DNA of 64,000 nucleotides from an uncultured Verrucomicrobiae bacterium (GTDB taxonomy: Bacteria > Verrucomicrobiota > Verrucomicrobiia > Chthoniobacterales > JAFAMB01). How positions within the stretch are numbered: position 1 is the stretch's first letter; each line of letters starts with the position of its first letter. The notes beneath the pieces were generated by a model. That model saw nothing but the letters and a program-made list of their open reading frames with translations, had not been told where the DNA came from and did not search any database. Where the stretch lies: the NCBI GenBank assembly GCA_963762565.1, contig CAVXLD010000010.1, forward strand, positions 96,001-160,000. The letters run 5' to 3'. The translations under genes and the position numbers were made by a program. Positions 1 through 64,000 of the stretch are shown here, piece after piece.

Positions 1-24
1 CCGGAAGGCTTGCTCCATGATTTG

Positions 25-60
25 AAACAGAACGCCGGGCGGAAGCCCGGCGTTTTGTTT
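25..60 (-). terminator. Intrinsic terminator hairpin downstream of TBDR1
   Basis: AACGCCGGGC-GGAA-GCCCGGCGTT stem with A/T-rich flanks; the same hairpin follows TBDR2, TBDR3, TBDR5 and tonB. Confidence 0.7.
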
Positions 61-145
61 AATAGTTTTTCAGCAGTGCCTGCCGCGCCGAAGCTTGGCG
101 AAGGCGGGCGCTGAAATCGGCCTCGCAAGCGAGGCGCGCTCCAGG

Positions 146-3100
146 TCAGAACTTCTTCTCGATCTGGCCGTAGAAGAAGCGTCGGATCGGATTCGCCGCC
201 AAGGTATCGTAACCTTGATAACCGCTGTTGCCATCGATCGCGAGCGGCGGGCGGTATCAAAGAGGTTTTTGATACCGAAGGTAAACGTCGTGTTATCCAG
301 CAAGCGCCGCCAAGTCCAACCATGACCTTCGGGCGCAGGCGCAACGGCTTTTTCACCGACAACCCTCTTACCTTCTTTGTCGTACCCGGGTTTAGGCGTT
401 TCCGGCGTAACTTCGGCTGGCGGCCCGAATTCATAGGAAATCTGCCAGTCAACGGTCGTCCAGTCGCCGACAATATGGATGTACCCGGGCGGAGTCAGCC
501 CGGCGCTAGCTGCGGGATGGTCCCATGCCCGTCATTTAAAGCATCAAGCTCCGAGCTTTCATAATTCAGAGTAAAACCAGTTCGGAACAGGTCGTTGCCG
601 AACACGTGTTTAGAGTAGAAAATGCTGGCCACGATTTTCAAGTCAGGCCCCGGCCCCGCGTTGTTCCCAATTGGCCGCTGGTATCTGTGAGGTTCGTAAC
701 CAGGAACTGCGCAAAACCATTGGCCTCTACCTCCAATTGTTTCAGGGAGAAGTTGTAGACGTAAGCGCCATTGGCATCCAACTCGAGTTTACCCCAACTG
801 AATTCTGGGGTGACATAGCTTGCGCCAAACTGGATACCATCGGTTAGCAGCGTACCGAGGTTGGTAAAGTTGGCGAAGATTTCTGTGAGAGTGCCGTCCG
901 GAGCGCGGACGACAGATCCCGGAAGATTAGCAGCAAGCACGGTGGTGGGAGAGGGCGTCGCGATAAGCTGGCGAAGCTCAACCTGATACCAGTCGAAGTA
1001 GGCAGTAAACCCTTTAGCCCAATGCCACCAGCTATCGTCCTTCGTAGATCCTGGGCTCCAAACTGCTTCGAGGTAGTAGCCATACGAATTCTCCGGTTGC
1101 AGTTTCGGGTTACCTCCCGTGGTCAATAGAATATTGGCGTTCACCCCCTTTACCGGATCGAAGACAGTCTGTTGGAACTGTGACTGGCCGGAGAACAGCT
1201 GGCCGAGTGACGGTACGATAAACCCTTCAGAATAGGTCGCCCGGAAGGTAAGATCATCGAAGGGCTTGTACAGGAGCGCGATCTTAGGCTTCGCCGAGCT
1301 GCCAAACTGACTATAATTGTCGAAGCGCTCATCCAAAATGACCTGTAGACTTCTCATTCCCGGCCAAGACCATTTGTCCCCGAAGATCGGGATTGATAGT
1401 TCGCCGTACATACTTTGAACCCAGCGCCGAGCGCTAAAGAGCTTACCGGCAAAGTCAGCCGAAGTAATATTGAAGTTCCGGCTATTTACATCATTCGACT
1501 GGATATAGGATTCACCACGATACTCCAATCCGCCCGCGGCAGTGAAGTCACCGCTGGGAAGAGCCCAGATTGTGCCCCCGGCTATCACACGGTACTGGAC
1601 GATATCGGTGCGATTGTCTTCGAGCTGGCTCGCCTTGAGGAACGGATAGAAGATCGCGTTCGGACTGTGGGAAACACTTTCATCGGTGAACGGGTTGAAG
1701 AAAACACCCGGAAGTTGGGGAAGAGTTCCATTAAGAGCTTCTTGCAGCTGCCGAGTTTTGACCGAGTTGTCGACCTCTTCGCTGACATCACTTTCACCAT
1801 AGGACGCAGCGGCATCGATATACCACGAATTCCACGGCAATTGAAGAGTAGCGCCGGCGACGTTGCGGAAAGTGCGGCCGATGGTGGTGGTATACCAGGG
1901 ACCGAATTCGCCCAAAGATTGCCCGATGAAGGGAGTTAAGTTTTCGTGCCAGGGGTTAAACGGATTGTTCGCCGGGATGATAATGGGGGCGCCATTAATG
2001 TTATCCCCGGAACTGAACCCTTGGTTGGGAGTGGTAGTCGTTTCCTCGTTACGCTGAATGATGAAATGGTCGTAAAGCTTGAGCCAATCGGTCGGATCAT
2101 AATCAACGTTAACCGTGCCGCCGTAACGCCTTTCGCGACCGGCCAATTGTGATTCGAATATACCGGCAGGAATCCGAGCCGAAGAAGGCGTACCGTTAAC
2201 GATGAAACTGTTCTGGGTAATACCGCCCACCCCGGTAGTACCCGGCTTCACGATGTAGATGTTACCAGTGGTTTCTCCGATATAGCTCCCATTACCCGGA
2301 AAGAAGGCGACCTGCTGATTTATGTAATTTGGTGAAAGTCGCGAGAACTCGCTATCATTCGAAAATCCACGGTCGCGGGCGTCGATCGGGGTCGATTCGT
2401 AATAATCGAACGTCGCTACGATGCTGACTTTACCGAAATTGCCTTCCGAGATGACCGCCCCCCGGTTTCTCAGTGATACCACCGGTCATCTGAAGGTGAT
2501 AGACCGCATTATCACCGCGCTGGCTCTCGCCGAAGTAATTGATGATATCGGCTCCATTGTAATCCTGCTTGGTGATGACGTTGACCACCCCGGCAATCGC
2601 GTCATCTCCGTAGGTGGCGCTGCCCCCATCTTTCAGAATTTCGATACGGTCGATGGCCGCCAGAGGGATGGAGTTTAAGTCAACGAAAGGGACCGTACCC
2701 GCATTGATCGATATGGCATAGTTAGGCATCCGGAATCCGTCGACGAGGACTAAGGTTGAGCCGACCGGCAAACTCTTCAGGCTGTAAGCCGATGAAGCAG
2801 GCGAATTGCTGTTGCCGGTAAAGGTCTGCGTATTTTGGGCGCTCAGACCTCCCGGGTACTGGTTCAAAACGTCGTTGATCGTCTGATACGCCTGCTTCTG
2901 GATGAAATCTTGATTGAGGGTTTCAACCGGCTGCGGACCTTCACCGACTCGCGGGATCAGGTAGCCGGTAACGGTCACCTGCTCCAACTGACCACCGGTG
3001 GGCGGAGGCGCCTGGGCCGGAGGGTTATTGGCACCGCCTGGAGCGGGCGGTGGAGGGGCATTCTGCGCTCGACCAGTTACGCCGAGCGTAAACAGAACCA

Positions 3101-3155
3101 ACAATTGAGCTGCGGTTACAATTGCAGCTACACGGGAACATCGTTTTTTAATCAT
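146..3155 (-). pseudogene. TonB-dependent receptor copy 1, interrupted by four 1-bp frameshifts (pseudogene or sequencing errors)
   Basis: Signal peptide MIKKRCS..., TonB box LEQVTVTG, plug motif RIEILKDGGSATYGDDAIAGVVN, C-terminus RFFYGQIEKKF*; colinear with TBDR2 across frame breaks at ~2460, ~660, ~505 and ~250, with no nonsense codons in the restored frame. Confidence 0.85.
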
Positions 3156-3329
3156 TATTTATCCTTGTTTCTCCTTGGCGACGCGGGTTGTGCCCTTCGC
3201 CAAGAACCCCTCGAAAAAGATTCAAAACCGGTTACCGGGACGATCCTGCTACCAGCCAACAGCCATCCGACTCCTTCTCCGAGTTCCGGTCTCAATTTGA
3301 GGTCGTTTTTGAGGCAAAACCGCCTACAG

Positions 3330-3379
3330 GTCAAGAAAATGTAAACAAATTTTGAACGAAATTGGGTCGAAGTTGTCAC
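3330..3379 (-). promoter_or_regulatory. TBDR1 promoter module: TTGAC -35-like box preceded by 11-bp-period direct repeats
   Basis: Minus strand GTGACAA-N4-GACCCAA-N4-GTTCAAA-N4-GTTTACA-N4-CTTGAC; conserved upstream of all five TBDRs. Confidence 0.7.
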
Positions 3380-3522
3380 TGTCTCTCATTTTGAACGCAC
3401 CGGCTTGGCGAACATCCATTTGAGGGCGACTTAGCCTCCTTATTCGACCAGTCGGACGATGTTGCCAGAGAAAGGCAAACTAGCCGTTCGACCCGCTTAA
3501 AAACCTCTTAACCAGTATTTTC

Positions 3523-3548
3523 TGTGAAAAAGCCGTAACAATATCAAG
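3523..3548. promoter_or_regulatory. Distal conserved box TGTGAA-N6-GTAACA followed by ATCAAG, upstream of TBDR1
   Basis: Near-identical copy at 11028-11053 and a degenerate copy at ~7300-7325, similarly placed relative to the proximal module. Confidence 0.5.
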
Positions 3549-3867
3549 GTTTTTCGAAAGAAAATTAAGGGCCGGAAGCCAGCCCATGCACCGGCCGAAT
3601 CGAGAGTTTGGCTTAGTGTAGCCATCGTCGCAATCAGGCTCAGAATTGCTCGAACGGCGGCAGCAGTGACGGGCTGCAATCGTTCGACCTGGCCTCTTTT
3701 AAGCCGTCGGGCGCAGATACCCAGGTTCTAGATTAGTTAATCGTTACGGCCAACCTCTTCCGAAGAAAGACGAAACCATCTTGTAGCGTGTTATTTCTTT
3801 TCAGAGCCCTGAGTTTCTACTGTGATCCTCGCAAAGCGGCGCGCTCAGATGGAGGTACGCGGTAAAC

Positions 3868-3895
3868 AAAAACGCCGGGCGCAAGCCCGGCGTTT
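3868..3895 (-). terminator. Intrinsic terminator downstream of TBDR2
   Basis: AAACGCCGGGC-GCAA-GCCCGGCGTTT with a U-tract on the minus strand. Confidence 0.75.
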
Positions 3896-3949
3896 ACTAG
3901 TTTTTCGGCGGGCGCCGAAATCGGCCTCGCAAGCGAGGCGCGCTCCAGG

Positions 3950-6900
3950 TCAGAACTTCTTCTCGATCTGGCCGTAGAAGAACCTTTGGACCGGGTTCGT
4001 AGCCAAGGTATCGTAACCTTGATAGGCGCCGTTGCCGACGAAAGCCAGCGGCGGATGGGCATCTGTGAGGTTCTTGATACCAAACGTGAAGGTCATATTG
4101 TCCAGCAATCGCCGCCAGGTCCAACCATGAGCTTCGGGTGCGGGCGCAATGGCCTTTTCGCCGATAACTCTCTTTCCTTCTTTGTCGTAGCCGGGTTTCG
4201 GCGTTTCCGGAGTGATCTCAACGGGTGGCCCGAATTCATAGGAGATCTGCCAATCGAGCGTAGTCCAGCTGCCGACCAGATGGACATAGCCGGGAAATGT
4301 CAGGGCTGCGTCGACTGCCGGAATAGTTCCGTGCCCGTCGTTGGTGTTGTCCAACTCCGAATTTGTAAAGTTCAGCGTAAATCCGGTTCGAAATAGGTCG
4401 GTGACGAACAGATGCTTTGAGTAGAATAGACTACCCACGATTCTGAAGTCGGGGCCGCTGCCAGGGGGACTTGCTGAAGCACCGCCGGCAGTATCGGTCA
4501 GGTTGGTAACCAGGAATTGCGCGGCACCGCTTGGTTCTACCTCCAACTGTTTCAGAGAATAGTTATAAATAAAGGATCCGTTGGCGTCGAATTCGAGTTT
4601 GCCCCAGTTGAATTCTTTAGTGACATAGCTTGCCCCAAACTCGAGCCCATCCACAAGCAGGGTGCCGAGGTTCGTGTAATTCGCGAAAATCCCTTGGAGT
4701 GAGCCATCCGCACCCCGGACGACGGAGCCCGGAAGATTGGCGGCGAGGACAGTGGCGGGGGCGGGCACCGAGATCACGTTACGAAGTTCGACTTGGTACC
4801 AGTCGACGTACGCGGTAAAACCCTTGGCCCAATGCCACCAGCTATTTTCGTCTTTCGATCCGGGTGTCCAGACTGCTTCAAGGTAATAGCCGTAAGAGTT
4901 CTCCGGCCTTAAGTTGGGGTTTCCTCCCTGAACTAGCACAACATTAGGCGCCTCAACGTTCTTGACCGGATCAAATACTGTGGTCAAGAACAGGGTCTGG
5001 GGCGCAAACAGCTGCCCTAGCGACGGAACGATATAACCTTCCGAATAGGTCGCCCGGAAGGTAATGTCATCGCACGGCTTATAGAGCACGGCAATTTTTG
5101 GCTTCGCCGCGCTGCCAAAATGGCTGTAATTGTCGAGGCGCTCATCCAAAATGACTTGCAGGCTCCTTAAGCCGGGCCAAGACCATCTGTCACCCAAAAG
5201 CGGGATGGATAGTTCGCCGTACATGCTCTGAACCCACCGAGCACTGCTGAGCAGCTTCCCAGGGAAGTCATCCGAGGTGATATTGAAATTGCGGCTATTT
5301 ACATCGTTCGATTGCACTAGCGATTCACTGCGGTACTCAAGTCCGCCCGCTACAGTTAGGTCGCCGCTTGGCAGAGACCAGAGCGTGCCGCCAGCGAGCA
5401 ATCGGTATTGGACGAGATCGGTGTGATTATCTTCGTACTGGTTCGTCCTGAGATACGGATAAAAGACCGCATTGGGATGTCCCAAGCTCTCATCGGTGAA
5501 CGGGTTAAAGAAAACCCCTGGAAGCTGAGGAAGCGTCCCGTTTAGAGCTTCCTGCAACTGTCGGAGCTTCACCGAGTTTGCTACATTTTCGCTGGAATCG
5601 CTTTCGCCGTACGAGGCGGCAGCGTCAATGTACCATGAATTCCAGGGAAGTTGGATGGTGGCGCCGCTGACGTTGCGAAAGGTCCGGATGATGGTGTCAG
5701 TGTACCACGGCCCAAATTCGGCCAGAGAAGTCCCCAAGAATGGCGCTAAGGGCACGTGCCAAGGATTAAACGGGTTATTCGCAGGGACGATTACAGGGCC
5801 GGGGGCAGGATCGAGAGCGCTGAACCCCTGGTTGGGCGTTGTGCTCGTTTCTTCGGTCCGCTGAATGATGAAATGATCGTAAAGCTTGAACCAGTCGGTC
5901 ACATCATAGTCAAGATTGACCGTCCCGCCGTAACGCCTTTCGCGGGCTAACAACTGGGTGATAAAATTACCTTCCGGGATAAAGACGTTGCCGGCAGTAC
6001 CGTTAACGATGAAATCGTTTTGGGTAATGTTCGGGCCGGTAGTCCCCGGCTTCACGATAAAAGTGGTGCCGGTGGGGATAGTAGGCGTGCTAGGCCCGAT
6101 ATACTGATAGCTCCCATTAGGAGGAGTGAAGGTAATCGCCGCATTTGGGTATTTGCCCGGCGAAAGTCTGGAAAAGAAGCTGTCATTGGACCACCAGCGA
6201 CTCGACGAGTCGATCGGAGACGAGTCGAAATAGTCGAATGTGGCAACCAGGCTAACTTTTCCGAAGTTTCCTTTCTCGGTAATACCTCCGGTCATGGAAA
6301 GGTGATAGATCTCATCATCACCGCGCTGGCTCTCGCCGAAGTAGTTGACGATATCAGCCCCATTGTAATCCTGTTTGGTAATAATGTTGACCACGCCTGC
6401 GATAGCATCGTCACCATAGGTAGCGCTGCCGCCGTCTTTTAGAATTTCGATACGATCGATCGACGCCAACGGGATTGAGTTGAGATCAACGAAGGGAATT
6501 GTTCCCCCGTTGATCGAAATCCCGGTTGTCGGAAAGCGAAATCCATCGATCAAGATCAGCGTGGAGCCAATGGGCAACGATTTCAGACTAAAAGCTGATG
6601 TAGCCGGGGAATTACTGTTCCCGGCAAAGGTCTGCGCGTTTTGCCCGCTGAGACCGCCCGGATAGGTGTTCAGGACGTCGTTAACCGTTTGATAGGCCTG
6701 CTTCTGGATGAAGTCTTGGTTCAAGGTCGCGACCGGCTGCGGTCCCTCGCCTACGCGCGGGATGAGGTAGCCGGTAACCGTGACGGTCTGAAGCTCGCCG
6801 CCACTAGTAGGGGCAGTGCCGCCTGGCGGGCCGCGGTCTGGCCTGTGGCCGGAGTTGGATTTTGGGGCGCTGTTTGCGCTCGGGCGGTGATTCCGAGCGT

Positions 6901-6966
6901 ACACAGCAACATCAATTGAGCTGCGGTTGCGATTGCAACCGGACTTGAGCTTGGGTAATTAGTCAT
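3950..6966 (-). CDS. TonB-dependent receptor copy 2 (one frameshift at ~6829 just after the signal peptide)
   Basis: Signal peptide MTNYPSS...TARAQ is in ORF 6751..6966 and the body in ORF 3950..6904; adding one C at 6828-6830 joins them (QTAAPPGGTAPTSGGELQTVTVTG); plug motif and terminal Phe present. Confidence 0.85.
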
Positions 6967-7105
6967 TAATTATCCTCGGTAGGCCTGGACACCGCCGGTT
7001 TTCGACCGCATCAAGGCCACGTTGAAACAATACTGACCCGGCACCCGCGCACGCGGGTACCGGATTACCTGCTCGGAACCGTTTGTGAGCTAAATCAGGC
7101 CGTCC

Positions 7106-7157
7106 GTCAAGAAAATGCGACGGCAAATTTTGAACAAATTTCTGGCGGAGTTGTCAC
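7106..7157 (-). promoter_or_regulatory. TBDR2 promoter module
   Basis: GTCAAG...TTTGAAC-N15-TTGTCAC on the + strand, same module as TBDR1 with 2 extra nt. Confidence 0.65.
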
Positions 7158-7526
7158 CACGCGATCTTCGCCGTGTGCGGGATAGGATCGCCTGCAAAGA
7201 GAGGGCCGTCCATGAATCACAGAATCCGATCACTCAAACCGTGGCTAGAGCAAGCGTCGTCGCTCAACCCTTTTCAAACAACCTCTGACCGGACCTTTTT
7301 GGTAAAAAAAAGTAACGACAGCAAGAACTTTTCGCGATTCTTTTAAGAGAAACCTCTTCAGCTGGAAAAAAATGTAGCGCTGGGTCGGGAGTCGCGAATC
7401 TCTGCCGAGCTCGCCGAATATCCTGCCTCCCCCCGTTCCTCGTTCCCAAGGTTTGGCGAGGGCGGAAGGAGAGGCGGAACCCATGGTGCCTACCGCTTCG
7501 GCCTCGCAAGCGAGGCAGCGCTCCAC

Positions 7527-7561
7527 AAAAAAAACGCCGGGCGTTAGCCCGGCGTTTTTTT
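7527..7561 (-). terminator. Intrinsic (bidirectional-looking) terminator downstream of TBDR3
   Basis: A8-CGCCGGGC-GTTA-GCCCGGCG-T7. Confidence 0.8.
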
Positions 7562-7621
7562 AAATAGTTTTTCGGCGTTGCCTGCCGCGCCGTAGCTTGG
7601 CGAAGGCGGGCGCCGAAAAAC

Positions 7622-10600
7622 TTAGAACTTCTTATCAACCGAGAACCAGAAATAGCGCTGGATGAAGTTAGCACCGCCAGCGTTATCAAAGTTCGAGAGG
7701 ACGTTATCCACAGCCAGAGGCGCCGGCGTGTCGAAGATGTTATTGATGCCGAAGGTGATCGTGGTGTTGGCCAGGAGATTGCGCCAACCCCAGCGAGATC
7801 CTTCGATGGGTGGTGCGATCGCCTTCTCGCCAATGATTCTCTTCCCTTCCTTATTGTAGCCAGGTTTTGGTGTTTCAGGCGTAATTTCGGTTGGTTGGCC
7901 GAACTTGTAAGAGATCTGCCAATCCAGAGTAGTCCAGCTGCCGATCAGGTGAACATAATTGGGGGCGTTCAAAGTGACGTTCGGGTTAGTGCCGTTAGCG
8001 GAGTTTGTAAAGTCTTGCTCCGAACCAACGTAATGGAGAGTGAAGCCGGTTCTGAATGTATCAATCCCAAACAGCGTCTTGGAATAGAAGGCGGTGGCCT
8101 GCATTTTCAGGTCCGGCGCGGCGCCGTTGGCCGTATCGGTCAAGTTGAAGACTCGAAAAAAGAGCGTGCCGTTCGGATTAACCCCCTGCACGGTTTGCGC
8201 GCTGACCCAGTAGAGGTACGACGCATCGAATTCCAGGTCGATTTTACCCCAGCTGTATTCCTTGCTGTCGTAGGTAAAGCCCGTCTCAATTCCTTCGCTA
8301 CGACTATCACCCAGGTTCAGGTAGGTGTTAGTAACCTCAACAGGTACTCCGCCTGGGCCCAAAACAATGCTGTTACCAGGAGGGAGCGGAACGCCAGCCG
8401 AAACGAGATCAAACACATTGGCGGCGGTTAAAGTCCCAAAGACTTGGTGTTGATCGAGCTGGAACCAGTTTATGTAAGCCGAAAACCCATTCGCCCATCC
8501 CCACCAGCTATGCTCCGGATCCTGAGACCCGGGATTCCAAACCGCTCCCAGGTAATACATATAGGCGTTCTCTGGCTTGAGTCTCGGGTTGCCCAAGGTC
8601 TCGGCAAGAACGGTAGCTGTCTGTCCATTCTGAAGGGTAATAGTGGTCTCAGCCGGTATTCCCGCGGAGGTAAACAGCTGTGGCAGTGACGGTGCTACGA
8701 AGGATTCCGAATAAGAAGCCCGGAGGGTCAGATCGTTGATCGGTTTCCACGCCAGCGAGAATTTCGGTTTCGCAGCACTACCGAAATCACTGTAATAATC
8801 CTGCCGCTCAGACATGACGAACTCGAGAGACCGCATTCCTGGAAAGGACCATTGACCACCAAGGATCGGGATATCAGCCTGTCCGAAGATGCTCCAAATG
8901 TTACGACGCGCGTTGACCAGCCTGCCGAGCGGGAACTGAATCGCAGTCAGATTACCATCGTAACTATTAGGATCATCGTTCTGAATGTAATCTTCACTGC
9001 GGTACTCTAAACCGCCGGCAACAGTGATATCGCCCGCTGGAGTCGACCATATTGTGCCGCCCGCGGTGACATGGAACTGCATGATGTCGCTCCTGATATT
9101 CTCAAAGATGCTGCCAACGAGGTTTTTATTACCATAAAAAGCGCTATTGGGTCCGGCAACCGTTTCATCGGCAAACGGGTTGAAGAATTGGCCGACGTTG
9201 CCGGGCAGAGTGCCATTCATGGCTTCCTGCATACCATTGAAGAAAAACATGTTCTTCATAGTCTCAGTGCCGTCAGATTCGCCGTAGAGCCAATTACCAT
9301 CGATTGCCCAGCCATGCGGCAGTTGAATCGTAGCCCCGGCAACCTCGCGGAATGTGGTGATGGTGGTGTCGGTCTTCAGCACGTTGAACTCGTTCAGAGC
9401 AAGTTCAAACACCTGCAGGGGTTCATGGAACGGATTGAATGGATTGTTCGCAGGAACAGTAATTCCGCTGTTAAACGGAGGCGGATAGATACCTTGGTTA
9501 GGACCATAGGTACTGGATTCCTCCGTTCGCGAGATGAGGAAGCTATCGTAGAGCTTTAACCACTCGGTTGGCTGGTAATCAATTTTAACTAAGCCGCCGA
9601 GGCGATCTTCCCGCGGGTACACTTGCAGGCCATTTATGGTGAATGACGAAGGATTCTGAGTTGTAAAGTTATTGAGGATAAAGTCATTAGGTGTCGGATT
9701 TACACCGTTAAAGCCCTGTTTTGTAATATATAGGTTCCCACTGTTTTGACCGATAAAAACTCCAGTCGGGAACGGGAATACCGCGGCGGCCGGATATTTA
9801 GGTGATAGAAGTGAATAATTCAGAAAGGTATCGCGCCGGTCGACTGCGTTCACCGGACTCTGCGTGTAGTAATCGAACGCTGCGACGACGTCGATCTTTG
9901 GAATAAAGGCCTCGCCAACTTGCGGCGCCGGCGGCGTCTTGCCATCTCCTACCGGTTCACCGCCACTGCCACCCCCTCGACCAAATTTCTCCTCGAAGCC
10001 GCCGGTGAATTCACCGTGATAAACTTCGTAATCACCTCGCTGGCTGATGCCGTAGTAATTGTAGATATCAGCCCCGGTATAATTGCTTTTGGTGATGAAG
10101 TTCACGACCCCAGCCACCGCATCCGTTCCGTACACGGCGCTACCGCCGTCCTGCAGGATCTGGACGCTGTCAATTGCACCTATCGGAATGCTATTGATGT
10201 CGACATAGTTAAACGCACCGGCAACCGATACCTGCGGAAACGGATAGGAAGGCATCCGCAGCCCATCCACCAGAACGAGGGTGTCGTTTGGAGGCAACCC
10301 TTTGAGCGCGATTGATGAGCCACCGGGAGAGAAACCGAAGCCAGTGGTTACCCCTGGGTTAAAGTTGCCCGTGGCTGCGGGAAGGTTTTGTAGCACGTCC
10401 TGGACGTTCTGATAGCCCGTCTTCTGAAAATACGCTTGATCGTAAGTGGTAACGGGGTTTGGACCTTCTCCGACACGCGGGATCAGGTAACCTGTAACGA
10501 TGACCTGTTGGAGCTCACCGCTGGTGCTTGCACCCGCGTTGGGTGCGGCGGCACGGCGGGGTTCTCACCCGGAGCTGGACTGGGCGCCGCTGTCTGCGCC

Positions 10601-10692
10601 TGAGCGCCAACGGTGAGCCCGAACGTAAGGACGAATTGGATTGCGGTCGCAAATGCGATTCTGGAGAGATATCGATTTAGATTAATAATCAT
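7622..10692 (-). CDS. TonB-dependent receptor copy 3 (one frameshift at ~10550 just after the signal peptide)
   Basis: ATG 10692 with GAGG upstream, signal peptide MIINLNRYLSRIAFATAIQF...AQAQ; the shifted frame continues ...SGELQQVIVTGYLIPRVGEG into ORF 7622..10396; ends RYFWFSVDKKF. Confidence 0.85.
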
Positions 10693-10847
10693 CGTGAACC
10701 TCAATTTCATCTTTGCGCCGCCTTTTCTGGCTTCGCCAAGATTCCTGCTGAAATTGCTTAATCCGGCCACCGACCAGCATTTGACACTTTTTCGGCGGCC
10801 AGAATCCACTCAGTTTGCACCCACTTTTGCGGGAAAACCTAGGAGCA

Positions 10848-10897
10848 GTCAAGGAAATGTAAGGAAATTTTGAACAAATTTCCTGCAAACTTGTCAC
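10848..10897 (-). promoter_or_regulatory. TBDR3 promoter module
   Basis: GTCAAGGAAATGTAAGGAAATTTTGAACAAATTTCCTGCAAACTTGTCAC, same 50-nt spacing as TBDR1 and TBDR5. Confidence 0.7.
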
Positions 10898-11155
10898 CGC
10901 GATTCTCGGTGTTTGGCGGATCGATCTTCTCCCCTGGAAAAAGCGGAGCTCTTCTGCGCATCAAAGCACCCGGAAAGTAAAGGGGGGAGTGCTCTTCGGC
11001 TTTTAAAAGCCGTTAATTCGACGTTTCTGTGAAAAAAACGTAACAAGATCAAGCCTTTTTTCGACAGATCCTTAAGAAGCGAGCGCCGAAGGCAGAGGAC
11101 AGGGACGAGTAACGCAGGAATGCCGGCGTCCAAGGGTGAGAAACAAACATGACGT

Positions 11156-11282
11156 GGGAGGGCGCGCGTCCCCGCGCGCTGCGAACGGGTCTATAATCTT
11201 GGGTGTAGCCTCGCGCGGGACTTGTTTGTCCCGGGTTTCGAAAACAAAACGGCCGCTGCCGGACGCGGACGCGATCCCTCCC
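11156..11282. repeat. REP doublet family D (both arms empty)
   Basis: GGGAGGGCGCGCGTCCCCGCGCGC ... GGACGCGATCCCTCCC; related copies at 18571, 33874 and 58558. Confidence 0.7.
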
Positions 11283-11510
11283 GCCGAAGGGCATTGGTCG
11301 ATAAGAGGACCGGGACGAAGCCTGGCGAGAGGACTAGTGGGCGGCGATGATGCCCCCCACATCACGACATAGAGAGCAGGCTTGCGTATGTTATGTCTCT
11401 CGATTTCCCTTGTTCACCACGGCCTCGCAAGCGAGGCAGCGCTCCATGGGTGGCGCCGTAGGCTTGACGAAGGCGGGCGCCGAAATCGGCCTCGCAAGCG
11501 AGGCGCGCCC

Positions 11511-14498
11511 CTAGAACTTCTTATCAATCGAGACCCAGAAATAGCGCTGGATATTGTTCGCACCGCTGCCGGGGTCGTAGTTAGTGAGAACGGCGTCCAC
11601 CGCGAATGGCGCAGCGGTATCGAAGATGTTGTTGATGCCGAAAGTAAAGGTCGTATTCGCCAGCAGATTGCGCCAGCCCCAACGAGATCCTTCGGGAGCA
11701 GGTGCAACTGCTTTTTCACCTACGATTCGCTTGCCTTCTTTATCATAGCCGGGCTTGGGCGTTTGAGGGGTAATTTCGGTTGGTTGTCCGAATTTATAGG
11801 AGATTTGCCAGTCGAGCGTCGTCCAACTACCGATCAAATGAACATAGTTCGGAAAATTCAAAGTGGCATTCGGGTTCGTATTATTGGCGCTGTTGGTGAA
11901 ATCCAGTTCGGAACCGATGTAGTGAAGAGTTAGCCCGGTTTTAACTGTATCGATCCCGAAGACGGTCTTGGAATAGAACGCGCTGGCCTGGAACTTCACG
12001 TCAGGCGAAGACGCACCCTGGAGCGCGGTGTCCGTCAGGTTGAAAACTCGGAAAAAAGGAGTCCCGTTGGCATTTGCGCCCTGTATGGTTTGCTGAGTCA
12101 GCCAGTAGAGATAGGTACCGTCAAATTGCAGATCGATCTTGCCCCAGTTGTATTCTTTGGAGTTGTAAGTGAAGCCGAACTCAAGGCCTTCGCTGCGGCC
12201 GTTCCCGAGATTCGCTACGGCGGTGGTAACCTCCAGAATCTGGCCGGTGGTTGCGTCCCGCGTAACGAAGTTTCCAGCCGGCGCAGACGCACCCAGATCG
12301 GCAACCTCTTGCGCGCTCAACGTACCGAATTGGTCGTGTTGATCGATTTGGAACCAGTTGATGTAGGCAGAGAACCCGTTAGCCCAGCCCCACCAGCTAT
12401 GTTCCGGATCACTAGATCCGGGAGACCAGACCCCTCCGACATAGTAAGTGTAAGCGTTCTCTGCCTTCAGATGGGGGTTACCGGTTGTCTGATTCAGTAC
12501 GGTTATCTGGCCGAGTCCAGGGTTCTTAGGGTCAACCAGGGTGGTCTCCGCGATCTGCGGCGCCGTGAAGAGTGCGGTTAAGCTCGGAGCAACGAACGAC
12601 TCCGAATAGGTGCCGCGAATGCTGAAATCGTTAAAAGGTTTGTACAGCAGCGCGAATTTGGGTTTAGCGGCGCTGCCGAAGTCGCTATAGTAATCTTGGC
12701 GCTCCGATATGACCAGTTCAAGGGACCGCATCCCGGGCCAAGACCAGGCGCCGCCGACGATCGGAATGTCTACCTCACCGAAGATACTCCAGATGTATCG
12801 CCGAGCGTTGGTTAAGGTACCAATCGGATTTTGAGGCGCAGTGAGGTTCCCGACTTTACCATAGGGATCCTCGTTCGCGATGTAATCTTCACTGCGATAT
12901 TCCCAGCCGCCCGCGACGGTGAGGGGACCCGATGGCAACTCCCACAGCGTGCCACCCGCGGTGGTATGGAACTGCATAATATCCGTCCGGATATTTTCGA
13001 AGATACTTCCGATGAGTAGCTTGTTTCCGTAGAAAGCGGCATTGGGACCGGCTACAGATTCATCCGCAAACGGATTGAAGAATTGCCCGACGTTACCGGG
13101 AAGGGTGCCATTTAACGCGTTTTGCAGTCCGGTGAAACGGAAGAAATTTTCCTGGGTCTCGGTTCCGTCGCTTTCACCGTAGAGAAAGTTGGAATCGATA
13201 TACCAACCATGCGGTAACTGGATGGTTGCGCCAACCACCTCACGGAACGTGGTGACGATCGTTTGGGTTCTCAGGACGCCGAATTCATTAAACGCCTGGG
13301 GACCGACCTGCAGGGGTACACCGAACGGATTGTACGGGTTGTCAGCCGGAACGATCAGGAAGGCATTCCCGGAGAATCCGCCACCATAAGTGCCTTGGTT
13401 TGGGCCGTACGTAGCCAGCTCCTCCGTACGATTAACGAGGAAGCTATCGTAGAGCTTTAACCAGGTAGTCGGCTCGTACTCGACTTTGACTAAACCGCCT
13501 AGCCGCTGTTCCCGCGGAACGACCTGCAGACCTTGGATGCTGAAAAATTGTTGCGGAGCGTTACTGTTGAAGTCGGCGGGCGTGGGGTTCACCCCGTTGA
13601 AGCCCAAATTGGGCTGGAGAAAGGTTCCCGCAGGAATGCCAGTCTTCGTAGGAGCTAACGTTGTAAACTCGCCAGTTAGACCCGGAAAAACGGCGTTATT
13701 CGGGTATTTGAAACTGTAACGAGAGTAATTTAACGCCTCCATTGAGCGATCAATCGCTTCGATCGGACTCTGGTCATAGTAATCGAATACTGCGAGCACG
13801 CTGAGCTTGGAGTCCTGACCTAATTTCTGCGTGATCCCACCGGTAAACTCACCGTGATAGACCTCATAGTCATCTCGTTGGCTGATCCCGTAATAATTGT
13901 AAATATCCGCCCCGTTATACCCTTCTTTGGTGATAAAGTTGACGACGCCGGCCACCGCGTCGGTTCCGTAGGTGGCGCTACCGCCATCATTCAAAATATC
14001 GACGCGGTCGATCGCACCAATCGGAATGCTGTTGATGTCGGTGAAAGTGAATGGACCGCTAGCGGGAGTGAACTGGAAGAACGGATATGCCGGCATGCGG
14101 AGTCCATCGACCAGAACCAGAGTATCTTGGGGCAGCAGCCCCTTGAGTGCAACCGACGCGCCCCCAGGCTGGAATCCGAATCCGGGTATGAAACCCGGGT
14201 TCACACTACCGGTAGCGGCGGGAAGCTGCTGTAGGACATCCGCAACATCTTGGTTTCCCGTTTTTGTGATGTAGGTCTGGTCATAGCTTGTTACTGGCTG
14301 CGGACCATCTCCAACGTGCGGGAGGAGGTAACCGGTAACGGTGACTTGCTGGAGCTCGTTTCCGGTGTTTTGGCTTTCGCCGGCGCCGGTGGCCGGTGAG
14401 GCGGTCTGGGCGTGGGTAGTAAACCGCAGCCCGAACAGGATTACGAACTGAACGACTGTCGCAAATGCGACGGTACGGAGATGTGGATATTTAATCAT
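11511..14498 (-). CDS. TonB-dependent receptor copy 4 (intact, 995 aa)
   Basis: Signal peptide, TonB box ELQQVTVTG, plug motif RVDILNDGGSATYGTDAVAGVVN, GINNIFD signature, terminal Phe. Confidence 0.95.
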   Translation of the reverse strand: MIKYPHLRTVAFATVVQFVILFGLRFTTHAQTASPATGAGESQNTGNELQQVTVTGYLLPHVGDGPQPVTSYDQTYITKTGNQDVADVLQQLPAATGSVNPGFIPGFGFQPGGASVALKGLLPQDTLVLVDGLRMPAYPFFQFTPASGPFTFTDINSIPIGAIDRVDILNDGGSATYGTDAVAGVVNFITKEGYNGADIYNYYGISQRDDYEVYHGEFTGGITQKLGQDSKLSVLAVFDYYDQSPIEAIDRSMEALNYSRYSFKYPNNAVFPGLTGEFTTLAPTKTGIPAGTFLQPNLGFNGVNPTPADFNSNAPQQFFSIQGLQVVPREQRLGGLVKVEYEPTTWLKLYDSFLVNRTEELATYGPNQGTYGGGFSGNAFLIVPADNPYNPFGVPLQVGPQAFNEFGVLRTQTIVTTFREVVGATIQLPHGWYIDSNFLYGESDGTETQENFFRFTGLQNALNGTLPGNVGQFFNPFADESVAGPNAAFYGNKLLIGSIFENIRTDIMQFHTTAGGTLWELPSGPLTVAGGWEYRSEDYIANEDPYGKVGNLTAPQNPIGTLTNARRYIWSIFGEVDIPIVGGAWSWPGMRSLELVISERQDYYSDFGSAAKPKFALLYKPFNDFSIRGTYSESFVAPSLTALFTAPQIAETTLVDPKNPGLGQITVLNQTTGNPHLKAENAYTYYVGGVWSPGSSDPEHSWWGWANGFSAYINWFQIDQHDQFGTLSAQEVADLGASAPAGNFVTRDATTGQILEVTTAVANLGNGRSEGLEFGFTYNSKEYNWGKIDLQFDGTYLYWLTQQTIQGANANGTPFFRVFNLTDTALQGASSPDVKFQASAFYSKTVFGIDTVKTGLTLHYIGSELDFTNSANNTNPNATLNFPNYVHLIGSWTTLDWQISYKFGQPTEITPQTPKPGYDKEGKRIVGEKAVAPAPEGSRWGWRNLLANTTFTFGINNIFDTAAPFAVDAVLTNYDPGSGANNIQRYFWVSIDKKF

Positions 14499-14640
14499 TC
14501 TGAGAAGGACTATTTTCGCCAGCTGGGTTTGGGAGCGACGCTGTAATCTGCGGCTCGGCGTGAGACCTAGCGCAAACCAGCTCAGTAAGTGAGTCGTAGC
14601 TGCCGCTATCCACTATGGCGCGACATCGTTTCTTAATCAC
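14491..14640 (-). other. 49-aa upstream ORF, degenerate duplicate of a TBDR 5' end, overlapping the TBDR4 start
   Basis: GGAGG 5 nt before GTG; starts VIKKRCR (TBDR1 starts MIKKRCS); an alternative frame reads IAAATTHLLSWFALGLT; stop overlaps the TBDR4 ATG (AATGATTAA). Confidence 0.6.
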
Positions 14641-14865
14641 TATTACCTCCATTTATTACTCCTCGAAGATCCTACCGGAACGCGCGAAAGTGTGAGCAGG
14701 TGCAGGACGTGATTGTTAGTCATCGTAACGCTAATCTAAACTTGGCGGTGCCGGTCCTGCTCTACCGACATCGCTGTCGAAAAATTTCTCCGCCACTTAC
14801 CGAAGAACGATTGACGCTCCTCCGATTGGGCAATGTGGCCGTTTTAGATGTAAACCGGAGGGAAA

Positions 14866-14917
14866 GTCAAGCAGCATCCGAGTAAAATATTGAACGAAGT
14901 TGCCTTGGCGTTGTCGA
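14866..14917 (-). promoter_or_regulatory. TBDR4 promoter module (most diverged copy)
   Basis: GTCAAG...ATTGAAC-N15-TTGTCGA with the 22-nt spacing retained. Confidence 0.55.
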
Positions 14918-15090
14918 GAGGACGGTTTCCTTTCTTAAGTCTTGCAAATCCTCGGCCCAATCAACGCGGTACAGAGCGTAGATTAAGGAAGAGCGGGCGG
15001 CACGAAACACCTTGGTCACCAGGGCCTCATCCCCTCGGCCGCGGGAAGACAGCCCTCCACGGTGGCCACCCTTTCGGTCTTGTCTCCACC

Positions 15091-15123
15091 AAAAAAAAAG
15101 CCGGGCGGAAACCCGGCTTTTTT
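15091..15123 (-). terminator. Intrinsic terminator downstream of TBDR5
   Basis: A9-GCCGGG-CGGAAA-CCCGGC-T6. Confidence 0.8.
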
Positions 15124-15206
15124 CCATAGTTTTTAAGCGGCGTCTGCCGCGCCGAACGCTCGGCGAAGGCGGGCGCTTAAATCGGCCTCGCAAGCGAGGC
15201 GCGCTC

Positions 15207-18170
15207 CTAGAACTTCTTATCAACCGAAACCCAGAAGTAACGCTGGATATTGTTCACACCGCTCTGGCCATCAAAGTTCGAGAGAACGCTATCCACCGCA
15301 AATGGTGCCGGCGTATCGAAGATGTTGTTGATGCCGAAGGTAATAGTTGTATTCGCCAGCAGATTTCGCCAACCCCAGCGTGATCCTTCTGGAGCAGGCG
15401 CGATGGCTTTCTCACCCACGATCCGTTTTCCTTCTTTATCATAACCCGGCTTGGGAGTTTGCGGCGTTAGTTCAGTCGGTTGCCCGAACTTATAGGAGAT
15501 TTGCCAATCCAGAGTCGTCCAGCTCCCGACGAGATGAACGTAGTTAGGAAAATCCAAGGTGGCATTCGGGTTGGTTCCGTTGGCGCTGTTTCTGAAATCT
15601 TGCTCAGAACCAATGTAATGGAGAGTCAGCCCGGTTCTAACCGTGTCGATGCCGAAGAGGGTCTTGGAATAGAAGGCGCTTGTCAGGAATTTCAAGTCCG
15701 GACCGGTTCCGTCGGCAGTATCTGTTAAGTTAAAATCCCGGAAAAAGATTGTCCCGTTTGGATTTACGCCTTGCAAAGTTTGCTGGGTAAGCCAGTACAG
15801 ATAGGAACCGTCGAACTGCAAATCGATCTTGCCCCAGCTGTATTCTTTCGATGTATAGGTGAAGCCGAACTCGATCCCTTCGCTGCGGCCGTTCCCGAGG
15901 TTCGCGACAGCCGAGGTAACCTCCAAAATCTGTCCGGTTACGGTGCTCCGGGTCACGAAGTTACCGGGCGGAGCAGCTCCTCCGAGATCGACGACTTCCT
16001 GCGGAGTCAAAGTACCGAACTGGTTGTGCTGGTCGATTTGGAACCAGTTGATGTACGCAGAGAATCCATTGGCCCAGCCCCACCAGCTATGCTCGGGATC
16101 ACTAGAACCTGGAGACCACACCGCTCCGGCATAATAGGTGTACGCATTCTCCGGTTTCAGATGGGTGTTGCCTGAAGTCAGAGAGAGTACGGTCTCTTGC
16201 CCGGCTGCAGGATTCTTGGGGTCAACTACACCGGTCTCGGCAATCTGCGGTGTCGTGAAGAGTTGGGTCAGACTCGGAGCGACGAACGACTCAGAATAGG
16301 TGGCCCGAAGGGTCAAATCGTTGATCGGCTTGTACAATATAGCGAATTTCGGTTTGGCGGCGCTCCCGAAATCGCTGTAGTAATCTTGCCGCTCCGACAT
16401 AGTCACCTCGAGCGACCGGACGCCAGGCCAAGACCAGGCGCCGCCCAGAATCGGGATGTCCACTTCACCGAAGATGCTCCAGATGTAACGGCGGGCATTG
16501 GTCAGGTCACCCGGGGGGAATTGCGGCGCCGTAAGGTTGCCTGATTTACTATAAGGATCATCATTGGCGATATAATCTTCACTACGATATTCGAAGCCTC
16601 CCGCGACCTGGATCGCACCGGAGGGTAACTCCCACAGCGTGCCTCCAGCAACGGTATGAAACTGCATAATATCGGTCCGGATATCTTCCCAGATATTGCC
16701 GATCAGCAGCTTATTGCCGTAGAAGGCGCTGTTAGGTCCAGCCACTGATTCATCCGCAAACGGGTTGAAGAATTGCCCAACGTTTCCTGGAAGGGTGCCA
16801 TTTAACGCTTGTTGTAGACCGGTGAAGCGGAAGAAATTGTACGTCGTCTCAGTTCCGTCGCTCTCTCCATAGAGGAAATTGGAATCGATATACCAGCCAT
16901 GCGGTAGCTGGATGGTGGCGCCAACTACTTCACGGAAAGTGGTGACGGTCGTATCGTTCTTCAGGACACCGAATTCATTGAATGCCTGCGGGCCAACCTG
17001 TAAAGCTTCACCGAACGGATTGTAAGGGTTATTAGCTGGAACGACGAGGAAGGCATTCCCCCCGAATCCACCACCATACGTACCTTGATTGGGGCCATAC
17101 GTACTGATTTCTTCGGTTCGGTTAACCAGGAAGCTGTCATACAACTTCAACCAGCTGGTCGGGTTGTACTCAATCTTGACCAAGCCGCCTAACCGTTGTT
17201 CCCGCGGATAGACCTGCAGGCCTTGAATACTGAATTGTTGTTCCGGATTACCATTGATGATGAAGTCCGACGGTGCGGGGTTCACGCCGTTGAATCCCGG
17301 CTTCGGCTGGTAGAAGTTTCCAGTTTGCAACCCAACGAATTGGCCCGTTAAACCCGGAAAGATAGGCGCGTCCGGGTATTTGGGGCTGTAGCGCGAGTAA
17401 TTCAACGCCTCCATTGAGCGATCGATGGCCTCTACTGGACTCTGATCATAGTAATCGAACACTGCCAGGACGCTGATATTAGAGTCCTGACCTAGCTTCT
17501 GCGTCAGGCCGCTGGTAAACTCACCGTGATACACCTCATAATCGTCTCGCTGGCTAATCCCGAAATAATTGTAAACATCGGCGCCGTTGTACCCGTCTTT
17601 GGTGATGAAGTTAACGACTCCAGCCACCGCATCGGTTCCGTAGGTGGCGCTACCTCCGTCGTTCAAAATGTCGACGCGATCGACCGCTCCCAAGGGAATG
17701 CTGTTGATGTCGGTAAAAGTGAATGGACCGCTATTGGTGGCGAACTGGAAAAACGGGTACACCGGCATGCGGAGCCCATCGACCAGCACCAAAGTATCAC
17801 TGGGCAGCAAGCCTTTCAGGGCAATGGATGCCCCACCGGGCTGAAATCCGAATCCGGGCACCACACCCGGATTCACGTTACCGGTCGCGGCAGGAAGCTG
17901 CTGCAATACGTCAGCAATCTGTTGGTTCCCCAGTTTTGAGATGAAAGCCTGGTCATAGGTTGTCACCGGCTGGGGGCCCTCGCCAACGTGCGGAATCAGG
18001 TAACCGGTAACCGTGACTTGCTGAAGCTCGCCACCGCTGGATGAAGTTTCGTTGGCAGCCGAACTTGGTGATGCCGTCTGAGCGTGGGTGGTACTCCCGA
18101 TCCCAAGCAAGATTACGAATTGAATGGTGGTCGCAGCAGCGACCCTTCGCAGATATCGATTTCTCATCAT
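15207..18170 (-). CDS. TonB-dependent receptor copy 5 (intact, 987 aa)
   Basis: Same motifs as TBDR4, its closest paralog; ends RYFWVSVDKKF. Confidence 0.95.
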   Translation of the reverse strand: MMRNRYLRRVAAATTIQFVILLGIGSTTHAQTASPSSAANETSSSGGELQQVTVTGYLIPHVGEGPQPVTTYDQAFISKLGNQQIADVLQQLPAATGNVNPGVVPGFGFQPGGASIALKGLLPSDTLVLVDGLRMPVYPFFQFATNSGPFTFTDINSIPLGAVDRVDILNDGGSATYGTDAVAGVVNFITKDGYNGADVYNYFGISQRDDYEVYHGEFTSGLTQKLGQDSNISVLAVFDYYDQSPVEAIDRSMEALNYSRYSPKYPDAPIFPGLTGQFVGLQTGNFYQPKPGFNGVNPAPSDFIINGNPEQQFSIQGLQVYPREQRLGGLVKIEYNPTSWLKLYDSFLVNRTEEISTYGPNQGTYGGGFGGNAFLVVPANNPYNPFGEALQVGPQAFNEFGVLKNDTTVTTFREVVGATIQLPHGWYIDSNFLYGESDGTETTYNFFRFTGLQQALNGTLPGNVGQFFNPFADESVAGPNSAFYGNKLLIGNIWEDIRTDIMQFHTVAGGTLWELPSGAIQVAGGFEYRSEDYIANDDPYSKSGNLTAPQFPPGDLTNARRYIWSIFGEVDIPILGGAWSWPGVRSLEVTMSERQDYYSDFGSAAKPKFAILYKPINDLTLRATYSESFVAPSLTQLFTTPQIAETGVVDPKNPAAGQETVLSLTSGNTHLKPENAYTYYAGAVWSPGSSDPEHSWWGWANGFSAYINWFQIDQHNQFGTLTPQEVVDLGGAAPPGNFVTRSTVTGQILEVTSAVANLGNGRSEGIEFGFTYTSKEYSWGKIDLQFDGSYLYWLTQQTLQGVNPNGTIFFRDFNLTDTADGTGPDLKFLTSAFYSKTLFGIDTVRTGLTLHYIGSEQDFRNSANGTNPNATLDFPNYVHLVGSWTTLDWQISYKFGQPTELTPQTPKPGYDKEGKRIVGEKAIAPAPEGSRWGWRNLLANTTITFGINNIFDTPAPFAVDSVLSNFDGQSGVNNIQRYFWVSVDKKF

Positions 18171-18289
18171 TAATTAATTGATCCTTGTTCCCTCCGCACC
18201 GCCCGTTGTGCTCAGCCAAGATCCTTCGCCGGGTAGAGACTTACACTTTTGCGCGGCTCGCCTCGTTAGTGGGCTAAAACCAAGGGTCA

Positions 18290-18339
18290 GTCAAGGAAAT
18301 GTGAGAAATTTTTGAACGAAATTGCGACAAGATTGTCAC
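18290..18339 (-). promoter_or_regulatory. TBDR5 promoter module
   Basis: + strand units TTTGAAC, TTGCGAC, TTGTCAC at an exact 11-bp period after GTCAAG. Confidence 0.7.
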
Positions 18340-18570
18340 CCCACGTAATTCGCTCGGGATTAAGACAATGTAGCCTGTTCAAGACAAGCTGGTTTCGCGA
18401 GTTGCTCCGGGTCGAGCCTGGCCGTCGATTCCTTGTGTCGGGGTAAGCTTTTTGTGTGCCAACCGGCGTATTCAACGCAGATCGGCCGCGCGATACCGCG
18501 GTAGAGATTCTGTGACGACTTTCCTCTTGAGGCGATATCCGGGCTTTAATTGAGTGGACGCCCATCGCCC

Positions 18571-18812
18571 GGGAGGGAATCGCTGCCTGTCCGACATAGC
18601 CTTCTGTCTGTAGGTCTTTCTTACTAGGGTTGGCGAAGTCGGATCCTCGCGATCCGGTGTTAGCGAGGCTGCGGATGTGTTGTGATCGCGGATCACAATA
18701 GATCTTTGGGTTGTGGCACATGCTCGCGGCGCGCGGGGATCCGACGTCGCCCTGTTGGCAGAAAAATCGATCGGATGCCTTAGGCTATGTCGGACAGGCA
18801 GCGCGCCCTCCC
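18571..18812. repeat. REP doublet family D, both arms carrying a 60-61-nt element-E insert
   Basis: GGGAGGGAATCGC[TGCCTGTCCGACATAGCC-N30-GGCGAAGTCGGA]TCCTCGCGATC and its inverted counterpart at 18728-18812. Confidence 0.75.
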
Positions 18813-18917
18813 CGATTTGCACCTCGCGACGCGGGGGGTGGGAGGTGCTTTTGGGGAGAAAAGCTGCAGTGCGATGTCAGTTCTTGCCCATCATGAGCCG
18901 GAACTCACCACTACCGC

Positions 18918-18948
18918 AAAAAAAAACGCCGGGCATTAGCCCGGCGTT
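18918..18948 (-). terminator. Intrinsic terminator downstream of tonB
   Basis: A9-CGCCGGGC-ATTA-GCCCGGCGTT. Confidence 0.8.
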
Positions 18949-19010
18949 AGTTACGTTTTCAGCAGGGGCCTGCCGCGCCAAAGGCTTGGCGAAGGCGGGC
19001 GCTGAAAAGC

Positions 19011-19679
19011 TCAGTGAGCGATCTGGAATACCACGGGCAAAGTGAACGTGCCGGTTTGGTCAGGTGCGAATTCCCAGTTACTTCTCACCCAGCGCGCAGC
19101 GGCACTGGAGAGGATGCCCGGACCAGAGACCGCCTGCACATCTGTGATATGGCCAGCCGACACGGTAATCGCCAACCGGACATCACCGGTGATATGCATC
19201 TGTAACGCTTGTGGCGGATAAGGCGGCTTGGGCGAGCGCATCAGTTTGCCTGAGCGGGCACCACCAGTTCCGGTTCCACCAACCACGCCATTCGCGAAGC
19301 CTTTCTGCATACCGGGCGTAGCCGCAGCATTCGGAGCCTCCTTCTTCTTTGGCGTTGGATGCGGCGCTGAGCTGGGCGCTGGAGTCGGTGTTGCTGCCGG
19401 TATTTCGAATTCCGGCGGTTTATCCAATGGAGGCGGAGTCGGTTCCGGATCCGGCGGTGGAGTTGGTTGTGGATCTGGCGGCTGTTCCTCTGGAGCATTC
19501 GGATCTCCTAGAGGCGGCGCATCGTTGGTGTCCACCGCGGTGAGAATTGTGGGCGGCTGCTCGGGCAGTCTGAACCAGTACCCGAAATACGCAGCGCTGC
19601 CGTTAAGCACCAGCGACAGCAACAAAAACCAAACCAACGAAAACCCGTCCCGACGGGATCGATACAAATTGTCGGACAT
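19011..19679 (-). CDS. tonB: Energy transducer TonB
   Basis: N-terminal TM helix, Pro-rich linker, C-terminal PKPPYPPQA...GDVRLAITV domain; follows exbBD. Confidence 0.9.
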   Translation of the reverse strand: MSDNLYRSRRDGFSLVWFLLLSLVLNGSAAYFGYWFRLPEQPPTILTAVDTNDAPPLGDPNAPEEQPPDPQPTPPPDPEPTPPPLDKPPEFEIPAATPTPAPSSAPHPTPKKKEAPNAAATPGMQKGFANGVVGGTGTGGARSGKLMRSPKPPYPPQALQMHITGDVRLAITVSAGHITDVQAVSGPGILSSAAARWVRSNWEFAPDQTGTFTLPVVFQIAH

Positions 19680-19791
19680 AGTTTAGTTTTTCAGCGCATG
19701 CTGAAAAACTCTGGTCGGCCTCATAACGCGAGGCACGCTCCAAAGATTGTCTTTCAGAATGCTGCTGTTAGTGATCGTTTGGTTATATTCT

Positions 19792-20292
19792 CTACGGACC
19801 AGGTTTGGCTCCGCCTGCGGGCGGCGCTCCACCTGCCGGCGGTGCTCCACCGGACGTATTACCACCTTGAACAGCGTCTTGGGCTTTGATCTCAAGACCT
19901 ACCTTCTGGATCCCGGCATTCCGGGCTTGATCCAGCACGTACATCACCCCTTCGTAGACTGCTTGCTTGTCCGCCCGGATGTAGATTCGCACATCGTGGT
20001 TCGAATTATAAAGCTGCTGAAAATGCGAAAGCACGTCATCCTTCGCAACTTTATCCTTCTCGAAGTAGAAATCTCCTAAAGCATCAACACTGACGATAAT
20101 GAAATCGGGCTTGGTGTTGGGTTGAGCGGTGGTGGCAGTCGGCAGATTAACCTCGATCGCCTTCATGTTAATCATCGTCAAGCTCACCAACATGAACGAG
20201 GCGAGCAAGAAGAACATGATGTCGATCAGCGGGATGATCTCAATCCGCGCCTTCTTAATTAGTACTGGCGAACTGCTGTGGCTCCCGTGCAT
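19792..20292 (-). CDS. exbD: Biopolymer transport protein ExbD
   Basis: IIPLIDIMFFLL TM motif, VNLP, IRADK motif. Confidence 0.95.
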   Translation of the reverse strand: MHGSHSSSPVLIKKARIEIIPLIDIMFFLLASFMLVSLTMINMKAIEVNLPTATTAQPNTKPDFIIVSVDALGDFYFEKDKVAKDDVLSHFQQLYNSNHDVRIYIRADKQAVYEGVMYVLDQARNAGIQKVGLEIKAQDAVQGGNTSGGAPPAGGAPPAGGAKPGP

Positions 20293-21010
20293 CTTGGACT
20301 AAATCGAGGTTAGCGTTCTTTAAGCGAAGGGTGTTGAACATGATGAGGACGTTATTGCACGTCGACTCGAGTTCGAACTGCAACTTCTGCAGCTTGGCAT
20401 TAAAGAAGTTAAAGAAAACGAGGCAGGTAATGGCGATACCCAGACCGCACATGGTTGCGATCAGCGCTTCACCGATACCGCCGGACACCGCTGCGGGGCT
20501 AAGACCGCCTTCGTTAACGGCGTTAAAGGCGAGCATGATTCCGGTAACGGTTCCCAGCAATCCGAGCAACGGCGCCAGGGTGATCACCGAATCAAGAATC
20601 CACATAAAGCGTCCGGCTCGTTGCATTTCAACGCCAGAAGCGACTTGTAACGCTCCTTCAACCGACGAATGAACGTGGTTAATGCCGTGCCAAACGGTGC
20701 GGATTAGAGGATCGCCGGATTTACGGCCGAGATTGGCAGCCGCTGCGATGTTACCTTGTTCCATAGCGGCATACATTTTATCGAGCTTATTGGCATCTCG
20801 CCGAGCGCCAAGGACTGTCCACCAAACGGCCCGTTCGAGGATAATCGCGATCGCGACTACCAGGACGGCAACAATAGGGTACATGACGATGCCGCCCTTA
20901 AAGAAGTACTCGAGAAAAACGTTGCCTTTGGCCCAATCCGGGACGTAGTGCACTACGACACTTTGGGCTTGCGCGGCCAATAGTGGAGTTTGAGCTAGCA
21001 AACTAAACAT
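20255..21010 (-). CDS. exbB: MotA/TolQ/ExbB proton channel protein
   Basis: APLLGLLGTVTG and GIGEALIAT motifs. Confidence 0.95.
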   Translation of the reverse strand: MFSLLAQTPLLAAQAQSVVVHYVPDWAKGNVFLEYFFKGGIVMYPIVAVLVVAIAIILERAVWWTVLGARRDANKLDKMYAAMEQGNIAAAANLGRKSGDPLIRTVWHGINHVHSSVEGALQVASGVEMQRAGRFMWILDSVITLAPLLGLLGTVTGIMLAFNAVNEGGLSPAAVSGGIGEALIATMCGLGIAITCLVFFNFFNAKLQKLQFELESTCNNVLIMFNTLRLKNANLDLVQDAREPQQFASTN

Positions 21011-21430
21011 AGTTTAATGGGTTAGAGTGATTTGATTGTGTTTCCTGCTCTGGGAATATGGCTGTTCGCTTACTCTCATTGGCAGGAGTCCGTATCGAGC
21101 AGGATCCTTGCCACCTGCCAGCTTGATTACCTCTAAACCAAACTGTCCTGTCCCGGGGGAGCTTCCGCATAACGCAGGCCTTGTTGAGAAAACTATAAAC
21201 CTTATCCCGAAAATGTAAGTCGTCAAAGTGACTCTTTTTTTTCAGGCTGCAAGATTTTTATTGAAGAAATATACCCACCCCTCGGGTTTGACTTTTCAAT
21301 GAATTACTCCCGCTCGCTGAATAAAAGAAAAAAGATTTGGCCTACTGCTTAAGAATTGTTCGTGGAAACTGAATGTCTAATAGATTGGACTGGTTGAGGC
21401 AGGAGCCATGCCGGACGAAGCGGCATGGCA

Positions 21431-21652
21431 GTTAACCGTGGAGCGCTGCCTCGCTTGAGGCCGATGGTAAACAAAGAAGAATGATGAGGCACATCCTGGT
21501 TGCATTCTGCACTCTATAGTATGGGCGCGCGTTCTGAGGAGGACTTTTCTCCGCCGTCGCACGACATGGAGCGCAGGCGGACTATAAGGCGCATCTCACA
21601 TATCGCTCCGCTCGCCTTCGGCCTCGCAAGCGAGGCGCGCTCCACGGTTAAC
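21431..21652. repeat. REP doublet family A abutting the sufD stop codon
   Basis: GTTAACCGTGGAGCG..GCCTCGCTT..GAGGCC and inverted GGCCTCGCAAGCGAGGCGCGCTCCACGGTTAAC; the hairpin also occurs at 120, 3924, 7501, 11422, 11489, 15185 and 40587. Confidence 0.8.
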
Positions 21653-22988
21653 CCGCTAACCGGTTCGCGATTTGGTCGCGGAGGTAGACCTTAATGTTGT
21701 CGTCCGAAAGGCGGTCGACGACCTCGTTTAGGAAGCCGTTGACGACCAGACCTTTGGCCTTTAATTCCGGAATGCCTCGGCTCTGGAGATAAAAAAGTTC
21801 TTCCGGCTCGACTTGACCTGAGGTCGCGCCGTGCGTGCAACGAACGTCGTCGGCCAAGATCTCAAGACCCGGCATCGAATTCGCTTCGGCTTCGTCGCTG
21901 AGAAGAAGGTTTCGCACTTTCTGGTACGCGTCGGTGCGATGGGCACCGCGTTCAACTTTGATCAGGCCGGAAAAAATGGTGCGCGCGTTCGCGCTGAGCG
22001 CGTTTTTATAAAGCAGATCGCTGGTGGTATCGGGTTGCAGGTGATCCTGCAAAGTCCGTTGGTCGAATTCCTGATCCGCTCCGGCAATCGAGACCGCGAG
22101 CATGTCGCTCCGGGAACCGGCGCCAGCTAAACGACTGACACTTTCCAGGCGCGAATAACGCCCCCCAAAGTTCAACGACAGATTCACGGCGCTGGATTGT
22201 TCGTCGGCAACCGTGGAATTGACCTGCACAGAAACGAACTGCCGGCTCCAATTCTGAACATTGATATAATTCAGCTTCGAGCCTGGACGGAGAACCAAAT
22301 CATTGACTCCGCAGGCAAAACCATGTGCCTGACCATCCGTCGATATGAAATGATCCAGGAAGGTTACCTCACTCTCTTTATCGGCAATGATCAGGGTGTG
22401 TGGGAACAGGGCCAGGTTTTCGCCGGTCACAATATGAAACACCTCAAACGGAGCCTGCACACCCAAACTGGGCGGCAGGTAAAGAACGGTTCCGGCTTGA
22501 ACTGAGGCCTTGTGAAGAGCAGCAAACTTCTTTGAACCGAGGCGAGCCGGTTGAGCCATGAAATGGGCCTGCAACACATCGGGGCGAAGCTTCAGCGCCT
22601 GTTCCAGAGGAAGAAAGAGAACCCCTCTTTCACTGAGCGACTCGTCGAGTAGTTCACACGAAATGAGCTGATCATTGAGGAACACCATGCGCCCGGCTGG
22701 TTCGGGAAAAGCACGTTCCAGAGCCACCTCCAAGGCCGGCTTGGCCAGCCGAGCCGCTCCAATCTCGGACGCCGGCCGCGCAAGCGAGATTACCCCATCC
22801 AAGTTCTTAACCGAAGAAAAACGCCAAAACTCGTCTTTGCGAGTCGGAGATGGCTCATCCGCAAATTCCCGTCGCGCTTCGGTCCGAGCGTCGACAAACC
22901 ATTGAGGAAGGCCGTTCTGACCCTCGATTGTAGACGCCGATGAAAGCTCATCGAGCGTCGTTCCGCCAGATTTCTGCCCTGGTAACAT
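21648..22988 (-). CDS. sufD: Fe-S cluster assembly protein SufD
   Basis: PGLEILADDVRCTHGAT and LFYLQSRGI motifs; downstream of sufB. Confidence 0.95.
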   Translation of the reverse strand: MLPGQKSGGTTLDELSSASTIEGQNGLPQWFVDARTEARREFADEPSPTRKDEFWRFSSVKNLDGVISLARPASEIGAARLAKPALEVALERAFPEPAGRMVFLNDQLISCELLDESLSERGVLFLPLEQALKLRPDVLQAHFMAQPARLGSKKFAALHKASVQAGTVLYLPPSLGVQAPFEVFHIVTGENLALFPHTLIIADKESEVTFLDHFISTDGQAHGFACGVNDLVLRPGSKLNYINVQNWSRQFVSVQVNSTVADEQSSAVNLSLNFGGRYSRLESVSRLAGAGSRSDMLAVSIAGADQEFDQRTLQDHLQPDTTSDLLYKNALSANARTIFSGLIKVERGAHRTDAYQKVRNLLLSDEAEANSMPGLEILADDVRCTHGATSGQVEPEELFYLQSRGIPELKAKGLVVNGFLNEVVDRLSDDNIKVYLRDQIANRLAG

Positions 22989-23058
22989 TTAAGGTTCGTA
23001 ATGTGCGGCTGGTAACGCCACGGATGAAATGTGTTGAGGTGAAATGATCTCGGTTAAT

Positions 23059-23121
23059 GCTCGCATCCTCCTTCGTCCGGCTTAGCCGGACTTCGGAGGA
23101 CAAGAGCGAGGCCGCTCCAGG
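23059..23121. repeat. Family A hairpin with element E (23065-23104) inserted in its loop
   Basis: Minus strand GGAGCGGCCTCGCT[CTTGTCCTCCGAAGTCCGGCTAAGCCGGACGAAGGAGGAT]GCGAG. Confidence 0.65.
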
Positions 23122-23123
23122 CT

Positions 23124-24533
23124 TTACCCGACAGAGCCCTCCATTTGGAGGTCGATCAATCGCTTCAACTCCACGCTGTATTCCATAGGGAATTGACGAA
23201 CCAGATCATTCACGAACCCGTTGACAGCCAGACTCATTGACTGTCCTTCCGAGAGACCTCTCTGTTGCATGTAAAAGATTTGTTCGGCGCTGATCTGGCT
23301 AACCGAAGCCTCATGTTGAGTAGCGTTTCCGGTGCCGCGCACGGTGATGGCCGGGTAGGTATCGGTCCGGCTATGTGAGTTGATTAAGAGCGCATCGCAT
23401 TCCGTATTGTTTTTGCAGCCCTTCAGATGCTTCGGCACATGTACGAGACCCCGGTAAGTAGCGCGTCCTTGTCCGACACTGATGCTCTTGGAGACGATGT
23501 TGCTCGAGGTTTCATCCGCGGCATGGATCATTTTCGCTCCCGTATCCTGATGTTGACCATCCCCGGCCAGAGCGATGCTGATGACCTCTCCGCGGGCCTT
23601 TCTACCCTTTAACACCACACCCGGATACTTCATGGTCAGCCGTGAACCGATATTACAATCGATCCATTTGATCTCGGCCTCTTCCATCGCCATCCCGCGT
23701 TTGGTCACCAGGTTAAATACGTTTGGCGACCAGTTTTGCACCGTCACGTATTGAATCTTGGCGCCGGGCATCGCGACGAGCTCAACCACAGCCGAGTGAA
23801 GCGTCGCCGTAGTGAACTTGGGAGCGGTACAACCTTCCATGTACATCACTTCGGAACCTTCATCCGCGATAATCAATGTGCGTTCGAATTGACCAAAATT
23901 TTCGGCGTTAATTCGAAAATAAGCTTGTAGCGGATGCTTCACTTTTACCCCCGGAGGGACGTAGATAAAGCTGCCACCGCTAAACACGGCGCTGTTTAGA
24001 GCGCTGAATTTATTATCGCCGGTTGGGATCACTTTACCGAACCATTTCCGGAAAATCTCCGGGTGGTGCTTCAGTCCCTCCGTGCTGCCCACAAAGATCA
24101 CGCCCTGATCAGACACCGCCTTTTTGATATTGGAATAGACGGCTTCGGAATCGAATTGGGCTTCGACGCCGGCTAAGAATTTTCGTTCGCTCTCCGGGAT
24201 GCCGAGACGCTCAAAGGTTTGCTTGATCTCGTCAGGGACTTCTTCCCAACTTCGCTTGGGTGCTTCCCCGGAAGCCAAGTAATAACGAATCTTATCAAAG
24301 TCGATGGCATCCAAATCATGACTTGCCCAATGTGTCGGGAGTGGCTTGTCCTTAAAAACTTGGAACGCGTTCTTGCGAAACTCACGAATCCAATCGGGTT
24401 CCTCCTTAGCGTCAACAATGTAGTCGATCGTGCTTTCGGTTAACCCGGTTCCGGCATCTCGCGCCGATTTGATGTCAAAATAAAAATCCCCAACGCTGCG
24501 ATCGATTTCGATGGTGTTGTTCGCGCTGCTCAT
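23124..24533 (-). CDS. sufB: Fe-S cluster assembly protein SufB
   Basis: [28 protein letters not shown]-terminal EGSVG. Confidence 0.97.
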
Positions 24534-24569
24534 AACAGTTTGCCTTTTGCGGTTCGCCGTCGACAGTTT

Positions 24570-25352
24570 TTATCTTGCCACGGCCGGCTCGGTGGCCGCT
24601 TCTGTTTCTCCTTCCGACTTTAGCCAATCGTAGCCTCTTGATTCGAGTTCCAAAGCGAGCTCTTTACCGCCGCTTAGGACAACCTTTCCGGCATACATCA
24701 CATGGACAAAATCCGGTACAATATAATTTAAAAGTCGCTGGTAGTGCGTGATCAACAGCACGCCGAGTTTAGGTCCACGCAGTTTATTAACTCCGTTGGC
24801 GACGACTTTGAGCGCATCGATATCCAACCCGCTGTCGGTCTCGTCCAGAACCGCAAACGCCGGTTCGAGAATAGCGAGTTGCAGGATTTCGTTCCGTTTC
24901 TTTTCGCCGCCGGAAAATCCTTCGTTAACGGATCGGGCTGTAAATTCTCGCTTCATTTCCAGCAGATCCATTTTTTCGTAAAGGCGATGATAAAAGTCGG
25001 TGGCATCCAATTCTTCACCCTCGGGCAAGCGCGACTGCAACGCCGCTCGCAAAAAGTTGGCATTACTGACCCCCGGGATTTCGACCGGATACTGAAACGC
25101 CATAAAAAGACCTCGCCGAGCCCGTTCGTCCGGCTCCAACTCCAGGATACTTTCCCCATTCAATAGGATATCGCCTTCAGTCACCTCATAATCGGGGTGC
25201 CCGGCCATCACTTTGGCCAACGTGCTTTTCCCGGATCCGTTTGGACCCATCACTGCATGCACTTCACCTTGGCGAAACTCGATGTCGAGGCCACGGATGA
25301 TTTCCTGGCCATTGATTGATGCATGCAGGTTTTGAACGGAGATCGAACTCAT
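24570..25352 (-). CDS. sufC: Fe-S cluster assembly ATPase SufC
   Basis: [34 protein letters not shown] 25352 overlaps the upstream stop (ATGA). Confidence 0.97.
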
Positions 25353-25780
25353 AAATTTTTCGCAGTGAGACCTTTCGACGTACAGGCGGGGCACTTACCC
25401 CGGAAAGTGACTTCAGCTTGTTTAATTAGGTACCCAGCGGGCAGATTCCAAGGCGCCTGGACCGGGATTTCAATGTCGTGCACCGCGCCGCACTCTTCAC
25501 AGAAGAAATGGCTATGATCGAGCAGGTTAGCGCAGTATCGCGTAGGGGCCCGATCGAGGTTGACTTGTTTGACGAGTCCGCTCTCGACCAGCGCTTCCAA
25601 GCAGTTGTAAACGGTGGCCAAAGAAATGGTCTCCATATGCTTTTTCGACCGCATAAACACCTCAACCGCAGTGGGATGGTCACGCTTCTGGAGAAGCACG
25701 GCGAGCACTTCCTCACGTTGCCTAGTCAACCGGATACCGCTGGCCGCTAGACGGTCTGTCACCTCGGAAGAAAGCTTCAC
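25349..25780 (-). CDS. Fur-family (PerR/Irr-like) transcriptional regulator
   Basis: [27 protein letters not shown] and CPAC motifs; GTG start at 25780 inferred. Confidence 0.9.
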
Positions 25781-25827
25781 GATTTGAGCGTCGCGTAACT
25801 GAGAACGGGATGCAAGTGAAAACGAGA

Positions 25828-25844
25828 TCAAGAATAATTCTAAA
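25828..25844 (-). promoter_or_regulatory. Putative Fur-family operator (ICE/Per-box-like)
   Basis: Minus strand TTTAGAA-TTA-TTCTTGA, 12/14 match to the Irr ICE consensus TTTAGAA-N3-TTCTAAA, ~50 bp upstream of the regulator. Confidence 0.55.
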
Positions 25845-25977
25845 TCAGGGATGGTGGGGAAGTCTGACGAGCGAGACGCGCTCGAAGTGGTCCGGATAGG
25901 ATCCGCCTTCGCAAAGCCTACGGCGCGAGCAGGCTTTATGGGACCTATAGGACTAATAGGTTTGAGCCGTGGAACTC

Positions 25978-26394
25978 TCAGTGTCCGCGGACAAATAAAG
26001 CCCAAAGCTTTGGGACGTAGAGCAGCAGGGCGACGAGGACGGAAACGATGGCGGCGATCAACACGGCGGCGGCTCCGATGTCTTTGGCTGCTTTGGCAAG
26101 CGGATGGAACCCTGGGGTTGTTGTGTCGATGGCGCGCTCGATTGCGCTATTGATGCCTTCGGCGACTAAAACCAGACCAATGGTCACGATTAAAATCGCC
26201 CACTCTAGGTGGGTGAAACCAAGGAAGGCGGCTAAGATGACGGCACACGCGGCCGCAGCGAGGTGAAGTTGGAAATGTCTTTCAGACGTGGCCAGGCGAC
26301 GGAGCCCACTGAAAGCAGCCCGGAATCCGTTGGCGCGCCGGGCGCCTTCCTTCTTGAGCAATTCTCCCCATTTGACTGCGATTTTCCTAGACAT
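25978..26394 (-). CDS. dgkA: Diacylglycerol/undecaprenol kinase (DgkA family)
   Basis: ERHFQLH, AEGINSAIERAID, AKAAKDIGAAAV; three TM helices. Confidence 0.9.
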   Translation of the reverse strand: MSRKIAVKWGELLKKEGARRANGFRAAFSGLRRLATSERHFQLHLAAAACAVILAAFLGFTHLEWAILIVTIGLVLVAEGINSAIERAIDTTTPGFHPLAKAAKDIGAAAVLIAAIVSVLVALLLYVPKLWALFVRGH

Positions 26395-26404
26395 AATTGG
26401 CGGA

Positions 26405-26617
26405 TTGGTAGGGCGAGGCTCCGGAATAGACCACAAGCGTGTCGCGGCGCGAAATGGGACTTCGTTGGTATATGACATGCAACATCTGAAAGCTGCCGAG
26501 CCGCGGGTCGCGCAACCCATGGCTCGGCAGCTATCAGGCCGTGCTGCACATACAATGGCGAAACGTCACTTCGCCCTGCGACTGCCTTTCGCCTAGTCCG
26601 GAGCCTCGCCCTACCAA
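26405..26617. repeat. REP doublet family B, copy 1
   Basis: Outer IR TTGGTAGGGCGAGGCTCCGGA/TCCGGAGCCTCGCCCTACCAA; inner IR GCCGAGCC/GGCTCGGC 71-72 nt inside. Confidence 0.85.
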
Positions 26618-26708
26618 CTGCAAACTGCAAACTGCCAACCGCAAACTGACAACTCGATGGTTGACTCTTAGCGCGATAACGATTAGCGACCCATGCATTC
26701 TAATCCAC

Positions 26709-26888
26709 ATGAAGAAATTCTGTCTTGTTTTGCTGGTCTCAGGTATCGGCTTGGTGGCATGCGAACGTCATCCGGCTAGCCAACTGCAAGAAGGAACCGA
26801 ACAAGGAGAAGCGAAAACGGAGGTCAGTCCGTCGACTCAACCGGCCTCTTCGGCGACACCGAAGACGTTTTTCCCTCAGAATTCTTAA
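26709..26888 (+). CDS. Small lipoprotein, 59 aa
   Basis: MKK plus hydrophobic core plus lipobox LVAC, then a low-complexity tail. Confidence 0.7.
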   Translation: MKKFCLVLLVSGIGLVACERHPASQLQEGTEQGEAKTEVSPSTQPASSATPKTFFPQNS

Positions 26889-26957
26889 GATTGACGTGCC
26901 AGGCACGGGCTCGATCTGAGCTTGTTTCTTCCAACTCAAACCGTTTCGATAAAAGGC

Positions 26958-27512
26958 ATGAACTGTTTTTTCAGACTCTTTACGATAGGCTTTTTCGTAG
27001 CTGGAACATCTGCTGTTTGCGACGCCGGGATGGCTCCCGGCCCCGGGCAACAGCAACCGCCGCCGTCTGTGCCTCAACTGCCGCAGTCCCAGCCATCCCC
27101 CCAGCAGAATCAACAACAGCAAAAGCAGCAGCAAAAAGGGCCGGACGCAGTGACTCCTTTTAATGAGGGAATCGCCTTTCTAAAGGTCCACAACTATGGG
27201 GCAGCGGTCCCGAAGTTCGAGGCTGCGTTAAAAGCGAATCCGAATTTACCCCAAGCGCATCTCCTGGCAGCCTTTTGCCTGAGGCAGCTCGGTCCAGCAA
27301 ACTACCCAGCCTCCTTGCAGCACTTAAATGCGGCACTGAAGCTCAATCCGAGTATGGGCGAGGCCTACGAGTCCAGAGGGGTTCTTTACGTTAAGATGGG
27401 TAAGAAGGAAGACGCCGAGAAAGATCTAGCCACATTGAAGCATCTAAATCCGAAGCTGACCCCTGGCCTTGAGGCTGCCATCAAGACCGGTAAAGACGTG
27501 GATCATTACTAA
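26958..27512 (+). CDS. Secreted tetratricopeptide repeat protein (paralog 1)
   Basis: Signal peptide, Gln/Pro-rich linker, TPR-like repeats (ALKLNPSMGEAYESRGVLY). Confidence 0.85.
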   Translation: MNCFFRLFTIGFFVAGTSAVCDAGMAPGPGQQQPPPSVPQLPQSQPSPQQNQQQQKQQQKGPDAVTPFNEGIAFLKVHNYGAAVPKFEAALKANPNLPQAHLLAAFCLRQLGPANYPASLQHLNAALKLNPSMGEAYESRGVLYVKMGKKEDAEKDLATLKHLNPKLTPGLEAAIKTGKDVDHY

Positions 27513-27536
27513 TAGAAAACTAAAGAAAACCGACTC

Positions 27537-28088
27537 ATGAATCGTTTCTTTGCGACTATCACCTGCTGTTTTTTCGTAGCCGGAACACCGGCTGCCTTCG
27601 GGGCTGGGCCTGGCGGCGGCGGATCGCTGGTACCACCCTCAGCGCCGCCTGATTTTTCACAAATACCGACGAGCCAGACGGTTGGCTTACTGCTTCCGAA
27701 GAAGACAACGAAAGCTCCGGACGCAGCAACTCCCTATAATCAAGGGATCGCTTTGATGAAGGCTAAAAATTATTCTGCGGCGGTTCTTAAGTTCGAGATA
27801 TCACTCGATGCGAACCCGAACCAGGCCCAGGCGCACCTGCTTGCGGCGTACTGCCTGCGCCAGATGGGTTCGGAAAAATACGCTGCCTCTCTGCAGCACT
27901 TGAACGAGGCACTGAAACTCAATCCGAAATTCGGAGAGGCTTACGAGTCCAGAGGGGTCCTCTATGTTAAGATGGGCAAAAAAGAAGATGCCCAAAAAGA
28001 TCTCGCTACGGTGCAGCAGCTGAATCCGAGGCTGACACCTGGTCTGGAGACTGCGATCAAGACGGGGAAAGACGTCGATACTTACTAA
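27537..28088 (+). CDS. Secreted tetratricopeptide repeat protein (paralog 2)
   Basis: TPR region and C-terminus AIKTGKDVD very similar to paralog 1. Confidence 0.85.
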   Translation: MNRFFATITCCFFVAGTPAAFGAGPGGGGSLVPPSAPPDFSQIPTSQTVGLLLPKKTTKAPDAATPYNQGIALMKAKNYSAAVLKFEISLDANPNQAQAHLLAAYCLRQMGSEKYAASLQHLNEALKLNPKFGEAYESRGVLYVKMGKKEDAQKDLATVQQLNPRLTPGLETAIKTGKDVDTY

Positions 28089-28114
28089 GAACGTGGGGAA
28101 TGCAGCGCCCATGG

Positions 28115-28330
28115 CCTGGAGGGGAGCCGCTTTGTAGGATGGCAATTCTATCGGATGGCAGCAGGCGACTCCCGGGAATTAACCAGCGTTAGCCATGGAA
28201 CAACGTGGCGTCACTAGAGGCTACCGATTTGGAATCAGCCGATAGAATTGCTTTGCTCCGGGAACGTTCTCGGGAGCCGCTTGCTGCCAACCGACAGAGC
28301 TGCCAAGCTAAAAAGCGGCTCCCCTCCAGG
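28115..28330. repeat. REP doublet family C, copy 1
   Basis: Each arm GGGAGCCGCTT-N30-AAGCGGCTCCC(like); arms inverted; lies between convergent genes. Confidence 0.8.
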
Positions 28331-28397
28331 TCTTGGACATGCAACACCGCAGTGTTCATTGGAGGACGACAACGAGACGGTATCGCCTTTTGGGGGT

Positions 28398-30959
28398 TCA
28401 ACGATCCCCGGGCTGAAGATCAAACAAGGTTGGTTGGGGGCGAGCTTCCTCGGTTTTGGGTTTTCGCCGGGTCGATTTCGCTTCGGCTAAGCGTGGACGT
28501 CCCTGGGCATTCAGTTCGGCGCTTTCCAGGTTGGCGAGAATTTCTTTGGCCCGATCAATGACAGTAGCGGGCAGTCCCGCTAATCGCGCCACTTGGATAC
28601 CGTAGCTTTTGTCAGCTGCTCCCTTTTGGATCTTACGCAAGAAAATGATCCGGTCGTTCCATTCCCGAACCGCTACATTGAAGTTTTTCACACCAGAACA
28701 CACCATTTCGAGCTCCGTCATCTCGTGGTAATGAGTGGCGAAAAGAGTGCGCGCACGCACAACGTCGTGCAAATGTTCCGCCACGCTCCATGCGATAGAC
28801 AAGCCGTCAAAGGTTGAGGTTCCCCGTCCGATCTCGTCCAAAATCACAAGACTTCGGTCGGTCGCGTTGTTGACGATATTTGCGGTTTCATTCATCTCCA
28901 CCATGAAAGTTGATTGGCCTCGAGCCAGGTCATCGGAGGCGCCCACTCGGGTGAAAATGCGGTCGACGATTCCGATGGCAGCAGATTTAGCGGGAATGAA
29001 ACTCCCGATTTGAGCCATTAGCACCAAAAGCGCGACTTGCCGGATATACGTCGATTTTCCGGCCATGTTAGGCCCTGTGATCAACAGTAACCGATTGGCG
29101 TCTCCATCCAGCAGACAATCGTTAGGAACAAATTTTTCCTCGGTCAGATTCTGGTCCAGAACCGGATGACGACCTTCGGTAATGTGTAGAACGCTTTCCG
29201 CATTTACTTCCGGCCGGCAATAGCCAAAAAGCCGAGCGGTCTCGGCCAAGCTGGCGATGAAGTCCAACTGAGCGACGGCTCGAGCGGTCTCTTGCAGCGG
29301 GGCAAGATAGCCTAGCGTGGTCTCGCGTAATTTCAGGAAGAGCTGGTACTCGAGTTGTTTGGCTCGTTCATCCGCCCCTAGAACCTTGGCCTCGAACTCT
29401 TTCAACTCCGGCGTGATAAACCGTTCGCCGTTTACCGTGGTTTGCTTTCGAATATAATCGGCAGGAACTGCATTGAGATTTGCTTTGGTGATCTCGATAA
29501 AATAACCAAAAACCGAATTGTAGCGGACCTTCAAAGATTTTATTCCGGTCCGATCGATCTCTTTCTGCTGGAGCTCGGCGATCCACTCTTTGCCGCTCCC
29601 GGAATGTTGACGCAACTCATCAAGATCGGGATCGTACCCCGACCTGAAAATGCCTCCTTCCTTTACCGTAGCCGGCGGTTCATCCACGATGGCGGCGCGC
29701 AACCGTTCCAGCAGCTCCGGCAAGAGATGGATCTCGCTCAAGATTTGGCGGCAGAGGGAAAAGGAAGGTGAGAGGTGAGAAGTGAGAGGTGAGAGGTGAG
29801 AGGTGGGAGGCGCCGCGGCCGGGTCACCAGCAAACAGTGCGGTTTTTTCCAACGCGTTTAAATGTTCTACCAAAGGCGGTACTGCTTCCAACGAATGACG
29901 AATCGCTGCCAAATCGCGGGGACCACCTGTTCCTTGGCTGACTCGGCTCAAAGTGCGCTCGACATCGCGCACGCCGCGCATTGATTCTCGGCAAGCATTC
30001 AAGAGAAAAGGTTGCTCCAGAAATCGAGCAACCAAGGACTGGCGGCGTCGGATCTTCTCCAGGTTTCGCAACGGCTTAAGAATTGACTCTCGGAGCAGAC
30101 GAGCGCCCATGGGCGTGACTGTGCGATCGAGAGCTCGTAACAGGCTCGCGTCGCGCCGGTCGTCCCGTTTTCCTACGAGCTCCAGATGGTTCTGCGTGGT
30201 CGCATCTAAGGACACGAATTCATCGGCCAGATAGACTCCTAGGGAGCGGATATGCTCGGTCGATCGCCGCAGCTGATTTTTGAGGTAATGGACGATGGCT
30301 CCGGCAGCGCCAACCGCAGCCACTAGCGAGCTGCACCCGAATCCGTCTAGAGATTGCACTTGAAACTGTTCGCGCAGCAGCTCGGTCGCTTGTTCGAACT
30401 CGAAAGCGTACCCGTCATAAACCGTAGCTTCTGCGAAATCATCCATGGTGTCGGGACGAATCAATTCCGTCGGTGAAAATCGAGCCAGCTCGTCGTGCAA
30501 TGCGTTCCGGCGATCCATTTCCGCGATCCGAAATTCGCCGGTACTGATATCAATTAGAGCAAGGCCATAACGGTTTTTTACTTGATTGATCGCGGCCAAA
30601 AAGTTGTTCTGCTTCGACTCGAGAAGGTTAAGATCGCTGATTGTTCCCGGGCTGATGATCTGGGAGACTTTCCTTTCAACGATCTTACCGGGTTGCGGTT
30701 CACTAACTTGATCACAAATCGCGACTCGGAGTCCGGCTTTGATCAGCTTCCCGACATAGACCTCTGCGGCATGAAACGGGACTCCGCACATCGGCATGCC
30801 GTTACGTTTGGTCAACGCGACCCCAAGAATATCGGCGGCCAGCTTGGCATCGTCGAAAAAAAGCTCGTAGAAATCGCCCAACCGAAACAAGAGAAGCGTG
30901 CCTTTTGGGAGCGAGCGCCGGATGCTCTGATACTGCTGCATCATCGGAGTCCCTGACAT
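28398..30959 (-). CDS. mutS: DNA mismatch repair protein MutS
   Basis: TPMMQQY, GDFYELF, GPNMAGKST, STFMVEM, DEIGRGTST, SYGIQVA. Confidence 0.98.
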   Translation of the reverse strand: MSGTPMMQQYQSIRRSLPKGTLLLFRLGDFYELFFDDAKLAADILGVALTKRNGMPMCGVPFHAAEVYVGKLIKAGLRVAICDQVSEPQPGKIVERKVSQIISPGTISDLNLLESKQNNFLAAINQVKNRYGLALIDISTGEFRIAEMDRRNALHDELARFSPTELIRPDTMDDFAEATVYDGYAFEFEQATELLREQFQVQSLDGFGCSSLVAAVGAAGAIVHYLKNQLRRSTEHIRSLGVYLADEFVSLDATTQNHLELVGKRDDRRDASLLRALDRTVTPMGARLLRESILKPLRNLEKIRRRQSLVARFLEQPFLLNACRESMRGVRDVERTLSRVSQGTGGPRDLAAIRHSLEAVPPLVEHLNALEKTALFAGDPAAAPPTSHLSPLTSHLSPSFSLCRQILSEIHLLPELLERLRAAIVDEPPATVKEGGIFRSGYDPDLDELRQHSGSGKEWIAELQQKEIDRTGIKSLKVRYNSVFGYFIEITKANLNAVPADYIRKQTTVNGERFITPELKEFEAKVLGADERAKQLEYQLFLKLRETTLGYLAPLQETARAVAQLDFIASLAETARLFGYCRPEVNAESVLHITEGRHPVLDQNLTEEKFVPNDCLLDGDANRLLLITGPNMAGKSTYIRQVALLVLMAQIGSFIPAKSAAIGIVDRIFTRVGASDDLARGQSTFMVEMNETANIVNNATDRSLVILDEIGRGTSTFDGLSIAWSVAEHLHDVVRARTLFATHYHEMTELEMVCSGVKNFNVAVREWNDRIIFLRKIQKGAADKSYGIQVARLAGLPATVIDRAKEILANLESAELNAQGRPRLAEAKSTRRKPKTEEARPQPTLFDLQPGDR
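29766..29807. repeat. Six-unit heptamer tandem repeat (AGGTGAG)6 in frame inside mutS
   Basis: AGGTGAG AGGTGAG AAGTGAG AGGTGAG AGGTGAG AGGTGGG = 42 bp, encoding PTSHLSPLTSHLSP. Confidence 0.9.
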
Positions 30960-30977
30960 GGTGGCGAGCTTACGCTT

Positions 30978-31060
30978 GAGGAGTTCAGGAGTTCAAGGAG
31001 TTCAAGGAGTTCGAGGAGCGAATGGGCGAATGGGCGAATGGGCATGTCGGCGTATCGGCG
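30978..31060. repeat. Short tandem repeats (GGAGTTCAA-like x4, GCGAATGG x3) directly upstream of mutS
   Basis: Read directly from the sequence. Confidence 0.8.
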
Positions 31061-31090
31061 GGGACAGCTGCCGGACGAGACGGTCGGAAC

Positions 31091-31300
31091 CGTGGAGCGT
31101 TGCCTCGCTTGCGAGGCCGTGGTGAACAGAGGTAAGCGGGTGGCAGGCCTGAGCTTCTGCGGGGCTCGGCAGCGGGCCTTAGACTTCCAGACCACTGTTC
31201 CACCACGAGAAGCACTACAGAGCGCAGACTAGCATGGCCCTTCCAATCGGTTATCCCCCCGCTGTTCACCACGGCCTCGCAAACGAGGCAGCGCTCCACG
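31091..31300. repeat. REP doublet family A
   Basis: CGTGGAGCGTTGCCTCGCTTGCGAGGCCGTGGTGAACAG and its inverted copy; internal segment related to the 39087 copy (TAGACTTCCA, TACAGAGCG). Confidence 0.85.
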
Positions 31301-31404
31301 AGTGGCGACCCCTTCGCTCTCCCCGCGCCAACCATCGATGAAAACGTAGTGACGACGCTTTTTATCGATTACATAGATTTAATGCCTTGATGCATTAAAT
31401 CTCA

Positions 31405-33810
31405 ATGAATAGTTCTAGTCGAACGCAGAGGAAGGCCATCATTCCGGTCGGGATTGGTTTCTTCTTGCTAGTCGCAACTTTTTGGCTTTTCTCACAAACC
31501 GCCTCTCTCCCACACTGGTGGCACCCATGGCAATACGCGTCCCTCAACTGGGAAGCAGCCGGATACAGTTTACCGCTGCTGCTCCTAACCGTTTTTTTGG
31601 CTATGCCCACTCCTCTCGGTCATAGTGTCCGCGAGAAGATTTTTCGGTCGGTAGCCGGCATTGTGGCAAGGCTGATCTATCGGACTCGAACATTTGGCCT
31701 GGAGAACTTGCCCGAAGCCGGCTTCCTGCTGCTGCCGAACCATATGAGCTATGTCGATGCGGTGGTGCTCCAGCTCGCGTGTCCCCGCCCCATCCGCTTC
31801 GTGGTGCATGAATCGATTTATCAGGTCAAATGGCTGACACCGATTTTCGAGCTGGTCCGAGCGATTCCCATCTCTAGCACCCACGCGAAAGACGCGATCC
31901 GGGCGGCGGCAGATCAAATAAAAGCAGGCGAAATCGTTTGTATCTTTCCAGAAGGAGAACTGAGCCGGACAGGTGTCTTGATCAAACTCCGGAAAGGGTT
32001 TGAGCTGGTCGCGCGATTGGCCGACGCACCCGTGGTGCCCGTTTGGTCAGATGGTCTCTGGGGATCAATTTTTTCTTTTGAGCGGGGACTTTATTTCTTC
32101 AAGTGGCCGCGCCGAATTCCGCAACACATCACGATTGCCTTTGGTAAACCGATCGCACCGCGAGCAATCGACATCACGGTTGCGCGCCAGGAATTGCTTG
32201 AGCTTGGCGAGTTCTGTTTCCAGCAGCGCCCGGAGATTCGACGTCATTTGGGGCGAGTCACAATTCGCGGTTTAAAGAAGAAACAATTCGAGATCGGAGT
32301 AATCGACGGGATGGATGGGCGCCAAGTGAAGAGAGGCGACCTCTTAGCGGCGAGCATTACTTTGAGCCGCTGGATCAAACGCAATATTCCGGATCAGCGC
32401 GTAGCCGTCGTGTTACCGCCCAGCGCGGGCGCCGTGGTGGCAAACATCGCGGTCACGCTGGCGAATAAAACGCCGGTGAACCTTAATTTTACCTCAGGCC
32501 GGGCGGCCCTAGAATCCGCGATCCGAAACGGAGAAATCGCACACGCCATCTCCGCTAAGCCAGTGATGAAGCGGTTAATGGATTTCCCGTGGCCCGCGAA
32601 TGTTTATCGCCTCGAAGAAATGATGCCGGAGCTTAAGCCGCGGATTGTTCTCTGGCGGATTGTAACGTTACTGACGCCTTCGTGGCTGTTGGGCTCTGTC
32701 CTCGGTCTGCCTCGGTCCGGAGACCAACGTGAAGCGGTCTTGTTGTTCACGAGTGGATCCTCCGGAGAACCGAAAGGAGTCATTCTCACCCATCGCAACA
32801 TCCTTGGAAACATCGCTCAGTTCAGCGGGTATCTGAACCAGACTAAGAGCGACGCCATCATGGCCTCGCTACCTTTCTTCCATTGCTTCGGATGCACGGT
32901 GACACTCTGGTACCCGATTACAGAGGGAGTCAGGATGGTGACCTACCCGACTCCGGCGGACGTAGTGAAGAATGCGGAGCTAGTGGAAAAGCACCAGATT
33001 ACGCTCCTGATCACAACACCGACTTTTCTGAGAGGGTACCTTCGCCGCACTGAACCGGAGCAATTCAAGAGTCTTAAGATTCTGGTGGTCGGGGCAGAGA
33101 AATTGCCTCGCGACTTGGCGGAAGCTTTTGAGACACGTTTCGGCCTACCCGTACATGAAGGTTATGGTCTGACCGAGACCGCGCCCGTGGTCAGCGTCAA
33201 TCTTCCGGATCCTTTGCCGAGTCACGCGAACGATACGGTTCAACCGGCGTCGCGTCCCGGCTCAGTTGGCAAGCTTCTGCCCGGACAAGCCGCCCGGATC
33301 CGAGATCCAGAGAACGGCGCAGTTTTGCCCTGCACGGAGCTGGGTATGCTCTGGCTCAAAGGGCCGAATATTTTCCAGGGCTATTTAAATCAACCGGCAC
33401 GGACGTCCGACGTAGTGCAAGATGGCTGGTTTAAAACCGGCGATCTGGGACGGATTGATGAAGATGGATTTCTGCATATCGAGGGCCGCCTCTCCCGTTT
33501 CTCCAAAATTGGTGGCGAGATGGTGCCGCACGAGACTGTAGAGGCAGCCATCAGCCGCCAGTTCAACTTGGAATCGGAGGACGAACGAGTGATCGCGGTG
33601 GTTGGGGTACCGGATGAAGCAAAAGGTGAAGCTTTAGTCCTGTTGGCGACACGCGACATCAAACCGGAGGTGCTTCGAGAAAAGCTTTTAGCAGCCGGGC
33701 TCCCTAGCCTTTGGATTCCAAAGAAGATCAAGCGAGTCGAACAGATTCCGACGCTCGCTTCCGGGAAACTGGACCTTGGGCGTTGCCAACAGCTCGCGGT
33801 CGAGGGGTGA
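31405..33810 (+). CDS. aas: Bifunctional acyltransferase / acyl-ACP synthetase (Aas-like)
   Basis: PlsC motifs NHMSYVD and IFPEG; AMP-binding motifs FTSGSSGEPKG, EGYGLTE, FKTGD. Confidence 0.9.
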   Translation: MNSSSRTQRKAIIPVGIGFFLLVATFWLFSQTASLPHWWHPWQYASLNWEAAGYSLPLLLLTVFLAMPTPLGHSVREKIFRSVAGIVARLIYRTRTFGLENLPEAGFLLLPNHMSYVDAVVLQLACPRPIRFVVHESIYQVKWLTPIFELVRAIPISSTHAKDAIRAAADQIKAGEIVCIFPEGELSRTGVLIKLRKGFELVARLADAPVVPVWSDGLWGSIFSFERGLYFFKWPRRIPQHITIAFGKPIAPRAIDITVARQELLELGEFCFQQRPEIRRHLGRVTIRGLKKKQFEIGVIDGMDGRQVKRGDLLAASITLSRWIKRNIPDQRVAVVLPPSAGAVVANIAVTLANKTPVNLNFTSGRAALESAIRNGEIAHAISAKPVMKRLMDFPWPANVYRLEEMMPELKPRIVLWRIVTLLTPSWLLGSVLGLPRSGDQREAVLLFTSGSSGEPKGVILTHRNILGNIAQFSGYLNQTKSDAIMASLPFFHCFGCTVTLWYPITEGVRMVTYPTPADVVKNAELVEKHQITLLITTPTFLRGYLRRTEPEQFKSLKILVVGAEKLPRDLAEAFETRFGLPVHEGYGLTETAPVVSVNLPDPLPSHANDTVQPASRPGSVGKLLPGQAARIRDPENGAVLPCTELGMLWLKGPNIFQGYLNQPARTSDVVQDGWFKTGDLGRIDEDGFLHIEGRLSRFSKIGGEMVPHETVEAAISRQFNLESEDERVIAVVGVPDEAKGEALVLLATRDIKPEVLREKLLAAGLPSLWIPKKIKRVEQIPTLASGKLDLGRCQQLAVEG

Positions 33811-33873
33811 GCGGAGGCGAAACAGCGACCCGGCGACGCGCTTCGTTCTTGGATTGAGTGTGGGCCGATCGCC

Positions 33874-33993
33874 CGGGAGGGATCGCGTCCTCGCGATCAG
33901 TTGATACCGAAGCCGAGGGCGTACTGTGACCGAGGACGAAATACACCTTTGGGTAGTGCACGTCCTCGCGGCGCGCGAGGACCCGCGCCCTCC
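33874..33993. repeat. REP doublet family D (both arms empty)
   Basis: GGGAGGGATCGCGTCCTCGCGATC ... GCGCGCGAGGACCCGCGCCCTCCC. Confidence 0.75.
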
Positions 33994-34045
33994 CCGGTTT
34001 GCACCCTGCGGCTGCTCTGGGTTGTAGATGCTTCTGTAGCGCTGC

Positions 34046-34792
34046 TCATTTCACGTGTTCAACCGGATAGACAGAAACATCGACTCCAGGGGCGTAAATC
34101 AAATGCTCGGCTTCGCCGTTGGGAATCGAGAGGCCGTTAAGCCCGAAAAGTCCGGCATCTTGTCGATCGACTGACACCGAGCTCAGTTGATAAGGCGCGT
34201 GGTAAACCCTGCCTGAGAAGAGCACACCACCTCGGGACGCGAACAAGCGGTACCGTTCGAGCAGGAAGAACTCGAGTGACCCCAGCTCAGCCTCGAAAGG
34301 TTCCCCGCTGGGGCGATATTGGTACTCGAGGGAGACACCGGCGCGGTACGACTCATATTTAATCCAATTCTCAGGTGTGGTCCGGGCTCGCATTTTCGCC
34401 GCTACGTAGGGAAGCGAAAAAAACAACCGGCCAAACCAAACCGCCAGGGGCTGATTTGCGTCGAGGGAAAAGAACCAGACCCCCGGCCGGTTGTTGCGAT
34501 CCCGCACGTAGGTTCTGAGATTTATCTCCAGGAAATTCGATATCCCTGGAATTGAAGGTGACCAAACCGGTCGCACCGAGCGCATGAAGAACGGAACGAT
34601 CCCGACCCAGGCAGCTCCATGAAACAGATCCAAACTTAAGCCGACCGGGAGACGAGGTCCGATTTCATCGGGATCGCATTTCCAATGAAGAAACAAGAGT
34701 TTGCGCCAGCACTGGCACATGATTGGCGAGCCATACGGTTTTTGTCTTTCCCGGAGCTGGTTGTCCACCCAATCGCTAGTGTCCTGTCCCAT
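34046..34792 (-). CDS. YqjF/DUF2071 family protein (start affected by a palindromic insertion)
   Basis: WRKLLFLHW, FLEINLRTYV, PGVWFFSLDA, FLLERY motifs. Confidence 0.85.
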   Translation of the reverse strand: MGQDTSDWVDNQLRERQKPYGSPIMCQCWRKLLFLHWKCDPDEIGPRLPVGLSLDLFHGAAWVGIVPFFMRSVRPVWSPSIPGISNFLEINLRTYVRDRNNRPGVWFFSLDANQPLAVWFGRLFFSLPYVAAKMRARTTPENWIKYESYRAGVSLEYQYRPSGEPFEAELGSLEFFLLERYRLFASRGGVLFSGRVYHAPYQLSSVSVDRQDAGLFGLNGLSIPNGEAEHLIYAPGVDVSVYPVEHVK

Positions 34793-34823
34793 AAATAACA
34801 CGTTATTTATGGGACAGGACACT
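34778..34823. mobile_element. 46-bp perfect palindrome (22-bp arms), MITE or IS-end remnant
   Basis: AGTGTCCTGTCCCATAAATAAC-AC-GTTATTTATGGGACAGGACACT; removing it restores an in-frame ATG coupled to the upstream stop. Confidence 0.8.
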
Positions 34824-34825
34824 GA

Positions 34826-35437
34826 TCATGGCTTAGCCGGAGTCGCGGGAGGCCCAGCCAATTGCGGTGTCGCGATAGTCGGCGTTGGAGCGGGTAAGTG
34901 GTCCCGGGTCACGTCAACCTTAGTTCCAACCCCGACCGCGGCGAAGACCTGGACGATGTCCTGGGAACGCATCCGGATACAACCGTAGCTCGCCGGCTTA
35001 CCGAGCATCCTTTCGACCGGTGTCCCATGAATATAGATGTACCGTCCGAAAGCATTTTGATTCTGCGGATCTAGCCCTTTGAGCCAAAGGATGCGAGTAA
35101 CGATCGGATCGCGTCCGGCGGCATTGGGGACCAAGATCTCACCCGTCGGTCTGCGGTCTTTGAACACCATTCCAGGCGGAGCGCCATCCCCTATTTTCTC
35201 GGCTACCGCTAAGTGGCCCAAAGGAGTCGCGCAGGTTCCAGGGTTATCCCCAACTCCGAATTGAGACGTGGAAACCGGATATCGCCCGATTAGTTGGTCG
35301 CGAAAATAAACATTCATCGCTTGATCGGCCACGCTCACAATGATGTGATGGTCATGATCTTGCGGCGCACAAGAGCAAAGCAGCCAACAAAGCGTCAAAG
35401 CAACAACTTTGAGCCGGAGGCTTGATAGCGATCGCAT
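34826..35437 (-). CDS. L,D-transpeptidase (YkuD family) lipoprotein
   Basis: IYIHGT...SYGCIRM catalytic motif; N-terminal lipobox-like LCSC. Confidence 0.9.
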   Translation of the reverse strand: MRSLSSLRLKVVALTLCWLLCSCAPQDHDHHIIVSVADQAMNVYFRDQLIGRYPVSTSQFGVGDNPGTCATPLGHLAVAEKIGDGAPPGMVFKDRRPTGEILVPNAAGRDPIVTRILWLKGLDPQNQNAFGRYIYIHGTPVERMLGKPASYGCIRMRSQDIVQVFAAVGVGTKVDVTRDHLPAPTPTIATPQLAGPPATPAKP

Positions 35438-35538
35438 GTTGACCGCCTAAGAAGACTCAGAACTGACCGCGCAGCAAGGGGCAGGTAAACCGTAGTCGTT
35501 TGGGCCAGAGTTAGCAGTTCCAAGGGGCGACGGCAGAA

Positions 35539-35567
35539 TTGACAACTATTAGATTTTCTAATAATCT
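35539..35567 (+). promoter_or_regulatory. Sigma70-type promoter of sdhCAB with an overlapping palindrome
   Basis: TTGACA-17 bp-TAATCT; TATTAGA-TTT-TCTAATA at 35547-35563. Confidence 0.7.
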
Positions 35568-35574
35568 ACAAATT

Positions 35575-36297
35575 ATGAGGCCAGCGACAGCGTTCCCTCC
35601 AGCGGCTAGAAGGTTCTCACCGAACCCCTTCATCGCGTTTTATCAGTCCTCAATCGGTAAGAAAACTATCGTCGCGCTGACCGGGCTTTATCTTATCCTT
35701 TTCGTGATCGGGCACCTGCTGGGAAATCTAGAGATTTACCTCGGCCAGGATCACCTGAATGCCTACGCTGAACTGCTCCAGCATCTCGGTCCTTTCCTTT
35801 GGGCTGAACGAATCGTCCTGATTCTGGCGGTGATCGTACACATCATTGCTACAATCCAACTCGCGATCGAAAACCGGGCGGCAAAGCCCAAGAAGTACGC
35901 GGTGTCCGCGCATCAGGCTTCAACTCTCGCCTCCCGGACGATGATTTATACGGGGTTATTAGTGATCTGCTTTGTCGTTTATCACTTGCTGCAGTTCACC
36001 TTGATGTGGACCAACCCGGAGTACCGGGATCTGCACGACGTCCTCGGCCGGCACGACGTTTATCACATGGTTGTGCTTGGATTTAAGCAGCCGTTGATTG
36101 CTTTCTTTTACGCTGCAGCCCTCTTCCTTCTGGCAGGGCATCTGGACCACGGCTTCCAGAGCGTCACGCAAACTCTCGGCATCAACAACCGGAAGATCGG
36201 CAACTTCGTTTCGAGGGGAGGCAGATGGCTTTCTTGGCTGATCTTCGCCGGGTACGTTTCGATTCCCATTTCGGTCTTCACCGGTTTAATCAAATAA
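35575..36297 (+). CDS. sdhC: Succinate dehydrogenase cytochrome b subunit
   Basis: [20 protein letters not shown] haem-His motifs; five TM helices; upstream of sdhA. Confidence 0.92.
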
Positions 36298-36305
36298 CCC
36301 ACGCC

Positions 36306-38225
36306 ATGAATACCCAATTGGATTCCAAAGTTCCTTCCGGCGCACTGGAACAGAAATGGACCAAACACCGGGCCGAATCGAAGTTAGTCAATCCGAACAA
36401 TAAACGGAAGTTCGATATTATTGTGGTAGGAAGCGGATTGGCTGGCGCTTCGGCAGCTGCCACCATGGCTGAGTTGGGGTATCAGGTGAAATGCTTCTGC
36501 TTTCAAGATTCGCCGAGACGAGCGCATAGCATTGCGGCTCAGGGCGGCATCAACGCAGCCAAGAATTATCAGAACGACGGTGACAGCGTTTATCGCCTGT
36601 TTTATGACACGGTCAAAGGAGGAGATTTTCGTTCACGAGAGGCGAACGTACATCGGCTGGCTGAGGTCAGCGTTAACATCATCGACCAGTGTGTGGCGCA
36701 AGGAGTTCCATTTGCGCGCGAGTATGGCGGACTGTTAGCAAACCGTTCCTTTGGTGGCGCTCAAGTGTCTCGGACTTTTTACGCCAGGGGCCAGACCGGT
36801 CAGCAGCTTCTACTTGGCGCCTACCAAGCTCTGGCTCAACAGATCGCGGCGGGTGGGGTGAAAATGTTCCCCCGTACCGAGCTACTAGATATCGTGATTG
36901 TGGACGGACACGCGAAAGGCATTGTGGTTCGTGACTTGTTGAGCGGAGAGATCAGCTCGCATGCGGGAGATACGGTGGTCCTAGCAACGGGGGGCTACGG
37001 CAATGTTTTCTATCTGTCTACAAACGCCCGCGGTTGTAACGTTTCTGCCACCTATCGCGCTTACAAACGAGGCGCCTTTTTTGCTAACCCTTGTTACACC
37101 CAGATACATCCGACGTGCATTCCGGTTGGCGGCGATTACCAATCGAAGCTGACGTTAATGTCTGAGTCGCTGCGGAATGATGGCCGGGTCTGGGTCCCGA
37201 AAAACAAGGGTGATAACCGGCCGCCAAACCAGATCCCCGCTTCAGATCGCGACTACTATCTAGAAAGGAAATACCCGAGCTTCGGAAATTTGGCGCCGCG
37301 CGATATTGCGTCTCGAAGCGCCAAAGAAGTGTGTGATGAAGGCAAAGGTGTGGGACCCGGCGGTCTTGGAGTCTATTTGGATTTTGCCGAAGCGATCGGC
37401 CGGTTAGGCGAGCAGACGATCCGGGAGCGGTACGGAAACCTTTTCGATATCTATCATAACATCACTGGCGAAAACGCTTATCAGGTGCCGATGCGCATTT
37501 ACCCAGCGGTGCACTACACGATGGGTGGCCTTTGGGTAGATTATAACCTGATGAGCACCGTGCCGGGATTACATGTGCTGGGTGAAGCTAACTTTTCGGA
37601 TCATGGCGCTAATCGACTCGGCGCGAGCGCGCTGATGCAAGGGCTGGCCGACGGCTATTTCGTTATTCCTTCCACTATCGCTAATTATCTGGCTACCCAG
37701 CTGGGTAAAAAAGTCTCGATTGATCGGCCGGAATTCAAGGCGGCGGAGAACGAGGTTCGCGAAAGGGTAAGCAAGCTCTTATCTATTAAAGGAAAACGGA
37801 CAGCCACCTCATTTCATCGTGAACTGGGACTTTTGCTTTGGGAACACTGCGGCATGACCAGAAGCCGGGAAAGTTTGCAGGAGGCGTTGCAAAAGATTCC
37901 CAGCCTGCGGGAAGAGTTCTGGCAAAACCTCAACCTTCAGGGTGGCGGTAGTGAATTGAACCAGTCGCTCGAACAAGCGGGCAGAGTGGCCGACTTTTTG
38001 GAATTCGCGGAGTTAATGTGTTTGGACGCACTGGAACGCGAGGAGTCCTGCGGAGCTCATTTCCGGGTAGAGCATCAAACCAAAGATGGTGAAGCCATCC
38101 GCAATGACGAAGAATTCTGTCACGTCGCGGCTTGGCAATATACTGGGCCGGACTCTAAGCCGGTACGCAATGTGGAGCCGCTGGTGTTTGAGAACGTCAA
38201 GTTAGCCACCCGGAGTTACAAATGA
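36306..38225 (+). CDS. sdhA: Succinate dehydrogenase/fumarate reductase flavoprotein subunit
   Basis: [39 protein letters not shown]. Confidence 0.97.
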
Positions 38226-38309
38226 CAACGGCCGGTATCGCCGACATCGCCGGGAACGCCGACAACAAGCAGGGAACGATAAACATCCAGAACCAGGTTG
38301 AACTCGCAA

Positions 38310-39077
38310 ATGAATTTCAAGCTCAAAGTCTGGCGACAATCGAATCAAAAGACTCCTGGCGGATTTAAGGAGTACACAGCGAAGAACATTCCTTCCGAAG
38401 CATCTTTCCTTGAGATGCTCGATATCGTTAATGAGGGATTGATCGAAGGTAACGAGGAGCCGATCGCCTTTGACTCTGATTGTCGGGAGGGGATCTGTGG
38501 GATGTGTTCATTGGTCATCGATGGAATCCCACATGGACCGGGCAAAGCAAAGACAACTTGCCAGCTTTACATGCGCCGGTTCCAGGACGGTGACACGATT
38601 TGGATCGAGCCTTTTCGGGCAGCTCCTTTCCCTGTGGTGAAAGATCTGGTGGTAGACCGAAGCGCCTTCGATCGTATCATTGAATCAGGGGGCTACATCA
38701 CCGCGCGAACTGGATCCGCACCCGAAGCGAATTCGGTTCCAATCGGCAAGCCGGTGGCAGACTTGGCAATGGAAGCTGCCGCGTGCATCGGTTGCGGAGC
38801 TTGTGTGGCTGCTTGCCCGAATTCTTCTGCCATGCTTTTCGTCGCCGCCAAAGTCTCTCACCTTGGCTTGTTGCCGCAGGGGCAACCCGAGCGAAAGAGC
38901 CGTGCTCGCAACATGGTGCGCATGATGGACGAGCAGGGTTTCGGCAACTGTACAAACCACTACGAGTGCGAAGCCGTGTGCCCGGCCGAGATCAACCGAA
39001 CGTTTATCTCGCGCCTAAATCGTGAATATAGGATGGCGGCGGTGCGCGAGGCGGTAGCGGTTTCGGTGGATGAGTAG
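38310..39077 (+). CDS. sdhB: Succinate dehydrogenase iron-sulfur subunit
   Basis: [33 protein letters not shown]. Confidence 0.97.
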
Positions 39078-39086
39078 AGGCGCTGA

Positions 39087-39287
39087 CCGTGGAGCACTGC
39101 CTCGCTTGCGAGGCCGTGGTGAGCGAGAGGACATCATCACATCCTGCCGTTTGCGATCCTGCGCTCTGTGGTGCACCGGTCCGACCCTAGACTTCCAAGC
39201 TCGATACAGAGCGTAGACAAACAAAGGGCGTATTTCACGATATTCCCCTGGTCACCACGGCCTCGCAAGCGAGGCAGCGCTCCACGG
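39087..39287. repeat. REP doublet family A between convergent sdhB and leuB
   Basis: CCGTGGAGCACTGCCTCGCTTGCGAGGCCGTGGTGA and its inverted copy. Confidence 0.85.
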
Positions 39288-39309
39288 GTGGCGCCCCCTC
39301 CATCTGCGC

Positions 39310-40497
<1,188 letters not shown>

Positions 40498-40610
40498 TTA
40501 GCCAAGAACTAAAAAGAAACCAGAGGACAATCGTAGTGCGTTGCCGGACGATTTGCCTAACCTCATCACAGGCTTCGCTTACCACGGCCTCGCAAGCGAG
40601 GCACGCTCCA

Positions 40611-41303
40611 CTAAATGCCGCGCACTGCCGCGATGAAATCGCGCATTTTAGTGCGATCCTTTTTGCCGGGTCGAGATTCGACTCCGGTCGCTACGTCGAC
40701 CGCGTAAGGCTTGGTCACGTCGATGGCCGCTTGGATGTTCTCCGCGTTTAAGCCTCCTGCCAGGATCACTGGCTTATCGGTTTTGACTCGGCTCAGTATT
40801 TCCCAGGGGAACGTCTCCCCCGTCCCTCCAAAATCGCCATCTCGATAGCCATCAAACATCACTGCGAAGCCATGGAACCAGTCTAGGTCAACGGACTGAC
40901 GAGCATCCATTCGTACTTGAATCGCCGCAATTAACGGTTTCCCAATCGCAACCAATCGACTCGAGAACGGGTACCAACTTTGTCCATGCAATTGCAAGGC
41001 GTGAAACAGATCTCCGGCCAACCAGTCTTCGGCCTCGGCAAACTCAGGATTTACTCCAACGGCAACCCGAGCGATTTGCGCGGGTAACGCGGAGATCCAA
41101 TCGCGAGCCGAGTCCAGGCGCAGAAATCGTTTACTACTTGGGAACAGATTGAAACCGAGCGCGTCAGCCCCAAACTCGATGGCAGCGACCGCGTCTTGAG
41201 GATTGGTAACACCACAGATCTTGACGTATGGAGATGAGTGCGTCGCTCCGCTTAAGAAATGCGGAAAAACAATTGCATCCGATCTGTTAGTACTCTCCGG
41301 CAT
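40611..41303 (-). CDS. trpF: Phosphoribosylanthranilate isomerase
   Basis: VKICGVT, QLHG, GGTGETF, LAGGL, VDVATGVESRPGKKD. Confidence 0.95.
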   Translation of the reverse strand: MPESTNRSDAIVFPHFLSGATHSSPYVKICGVTNPQDAVAAIEFGADALGFNLFPSSKRFLRLDSARDWISALPAQIARVAVGVNPEFAEAEDWLAGDLFHALQLHGQSWYPFSSRLVAIGKPLIAAIQVRMDARQSVDLDWFHGFAVMFDGYRDGDFGGTGETFPWEILSRVKTDKPVILAGGLNAENIQAAIDVTKPYAVDVATGVESRPGKKDRTKMRDFIAAVRGI

Positions 41304-41332
41304 ATCGCGCTCGTCCTCGCTTTAAGCTCAGA

Positions 41333-41450
41333 TGATGACAGAAGACAAATGACACATGATAAATTGCGAAGGGCAAATGCGACTTGATCGAAGCTTAGAA
41401 TGAGATGCGCAGGTCTTGTACTCTGTCATTTGTCATCTGTCATTTCTTAT
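41333..41450. repeat. Inverted pair of degenerate heptamer arrays (ATGACAA-like / TGTCATT-like)
   Basis: ATGACAGAAGACAAATGACACATGATAAAT ... CTGTCATTTGTCATCTGTCATTTCTTATTT between divergent genes. Confidence 0.65.
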
Positions 41451-41522
41451 TTCTGGTTTACTGGGCGAACAAGCGGATTAGAATGACCGACGTCAAATTT
41501 GTACAAAAGGGGTAGTAAAGCG

Positions 41523-41846
41523 ATGGAAGACAAAACAAAAAAGAAGCGTGTTCAGAAACGGGCTGTCCGGAAGAAAGTAAAACCGAGTGAACTGGTGCGT
41601 GTTGCCTCAATCGATGCAGTCACGCCAACAGCGCCTGCGACTGAAGCGAAGAAGCCGCGTAAGAGTAGTAAACCTAAGTCAGCAGCAAACACGCGAAAGC
41701 AAACTCCTTTCTCACCCACGTTTGAACAAGTACAGCTGCGCGCATACTTCATTTCCGAACGGAGGCGTAAGCTAGGACTTCCCGGAGATGAAAGTCACGA
41801 TTGGATGGCGGCAGAACAAGAGCTAAGGCAGGAGATCAGCGTCTAG
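41523..41846 (+). CDS. DUF2934 domain protein with a Lys-rich N-terminus
   Basis: VQLRAYFISERR...G....HDWMAAEQEL motif. Confidence 0.8.
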   Translation: MEDKTKKKRVQKRAVRKKVKPSELVRVASIDAVTPTAPATEAKKPRKSSKPKSAANTRKQTPFSPTFEQVQLRAYFISERRRKLGLPGDESHDWMAAEQELRQEISV

Positions 41847-41853
41847 GCCACAC

Positions 41854-42148
41854 TTGGTGGGGCGAGGCTCCCGAACTTACTCTAAGGGAGCCCAAGGTAG
41901 CCAGAGTCGTAGAATCTGTAGTTGCCTGCACCGACAGATTGCCGAGCCGCGGCCCAGCGTGCGCCGCAACCTATCGTCAAGAAAGCGCTACTCGGGGATC
42001 GAAACCGAATCCCATTCCGACGCATACCGGACCGCCGCCACACGCTGGGCACGGCTCGGCAACCCATTGGCCCAACACAAAGAATCTTTGTTCAACGCCG
42101 CGAGCCCTGGAAGACCGCCAAGGCCGTTCAGGAGCCTCGCCCCACCAA
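41854..42148. repeat. REP doublet family B, copy 2
   Basis: Outer IR TTGGTGGGGCGAGGCTCC, inner IR GCCGAGCCG/CGGCTCGGC 69-70 nt inside. Confidence 0.85.
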
Positions 42149-42167
42149 AAATCAACTCTCCATATCC

Positions 42168-43241
42168 TCAACCCCGCGTAATCACCTCCAGAACCCGCCC
42201 ACCAGCACTGTCATCTTTGATCTCATAAAGCTTGCCGGTTGGCGTATCGTTCAACCAGGCAAGCGAAGTTGTGGTGATGATCCGTTGGCCACCCGCCGGC
42301 AGATTTGCAAACAACCGATTCCGGCGACCGGTATCAAGCTCCCCAAATACGTCGTCGAGCAACAGTAACGGGATATCACCGAACTCGGACTCGAGTAGAC
42401 GAGCGTGACCGAGCTTTAGCGCAATCGCCATCGTACGTTGTTGACCTTCGGAAGCGTAAGCAGCCGCGGGTTGGCCACTAAGCCGAAGCAAAAGATCGTC
42501 ACGATGCGGCCCAACCAAAGTGGTCTTCAGCCGGACCTCTTCTTCCGCGCTGGCAGTTAACGCACCCTCATATTCTGCGGTCGAACCGGAATGATATTCC
42601 AGCCCAAATTCTTCTTCGCGTTCGTCGATAATGTTGAATGCCGCGATGGCATCAGGTTCAAGGCGCCGCACTAAAGAGCCGCGCAATTCAGTGAGCCTGC
42701 GCCCAAAGTCGAGGAGCGGTTTGGTATAAGCCGCAACCTCACGAGAACGAGCGGTTGGCATCTTCAAATAGGCGTTGCGGGACCGCAACGCTTTTTCATA
42801 GGACCGCAAAATGTTTCTGTAGTCTCGAAATAACTGACTTCCGAGGAAATCGAGAAATCTTCTTCGCTCTTCACCCGTTCCGCGGACCAGATCGATATCC
42901 GTGTTAGCAAAGAAAACCAGCCGGCCAACCTGAAGATACTCCTGAGCATCTTTCTGCTCTACCGAATCAAGCGCCAATTTGCGGCGGCTGGCGCTGTAAT
43001 AGAACTGCATATGCCGATTGTGGACCATCCCGTCTACAACCAGGCCCTTGGCTCCGGTACGGATGACTGGCGCCAAAGAATTAGTCCTGGGAGACTGGAG
43101 TCGAGTGAGGACGACAACTGCCTCCAAAAGAGACGTTTTGCCCAACGCATTGTTCCCAACGATACACGTAATCTCCGGATGGAAATCCAGGTCGAAGCGG
43201 CTGAAACAGCGAAAGTCTCTTATGGAAAGATTGCTCAACAT
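42168..43241 (-). CDS. recF: DNA replication and repair protein RecF
   Basis: GNNALGKTSLLEA, ERRRFLD, GPHRDDL, SEGQQR, LLLDDVFGELD. Confidence 0.95.
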   Translation of the reverse strand: MLSNLSIRDFRCFSRFDLDFHPEITCIVGNNALGKTSLLEAVVVLTRLQSPRTNSLAPVIRTGAKGLVVDGMVHNRHMQFYYSASRRKLALDSVEQKDAQEYLQVGRLVFFANTDIDLVRGTGEERRRFLDFLGSQLFRDYRNILRSYEKALRSRNAYLKMPTARSREVAAYTKPLLDFGRRLTELRGSLVRRLEPDAIAAFNIIDEREEEFGLEYHSGSTAEYEGALTASAEEEVRLKTTLVGPHRDDLLLRLSGQPAAAYASEGQQRTMAIALKLGHARLLESEFGDIPLLLLDDVFGELDTGRRNRLFANLPAGGQRIITTTSLAWLNDTPTGKLYEIKDDSAGGRVLEVITRG

Positions 43242-43249
43242 GAAATCCG

Positions 43250-43449
43250 AACCGCGAATGGACACGAATTGACGCGAAGACAAAAAGAGAAGACTCAACC
43301 GCAGATGCACGCAGATTTAGTTTCGTAAAATCATACCGACAGCCCGCGGAATCTATCAGTGTATATCTGTGTTCATCTGCGGTTCGTCTTTTTCTTCGTG
43401 TTCAACTCGCGTTCATTCGTGGTTGCTCTATTCGTGTCCATTCGCGGTT
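43250..43449. repeat. Nested inverted 10-bp-period repeat element, copy 1
   Basis: CCGCGAATGGACACGAATTGACGCGAA...CCGCAGATGCACGCAGAT...ATCTGTGTTCATCTGCGG...ATTCGTGTCCATTCGCGG. Confidence 0.75.
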
Positions 43450-44542
43450 AGAGTATTTCTTCAAAGACGCCGCCGCCCAACAGCATTTCGCCGTCGTAGA
43501 GAGCGCAGATCTGGCCCGGGGTCAGCGCTCGTTGCGGGTCGGCAAATTCAAGGAGCGCGGAGTCTTCACCGATCGCTTCAAAGCGGACAGAAACCGCTCG
43601 CGCCCGATAGCGCGGCTTGACCTGAATAGTAGCAAACGAGGGTACCTCTTCGTTAGTAAAGGAGAGCGCTCCTATGCGGCATCGCGAGGAGTAAAGACCG
43701 CGGGACTCAGGCCGATCAAATGCAACGATCAACTCGTTGGTCGCCAATCGTTTCTCGACTACGACATAAGCTTCCGACGGCGTATTAGAAGGCACGCCGA
43801 GGCCTCTTCGCTGACCGAGCGTGTACAGGTGCAACCCTCGATGAGATCCTAAATGCGTTCCGGTCAGATTCTTGATCGGACCAGGTTTGTCAGGGACAAA
43901 TGCTCGCAGAAAATCGGTCATCCGCACATTGCCGATGAAACAGATCCCCTGTGAATCTTTCTTGGTCGCTGTACCCAGGCCGTGTTCAGCGGCCAGCCGG
44001 CGTACCTCAGATTTTTGGAGATCTCCTACCGGAAAGCGGGCCGCAGCAATTTGTTCCTGTCGCAGAAGCGCCAGGAAATAGGACTGATCTTTACTCTTAT
44101 CGACTCCCTCCAAGATATCGTAGCTCCCATCAGCGCGCTGGCGCCGTCGAGCGTAGTGCCCGGTAGCAACCGCATTAAAACCCTGTTCCCGTGCGTACTC
44201 TAAGAAAACACCAAATTTTATTTCGCGATTGCACATCACGTCCGGGTTCGGCGTTATCCCAGCTTCGTATCCCTGAAGTAAATACTGCACGACTCTCGAA
44301 CGGTAAGCATCCATTAGATTGACCACCCGGAAGGGGATGGACAAGGATTCGGCTACGTTGCGAGCATCCTCGATGTCTTGCTGCCAGGGGCAATCGCCGA
44401 ACACGCCTTCTTCGTTGATCCAATTCTTCATATAGGCGCCCTGCACAAACGCGCCTCGCTGCTGCACCAAGAGTGCGGCAACACTGCTGTCCACACCGCC
44501 AGACATACCAACCAGCGTGCGGTCTGAAGAATCGGTTTTCAC
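43448..44542 (-). CDS. mnmA: tRNA-specific 2-thiouridylase MnmA
   Basis: [42 protein letters not shown]. Confidence 0.97.
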
Positions 44543-44552
44543 GAGCCTTTAC

Positions 44553-45164
44553 CTATCGAGGAAATTCCGTGCGACCGCTGAATGCTCTCGCGATGGTGAG
44601 ATCATCCGCGCTCTCGAGGCTAAGCCCGGCCGGTAGACCCTGGGCAAGCCGAGTAACTCGAAGCGACATCCCGGCCAAGAGTTGAGATAGATAACTTGCG
44701 GTCGCTTCCCCTTCGACATCCGCGCCAAGCGCTAAGATCAGTTCTCGCGGAGTCGCCTGTTTGATCCTTTCCAGCAAGGCGTCGAAACGCAAGTCTTCGG
44801 GTCCCACGTGATTCAGCGGCGACAACTTCCCACCCAATGCGTGATAGATACCCTGGAAAGCACCGGTTCGTTCAAGGGGCAGAATGTCCGTTGGTTGCTC
44901 GACCACACACAACACGACGCGGTCTCGTCCAGGGTCGCTACAAATCGAGCACAGCTCTCCTTCTGCAAAGAAGCCGCAGTCACGACAGTTGAGAACCGCT
45001 TTTGTACATCCGGTTATTGCCTCACTAATCTCTCCAGGGCGTGAGTTGGGCGCCTGAATCATCCAGAGCGCGATTCGCTCGGCGCTCCGCGGGCCGATCC
45101 CTGGCATCCGGTGAAGTTGCCGGATCAACTCTTGCAACGGCAGTGGGTATTCTACTTTCCGCAC
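44553..45164 (-). CDS. recR: Recombination mediator RecR
   Basis: PGIGPRSAER HhH motif, C4 zinc finger, VVEQ Toprim motif, EGEATA. Confidence 0.97.
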   Translation of the reverse strand: MRKVEYPLPLQELIRQLHRMPGIGPRSAERIALWMIQAPNSRPGEISEAITGCTKAVLNCRDCGFFAEGELCSICSDPGRDRVVLCVVEQPTDILPLERTGAFQGIYHALGGKLSPLNHVGPEDLRFDALLERIKQATPRELILALGADVEGEATASYLSQLLAGMSLRVTRLAQGLPAGLSLESADDLTIARAFSGRTEFPR

Positions 45165-45178
45165 AGGAGCTTTCTAAG

Positions 45179-45338
45179 CGCGAATGGACACGAATGAACG
45201 CGAAGATAAAAAACAAATCCACCACCGATTAACGCAGATAAATTCTTCGAAAACGGCTTCCCTCATTTCACTACGCTTTATCTGCGTTCATCTGCGGTTC
45301 GTCTTTTTGTTCGCGTCCATTCGTGTCCATTCGCGGTT
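45179..45338. repeat. Nested inverted 10-bp-period repeat element, copy 2
   Basis: CGCGAATGGACACGAATGAACGCGAA...ATCTGCGTTCATCTGCGG...TTCGCGTCCATTCGTGTCCATTCGCG. Confidence 0.75.
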
Positions 45339-45368
45339 TGTTTTTGAATTCAGTTAGAGCGGACGCGT

Positions 45369-46943
45369 TCAGGCGGTGACATTCGCTTTACGATAAAAGT
45401 CCACCACTTTTTCGCTAAGGAACTTGTCGGGATCCTCAACCGCGCTTTCTGGAAACACGAGAGCCAGATTAGCATCGCGGTCCCTTAACAGCTTTAGACC
45501 GTAGGGATAGTCCTTGAACAAAACAGTACAGTATTCGGAGACCGGCTGGCCCGCGTCACGGGCTCGGGCTACGATCTTGGGAATCGCTGCTTCTTCGATA
45601 GAAAAGTCCAACCCATACTTCTGAGAGAAAACTACGGCAAACTGGCGTACTTGGTCGGCCTCGTTGAGATCGGCTTGAGTACGCGCCTCGTTCAATAATC
45701 TCTCCAACCTCGCGTTGGGATCCTTGATTACGTGAGCGTCGATAGTCAACGCACGAACTCCGGAGCCCGGCAAAGCAAACTTGAATTCTCGTAAAGCCCG
45801 ATCGCAAACGGTGACTAACCCACGAGCCCCGGTTTTCTCCAACGCTGCCCGCTCCGAAATCTCCCGAAGAGCGTCCTCGGTAAACTTCACTTCGATACCG
45901 AAGGCCGCGAAGGCGCGAACATATTGCCGAATAACGCTTCCCTCGGAGGACGTAAGGATTAGAAAGAAATCGTCCGCTGTGAGCTCGTTACATACGACCC
46001 GGATCGGCAAGCGGCCGATAAACTCGGGTTCAAGTCCAAAATCGATGAAATCCCTGGTAGAGGCCTGTCGCAGCAGATCGCTAGTTCCCAGGGGGGCAGC
46101 GTGAGCGCCGAACCCGATACTGGATTCAGTTAGCCTGCGGTCAACCTGGTCGCGTAAGCGGTCAAAGGCTCCGCTACAGATGAACAAGATATGCCGGGTA
46201 TTGATCATCTCCTTCTTCATCTTACCCTTTCGCTGGAACTCCAAGGCCGACTGTAGCTGCGACTGAATGTCCATGGGATTCCGGAGCGGAACTTCGGTTT
46301 CTTCCATCAGCTTCAGGAGTGTCGTTTGAACCCCTCGTCCGCTGACGTCGCGACCTACGGTGTTTCCACTGCTTGCAATCTTGTCGATCTCATCGACGTA
46401 GATAATCCCGTATTCAGCTAATGTTTGGTCACCGCCAGCGCGGTTAACCAGATCGCGAACCAGATCTTCAACATCGCCCCCGACGTAACCAGTTTCGCTG
46501 AACTTAGTTGCATCGGCTTTAACGAACGGGACGCCGATCAAATCGGCGATGTGCTTGATTAAGTATGTCTTCCCGACGCCAGTCGGACCCAAAACCAGAA
46601 TATTACCTTTGGAATACTCCAGGTCAGCCGCAGCCTTCGGATCTTCCTTTTCAAGCCGGCGGACCAAGTTCACGTGATTGTAATGGTCGCAAACAGCGAT
46701 GGCTAACGTCTTTTTAGCTTCATCCTGCTGGATTACATAGCGATCGAGATGTGCCTTGATCTGCTTCGGCGTTAAATGGAATTCAAACGGATCAAAAGTC
46801 TCTTTGCGCGTTGGAGGTTCTTCTTCGGTCACCTCGGGTTGCGGAAACGCTGCAACAGAAACCTTGTCGCCAAAGTTCGCTTTCATGAACTCTTGGATCT
46901 TCTTCTGCAATTCCTCTGGCGACGGAAACGGAGTTTCAGCCAT
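45369..46943 (-). CDS. clpX: ClpX-like AAA+ ATPase lacking the zinc-binding domain, with a C-terminal extension
   Basis: [12 protein letters not shown] pore loop, DEIDK, RDVSG, IGF loop, [14 protein letters not shown]; start MAETPF at 46943 inferred. Confidence 0.8.
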
Positions 46944-47036
46944 TGAAGAACCTAAACGCCAGCCCGGGACGGTGCAAATGAGGCGGTGAGTGAGAGGTGA
47001 TTGGTGAGAAGTGATTGGCGAAGGCCGGTCGGCGCC

Positions 47037-47253
47037 TGGAGGGGAGCCGCTTTGCAGCGCAGCAGCTCCGGCGGTTATTAACAAGCGGCTCCCGGGAATG
47101 ACCCACAGAGCGGATTGGCCCAGATCGTTCGTTGCGCTGAGGCAGAGGCAGTTTCGTAGAGGCCACTGGATCATCGCCCGCCAGGGGTGATTCCCGGGAG
47201 CCGCTTGTTAAACAGCCCTCAGAGCTGCTAAGCTACAAAGCGGCTCCCCTCCA
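47037..47253. repeat. REP doublet family C, copy 2
   Basis: Arms GGGAGCCGCTT-N30/31-AAGCGGCTCCC in inverted orientation. Confidence 0.8.
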
Positions 47254-47315
47254 CGCGCCGCAACTGGCTTTCCGCCGGAAGGCAGTGCATGTTTCGCCGA
47301 TCTCGATATTGCCTC

Positions 47316-47891
47316 ATGAAAAGCGGGAAGAGATTCCTTTGCAGTGCCATCTTCGTGGTTTTTTGCGTCTTCACGGCGCGACCGATAGACAACGCAGCCG
47401 GCGCCGAACAATTTCAACTGAATGTCGCCGGGCTAAAGACTAATGACACTTTGCCTGACCGGTTTTTATATAATCATGCCGGTTGTGCGGGTGAGAATAT
47501 CTCGCCGGAAATCAGTTGGAGCGGAGTACCGGCTACTGCGAAAAGCCTCGCCCTGGTGGTCTGGGATCAGGATGCGCCCGTTAGCGGCGGCTTCTATCAT
47601 TGGGTGATCGTAAACGTTCCCGTTGGCACAACAAAGCTGCCGGAAGGCACGGGCGATGTTGCGAGTCACAAAGCTCCGAGGGGGGCGATCCAGTTGTTCA
47701 ATGATTGGGGTGAGTCTGGCTACGGCGGCCCCTGTCCCCCGGGCCATAGCCGACATCGTTATCATTTCATTCTGTATGCGCTAAACGCTCAGCTTACAGT
47801 CACCGTAAGGTCCAAGGTTTCAGAAGCCACCGCCGCAATCAAACAAAGTGCCATCGCAAGCGCCGAGCAGGTACTGGTTTATGGGCGGTAA
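47316..47891 (+). CDS. YbhB/YbcL (PEBP family) protein, secreted
   Basis: GENISPEISW, DQDAP, FYHW, GYGGPCPP, HRYHF; signal peptide. Confidence 0.92.
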   Translation: MKSGKRFLCSAIFVVFCVFTARPIDNAAGAEQFQLNVAGLKTNDTLPDRFLYNHAGCAGENISPEISWSGVPATAKSLALVVWDQDAPVSGGFYHWVIVNVPVGTTKLPEGTGDVASHKAPRGAIQLFNDWGESGYGGPCPPGHSRHRYHFILYALNAQLTVTVRSKVSEATAAIKQSAIASAEQVLVYGR

Positions 47892-47892
47892 C

Positions 47893-48125
47893 TTGCTGGG
47901 GCGAGGCTCCCGAACCACGCCTCGTATCATCAACACCCCCGCCAGTTCGGTCTTCACGATGTGTTATGTCTAAACGCGCCGAGCCGTTCCTAGCGTGCGC
48001 CGAACGAATTTGGTGGTATGCGCTGGGAACGGCTCGGCAGGTGTTTGGTATAACACATCGCGGGGGCTTAGACCGCGTCTGGCTCCGGCGGTAAGCAGCA
48101 TCATTCGGGAGCCTCGCCCCACCAA
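47893..48125. repeat. REP doublet family B, copy 3
   Basis: Fills the whole gap between two convergent stop codons; inner IR 67-69 nt inside. Confidence 0.85.
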
Positions 48126-48127
48126 AA

Positions 48128-48883
48128 TCAGCGCTTAACCTGCTCCCACAACTGATCCATTTCGGCCAAGGTAAGAGACGCGAAGTTCAGGCCGCGAGCT
48201 TCAGCCAAAGCCTCCATCTTACGAAACCGTTCGGAGAACTTTCGGGTCGCGGCCTGCAGCAGTTCTTCAGCGTCCAGTTTGCTCTTGCGAGCAAAATTTA
48301 CGACCGAGAATAATAAGTCACCAAGCTCTTCTGCTAGTTTCTCGCCCGTCTCGACTTGCTCGAGTTCCTTGATTTCCTCCTTTACCTTCTGGAGAGAGCC
48401 TTCAGGATCGGGCCAATCAAACCCGACCCGCGCGGCTTTCGATTGCGTCTTTTGGGCTTTAGCGAGACCTGGTAAGCCACGAGGAACGCCATCCAAGGCA
48501 GACGCCCGCTCCGTCTTCTCTCGGCGTTTGATCGCGTCCCACTGCTTCAGGACTGCATCGCTGGTGGCTAACTTAGTGTCGCCGAAAACGTGGGGATGGC
48601 GGCGGACCAGCTTCTCAGAAATAACCTCAGCGACTGAATCAAAATCAAAACGCGCTTCTTCGCTGGCCATTTGGGCGTGCAAGACCACCTGCAACAGGAG
48701 ATCACCCAACTCTTCCTGCATGCCCTCATCGTCCTTATCATCGATGGCATCGATCAGTTCGTAACATTCTTCGACGACGTGCGGCTTGAGTGACTCGTGC
48801 GTCTGTTCCCTGTCCCACGGACAACCATCGGGAGAACGCAACCGCTGCACGATTTGCTTTAAGCGGTCGATTGGCGAAACCAT
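48128..48883 (-). CDS. mazG: Nucleoside triphosphate pyrophosphohydrolase MazG
   Basis: GCPWDREQT, EELGDLLLQV, RRHPHVF, GFDW, second EELGDLLF. Confidence 0.96.
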   Translation of the reverse strand: MVSPIDRLKQIVQRLRSPDGCPWDREQTHESLKPHVVEECYELIDAIDDKDDEGMQEELGDLLLQVVLHAQMASEEARFDFDSVAEVISEKLVRRHPHVFGDTKLATSDAVLKQWDAIKRREKTERASALDGVPRGLPGLAKAQKTQSKAARVGFDWPDPEGSLQKVKEEIKELEQVETGEKLAEELGDLLFSVVNFARKSKLDAEELLQAATRKFSERFRKMEALAEARGLNFASLTLAEMDQLWEQVKR

Positions 48884-48909
48884 CTAAAGAATCCCTACGA
48901 GGTGCCCAA

Positions 48910-49758
48910 TCAATTCCTATCTTTCTCTAGTAGCCGGGCTCTCGCTCGTTCCAAAGTCTCTCGCTCTTTAGCTGACAAACTGGCGAGACCGTATTTCGCT
49001 ATTTTATCGAGCAGTCGATCGATCTCGTTGCTATCGGTCTGCCTAAAATCGCTAGTGGGCGCTGATTGGCTGCTGGGTTTCGAAACCACTCGGAAACGAG
49101 GACGCCTGAGAGCGCTAAGCGGGTTGGGGATGCTTGGCAGCTCCAATCCAGACTGCAGAAATCGGATGTATCCAAACGAAGCGAGACACACCAGGGTGAG
49201 CGTGAAGAAACTCAGCCAGTCTCCCTGGCTTATGGACATTATTGCGCCGATGGCATAGGAAATTATGCCGAGCCATCTTAGGGACAAAAAACCGAGCCAC
49301 TGCAAGCCGGGATACAACGTACAAAATGCGATAAAGAAGCCGACTGATACGGAATAGTTGCCGTAAAGCGGATAGGATTCACGAAGGAGAACCGCCCAGA
49401 CCGAATAAGCGATCACCGGCGTTAAAATGAATATCCCGTATAGCGTCAAAAATCTGGCCCGCCCGATGTACTTCTCCACTTCGACGGCGGCAATATATAA
49501 GAAGAACAGGCTAAATAGGGTAAAAAAAGACGGGAGATTAACAAAGCTGGAGGTCAAGATTTGCCAGATCTGACCCTGCAGAATCGATCGGGAGAGCGAA
49601 AAGGAGAATAACCCCAAGAGGTCGATCGACTGGTGCAAAATAGCGGTCAATAAAATCCCGACACCGTAAGCGACGGTCAGCAGAGTGGCGCAATAAATAG
49701 GATAGCCACGAATATACGAGACCGGTCGATCCTCGTTAAAACTGGAGAGTAGTGCCAT
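48910..49758 (-). CDS. Rhomboid-superfamily membrane protein, apparently lacking the catalytic dyad, with a C-terminal IDRLLDKI...SLS domain
   Basis: GQIWQILT loop, E..IG..RFL motif, about six TM helices; GxSG replaced by GNYS and no His in the last TM. Confidence 0.7.
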   Translation of the reverse strand: MALLSSFNEDRPVSYIRGYPIYCATLLTVAYGVGILLTAILHQSIDLLGLFSFSLSRSILQGQIWQILTSSFVNLPSFFTLFSLFFLYIAAVEVEKYIGRARFLTLYGIFILTPVIAYSVWAVLLRESYPLYGNYSVSVGFFIAFCTLYPGLQWLGFLSLRWLGIISYAIGAIMSISQGDWLSFFTLTLVCLASFGYIRFLQSGLELPSIPNPLSALRRPRFRVVSKPSSQSAPTSDFRQTDSNEIDRLLDKIAKYGLASLSAKERETLERARARLLEKDRN

Positions 49759-49857
49759 AGGACAAAAACCTCGGGCGTGCCGGCTCTATTGTAAGGGAAT
49801 TTCGGCAACACGGCAAGGGGAGCGTGTCGGCGAACGGGCGAGAGGGCGAGTGGCTTT

Positions 49858-50097
49858 TGGTGGGGCGAGGCTCCCTGACGACCCAGGTCTTTACCCGGGT
49901 TTAAAGGTATTTCGACGCCGAAGGGGAAACGCCGGGCCGACAATCGTGCCGAGCCGGTCCCTAGCTGCGCTACCCTTCCGGCCCTGGACAACAATAGACC
50001 GCGGCTCGGAAGCGCATCGATACAGCACCCCCTCGGCTTTAGAACACCAGCACTCTCCGCGAAGACGAATCGTTTATTCAGGAGCCTCGCCCCACCA
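49858..50097. repeat. REP doublet family B, copy 4, flanked by inverted 8-mer tracts
   Basis: Outer IR TGGTGGGGCGAGGCTCC; inner IR 70-73 nt inside; GGGCGA-type tract at ~49828-49850 and TCGCCC-type tract at ~50106-50140. Confidence 0.85.
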
Positions 50098-50189
50098 GTG
50101 TTGACTCGCCCCTTCGCCCTATCGCCGGTTCGCCCTTTCGGTCGCTGTTTGCTTCTCCGCCCCAGGGACGCTACTCTTGGCGGGATCAC

Positions 50190-53100
50190 ATGCCTCAGAC
50201 GTTAGATGCTCCGGCGAAACAAAATGGATCGATGGTCCGCAAAGCCAGGAGTTTGGCGGCTCATACATTCAGACGATTGTCGAGGACCAGGCGGGCCAAG
50301 TCCGAGACCCGCAACTTGCTCCCGCTTCTTATCCAGGTGTTGGCCGGCTTTTCCAAAGTCGATGGCCGGATCCTTGAAGAAGAGATCGACTCGAGTCTGG
50401 GATTTCTCCGGTACGATTACCCGGAGGCGGTCTATTCAGAGTTACGGACGCTTTTTCAACGAGCTCTAAGAGAACCTCAGGATCTCTCGTCGATGGCCAA
50501 ACGGTTAGCCGAAGAGCTGAGCCAAGACCGGAAGATCATGCTGGGCGTGCAGCTTTATGACCTCATTGCCAAGGCCGGGATGCAGCAAGAACAGGTCATT
50601 GCCTACTACTCGTTCATGTCGCAGCTGGGCATGGCCGCCCAGGCAATCGACATTGTTTATCAGCTGAATTCCGCAGATTCGGCAGATCCATCGGTCTACC
50701 AAAAAGGAACCTCCCCGCTCGAGTCCGTGATCTTCGGCGAGGACGGAACCGTCGATGTGCCCTTGAAGGAACTAAAAAACGGCGAGCGGCTGATGGCTTA
50801 CCGCTATCATGACCTCATTCTCTTCAAGAACTTAAGTCCTCGAGTTGTGGTGGTGCGAGGCCGTTCCCTTTCACCGGGTGAATTCTGCCGAATCTACCCA
50901 GGGCAAAGGATCATAATCGGTGAACAGGTTATCACCCATCAGGACCTGATCTTCTATTTCAACGCTAAGAAGAACGTCTCACTCCCACGGATCTTTGTGA
51001 CGGTAAACCAGAATGATGAAATCGTTCTGGAGAAAGCTAAAACGAGGGATAGCTCTTTAGAGGTTCAGTTCGGCTTGAAGGTTCAGGTTTTCGCTCTGAA
51101 GAAAGTCGAGGCGAAACTCAATGGCACGCCACTCGAGGCTGGTAGAACGGTAACGGGGGCATTGGAAGATCGGATCGTCTTCGAGAACTCCAGCGAATTG
51201 CTTTTGTCCGATCTGCGCCGCCGAGCCAGAGCCATGGGGGGCCGGTTCCAGTTAAAAGCTTCTAAGTCGGTTTATCTAGTCTCAAACAACGCCTCGCTCC
51301 TTGAATCCGACGATATCCTGCTCAGTCCAGGAACGGTGGGTGAGGTGCTGTTGAAGATTTCCTGCGATTACGATCAATTGGTCGGCACGTTGGAAGTTCT
51401 GCAGGCGGACCGGCCAGTCATGGTTGGTGAAACCATCGTACGGGGCTCGGCCCAACTGGTTGATGGGAATATCATTCGGATCGATGCCGGTCAGATACTC
51501 CGGTGCAACTTCTCGGAGCGTATCATCGAGGAGGAACGCAACATCATCCGGCGCTTGGATGTACAAGATGTTTCGCTCCGCTTTCGGAACGGGGAAACCG
51601 CCCTCGATGGCATCTCCTTTTCCGCTAATCGAGGCGAAATTGTGTGCGTGATGGGCGCCAGCGGCTGCGGCAAGAGCACCTTACTGAAAACGATTTGCGG
51701 CCAGCTTGCTCCCACCAGCGGAGCGGTGTTACTAAACGGCCAATCGCTTTACAACCAGGTTGAGGCTTTACGCGAGTATGTTGCTTACATCCCGCAAGAC
51801 GACGCCTTCGACGAGCATCTCACGATCCACGAGAATCTCGATTACGCGGCCGCTATCCGGTCGCCTCACCTCTCCGCCAAGGATCGCCTGCGCCGGGTTG
51901 ACGGCAAACTGATTGAACTGGGCTTGTCGGAGCGGCGTGACAGCCTCGTCGGCAGCTCGGTGAAAAAATATCTGAGCGGCGGCGAACGAAAGCGGTTGAA
52001 TATCGGCCTCGATATGATCAGCTCGGCTGACGTATTTCTTTTCGACGAACCGACTTCCGGCCTCTCTTCGAAAGACTCGGAGCACGTTATCGAAATTATT
52101 CGGGGTCTTTCTCACAACAAGATCGTCTTGGTGACGATTCACACGCCGACCTCGAAGATCTTTCAGATGTTTAGCAAAGCGGTGTTGCTAGATAAAGGTG
52201 GTCGTCTGGTTTTCTTCGGGACGCCGCAAGAGATGCTCCAGTATTTCGCGTCAGTCGAACACCAACAACACTTCGGGACAGAGCTTGGGGGGTGTCCTGC
52301 CTGTGGCACTACGCGTCCGGAATTCATCTTTGATGTATTGGAAACCCCTCTCCGAGACCTGAGCGGCGACGTGATCTATGAAGAGAACGCTAGAGGCCAA
52401 CTAGTCGCCTCTCGTCGCTATTCGCCGGATTACTGGCGAGACAAATACGAATCGTTCCGCTTGATCCAGGAGATGCGGCAGGTCTCGGTTGTCCAGCCGG
52501 GTTCAACCGCATCGCCGATTCCATCCGCTAAACGGCAACCCATTCGATGGCGAGACGAATGGGTCAAATTCCAGACCGTTTTTAAGCGCGCCTTCGTCAG
52601 CAAATTGAGGAACCGGACAAACCTTTGGACCACAATCTTCGAGGCACCGCTTTTAAGCGCTTTGATCGGGTTTGTGCTGCGGTACGCCGAGAATACGCGC
52701 TACGATTTTGAGCACGCGTTCCACATTCCAACCTACCTGTTCTTATCGCTTGTGGTGGCGATGTTTTTAGGGCTGACCAACAGCGCTGACGATATTATTC
52801 GGGATCGAACCATTCTGCAGCGAGAACGGAACCTCAATATCCATTTACCTTATTACGTCGTTTCCAAGTTTATCACTTTGTCACTTTTCGCGGTCATTCA
52901 ATCGGCGCTTTTCATCGCGATCGGAAACACGATTCTGGAAATCCGCGGCATGTTCTGGCCCTATCTATGGTTTATCGGAACAACCGCAGTCAGCGGAGTA
53001 GCGGGAGGACTCTTAATTTCGGCTTTAGTTGATGATGCGAAAACCGCGGCAAATATCGTGCCGCTGGTTTTGATCCCCCAGATCATTTTGGGAGGAGCAC

Positions 53101-53759
53101 TGATCAAGTACGAGGAGATGAATCGCAACCTTGATTTCATCTACACATTGACGCGTGACCGGATGGCGCAAAATGCAGGCAGTGGCGAGAAATTGAAGGG
53201 CCAAAACGTCGAAGTGCCACTTATCTGCGAACTGATCCCAATGCGTTGGTCCTATGAAGCGTTGGTGGATGCCCAAGCGAAAATGAATCCGTTTACGCGG
53301 CGTCAAGACTTGCTCAGCACGAAGATCGACGCTCTGGCGCACGAACCGAAACTAACCAGCGCTCAGGACGACCGGCTTGAAGATCTGAAGGAGGCCTTGG
53401 CGATTGTTTCCGGACTCGGGGGCAAGAACTCTACGGAGGTGGAACGGCGGCTTCACTTAATTGATGGGGTGATCGACGGTAAACCGCTGGACGAAAATAA
53501 TTTCGATCGAAAGGGAAACGTAGTCACCGCAGAGCAGCTTTTTCAAAACAAGAAGATTTCAGACATGCTCGTTGACGCGGAGATGAAACAGCGAGACTAC
53601 ACGTCGAAGCAGCGCAACGTGTTTTTCGGTCCGGAAAAGTTAGTCTTCGGCCAAACCATCAGTATCTTCCTGTTTGACTCGATTGTGATCAACGGCTTCA
53701 CCGTTTTGTTTCTGATATTGATTCTTTGGCGGCTGCATCGGCAATTAAGGATTGGGTAG
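50190..53759 (+). CDS. ABCG-type transporter (NBD then TMD) with a long N-terminal TerB-like and beta-rich region
   Basis: GASGCGKST, LSGGERKR, FLFDEPTSGL, TIH; C-terminal ABC-2-like TM helices; N-terminal SKVDGRILEEEI motif. Confidence 0.85.
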   Translation: MPQTLDAPAKQNGSMVRKARSLAAHTFRRLSRTRRAKSETRNLLPLLIQVLAGFSKVDGRILEEEIDSSLGFLRYDYPEAVYSELRTLFQRALREPQDLSSMAKRLAEELSQDRKIMLGVQLYDLIAKAGMQQEQVIAYYSFMSQLGMAAQAIDIVYQLNSADSADPSVYQKGTSPLESVIFGEDGTVDVPLKELKNGERLMAYRYHDLILFKNLSPRVVVVRGRSLSPGEFCRIYPGQRIIIGEQVITHQDLIFYFNAKKNVSLPRIFVTVNQNDEIVLEKAKTRDSSLEVQFGLKVQVFALKKVEAKLNGTPLEAGRTVTGALEDRIVFENSSELLLSDLRRRARAMGGRFQLKASKSVYLVSNNASLLESDDILLSPGTVGEVLLKISCDYDQLVGTLEVLQADRPVMVGETIVRGSAQLVDGNIIRIDAGQILRCNFSERIIEEERNIIRRLDVQDVSLRFRNGETALDGISFSANRGEIVCVMGASGCGKSTLLKTICGQLAPTSGAVLLNGQSLYNQVEALREYVAYIPQDDAFDEHLTIHENLDYAAAIRSPHLSAKDRLRRVDGKLIELGLSERRDSLVGSSVKKYLSGGERKRLNIGLDMISSADVFLFDEPTSGLSSKDSEHVIEIIRGLSHNKIVLVTIHTPTSKIFQMFSKAVLLDKGGRLVFFGTPQEMLQYFASVEHQQHFGTELGGCPACGTTRPEFIFDVLETPLRDLSGDVIYEENARGQLVASRRYSPDYWRDKYESFRLIQEMRQVSVVQPGSTASPIPSAKRQPIRWRDEWVKFQTVFKRAFVSKLRNRTNLWTTIFEAPLLSALIGFVLRYAENTRYDFEHAFHIPTYLFLSLVVAMFLGLTNSADDIIRDRTILQRERNLNIHLPYYVVSKFITLSLFAVIQSALFIAIGNTILEIRGMFWPYLWFIGTTAVSGVAGGLLISALVDDAKTAANIVPLVLIPQIILGGALIKYEEMNRNLDFIYTLTRDRMAQNAGSGEKLKGQNVEVPLICELIPMRWSYEALVDAQAKMNPFTRRQDLLSTKIDALAHEPKLTSAQDDRLEDLKEALAIVSGLGGKNSTEVERRLHLIDGVIDGKPLDENNFDRKGNVVTAEQLFQNKKISDMLVDAEMKQRDYTSKQRNVFFGPEKLVFGQTISIFLFDSIVINGFTVLFLILILWRLHRQLRIG

Positions 53760-53761
53760 CA

Positions 53762-53995
53762 TTGGTGGGGCGAGGCTCCGGAAAGATGTTCCGTGTCGCC
53801 AGAGCCGGACATTATTTGAGTTTCCGCGGTGTATTGTCCCAAAACGCATGCCGAGCCGGGCCCAGCGCCAGGCTGCGATTTGATGGCGCACGCTGGGAAC
53901 GGCTCGGCCAGCGTCTCGACACATCATAACGTGGAGACTGAACTGTCGTGGACCTTGATAATACGGGGCGTCGTTCGGGAGCCTCGCCCCACCAA
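53762..53995. repeat. REP doublet family B, copy 5 (inverted relative of copy 3)
   Basis: Starts 2 nt after the ABC stop codon; loop sequences resemble the reverse complements of those in 47893-48125. Confidence 0.85.
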
Positions 53996-54014
53996 TTCGG
54001 GAGCCTTACGAAAT

Positions 54015-54557
54015 CTAATGCACGAAAAACAGCGCTTGCGCGAAAAAGCCGACTCCGATCAGCCCTACTACTAAGCTCACCAGCCAGAAAGCTTTTCGCT
54101 TGATCAAGACGGAGATCGCACCAACCGCGATGGCAATTTGAAACAATGTTACACTGAAGGCCAGCGCTTCATGAGTGCCTAAGAGATGTTGGGCCTCTTT
54201 TTCTAAGCGCTCTGCATCCTTTCGAATATCTTCCTTCTCTTTTCCGTATTGAGCGAGCTTGGCCTTATCGGCGTCAGGCGCTGGTTTATCTAACGAGGCT
54301 AAGATATCTAACTTCCCGGCTATTTGCGCTTCCTTGATGCTCTTCGATTGGTAGTAGCTCCATTGATCGGACGATTCGATCTGTGATATCACTGCTTCAT
54401 TGGCATTATGCCCAGCCAGTAAAGACGCCACCGCGGCGAATGCCGCCAACAGAGCAGAACTTAACGCCACTCCCAAGATCCAAGGTTCAGTACTGTGCTC
54501 GGCACGCTCGTGGATGTGCTCGTGGAGATGTTCGGTTGGAACCTCAGGTTCTTCCAT
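54015..54557 (-). CDS. DUF4337-like membrane protein
   Basis: SDQWSYYQSKSIK motif, N-terminal TM, coiled coil, two C-terminal TMs. Confidence 0.8.
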   Translation of the reverse strand: MEEPEVPTEHLHEHIHERAEHSTEPWILGVALSSALLAAFAAVASLLAGHNANEAVISQIESSDQWSYYQSKSIKEAQIAGKLDILASLDKPAPDADKAKLAQYGKEKEDIRKDAERLEKEAQHLLGTHEALAFSVTLFQIAIAVGAISVLIKRKAFWLVSLVVGLIGVGFFAQALFFVH

Positions 54558-54723
54558 AAGAGTTTGCAGTTGGGGGTGCCGCTAATTGTTAACCGCCAAC
54601 GGCGGGAAGGTCGACCACAAATGCGACGGACGGGTAACGCCGTCGTCGCCGGCAACGATGCCCTTAGGGAGTGACCCAGCGGTTAACAAGGTCTCGTCCC
54701 GCGGCTGCGGGAAGGCAGCACTA

Positions 54724-56304
54724 CTAATGTCCGCCAGCTCCCGCCGGGGCTGGGCCCTTAGCCTTCTTAAACATGAGGATAATGGGTATCAACAACAGAC
54801 AGATCGGTACCAACATCCGAAACTGCTCCACATATGCCCATAGACCCGCCTGCGCTTGTAGAGCTTGATAAATTACTCCGTAGGCTTGCGATTGGGCAGC
54901 CTGACCAGATTGAACGGTCAGCGCGTGTTGTAAGGTGGAGAGTTGATTCCGGAATGGAGCATCCAGATTCGTTAGGTGTCCCACCATTAACGCCTGATGC
55001 GCTTGCGTGCTACGTGTCACCAGAGCGGTAACCAGCGAGATACCGACCGAGCCTCCTAAGTTTCTCATCAGGCTCGTTAGGCCAGCCGCGTCACCCATAT
55101 TCTCCCGTTTAACCGTGGCGACGGAAAATGTTGTCATCGGGACGAAAATGGATGTGATCGCGAAGCCGCTGATGACAATCGGCACCATCACCGTCTCGGG
55201 CGACATGTTGAGGTTGACCCCGCCAAGCAGGTACATCGTGAGCCCAAGAACCGCGGCGCCTTGTGCCATCCAAAGCCGGCCGTCGACCTTCGTCAGAATA
55301 CGCCCGGCAACCATGCTGCCGACGATGGCTCCGATTCCTCTCGGGCTCATCACTAGGCCAGCTTGTAGAGACGGATACCCCAACAGCAGCTGCAAGAACT
55401 GGGGTAGCACCGCTGTCGTGCCGTAAAGAACAGCGCCCACGCTGAAATTCAAGAGGACGCCAATGGCCAAGTTACGGTCTTTGAGAATCTGCAAATTAAC
55501 GATGGGGTGATCTCGAGTGAGCTCCCAAACCAGGAACACAACAAACCCGACGACCGCAAAGAAGCCTAGCCACCGGATGAAATCCGACGAAAACCAATCC
55601 TCGTCCTGGCCTTTATCGAGCAAGATCTGGAGACAGCCAATCCAGACAGCCAAAAGACCAAAACCAGCAAAATCGACTTTACCGGCCTTCGCATTCTTGA
55701 TGTAGGGCGGATCTTCCAGGAAGCGCAGACACATCAGAATCGCAATGATACCGATGGGAAGGTTAATATAGAATACCCAGCGCCAGGAATAGTTGTCCGT
55801 AATCCAACCACCCAGAGTTGGTCCAAGGATCGGCGCGACAACTACCCCCATCGCGTATACCGACATCGCTTGTCCGCGTTTTTCGGGCGGAAAAGTCTCC
55901 AAAAGAATTGCCTGCGCAACCGGTTGCAATGCTCCACCGCCGGCACCCTGCAGGATCCGAGCGAGGATCAAGAAGCCAAGGCTATTGGCAACGCCACAGA
56001 GAGCGGATGCGATAGTGAAAATCGTGATGCAGGTGATCAAAAAGCGGCGGCGGCCAAAGAACCGTCCCAGCCAGCCGGTAGCAGGCAAGATCACCGCGTT
56101 GGCAACCAAATAACTGGTGAGAACCCAGGTGGCCTCATCCGTACTGGCAGAGAGGTTTCCAGCGATGTGTGTCAACGAAACGTTTGCTACGGAGGTATCA
56201 AGCACCTCCATGAATGTGGCTGACATCACCGCTGCCGCGATGAACCAAGGATTCGCCGCCGGCCTCCACGGTTGGGCCGCTGCAGTTGGCGTTTGGTTCG
56301 CCAT
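54724..56304 (-). CDS. emrB: DHA2-family MFS multidrug efflux permease (EmrB/QacA type)
   Basis: MEVLDTSVANV, WVLTSYL, RILQGAGGG, PILGPTLGG, WRWVFYINLPIG. Confidence 0.93.
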   Translation of the reverse strand: MANQTPTAAAQPWRPAANPWFIAAAVMSATFMEVLDTSVANVSLTHIAGNLSASTDEATWVLTSYLVANAVILPATGWLGRFFGRRRFLITCITIFTIASALCGVANSLGFLILARILQGAGGGALQPVAQAILLETFPPEKRGQAMSVYAMGVVVAPILGPTLGGWITDNYSWRWVFYINLPIGIIAILMCLRFLEDPPYIKNAKAGKVDFAGFGLLAVWIGCLQILLDKGQDEDWFSSDFIRWLGFFAVVGFVVFLVWELTRDHPIVNLQILKDRNLAIGVLLNFSVGAVLYGTTAVLPQFLQLLLGYPSLQAGLVMSPRGIGAIVGSMVAGRILTKVDGRLWMAQGAAVLGLTMYLLGGVNLNMSPETVMVPIVISGFAITSIFVPMTTFSVATVKRENMGDAAGLTSLMRNLGGSVGISLVTALVTRSTQAHQALMVGHLTNLDAPFRNQLSTLQHALTVQSGQAAQSQAYGVIYQALQAQAGLWAYVEQFRMLVPICLLLIPIILMFKKAKGPAPAGAGGH

Positions 56305-56310
56305 AAATGA

Positions 56311-57579
56311 CTACGCCGGTTGCTTAACTTTGGGAGGTCTTGTACCCCACCAGAGAATGCCCAGGATAGCGACAGCAACCGAAGCCGAGACCATCATCAG
56401 CTGCAGAGGTGAGTAACGAAAGTCCTGTACTTTGACAGTCGGTACGACTGACTCTCCGGGACCGAGCGGCAGGCCGACATCTGGAGGCAGGTCGAACAGA
56501 ATCTTAATCGGGATTCGCTGAACCACCTTAACGTAGTTGCCGGTCGCGTTCTCCGGAGGCAAGAGACTAAACGCAGCTCCGCTGCCCATCTGGATGCTGT
56601 CGATATGACCTTCAAACTTTCGTCCGCCGAGAGCATCTACCTCGATCGCTACCGGCTGCCCGGGACGCATCAGCCGCACCTGATTTTCTTTATAGTTTGC
56701 CGTTACATAGATTTCTGACGGAACTAAAGCCATCAACGACTGACCAACCTGGACATAGTCTCCCGGCTCCACTGATTTGCTGGTGACCCGGCCAGTTTCC
56801 GACGCGTAGACCTTTGTATACGAATCGTTCAGTTTCGCCGAATCCAGGTTGGCGCCGTTTTCCTTCTCTTGCGCCAGAACGTACCCAAGCAGCGCCTCAA
56901 AAGTGCGCACTTGCGCTTCGCCTTCTGACTGTTGCGCCTCTCCCGCTACGACTTTCTTCTTCGCCGAATCAAGATTTGCTTGCGCCGCGCGGTCAGCGAC
57001 TTGCGAGTGAATCAAATCCTGGATCGATACCACATGCGTTTTGTAAAGATCCTGCTCTCGCCGTAGATCGTCGGACGTTTGATCGGCCTGCGCTTGGGAC
57101 GCTTGTTGATCCGCCTTATCCTGCTCAACCGTCGCTTGCAAACTTCTTACGTTAGCCATTTGCTGGTCCACGGCAGCCTGCGCGGACGCTGCTTCTGATT
57201 TCACGCTCTCGAGCGCCGCCTCTTTCTGCATCAACTGCGCGTCATAGTCGCGAGGATCAATCTGGACCAGCGGATCTCCCTTCTTCACCAGTTGATTGTC
57301 CCTTACTAAGACCGAGTCAATTCTTCCTGCAATTTTAGGGGCCACTTGGATCGTATGAGCAGCGATGAATGCGTCATCAGTCGATTCGTAGCTCGCCGAT
57401 TGCGCATAGAGATGGAGACCAACCGCTGCTGCCAAGAATACGAGGCAGATCCCGAATATTGTTCTCTTAAACCGCTTTCCGAGCCGGTCTCGCAGCGTCG
57501 CCCTTCGGGCGCTAGCTGGTAAGACTTTCGAGACCTCCTCTGTAATCTGTCGATAGTTCTCTTCCAGTGTCTGAGCCAT
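56311..57579 (-). CDS. emrA: HlyD/EmrA-family membrane fusion protein with an extra C-terminal TM helix
   Basis: ESTDDAF, VTANYKE, GAAFSLLPPENATGNYVKVVQRIP; start MAQTLEE inferred. Confidence 0.92.
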   Translation of the reverse strand: MAQTLEENYRQITEEVSKVLPASARRATLRDRLGKRFKRTIFGICLVFLAAAVGLHLYAQSASYESTDDAFIAAHTIQVAPKIAGRIDSVLVRDNQLVKKGDPLVQIDPRDYDAQLMQKEAALESVKSEAASAQAAVDQQMANVRSLQATVEQDKADQQASQAQADQTSDDLRREQDLYKTHVVSIQDLIHSQVADRAAQANLDSAKKKVVAGEAQQSEGEAQVRTFEALLGYVLAQEKENGANLDSAKLNDSYTKVYASETGRVTSKSVEPGDYVQVGQSLMALVPSEIYVTANYKENQVRLMRPGQPVAIEVDALGGRKFEGHIDSIQMGSGAAFSLLPPENATGNYVKVVQRIPIKILFDLPPDVGLPLGPGESVVPTVKVQDFRYSPLQLMMVSASVAVAILGILWWGTRPPKVKQPA

Positions 57580-57601
57580 GGCAGAATGTCCTGTTTCCGG
57601 A

Positions 57602-58243
57602 TTAAGCCTTGATCCCCTGATAAAAAATGTCCGTGATGCCTTTGAAATGCGCGGCAATCGATTCCGCGTCGTCTCCATATGCGGTGTGTCGAAGCATCGC
57701 GCTATGGACGGCATCACGAATGAAATCCGCGGCCGCCGAAAGATCTAATCCCTTTCGCACCAAACCCGCGTCTTGGGCTTGCTGCAAGCGCTCAACAAAA
57801 AGCGCCTTCCGTTTCAGCATGAATTCCTGAAGGGTACGGCGAGTAGACTCCGGCAAAATGGGAGCCTCGCCAATGAAAGCTCTCACGAGGGCCTCTTTTC
57901 CTCTCACAAGCGAGTAAAGCTCCCGGACATATCGCTCCAAACGAGCAAAGAGATCTTCCACCCAGTGCTCATCTGGCTGCACCAGAGCGTCGATAGAGGC
58001 GCAGCTCCGCTTAAGGGTCGAATGCAACAGCTCATCCCGGGTATGAAAATGACGAAAGATAGTCACTTCGTTCACGCCAGCCTCACGGGCAATCTCGCGA
58101 GTGGTAGCGCCCTGGAATCCATCCCTGGAGAAAACATGCTCAGCTGCGTCCAGAATTCGGTTCCTAGTCAGGTCAGCGGATCCGTTTTGGACGCGGATTC
58201 GTTTGGATACGACGTCTTCGTCCATGCAAGCACATACTTGCAT
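57602..58243 (-). CDS. TetR/AcrR-family regulator, paralog 1 (start may be 58225, 58243 or 58273)
   Basis: TRNRILDAAEHVFSRDGFQGATTREIAREAGVNEVTIFRHF. Confidence 0.9.
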   Translation of the reverse strand: MQVCACMDEDVVSKRIRVQNGSADLTRNRILDAAEHVFSRDGFQGATTREIAREAGVNEVTIFRHFHTRDELLHSTLKRSCASIDALVQPDEHWVEDLFARLERYVRELYSLVRGKEALVRAFIGEAPILPESTRRTLQEFMLKRKALFVERLQQAQDAGLVRKGLDLSAAADFIRDAVHSAMLRHTAYGDDAESIAAHFKGITDIFYQGIKA

Positions 58244-58272
58244 ATCCAGTTGAGTGCAAGCACTTACTTGCA
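58225..58272. promoter_or_regulatory. Operator pair, TGCAAG-N6-CTTGCA x2, 30-bp spacing
   Basis: TGCAAGCACATACTTGCA (58225) and TGCAAGCACTTACTTGCA (58255). Confidence 0.8.
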
Positions 58273-58492
58273 TGGTTCCTGGGCTCTGGTGGCCAGCCGG
58301 TGCGACCCGTGGTGCTGTTTTATCGGTTTCGGCCACAGGAAGAACCAGATTTTCTTCCTGTTTCTGCCTGTCAAAAAATATGGATTCTGTTCGCGTGGCA
58401 CTGTGGTTCTCATAACTCAGTGGGGAAAGCCATGGTTCTCGCCGGCCGAATCCTGTGGCAATCATTGCCGTGTCGGAGATTCGCCGGATTAA

Positions 58493-58540
58493 TGCAAGCA
58501 CTTACTTGCTATTCCAGCAGATTGCAAGTGCTTACTTGCA
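58493..58540. promoter_or_regulatory. Second operator pair, 30-bp spacing
   Basis: TGCAAGCACTTACTTGCT (58493) and TGCAAGTGCTTACTTGCA (58523). Confidence 0.8.
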
Positions 58541-58557
58541 AAAAGTAGGAAAAACGT

Positions 58558-58744
58558 GGGAGGGCGCGCTGCCTGTCCGACATAGCCTGGTGCGTGCAAG
58601 CAACTTTTCTCCCACCGGGGCGACGTCGGATCCTCGCGCGCCGCGAACAGGGTCCACAATTTTAGATCTAGGATAACGCAGGATCGGGTCTGTCGCGGAC
58701 TTCGAGAGCAATCCGGCGACTGCCGGACGAGGACGCGATCCCTC
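58558..58744. repeat. REP doublet family D, left arm filled with the 61-nt element E, right arm empty
   Basis: GGGAGGGCGCGC[TGCCTGTCCGACATAGCC-N31-GGCGACGTCGGA]TCCTCGCGCGCC ... GAGGACGCGATCCCTCC. Confidence 0.75.
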
Positions 58745-58751
58745 CTGGCTT

Positions 58752-59393
58752 CTACTTATGGATGCCCTGGATGAAAATCGAGACGACGGTCCGCAGATAA
58801 GTATCAACAGAGTAACCGCCGGTCCCATACATGGTATGACGAAGCATTCCTGTATGGACGGTATCGCGAAGGATATCCACAGCACAGCCGAGATCGACTT
58901 CGGGATTAACGTATCCCGCTTCTTTGGCTGCCTCGAGGCGTTCTATCAGGGCTGAGCGCACCGGAAGCATTTTCGCCTTGAGAGCTTCGCGTACAGCGGG
59001 TGGAAGGAGTCTGCCCTCACCCACGACCGCTCTGACTAACGCCTCTCGCTCCAAGAGCATCTCGTAGTACTTGCGGACGTACGCTTCTACTTCGCCCGGC
59101 AGGTCACGCTCCCAGGCGCTTTTTGGTCCAATCAGCTCTTCCGGAGCGATGCTGTGGCAAAGAATCGTTTCACGAAGGAGATCGTCGCGAGTGCGGAAAT
59201 GCCGGAAAAGCGTCACTTCATTGACGCCCGCTTCCCGGGCGATCTCGCGGGTGGTCGCTCCCTGGAAACCGTCCCGTGAAAACACCCGTTCGGCAGCTTC
59301 GATGATGCGTTGGCGAGTAAGGTCACCGTATGACCGGGTACGACGTACTGGGGTTGTTTCGTTTGGGTTAGTGATGCAAGTAGATACTTGCAT
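58752..59393 (-). CDS. TetR/AcrR-family regulator, paralog 2
   Basis: TRQRIIEAAERVFSRDGFQGATTREIAREAGVNEVTLFRHF; start MQVSTC inferred. Confidence 0.9.
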   Translation of the reverse strand: MQVSTCITNPNETTPVRRTRSYGDLTRQRIIEAAERVFSRDGFQGATTREIAREAGVNEVTLFRHFRTRDDLLRETILCHSIAPEELIGPKSAWERDLPGEVEAYVRKYYEMLLEREALVRAVVGEGRLLPPAVREALKAKMLPVRSALIERLEAAKEAGYVNPEVDLGCAVDILRDTVHTGMLRHTMYGTGGYSVDTYLRTVVSIFIQGIHK

Positions 59394-59422
59394 TTCAGGG
59401 CGAGTGCAACTTGAAGTTCGCA
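59375..59422. promoter_or_regulatory. Third operator pair (one good, one degenerate) overlapping the tetR2 start
   Basis: TGCAAGTAGATACTTGCA (59375) and TGCAACTTGAAGTTCGCA (59405). Confidence 0.7.
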
Positions 59423-59485
59423 CTACCGAATTGGAATCGCGAACAGTGAACCGTGAACTGCAATGTGCTATAAGATTAACAGTTT

Positions 59486-60076
59486 ATGAGTCCACGGAGC
59501 GCATCTCGACATCGGGAAACAGCAGAAACGTCTGTCAGCGTTGAGATTGTGCTTGATGGGTCGGGAGCCGGAGATATCGATACCGGAATCCCGTTTTTCG
59601 ATCATATGCTGATGCTGCTGGCCAAGCACAGCCTCTTCGATCTGACGGTCAAGGCTCGCGGCGACTTGGCGGTCGACCTCCATCACACGGTAGAAGATAC
59701 GGGTATCGTGCTGGGAGGAGCTTTGGCCACAGCTCTTGACGAAAAGACAGGAATCAGACGTTATGGATGGGCTCGAATACCGATGGACGAAACGTTGGCT
59801 CAAGTAACGATTGATTTGAGCGGACGCCCCTTTCTTGAATTTCGAGGACCATCGGAGGTAGATCCAATCGGCTCATTCGACTTCGGATTAGTGGAAGAGT
59901 TCACTCGAGCTCTAGCCATGTCGGCTGCGATGACCTTGCACGTAGAAGTTGAATACGGGAAAAACAACCATCACATTGCCGAAGCCATTTTTAAGGCGCT
60001 GGCGAGGGCCTTAGATATGGCTTGCCAGATAGATCCTCGAGTAAAAGGAGTACCCAGTTCAAAAGGTAGACTTTAG
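59486..60076 (+). CDS. hisB: Imidazoleglycerol-phosphate dehydratase
   Basis: [35 protein letters not shown]. Confidence 0.97.
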
Positions 60077-60149
60077 GGCTGCAAGCGCTCATCCGGCGGC
60101 GGCGGGAATGAGCGGTGCCTCGAACAATTCTTAATGGAGACCGATTGAC

Positions 60150-60773
60150 GTGAATCTAGGACCAAGACTCGGACTGATTGATTACGGGTCCGGCAATCTG
60201 CTTAGCGTAGGCAAAGCATTGGAGGTGGCGGGTGCGCAGGTTACGCGTCTTGAGAGAGGACCGATTGAGGGGAGTTTCGATGCCATCGTTCTACCAGGAG
60301 TCGGAGCGTTCGGAGACTCTGTCAGCCAGCTCAAAAGCCGTGAGTTTTTTTTCCCACTCCAGAAGTGGTTAGGAGACGGAGGACGCTTCCTCGGGATTTG
60401 TCTCGGTTTTCAATTGCTCTTCGAATCAAGCGAGGAATCGCCGGAGGTCGCGGGCTTAGGAATATTTCAAGGACAGGTCAGAAAGCTTAATCAAGGGACA
60501 GTCAAGGTACCACAGATTGGTTGGAATTCGGTCAAGTGGACGGAGCATGCCCGCGCGCTATATGCGAACCTTCCTCCCGATCCTTACTTTTACTTCGTCC
60601 ACTCCTACTACCCCGAACCGCAAAACGAATCTATCGTCGCCGGCTACACTGAATACGGGAACCGCTTCGCCTCGGCGGTCGCGACCAAGAACTTGCTGGC
60701 TACCCAATTTCACCCAGAGAAAAGTCAAGAAAGCGGCCTGCTTTTACTCCGTCAATTTTTGGACACACTCTAA
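60150..60773 (+). CDS. hisH: Imidazole glycerol phosphate synthase glutaminase subunit
   Basis: DYGSGN, PGVGAF, GICLG, YFVHSY, QFHPEKS. Confidence 0.97.
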   Translation: MNLGPRLGLIDYGSGNLLSVGKALEVAGAQVTRLERGPIEGSFDAIVLPGVGAFGDSVSQLKSREFFFPLQKWLGDGGRFLGICLGFQLLFESSEESPEVAGLGIFQGQVRKLNQGTVKVPQIGWNSVKWTEHARALYANLPPDPYFYFVHSYYPEPQNESIVAGYTEYGNRFASAVATKNLLATQFHPEKSQESGLLLLRQFLDTL

Positions 60774-61519
60774 TGATTATCTTGCCTGCGATCGACCTGT
60801 TCGAGGGCCAGGTGGTACGTCTCCGCCAGGGCAAATTGGAACAAAAAACCGTTTACCCTGGAGATCCGCTGTTCTACGCGACGCGATGGGAAGAAGAAGG
60901 AGCGAACTGCCTCCATGTGATCGACCTGGAGGCCGCCTTCACTGGAGAACAACGGAATCTCGACCTGATCAAAAAACTGGTGAGTTCTTTGAATATCCCG
61001 GTCGAAGTCGGCGGCGGTATTCGGTCGTTCAAAGCGGCGGAAACCCTTTTGGAGGCCGGTGCGGCTCGGGTCGTAATTGGGACCAAAGCCGTCGAGGATC
61101 CCAAATTCCTGAATGGACTGGTGGCCGGATTCGGGGGTGACGCGATCGCCGTGGGCGTGGATGCGAAGGAAGGTAAGGTCGCCGTAAAAGGATGGGCGGA
61201 AGTCACCCATATCGATGCACTCGAGTTTATCGACCAGATTTGTCAGGTCGGGGTTGGTACGATCATTTTCACGGATATTGCCACTGACGGAATGCTTTCC
61301 GGTCCGAGTTTCAGCGCTCTTGAGGCCGTTCTGGAAAAGGCAACGTCCCAGGTCATTGCCAGCGGCGGCGTTGCGACCATCGACGATGTGAGACGCCTAG
61401 CCTCCCTACCCGGATTGTACGGGACGATTATCGGTAAAGCGCTCTTTGACGGGACGGTCGACCTAAGCGAAGCAGTGGCAGTCGCCAATGCCGCATCGGA
61501 TGCGAGAGGAGCCGTTTAA
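60773..61519 (+). CDS. hisA: ProFAR isomerase
   Basis: ILPAIDL, LHVIDL, VGGGIR, TDIATDGMLSG, IASGG. Confidence 0.96.
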   Translation: MIILPAIDLFEGQVVRLRQGKLEQKTVYPGDPLFYATRWEEEGANCLHVIDLEAAFTGEQRNLDLIKKLVSSLNIPVEVGGGIRSFKAAETLLEAGAARVVIGTKAVEDPKFLNGLVAGFGGDAIAVGVDAKEGKVAVKGWAEVTHIDALEFIDQICQVGVGTIIFTDIATDGMLSGPSFSALEAVLEKATSQVIASGGVATIDDVRRLASLPGLYGTIIGKALFDGTVDLSEAVAVANAASDARGAV

Positions 61520-61530
61520 GGTTTCAGGTT

Positions 61531-63705
61531 CTATCTGCCCGCAGTTCTAGGAGACTTTTGCAGATCGACCAGATCGGCCAGGATACTCAACGTTTCTCGT
61601 TGAATCGCATCGGCATCAGCGGTGTCTCCGTTTCCTTCATCAATGAGGTCTTCACTGGAAGGCGACGGAGAATCTTTTGCGTCCTTACCTGCCGCTGGTA
61701 GAACTTCCTTCGGTAGAAGCTTCAGCTGAGGCTTGTTGACATCTGCCAACGTCAGCTCGTACCGCTTGTCTTGAAGCTGACCATCGATCTTCTTCTCATC
61801 AGCCAGCTCCTTTTGTTTGCGATCGTTGTCTTCGTCCAACTCATCCCTCCTGATTTTCTCGTTGAGAGACAAGCGATTCGACTTCAGACGATCCTTCAGG
61901 ATCTTCATGTCGGAGGTGACATCCTGGAAAGCGGTATCCTGGTTGACTCGATTAGCAGACCGTTTACGCAGGTCGTCGATGTAAAGCGGTTTCCGATTGT
62001 TTGCCAAATCGATCGCCGCAGGCTCGACCTCGTCGTACGGCAGAGGATGTTCGAGGGACGCTTCACCGATTTCGGAATTGTCGGTAAGCGAAGGTAAAAC
62101 GATATCAGAAATCACTCCGCGAAGTTGGGTCGAGCCGCCCGCAACTCGATAAAATTTTTGGACCGTCAACTTAAGAGCGCCGGCATCGTTGCTCGAACCT
62201 CCCAGCAGGGGCATGAACCTGCCCAACTCCAGCAGTGTCTGCACCGTACCCTTTCCAAAGGTACTCGAATCACCAACAATCACCGCTCGCCCATAATCCT
62301 GCAGCGCCGCGGCAAATATCTCGCTAGCGGATGCACTAAGCCGATTAGTAAGAACCAAAAGAGGACCGCTGTATAAAACTCCGGGGTCTTGGTCCTTCAG
62401 CACTTGGACATCTCCATTGGCATCCTTAACTTGAACGACGGGACCCTGGTTGATGAAAAGACCTGTCATTTTTATCGCCTCGTCGAGAGAACCGCCACCG
62501 TCATGACGCAAGTCGATAACCAAGCCCTGGATTCCTTCGTGCTCCAATCGTTTGATTAAAGCAGCGACATCTCGTGACGTACTCTTCCCGGTCCGAGACC
62601 GTTCCATGTCCTGGTAAAATGACGGTAGGGTGATCCAGCCCAATTTCTCAGCCGTCCCATCTGGAAGGTCCTTCTCAATTAATTCGGCTTTTGCCTCCTG
62701 TTCCGTCAGTTTTACGTCGTCTCGAACGAGTTCAACGACCTTTCTCTTGGACGGGTCAGCCGAATTCGCCGGAACCATCATAAGGCGAACGACTGTGCCT
62801 TTCTTACCACGGATCAACTCCACTACTTTGTCGATCTTCATATCGACAACATCGACAAAAGCGTCCTTCGCTTGAGCGACCGCGGCAATGCGGTCCCCAA
62901 CACTTACCTTCCCACTCAATTGAGCCGGGCCACCGGAAATTAAGCGTTCCACCTTAGCGTAACCGTCATCCGACTTGAGCTCCGCACCGATGCCAGTCAA
63001 CGAGAGACGCATATTGATCTCGAAGCTTTCGAGATCCGATTTCCCTAGATATTCAGAGTGTGGATCGTAGGTCTGAGCGGCGGCGTTAAGAAAAAGCTGC
63101 AATACATCGTTGTCATCTCGCTCATCGAGGTTCTTTACCAGCTGATCATATCTCTTTCCGACGACCTTCGGTCCGGGCTCCAGAGCAAGTTTATTCAGCT
63201 TTTCCTGCAGCAACTCGCCCTCGATCCGGTCTCGCCATAGGCTGTCGGCTTCGGCCGTATTCGCTGGCCAAGCATCCTTGTGACGATCTAACGCAACAGT
63301 CTTGGTACTCTTGAAGCTGTAGTCCTGCTTAAGGAGCTCCTTGATCTTGTTCACTCGATCTGCAACCCGAGTCTTGAACAGATTATAAATGTCTCTTGCC
63401 GGCTGGACATTCCCGACAGTCAGGTCTTGGTCAAGCGTTGACGCGTACTTATGGTAGATCTCGTCTACGTCTTCCTGGGTGAAAAAGAGTTTGGTGTAAT
63501 CAAGATCCTCTAGATAGGTGTCGAGGATCTTTTTCGCCATGGAATCGTCAAGCTTCTGCCGGCTGTAATGCGCTTGCTCGAGGAGTCTTGCCACGGTGAT
63601 GGCGATTTGCCGCGAGTCGGCTGAGCTCTGCTTGAGTTGCCCGATGCTACAATTGGTGGCGCACAGAACCGATAGCCCGAGGAAAGCAACGCTGGTGATT
63701 TTCAT
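61531..63705 (-). CDS. prc: Carboxy-terminal processing (tail-specific, S41) protease
   Basis: DPHSEY, GIGA PDZ entry, DLRHDGGG, SASASEI, FGKGTVQ, STQLRGV; start MKITSV inferred. Confidence 0.93.
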   Translation of the reverse strand: MKITSVAFLGLSVLCATNCSIGQLKQSSADSRQIAITVARLLEQAHYSRQKLDDSMAKKILDTYLEDLDYTKLFFTQEDVDEIYHKYASTLDQDLTVGNVQPARDIYNLFKTRVADRVNKIKELLKQDYSFKSTKTVALDRHKDAWPANTAEADSLWRDRIEGELLQEKLNKLALEPGPKVVGKRYDQLVKNLDERDDNDVLQLFLNAAAQTYDPHSEYLGKSDLESFEINMRLSLTGIGAELKSDDGYAKVERLISGGPAQLSGKVSVGDRIAAVAQAKDAFVDVVDMKIDKVVELIRGKKGTVVRLMMVPANSADPSKRKVVELVRDDVKLTEQEAKAELIEKDLPDGTAEKLGWITLPSFYQDMERSRTGKSTSRDVAALIKRLEHEGIQGLVIDLRHDGGGSLDEAIKMTGLFINQGPVVQVKDANGDVQVLKDQDPGVLYSGPLLVLTNRLSASASEIFAAALQDYGRAVIVGDSSTFGKGTVQTLLELGRFMPLLGGSSNDAGALKLTVQKFYRVAGGSTQLRGVISDIVLPSLTDNSEIGEASLEHPLPYDEVEPAAIDLANNRKPLYIDDLRKRSANRVNQDTAFQDVTSDMKILKDRLKSNRLSLNEKIRRDELDEDNDRKQKELADEKKIDGQLQDKRYELTLADVNKPQLKLLPKEVLPAAGKDAKDSPSPSSEDLIDEGNGDTADADAIQRETLSILADLVDLQKSPRTAGR

Positions 63706-63794
63706 GCGGCGAGCACACAACGAATTGACAGAAGAATTACGAAGTAACATTTTGCGAGCCGCATACACGGGCCCATTTTGGAGTCTCCCTCAAT

Positions 63795-64000
63795 ATGTTC
63801 GACTTTCAAACCTTTATTGGCGGTATCTTCGACACGAACGCCTATCTAGTCAAAGCGCGAGCCGGAGAAATTCTGTTCGATGCCCCGACGGGAACATTGG
63901 ACTGGCTGGAACGAGAGAACATCACTCCGGGCCTGTTATTGATCACCCACGGCCATATTGATCACATCGATGACGCTGCCAAAATTAAAAGCCGGTTTAA
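63795..64000 (+). CDS. MBL-fold metallo-hydrolase, truncated by the window end (not in the ORF track)
   Basis: MFDFQTFIGGIFDTNAYLV...ILFDAP...LLITHGHIDH (HxHxDH motif). Confidence 0.85.
   Translation, partial: MFDFQTFIGGIFDTNAYLVKARAGEILFDAPTGTLDWLERENITPGLLLITHGHIDHIDDAAKIKSRF

Follow-up and report, generated by a model that had tools for sequence, protein, structure and literature searches.

How does one palindrome come to lie in the loop of another? The question is raised by positions 18571-18812 of the window (the whole 64-kb stretch of DNA analysed here, from a soil-type Verrucomicrobia genome), which form one inverted doublet with outer arms at 18570-18602 and 18782-18814 (33 nt, 85% complementary) and, within each arm, an inner 12-nt inverted repeat around 30-31 nt. 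An earlier note had described here a small structured element, E, lodged in the loops of hairpin repeats of several families (D, T and A). E is indeed a discrete non-coding unit of 30-60 nt that sits as an insert in the loops of other hairpin repeats, and its presence inside D, T and A hairpins, and inside its own kind, is a real observation.

The layout of E is a (G)CYTG foot, a lower stem of 6-7 bp, an RWAG/CGAM internal loop, a variable top, and the lower stem's 3′ arm. Every copy has CCTG, CTTG, TCTG, or CGTG as its foot, and the purine-rich 4x4 internal loop is preserved from one subfamily to the next. The apical part, of 5 to 36 nt, has a sequence that is close to random when genomes are compared. 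In the short form (30 nt) the upper part is CCTTGG; in the long form (60 nt) it consists of about 30-36 unconstrained nucleotides. The window holds ten copies, each between annotated open reading frames (ORFs); these and the related empty sites are as follows (CM, covariance-model match).

79..108, plus strand: short-form E unit T1, its stem CCGCGCC, within the loop of the T hairpin at 66-116; CM 76-111, 47.4 bits (training-set member); flank stem 7 bp.
3903..3920, unstranded: empty T hairpin 3′ of a second receptor gene; by sequence comparison, identical to the T2 site except for lacking 31 nt that lie between GGCG direct repeats.
7581..7610, plus strand: E unit T2 in T hairpin 7567-7621; CM 7578-7613; flank stem 12 bp.
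11157..11281, unstranded: D doublet, both arms empty (11157-11179 plus, 11259-11281 minus), from arm classification and sequence.
11444..11480, plus strand: T-type E, missed earlier, in which an A-family repeat takes the place of the foot and of the host's 5′ arm; CM match, 34.4 bits.
15143..15173, plus strand: E unit T3 in T hairpin 15130-15181, with foot TCTG and with GAAC replacing RWAG; CM 15140-15176, 45.3 bits; flank stem 8 bp.
18566..18815, unstranded: D doublet with E in both arms, a REPIN-like inverted pair (inverted repeats I1, I2, I6, and I7).
18586..18643, plus strand: long-form E unit (D1) within a D arm of type 2 (host at 18572-18656), the unit being composed of CCTG, TCCGAC, ATAG, a 34-nt top, CGAA, and GTCGGA; CM 18583-18646, 28.2 bits, untrained; nested fold.
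18740..18798, minus strand: long-form E unit (D2) within a D arm of type 1 (minus-strand host at 18727-18811); CM 18737-18801 (minus), 22.7 bits.
18969..18999, plus strand: E unit T4, lying in T hairpin 18956-19008 directly on the 3′ side of tonB (inverted repeat I14); CM 18966-19002, 50.8 bits.
19687..19708, unstranded: second empty T hairpin, absent from the earlier note, in intergenic sequence 3′ of exbD; 9-bp stem, loop GCAT.
23066..23104, minus strand: E unit with TCCTCC stem and 6-bp upper hairpin, inside the TT loop of its host, an A-family hairpin at 23059-23112; CM 23063-23107 (minus), 29.7 bits; fold z = -4.0.
25901..25932, minus strand: stand-alone T-type E upstream of fur, outside any T hairpin; CM 25899-25935 (minus), 40.2 bits; flank stem 3 bp.
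33876..33993, unstranded: D doublet, both arms empty (33876-33898 plus, 33971-33993 minus), from arm classification.
58572..58630, plus strand: long-form E unit (D3) within a D arm of type 1 (host at 58559-58644); CM 58569-58633, 22.7 bits.
58723-58745, minus strand: partner arm of the D3 doublet, classed as empty.

T1 belongs to the 3′ UTR of a gene for a TonB-dependent receptor, and the A-hosted copy lies between sufB-like and sufD-like genes.

The covariance model (CM R1) was trained on 12 short copies, the three D-hosted copies being left out of the training alignment. Run on the window and on 85 related loci, a check that had been proposed along with the element, it matches every E copy previously located in the window and recovers the three D-hosted long copies at full length (E-values of 3.5e-4 to 6.8e-3). 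Because a model built without the D-hosted copies finds them, and because scores drop from 22.7 bits for the weakest of the ten copies to 11 bits for the next match, long and short copies can be taken as one family. The related loci (given below by L numbers) comprise 0.37 Mb labelled as Verrucomicrobia and about 0.99 Mb without that label, and are those among the matches listed for a 17-mer taken from E itself, a source of ascertainment bias; of the model's 47 matches in them, 41 fall in the Verrucomicrobia-labelled 0.37 Mb, two overlap the retrieval 17-mer, and the rest lie in L022 and L073. A strict descriptor (foot, stem, RWAG, and CGAM) gives seven matches in the window and six in the 0.99 Mb lacking the label, of which two (L022) look genuine. 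In the alignment, which is itself fitted to the model, pairing holds in 92.9% of the stem-1 cells (82% after shuffling), cells with double changes number 28 against 8.3 expected, and compensatory changes altering both sides occur at four of the six pairs. Stem 1 thus covaries around a kept internal loop, as had been described.

Filled and empty versions of the same host exist for several hairpins. The A host minus E is an empty A hairpin with a TT loop, in keeping with the family-A occupancy reported before at 23065-23104, and occupancy of the T hairpins (T1-T4), with an empty one placed near 3901-3920, was also correctly identified. Two L076 copies together with a 59-nt E unit, placed between the GA and AG of the outer E's GAAG, account for the whole of L021:4165-4335, and this E-in-E junction carries a 2-nt GA ambiguity. 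For the D host, the empty arms proposed earlier are found at 11157, 11281 (minus), 33876, 33993 (minus), and 58745 (minus), so both states are present; the insertion is not clean, as the filled arms have one nucleotide besides E. The D elements form doublets resembling REPINs, and one species may have such a doublet where another lacks it. In the CAWIPH01 loci they occur with no arm, one arm, or both arms filled, (0,0), (E,0), and (E,E), the same three states being found among the window's four doublets, and the host-stem variants CAC/GTG and CGC/GCG are each seen filled and empty. From these sequences, gain or loss of E in D arms appears to have happened more than once. Synteny links only two of the loci, L040 and L067 (81% identity), and what one has and the other lacks is an entire D doublet rather than just E.

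In the window the occupied loops are those of D doublets, of T hairpins in 3′ UTRs, and of an A hairpin; elsewhere E also occupies the internal loop of other E copies. Its subfamilies are common to at least ten flanking contexts in several Verrucomicrobiota metagenome-assembled genomes (MAGs). The TCCGAC subfamily, for example, is found in D arms (four MAGs and the window) and in an AACGCC hairpin (L050); its further sites are the ends of a 430-bp element with inverted repeats (L040) and the interior of other E copies (L041 and L021). Since the same subfamily sits in hosts that share nothing else, E would have entered each context separately. The flanks were compared with random intergenic DNA, as the earlier note had suggested. 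Stems of at least 5 bp flank 12 of 24 copies, against 5.1-6.4% of 9,977 random intergenic positions, an enrichment of about tenfold that agrees with a bias for palindromic flanks; 12 of the 24 copies have no clear hairpin host. No target-site duplication of fixed length is found at the A host or at the D host, and the overlaps at E sites are only the ambiguous ones, 2-nt GA (E-in-E) and 4-nt GGCG (T sites). Most copies are single. Paired inverted copies occur only where the host itself is a doublet (window 18566-18815; L021, L030, L050, and L067; L040:13576-13964).

The tops of the long copies were earlier taken for a further insert of 30-31 nt in E's own loop. They are better described as part of an old, inherited, long-form subfamily that diverges freely, not as fresh inserts. 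The three D-hosted copies of the window have arms in common and no apical sequence in common, and apical identity between genomes is 0.56 against 0.51 for shuffled partners; these copies are thus probably not recent. When the three 30-nt tops were compared by blastn-short with the window and the 85 loci, only chance matches of 10-19 nt were found, and the possibility that the tops are captured, spacer-like sequences was discarded. Conserved arms around scrambled tops would also fit selection acting locus by locus. The hairpin previously drawn for T-type E, with an unpaired foot, differs from the minimum-energy DNA fold, in which the CCTG foot is paired. T2 folds with -21.4 kcal/mol (z = -4.4) and an empty D arm of 33876..33993 forms a 7-bp hairpin with a 4-nt loop (z = -3.7). 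D+E arms are no more stable than shuffled sequence (z = -0.35 and -0.03), and hence the evidence for their structure is comparative, not thermodynamic.

By several criteria E resembles the REP and REPIN sequences associated with RAYT proteins (E. coli-type, group 2). Both are short imperfect palindromes, present in many copies and mostly intergenic, and the short E of about 30 nt is within the 20-40 nt of REPs. With group 2 REPs, as described in PMC8266576, E shares the conserved tetranucleotide foot at the 5′ side, the lower stem, the mid-stem mismatch, and an upper half free in sequence; according to that source TnpA-REP needs an imperfect palindrome with a bulge after the conserved motif, the upper half being only structural. 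Inverted doublets, known from REPINs, are seen for E where the host is itself a doublet, and copies in 3′ UTRs, at times in frame inside genes, are reported for Opitutus terrae REPs (PMC3733652). On the other hand, the foot of E is CYTG instead of the GT[AG]G of REPs, and its RWAG (at times GTAG) lies inside the hairpin, between lower and upper stems. E further differs in an upper half of up to 36 nt, in its typical nesting within other hairpins and within itself, and in having no cognate Y1 gene in the roughly 0.43 Mb sampled. Identity with the O. terrae REPs GTAG-17 to GTAG-20 was discarded, as the REP-encoded peptides given in PMC3733652 look unlike E, by eye only.

The closest precedent is a paragraph in the same work (Di Nocera et al. 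2013, PMC3733652), and a literature search gave no account of the E family or of its sequence strings. The paragraph describes GTAG-23 REPs of Thermomicrobium roseum within CCGSSCC(n3-4)GGSSCGG palindromes, with hundreds of unoccupied targets, mentions similar cases in Anabaena variabilis and Halothiobacillus neapolitanus, and states that the association was not studied. As with E, a REP lies within a small palindrome and sites are filled or empty; the CCGCGCC lower stem of T-type E even fits the T. roseum target consensus. That brief report contains, in its available text, no exact junctions, no self-nesting or multi-level nesting, and no verrucomicrobial case of E's family. Feet other than GTAG are known from class 3 TnpA-Y1 (Quentin et al. 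2018, PMC6006769), whose flanking hairpins have a CnGA foot and are found in Planctomycetes and Acidobacteria. E resembles these in being a high-copy hairpin whose foot is not GTAG, in its occurrence in soil phyla that belong to the PVC group or lie close to it, and in a REPtron-like logic; it differs in its CYTG foot and in that no such gene was found here, and Verrucomicrobia are absent from the class 3 account as given there. Insertion sequences of the IS110 family such as ISPpu9 also land in repeated palindromes (PMC12288879), whereas these exceed 1 kb and carry a transposase, E being non-coding and of 30-60 nt. Derivation from an insertion sequence as a MITE finds no support in target-site duplications, those of fixed length being absent at the A and D hosts. 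The mitochondrial palindromes of Lobosphaera (PMC4524435) were set aside as not relevant to E.

The earlier note held that E is non-autonomous, targets structure, and is mobilised by an enzyme encoded elsewhere. The discrete unit, the filled and empty pairs, and the enrichment of flanks speak for part of this proposal; about 0.43 Mb (window plus related loci) yielded no such enzyme. What E targets may be structure, single-strandedness, or a short motif. Pfam finds no HUH/Y1, IS110-type, or integrase gene among the 43 ORFs of the window. The neighbours of E, which the note had proposed to list, were taken as the ORFs up to 2 kb away; 150 of these, from 25 related loci, include no transposase, HUH, IS110, or integrase protein and only a DUF4158 fragment. 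This set represents 150 of 158 such ORFs (the eight omitted are two that overlap the elements and six from L022), and some 250 further ORFs of related loci lie outside the scan. A regular expression for the HUH-Y1 motifs given in PMC6006769 found no candidate in 1,898 stop-free segments. In the window and related loci, no transposase adjoins any sampled copy, and no Y1 HUH gene flanked by repeats, as in a REPtron, occurs in the 0.43 Mb. The 261-nt doublet has no match in plasmid and phage collections.

E is likely to be, or to have been, a unit inserted independently, with hairpin loops as its favoured sites. It is also probable, with somewhat less assurance, that E copies are REP-like miniature palindromic elements of Verrucomicrobiota chromosomes, moved in trans and landing in unpaired loops. 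E has no coding capacity and therefore would be copied in trans. Its layout of conserved 5′ tetranucleotide, lower stem, mismatch zone, and free upper half is that read by the E. coli-type TnpA-REP on folded single-stranded DNA, so the most likely route would be excision or copying of E as a folded single strand. E may then be joined into DNA that is already single stranded, such as the loop of an extruded hairpin, and repeated insertion would produce nested palindromes. The further proposal that the enzyme is a RAYT-like HUH protein is tentative. It is less likely again that E is the substrate of an undescribed single-strand insertion system whose target is the unpaired DNA of extruded hairpins, including E's own GAAG internal loop, and which would build multi-level palindromes by self-seeding. 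If so, E's own recognition motif would supply new targets for E, and invariant arms with scrambled tops could reflect each copy being kept readable by the enzyme or the host. Such an arrangement would resemble a long-term association of REPIN-RAYT type in the PVC group, with another foot and possibly another class of enzyme.

A reading without independent movement is that composite forms (D+E, T+E, A+E, and E+E) spread whole, that empty forms arose from them by slippage, and that E never moved alone. Palindromes are prone to deletion; the empty T site at 3903-3920 could equally be explained as a 31-nt deletion between the GGCG direct repeats, the GA at the E-in-E junction could act as microhomology, and in CAWIPH01 the apical sequence of left arms is common to several copies, indicating that D+E spreads there as a unit. 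We nonetheless regard this reading as improbable, since one subfamily is found in hosts as unlike as a D arm, an AACGCC hairpin, the L040 ends, an outer E, and an A hairpin, since no deletion between direct repeats separates empty from filled D arms, and since T-type and TCCTCC-type copies also lie outside their usual hosts (window 25901-25932, L035:9781-9817, and L017:7463-7494). E might instead be a functional hairpin of the host, binding protein or stabilising RNA, that is kept by selection or spread by gene conversion and nested where this is tolerated. The invariant arms around an apical 30 nt that is near random between genomes, the few G-T pairs in well-kept stems, and the position of T+E between stop codon and terminator-like hairpin in four 3′ UTRs are in line with this, as is a report of REPs active in 3′ UTRs (bioRxiv 10.64898/2026.03.23.713779). 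Yet E lies in either orientation relative to transcription and also inside coding sequence (the linker of an E2 acyltransferase in L041 and an unannotated 1,900-codon ORF in L017), it is inserted into other E copies, and a sequence-specific 30-nt module at many unrelated loci would still need to be copied. An Rfam search, another check previously proposed, gives no family for E and no match at gathering score over the window, which adds to making a host function decidedly improbable; at 18300-19100, with E-values up to 10, it gives only sub-threshold, terminator-like matches around 18919-19002.

If E is moved, the enzyme may read folded DNA without being of the HUH type, for example a tyrosine recombinase acting on attC-like sites. 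The attC core consensus (R″/R′) is RYYYAAC / GTTRRRY, and the TCCGAC stem is one base pair off this R box. Like a folded attC site, E has two stems, an unpaired central spacer, and a terminal structure of very varied length; no HUH gene was found in the 0.43 Mb, and a parallel between IntI/attC and TnpA-REP/REP is drawn in PMC8266576. Against this, no integrase gene, and specifically no intI, is found in the window or adjoining E copies, these are nested and scattered in both orientations without cassette arrays, and the CCGCGCC and TCCTCC subfamilies are off the consensus, a conserved AAC/GTT core being absent across subfamilies. E was thus discarded as an attC site, and an enzyme of this broader kind is very unlikely. 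It is scarcely credible that the inserts in T, D, and A hosts are GC-rich hairpins of three unrelated kinds whose likeness is due to chance. The shared motifs are short (4 + 4 + 4 nt), and a loose descriptor without the foot also matches five unrelated places in the window; but all three D copies are recovered over their whole length by a model that had none of them in training, noise lying 11 bits lower, a short form with D-type stem exists as predicted (L041:4103-4132), and outside the Verrucomicrobia-labelled loci the 0.99 Mb contains, besides L022 and L073, only the two overlaps with the 17-mer.

The insertion of REP-like units into unpaired loops, the reading that we prefer, matters because REP junctions are seldom seen. 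The mechanism of REP spread is still little understood (PMC8266576), one reason being that clean insertion junctions are rare, and the E family offers filled and empty pairs near single-nucleotide resolution in several hosts, including copies inside copies. The lack of a clear target duplication together with the tenfold loop bias are the footprints expected of single-strand, structure-dependent integration. A CYTG-footed REP-like family would thereby reach the Verrucomicrobiota and possibly beyond. In this phylum nested palindromes affect genome assembly and the annotation of intergenic regions, of 3′ UTRs, and even of protein linkers.

Control scans gave the following. T+E was discarded as an intrinsic terminator: a consensus scan (GC-rich hairpin plus T run on the transcribed strand) flags none of the T or E hairpins, and flags instead neighbouring AACGCCGGGC-type hairpins at 25-60, 3870-3895, 7528-7561, 15094-15123, and 18925-18948. 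A scan for tRNA and tmRNA found nothing relevant to E. To look for strand bias relative to replication, GC skew was taken from ten 20-kb CAWIPH01 loci; it is weak (-0.03 to +0.04) and bears no relation to the orientation of E. At about 25901-25933, where E had been placed within a 9-mer tandem tract, the copy is real (40.2 bits) and the tract is not supported, TRF reporting no array at 25780-26020. E copies in L076 are flanked by real arrays of 7-10-mers.

The region 18571–18812 is a single inverted doublet with an inner hairpin around 30–31 nt in each arm. A covariance model of this hairpin element (E) was trained on 12 short copies, all from outside D hosts, with only a 6-bp lower stem given as structure. 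Run over the window with filters off, it returned ten matches of at least 22.7 bits and no other above 11 bits: the nine sites noted earlier plus 11444–11480, a T-type copy that has lost its 5′ part to an A-family repeat. Because the three copies hosted in D (REPIN-like doublet arms), although untrained, were matched over their full length despite a 30-nt insertion, the inserts in D, in T (receptor/tonB 3′-UTR hairpins), and in A (an A-family hairpin) are one family, as the earlier note had claimed. At its 5′ end E has C[CT]TG, mostly with a G just before it; its other end is the lower stem's 3′ arm. Between stems, RWAG on the 5′ side lies opposite CGA[AC] on the 3′ side, giving purine-purine mismatches around at most one Watson–Crick pair. 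The top is CCTTGG or similar in the short form and has 24–36 additional nt in the long form; the predicted short form with a D-type stem was found (L041:4103–4132). The covariation proposed for the lower stem also stands: in an alignment of 56 related sequences fitted to the model, 92.9% of cells are paired (82% in shuffles) and four of the six pairs have changes on both sides.

Related loci (L numbers) were fetched with a piece of E itself, a 17-mer that matched at least 85 stretches of the collection (86 matches listed). Most of the listed stretches are single coincidences in coding sequence of unrelated phyla. Of the 86 listed matches, 19 have a complementary arm no more than 63 nt downstream, and all 19 are on MAG contigs bearing the label Verrucomicrobiota, Verrucomicrobiae, or Chthoniobacterales (CAWIPH01, JAFAHI01, JAFAIO01, DASUWQ01). 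The window's own genome is absent from these listed loci, which have only repeat families in common with the window, at 72–94% identity. Over the 85 listed loci, 41 of 47 covariance-model matches are in Verrucomicrobia-labelled DNA, which totals 0.37 Mb; the others are three in L022, one in L073, and two overlapping the seeding 17-mer. A short variant with the same 17-mer occurs three times among the listed matches on the Opitutales chromosome OY829953. Outlying copies are as follows.

L009:9999–10034, Opitutales short variant
L064:7175–7210, 9894–9929, and 9999–10034, Opitutales short variant
L068:9984–10019, Opitutales short variant
L022:9999–10035, 14706–14741, and 19665–19701, three E-like copies as GC-rich islands

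The 3′ arm of the Opitutales variant is just 4/6 complementary to the lower stem, and by eye the copies in L009 and L068 each lie within a different AGCGNGCT/AGCNCGCT hairpin. L022 is a 43% G+C contig labelled Candidatus Babeliales; L073, with one E-like copy, and L047, with one E-like string, are labelled just "bacterium." Either the family extends past Verrucomicrobiota or these contigs are mis-binned.

The same E subfamily is found in contexts that have nothing else in common:

D arms
AACGCC/GGCGTT hairpin (L050)
ends of a 430-bp inverted-repeat element (L040, L025)
AGCCTG/CAGGCT hairpin (L044, L067)
tandem-repeat tracts (L076)
interior of other E copies (L021, L041)

Nesting is seen at L021:4165–4335, whose alignment to two L076 copies breaks only at a 59-nt segment; this corresponds exactly to one E unit, lodged in the GAAG of the outer copy between its GA and its AG, and the arrangement recurs in L041. 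Without E, the A host is an ordinary A hairpin with a TT loop, T hosts are perfect 8–9-bp hairpins with 3–5-nt loops, and D arms are empty arms plus one additional T or A, which bears out the existence of filled and empty sites. No clear target duplication was found at the junctions of E in A, T, D, and E-in-E hosts. Insertion into hairpin loops is documented at up to three levels. Contiguous flank complementarity of at least 5 bp was found at 12 of 24 E copies versus 5.1–6.4% of 9,977 random intergenic window positions, so the flanks are indeed more palindromic than random intergenic DNA, and two further copies lie within the internal loop of another E. The bias toward hairpin loops is strong but not absolute, since about half of the 24 copies have no clear hairpin host.

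Two of the window's four D doublets have both arms empty, one has a single arm filled, and one both. D doublets of CAWIPH01 show the same fill states, and both host-stem variants are filled and empty there, hence gains or losses occurred more than once, or recombination took part. The doublets themselves vary between genomes: an orthologous intergenic site with 81% identical flanks has one in L067 and none in L040. Between genomes, E tops are near random (identity 0.56 versus 0.51 with shuffled partners), in contrast to the unchanged arms. Within CAWIPH01, where the median identity over all tops is 0.66, left-arm tops are alike and right-arm copies differ from them. The additional 30 nt are not a fresh insertion into E's own loop. 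By eye, without alignment, the top of the window copy at 18586–18643 resembles type-2 arm tops of JAFAHI01. In the left arm of one doublet (L050:9857–10029), the 5′ half is type 1, the 3′ half type 2, and the E top of the right-arm type. This composition suggests that arms have recombined, or converted one another, through E.

HUH enzymes of the TnpA-REP kind require single-stranded substrates, a state in which DNA is found in the loop of an extruded hairpin. By analogy, E may be moved as a folded single strand by a TnpA-REP-like HUH enzyme and would insert into the unpaired loop of an extruded hairpin; this model, if right, would account for the loop bias, the nesting, and the lack of clear duplications. 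The layout of E is that of E. coli-type TnpA-REP substrates, described in PMC8266576 as folded single strands read through a 5′ tetranucleotide, lower stem, mismatch zone, and sequence-free top. Against the model count the foot, which is not GT[AG]G as in REPs, the absence of a Y1 gene in the ~0.43 Mb examined, and the age of the E copies, which are old. Non-GTAG feet have a precedent in class 3 TnpA-Y1 of Planctomycetes and Acidobacteria (PMC6006769). Energetics contribute little: T+E (z = −4.4) and A-hosted E (z = −4.0) fold better than shuffles, D+E arms no better. We rate E as a REP-like family with a different foot and a short and a long form.

Other explanations fare less well. That filled forms are composite ancestors and all empty sites arose by deletion, the outcome the earlier note had set against its own reading, fits the T site, where the 31 nt lie between GGCG direct repeats, but leaves the same E in unrelated hosts unexplained; we consider it unlikely. 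Slightly less probable still is a functional hairpin kept by the host: it fits arms that stay invariant beneath free tops, and the siting in 3′ UTRs, but copies are also found on both strands, within genes, and self-nested. An attC-like tyrosine-recombinase site is improbable, as its architecture fits but core motifs, arrangement, and neighbours do not, and chance resemblance is ruled out for practical purposes by the covariance-model scans of the window and the 85 listed loci. As to precedent for the preferred reading of E as a REP-like loop inserter, Di Nocera et al. 2013 (PMC3733652) mention in a single paragraph that Thermomicrobium roseum has REPs inside small palindromes and hundreds of such targets left unoccupied, and state that they had not investigated the association. 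Our literature search found no description of the E family, its sequence strings, or self-nesting.

Genes adjoining E copies are housekeeping genes. In four 3′ UTRs the T+E hairpin comes after the stop codon and before a terminator-like hairpin; it is not terminator-like itself. The nested pair of L041 (4075–4160, ~60 nt) is in frame in a 2-oxoacid dehydrogenase E2 acyltransferase gene (ORF L041:3555–4925), in the linker that joins the E3-binding domain to the catalytic domain, the same kind of place as reported for Opitutus terrae REPs (PMC3733652, Additional file 3). The only transposase-related match near any E copy is a 123-aa DUF4158 (Tn3-type N-terminal) fragment at L019:7670–8041; a truncated D+E arm lies ~2 kb away.

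The window is an ordinary chromosomal stretch (54% G+C) that carries five tandem TonB-dependent receptor genes, tonB-exbBD, suf genes, fur, mutS, sdh, his genes, and others. No transposase or integrase is encoded among the 43 window ORFs scanned, no Rfam family matched across the window, and no tRNA was detected in it. The receptor paralogues (146–18170, minus strand) are 60–82% identical in DNA stretches, and each has the same set of small hairpins on its 3′ side. The first is broken into at least two overlapping ORFs (638–2482, 2430–3155), being either a pseudogene or an assembly frameshift. Intergenic DNA is packed with short repeat families:

31095–31300 and 39085–39290, A-family MITE-like doublets, ~200 bp, with ~40-nt terminal inverted repeats and a common interior
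41855–42150, 47892–48127, and 53760–54005, third family, ~250-bp inverted-repeat elements that end in GGTGGGGCGAGGCTCC and enclose an inverted pair
28120–28330 and 47190–47255, fourth family, ends GGAGGGGAGCCGCTT in inverted orientation
26615–26650, 30975–31050, 43311–43447, and 45165–45368, short tandem or interspersed 7–10-nt words filling intergenic regions

A further 12 or more intergenic sites, scattered over the window, each hold a single A hairpin; as the A-family repeat begins with GTGG, it may be a GTGG-tagged REP. The fourth family is also present in L036 (84–85% identity), and tracts similar to the 7–10-nt words flank E copies in L076.
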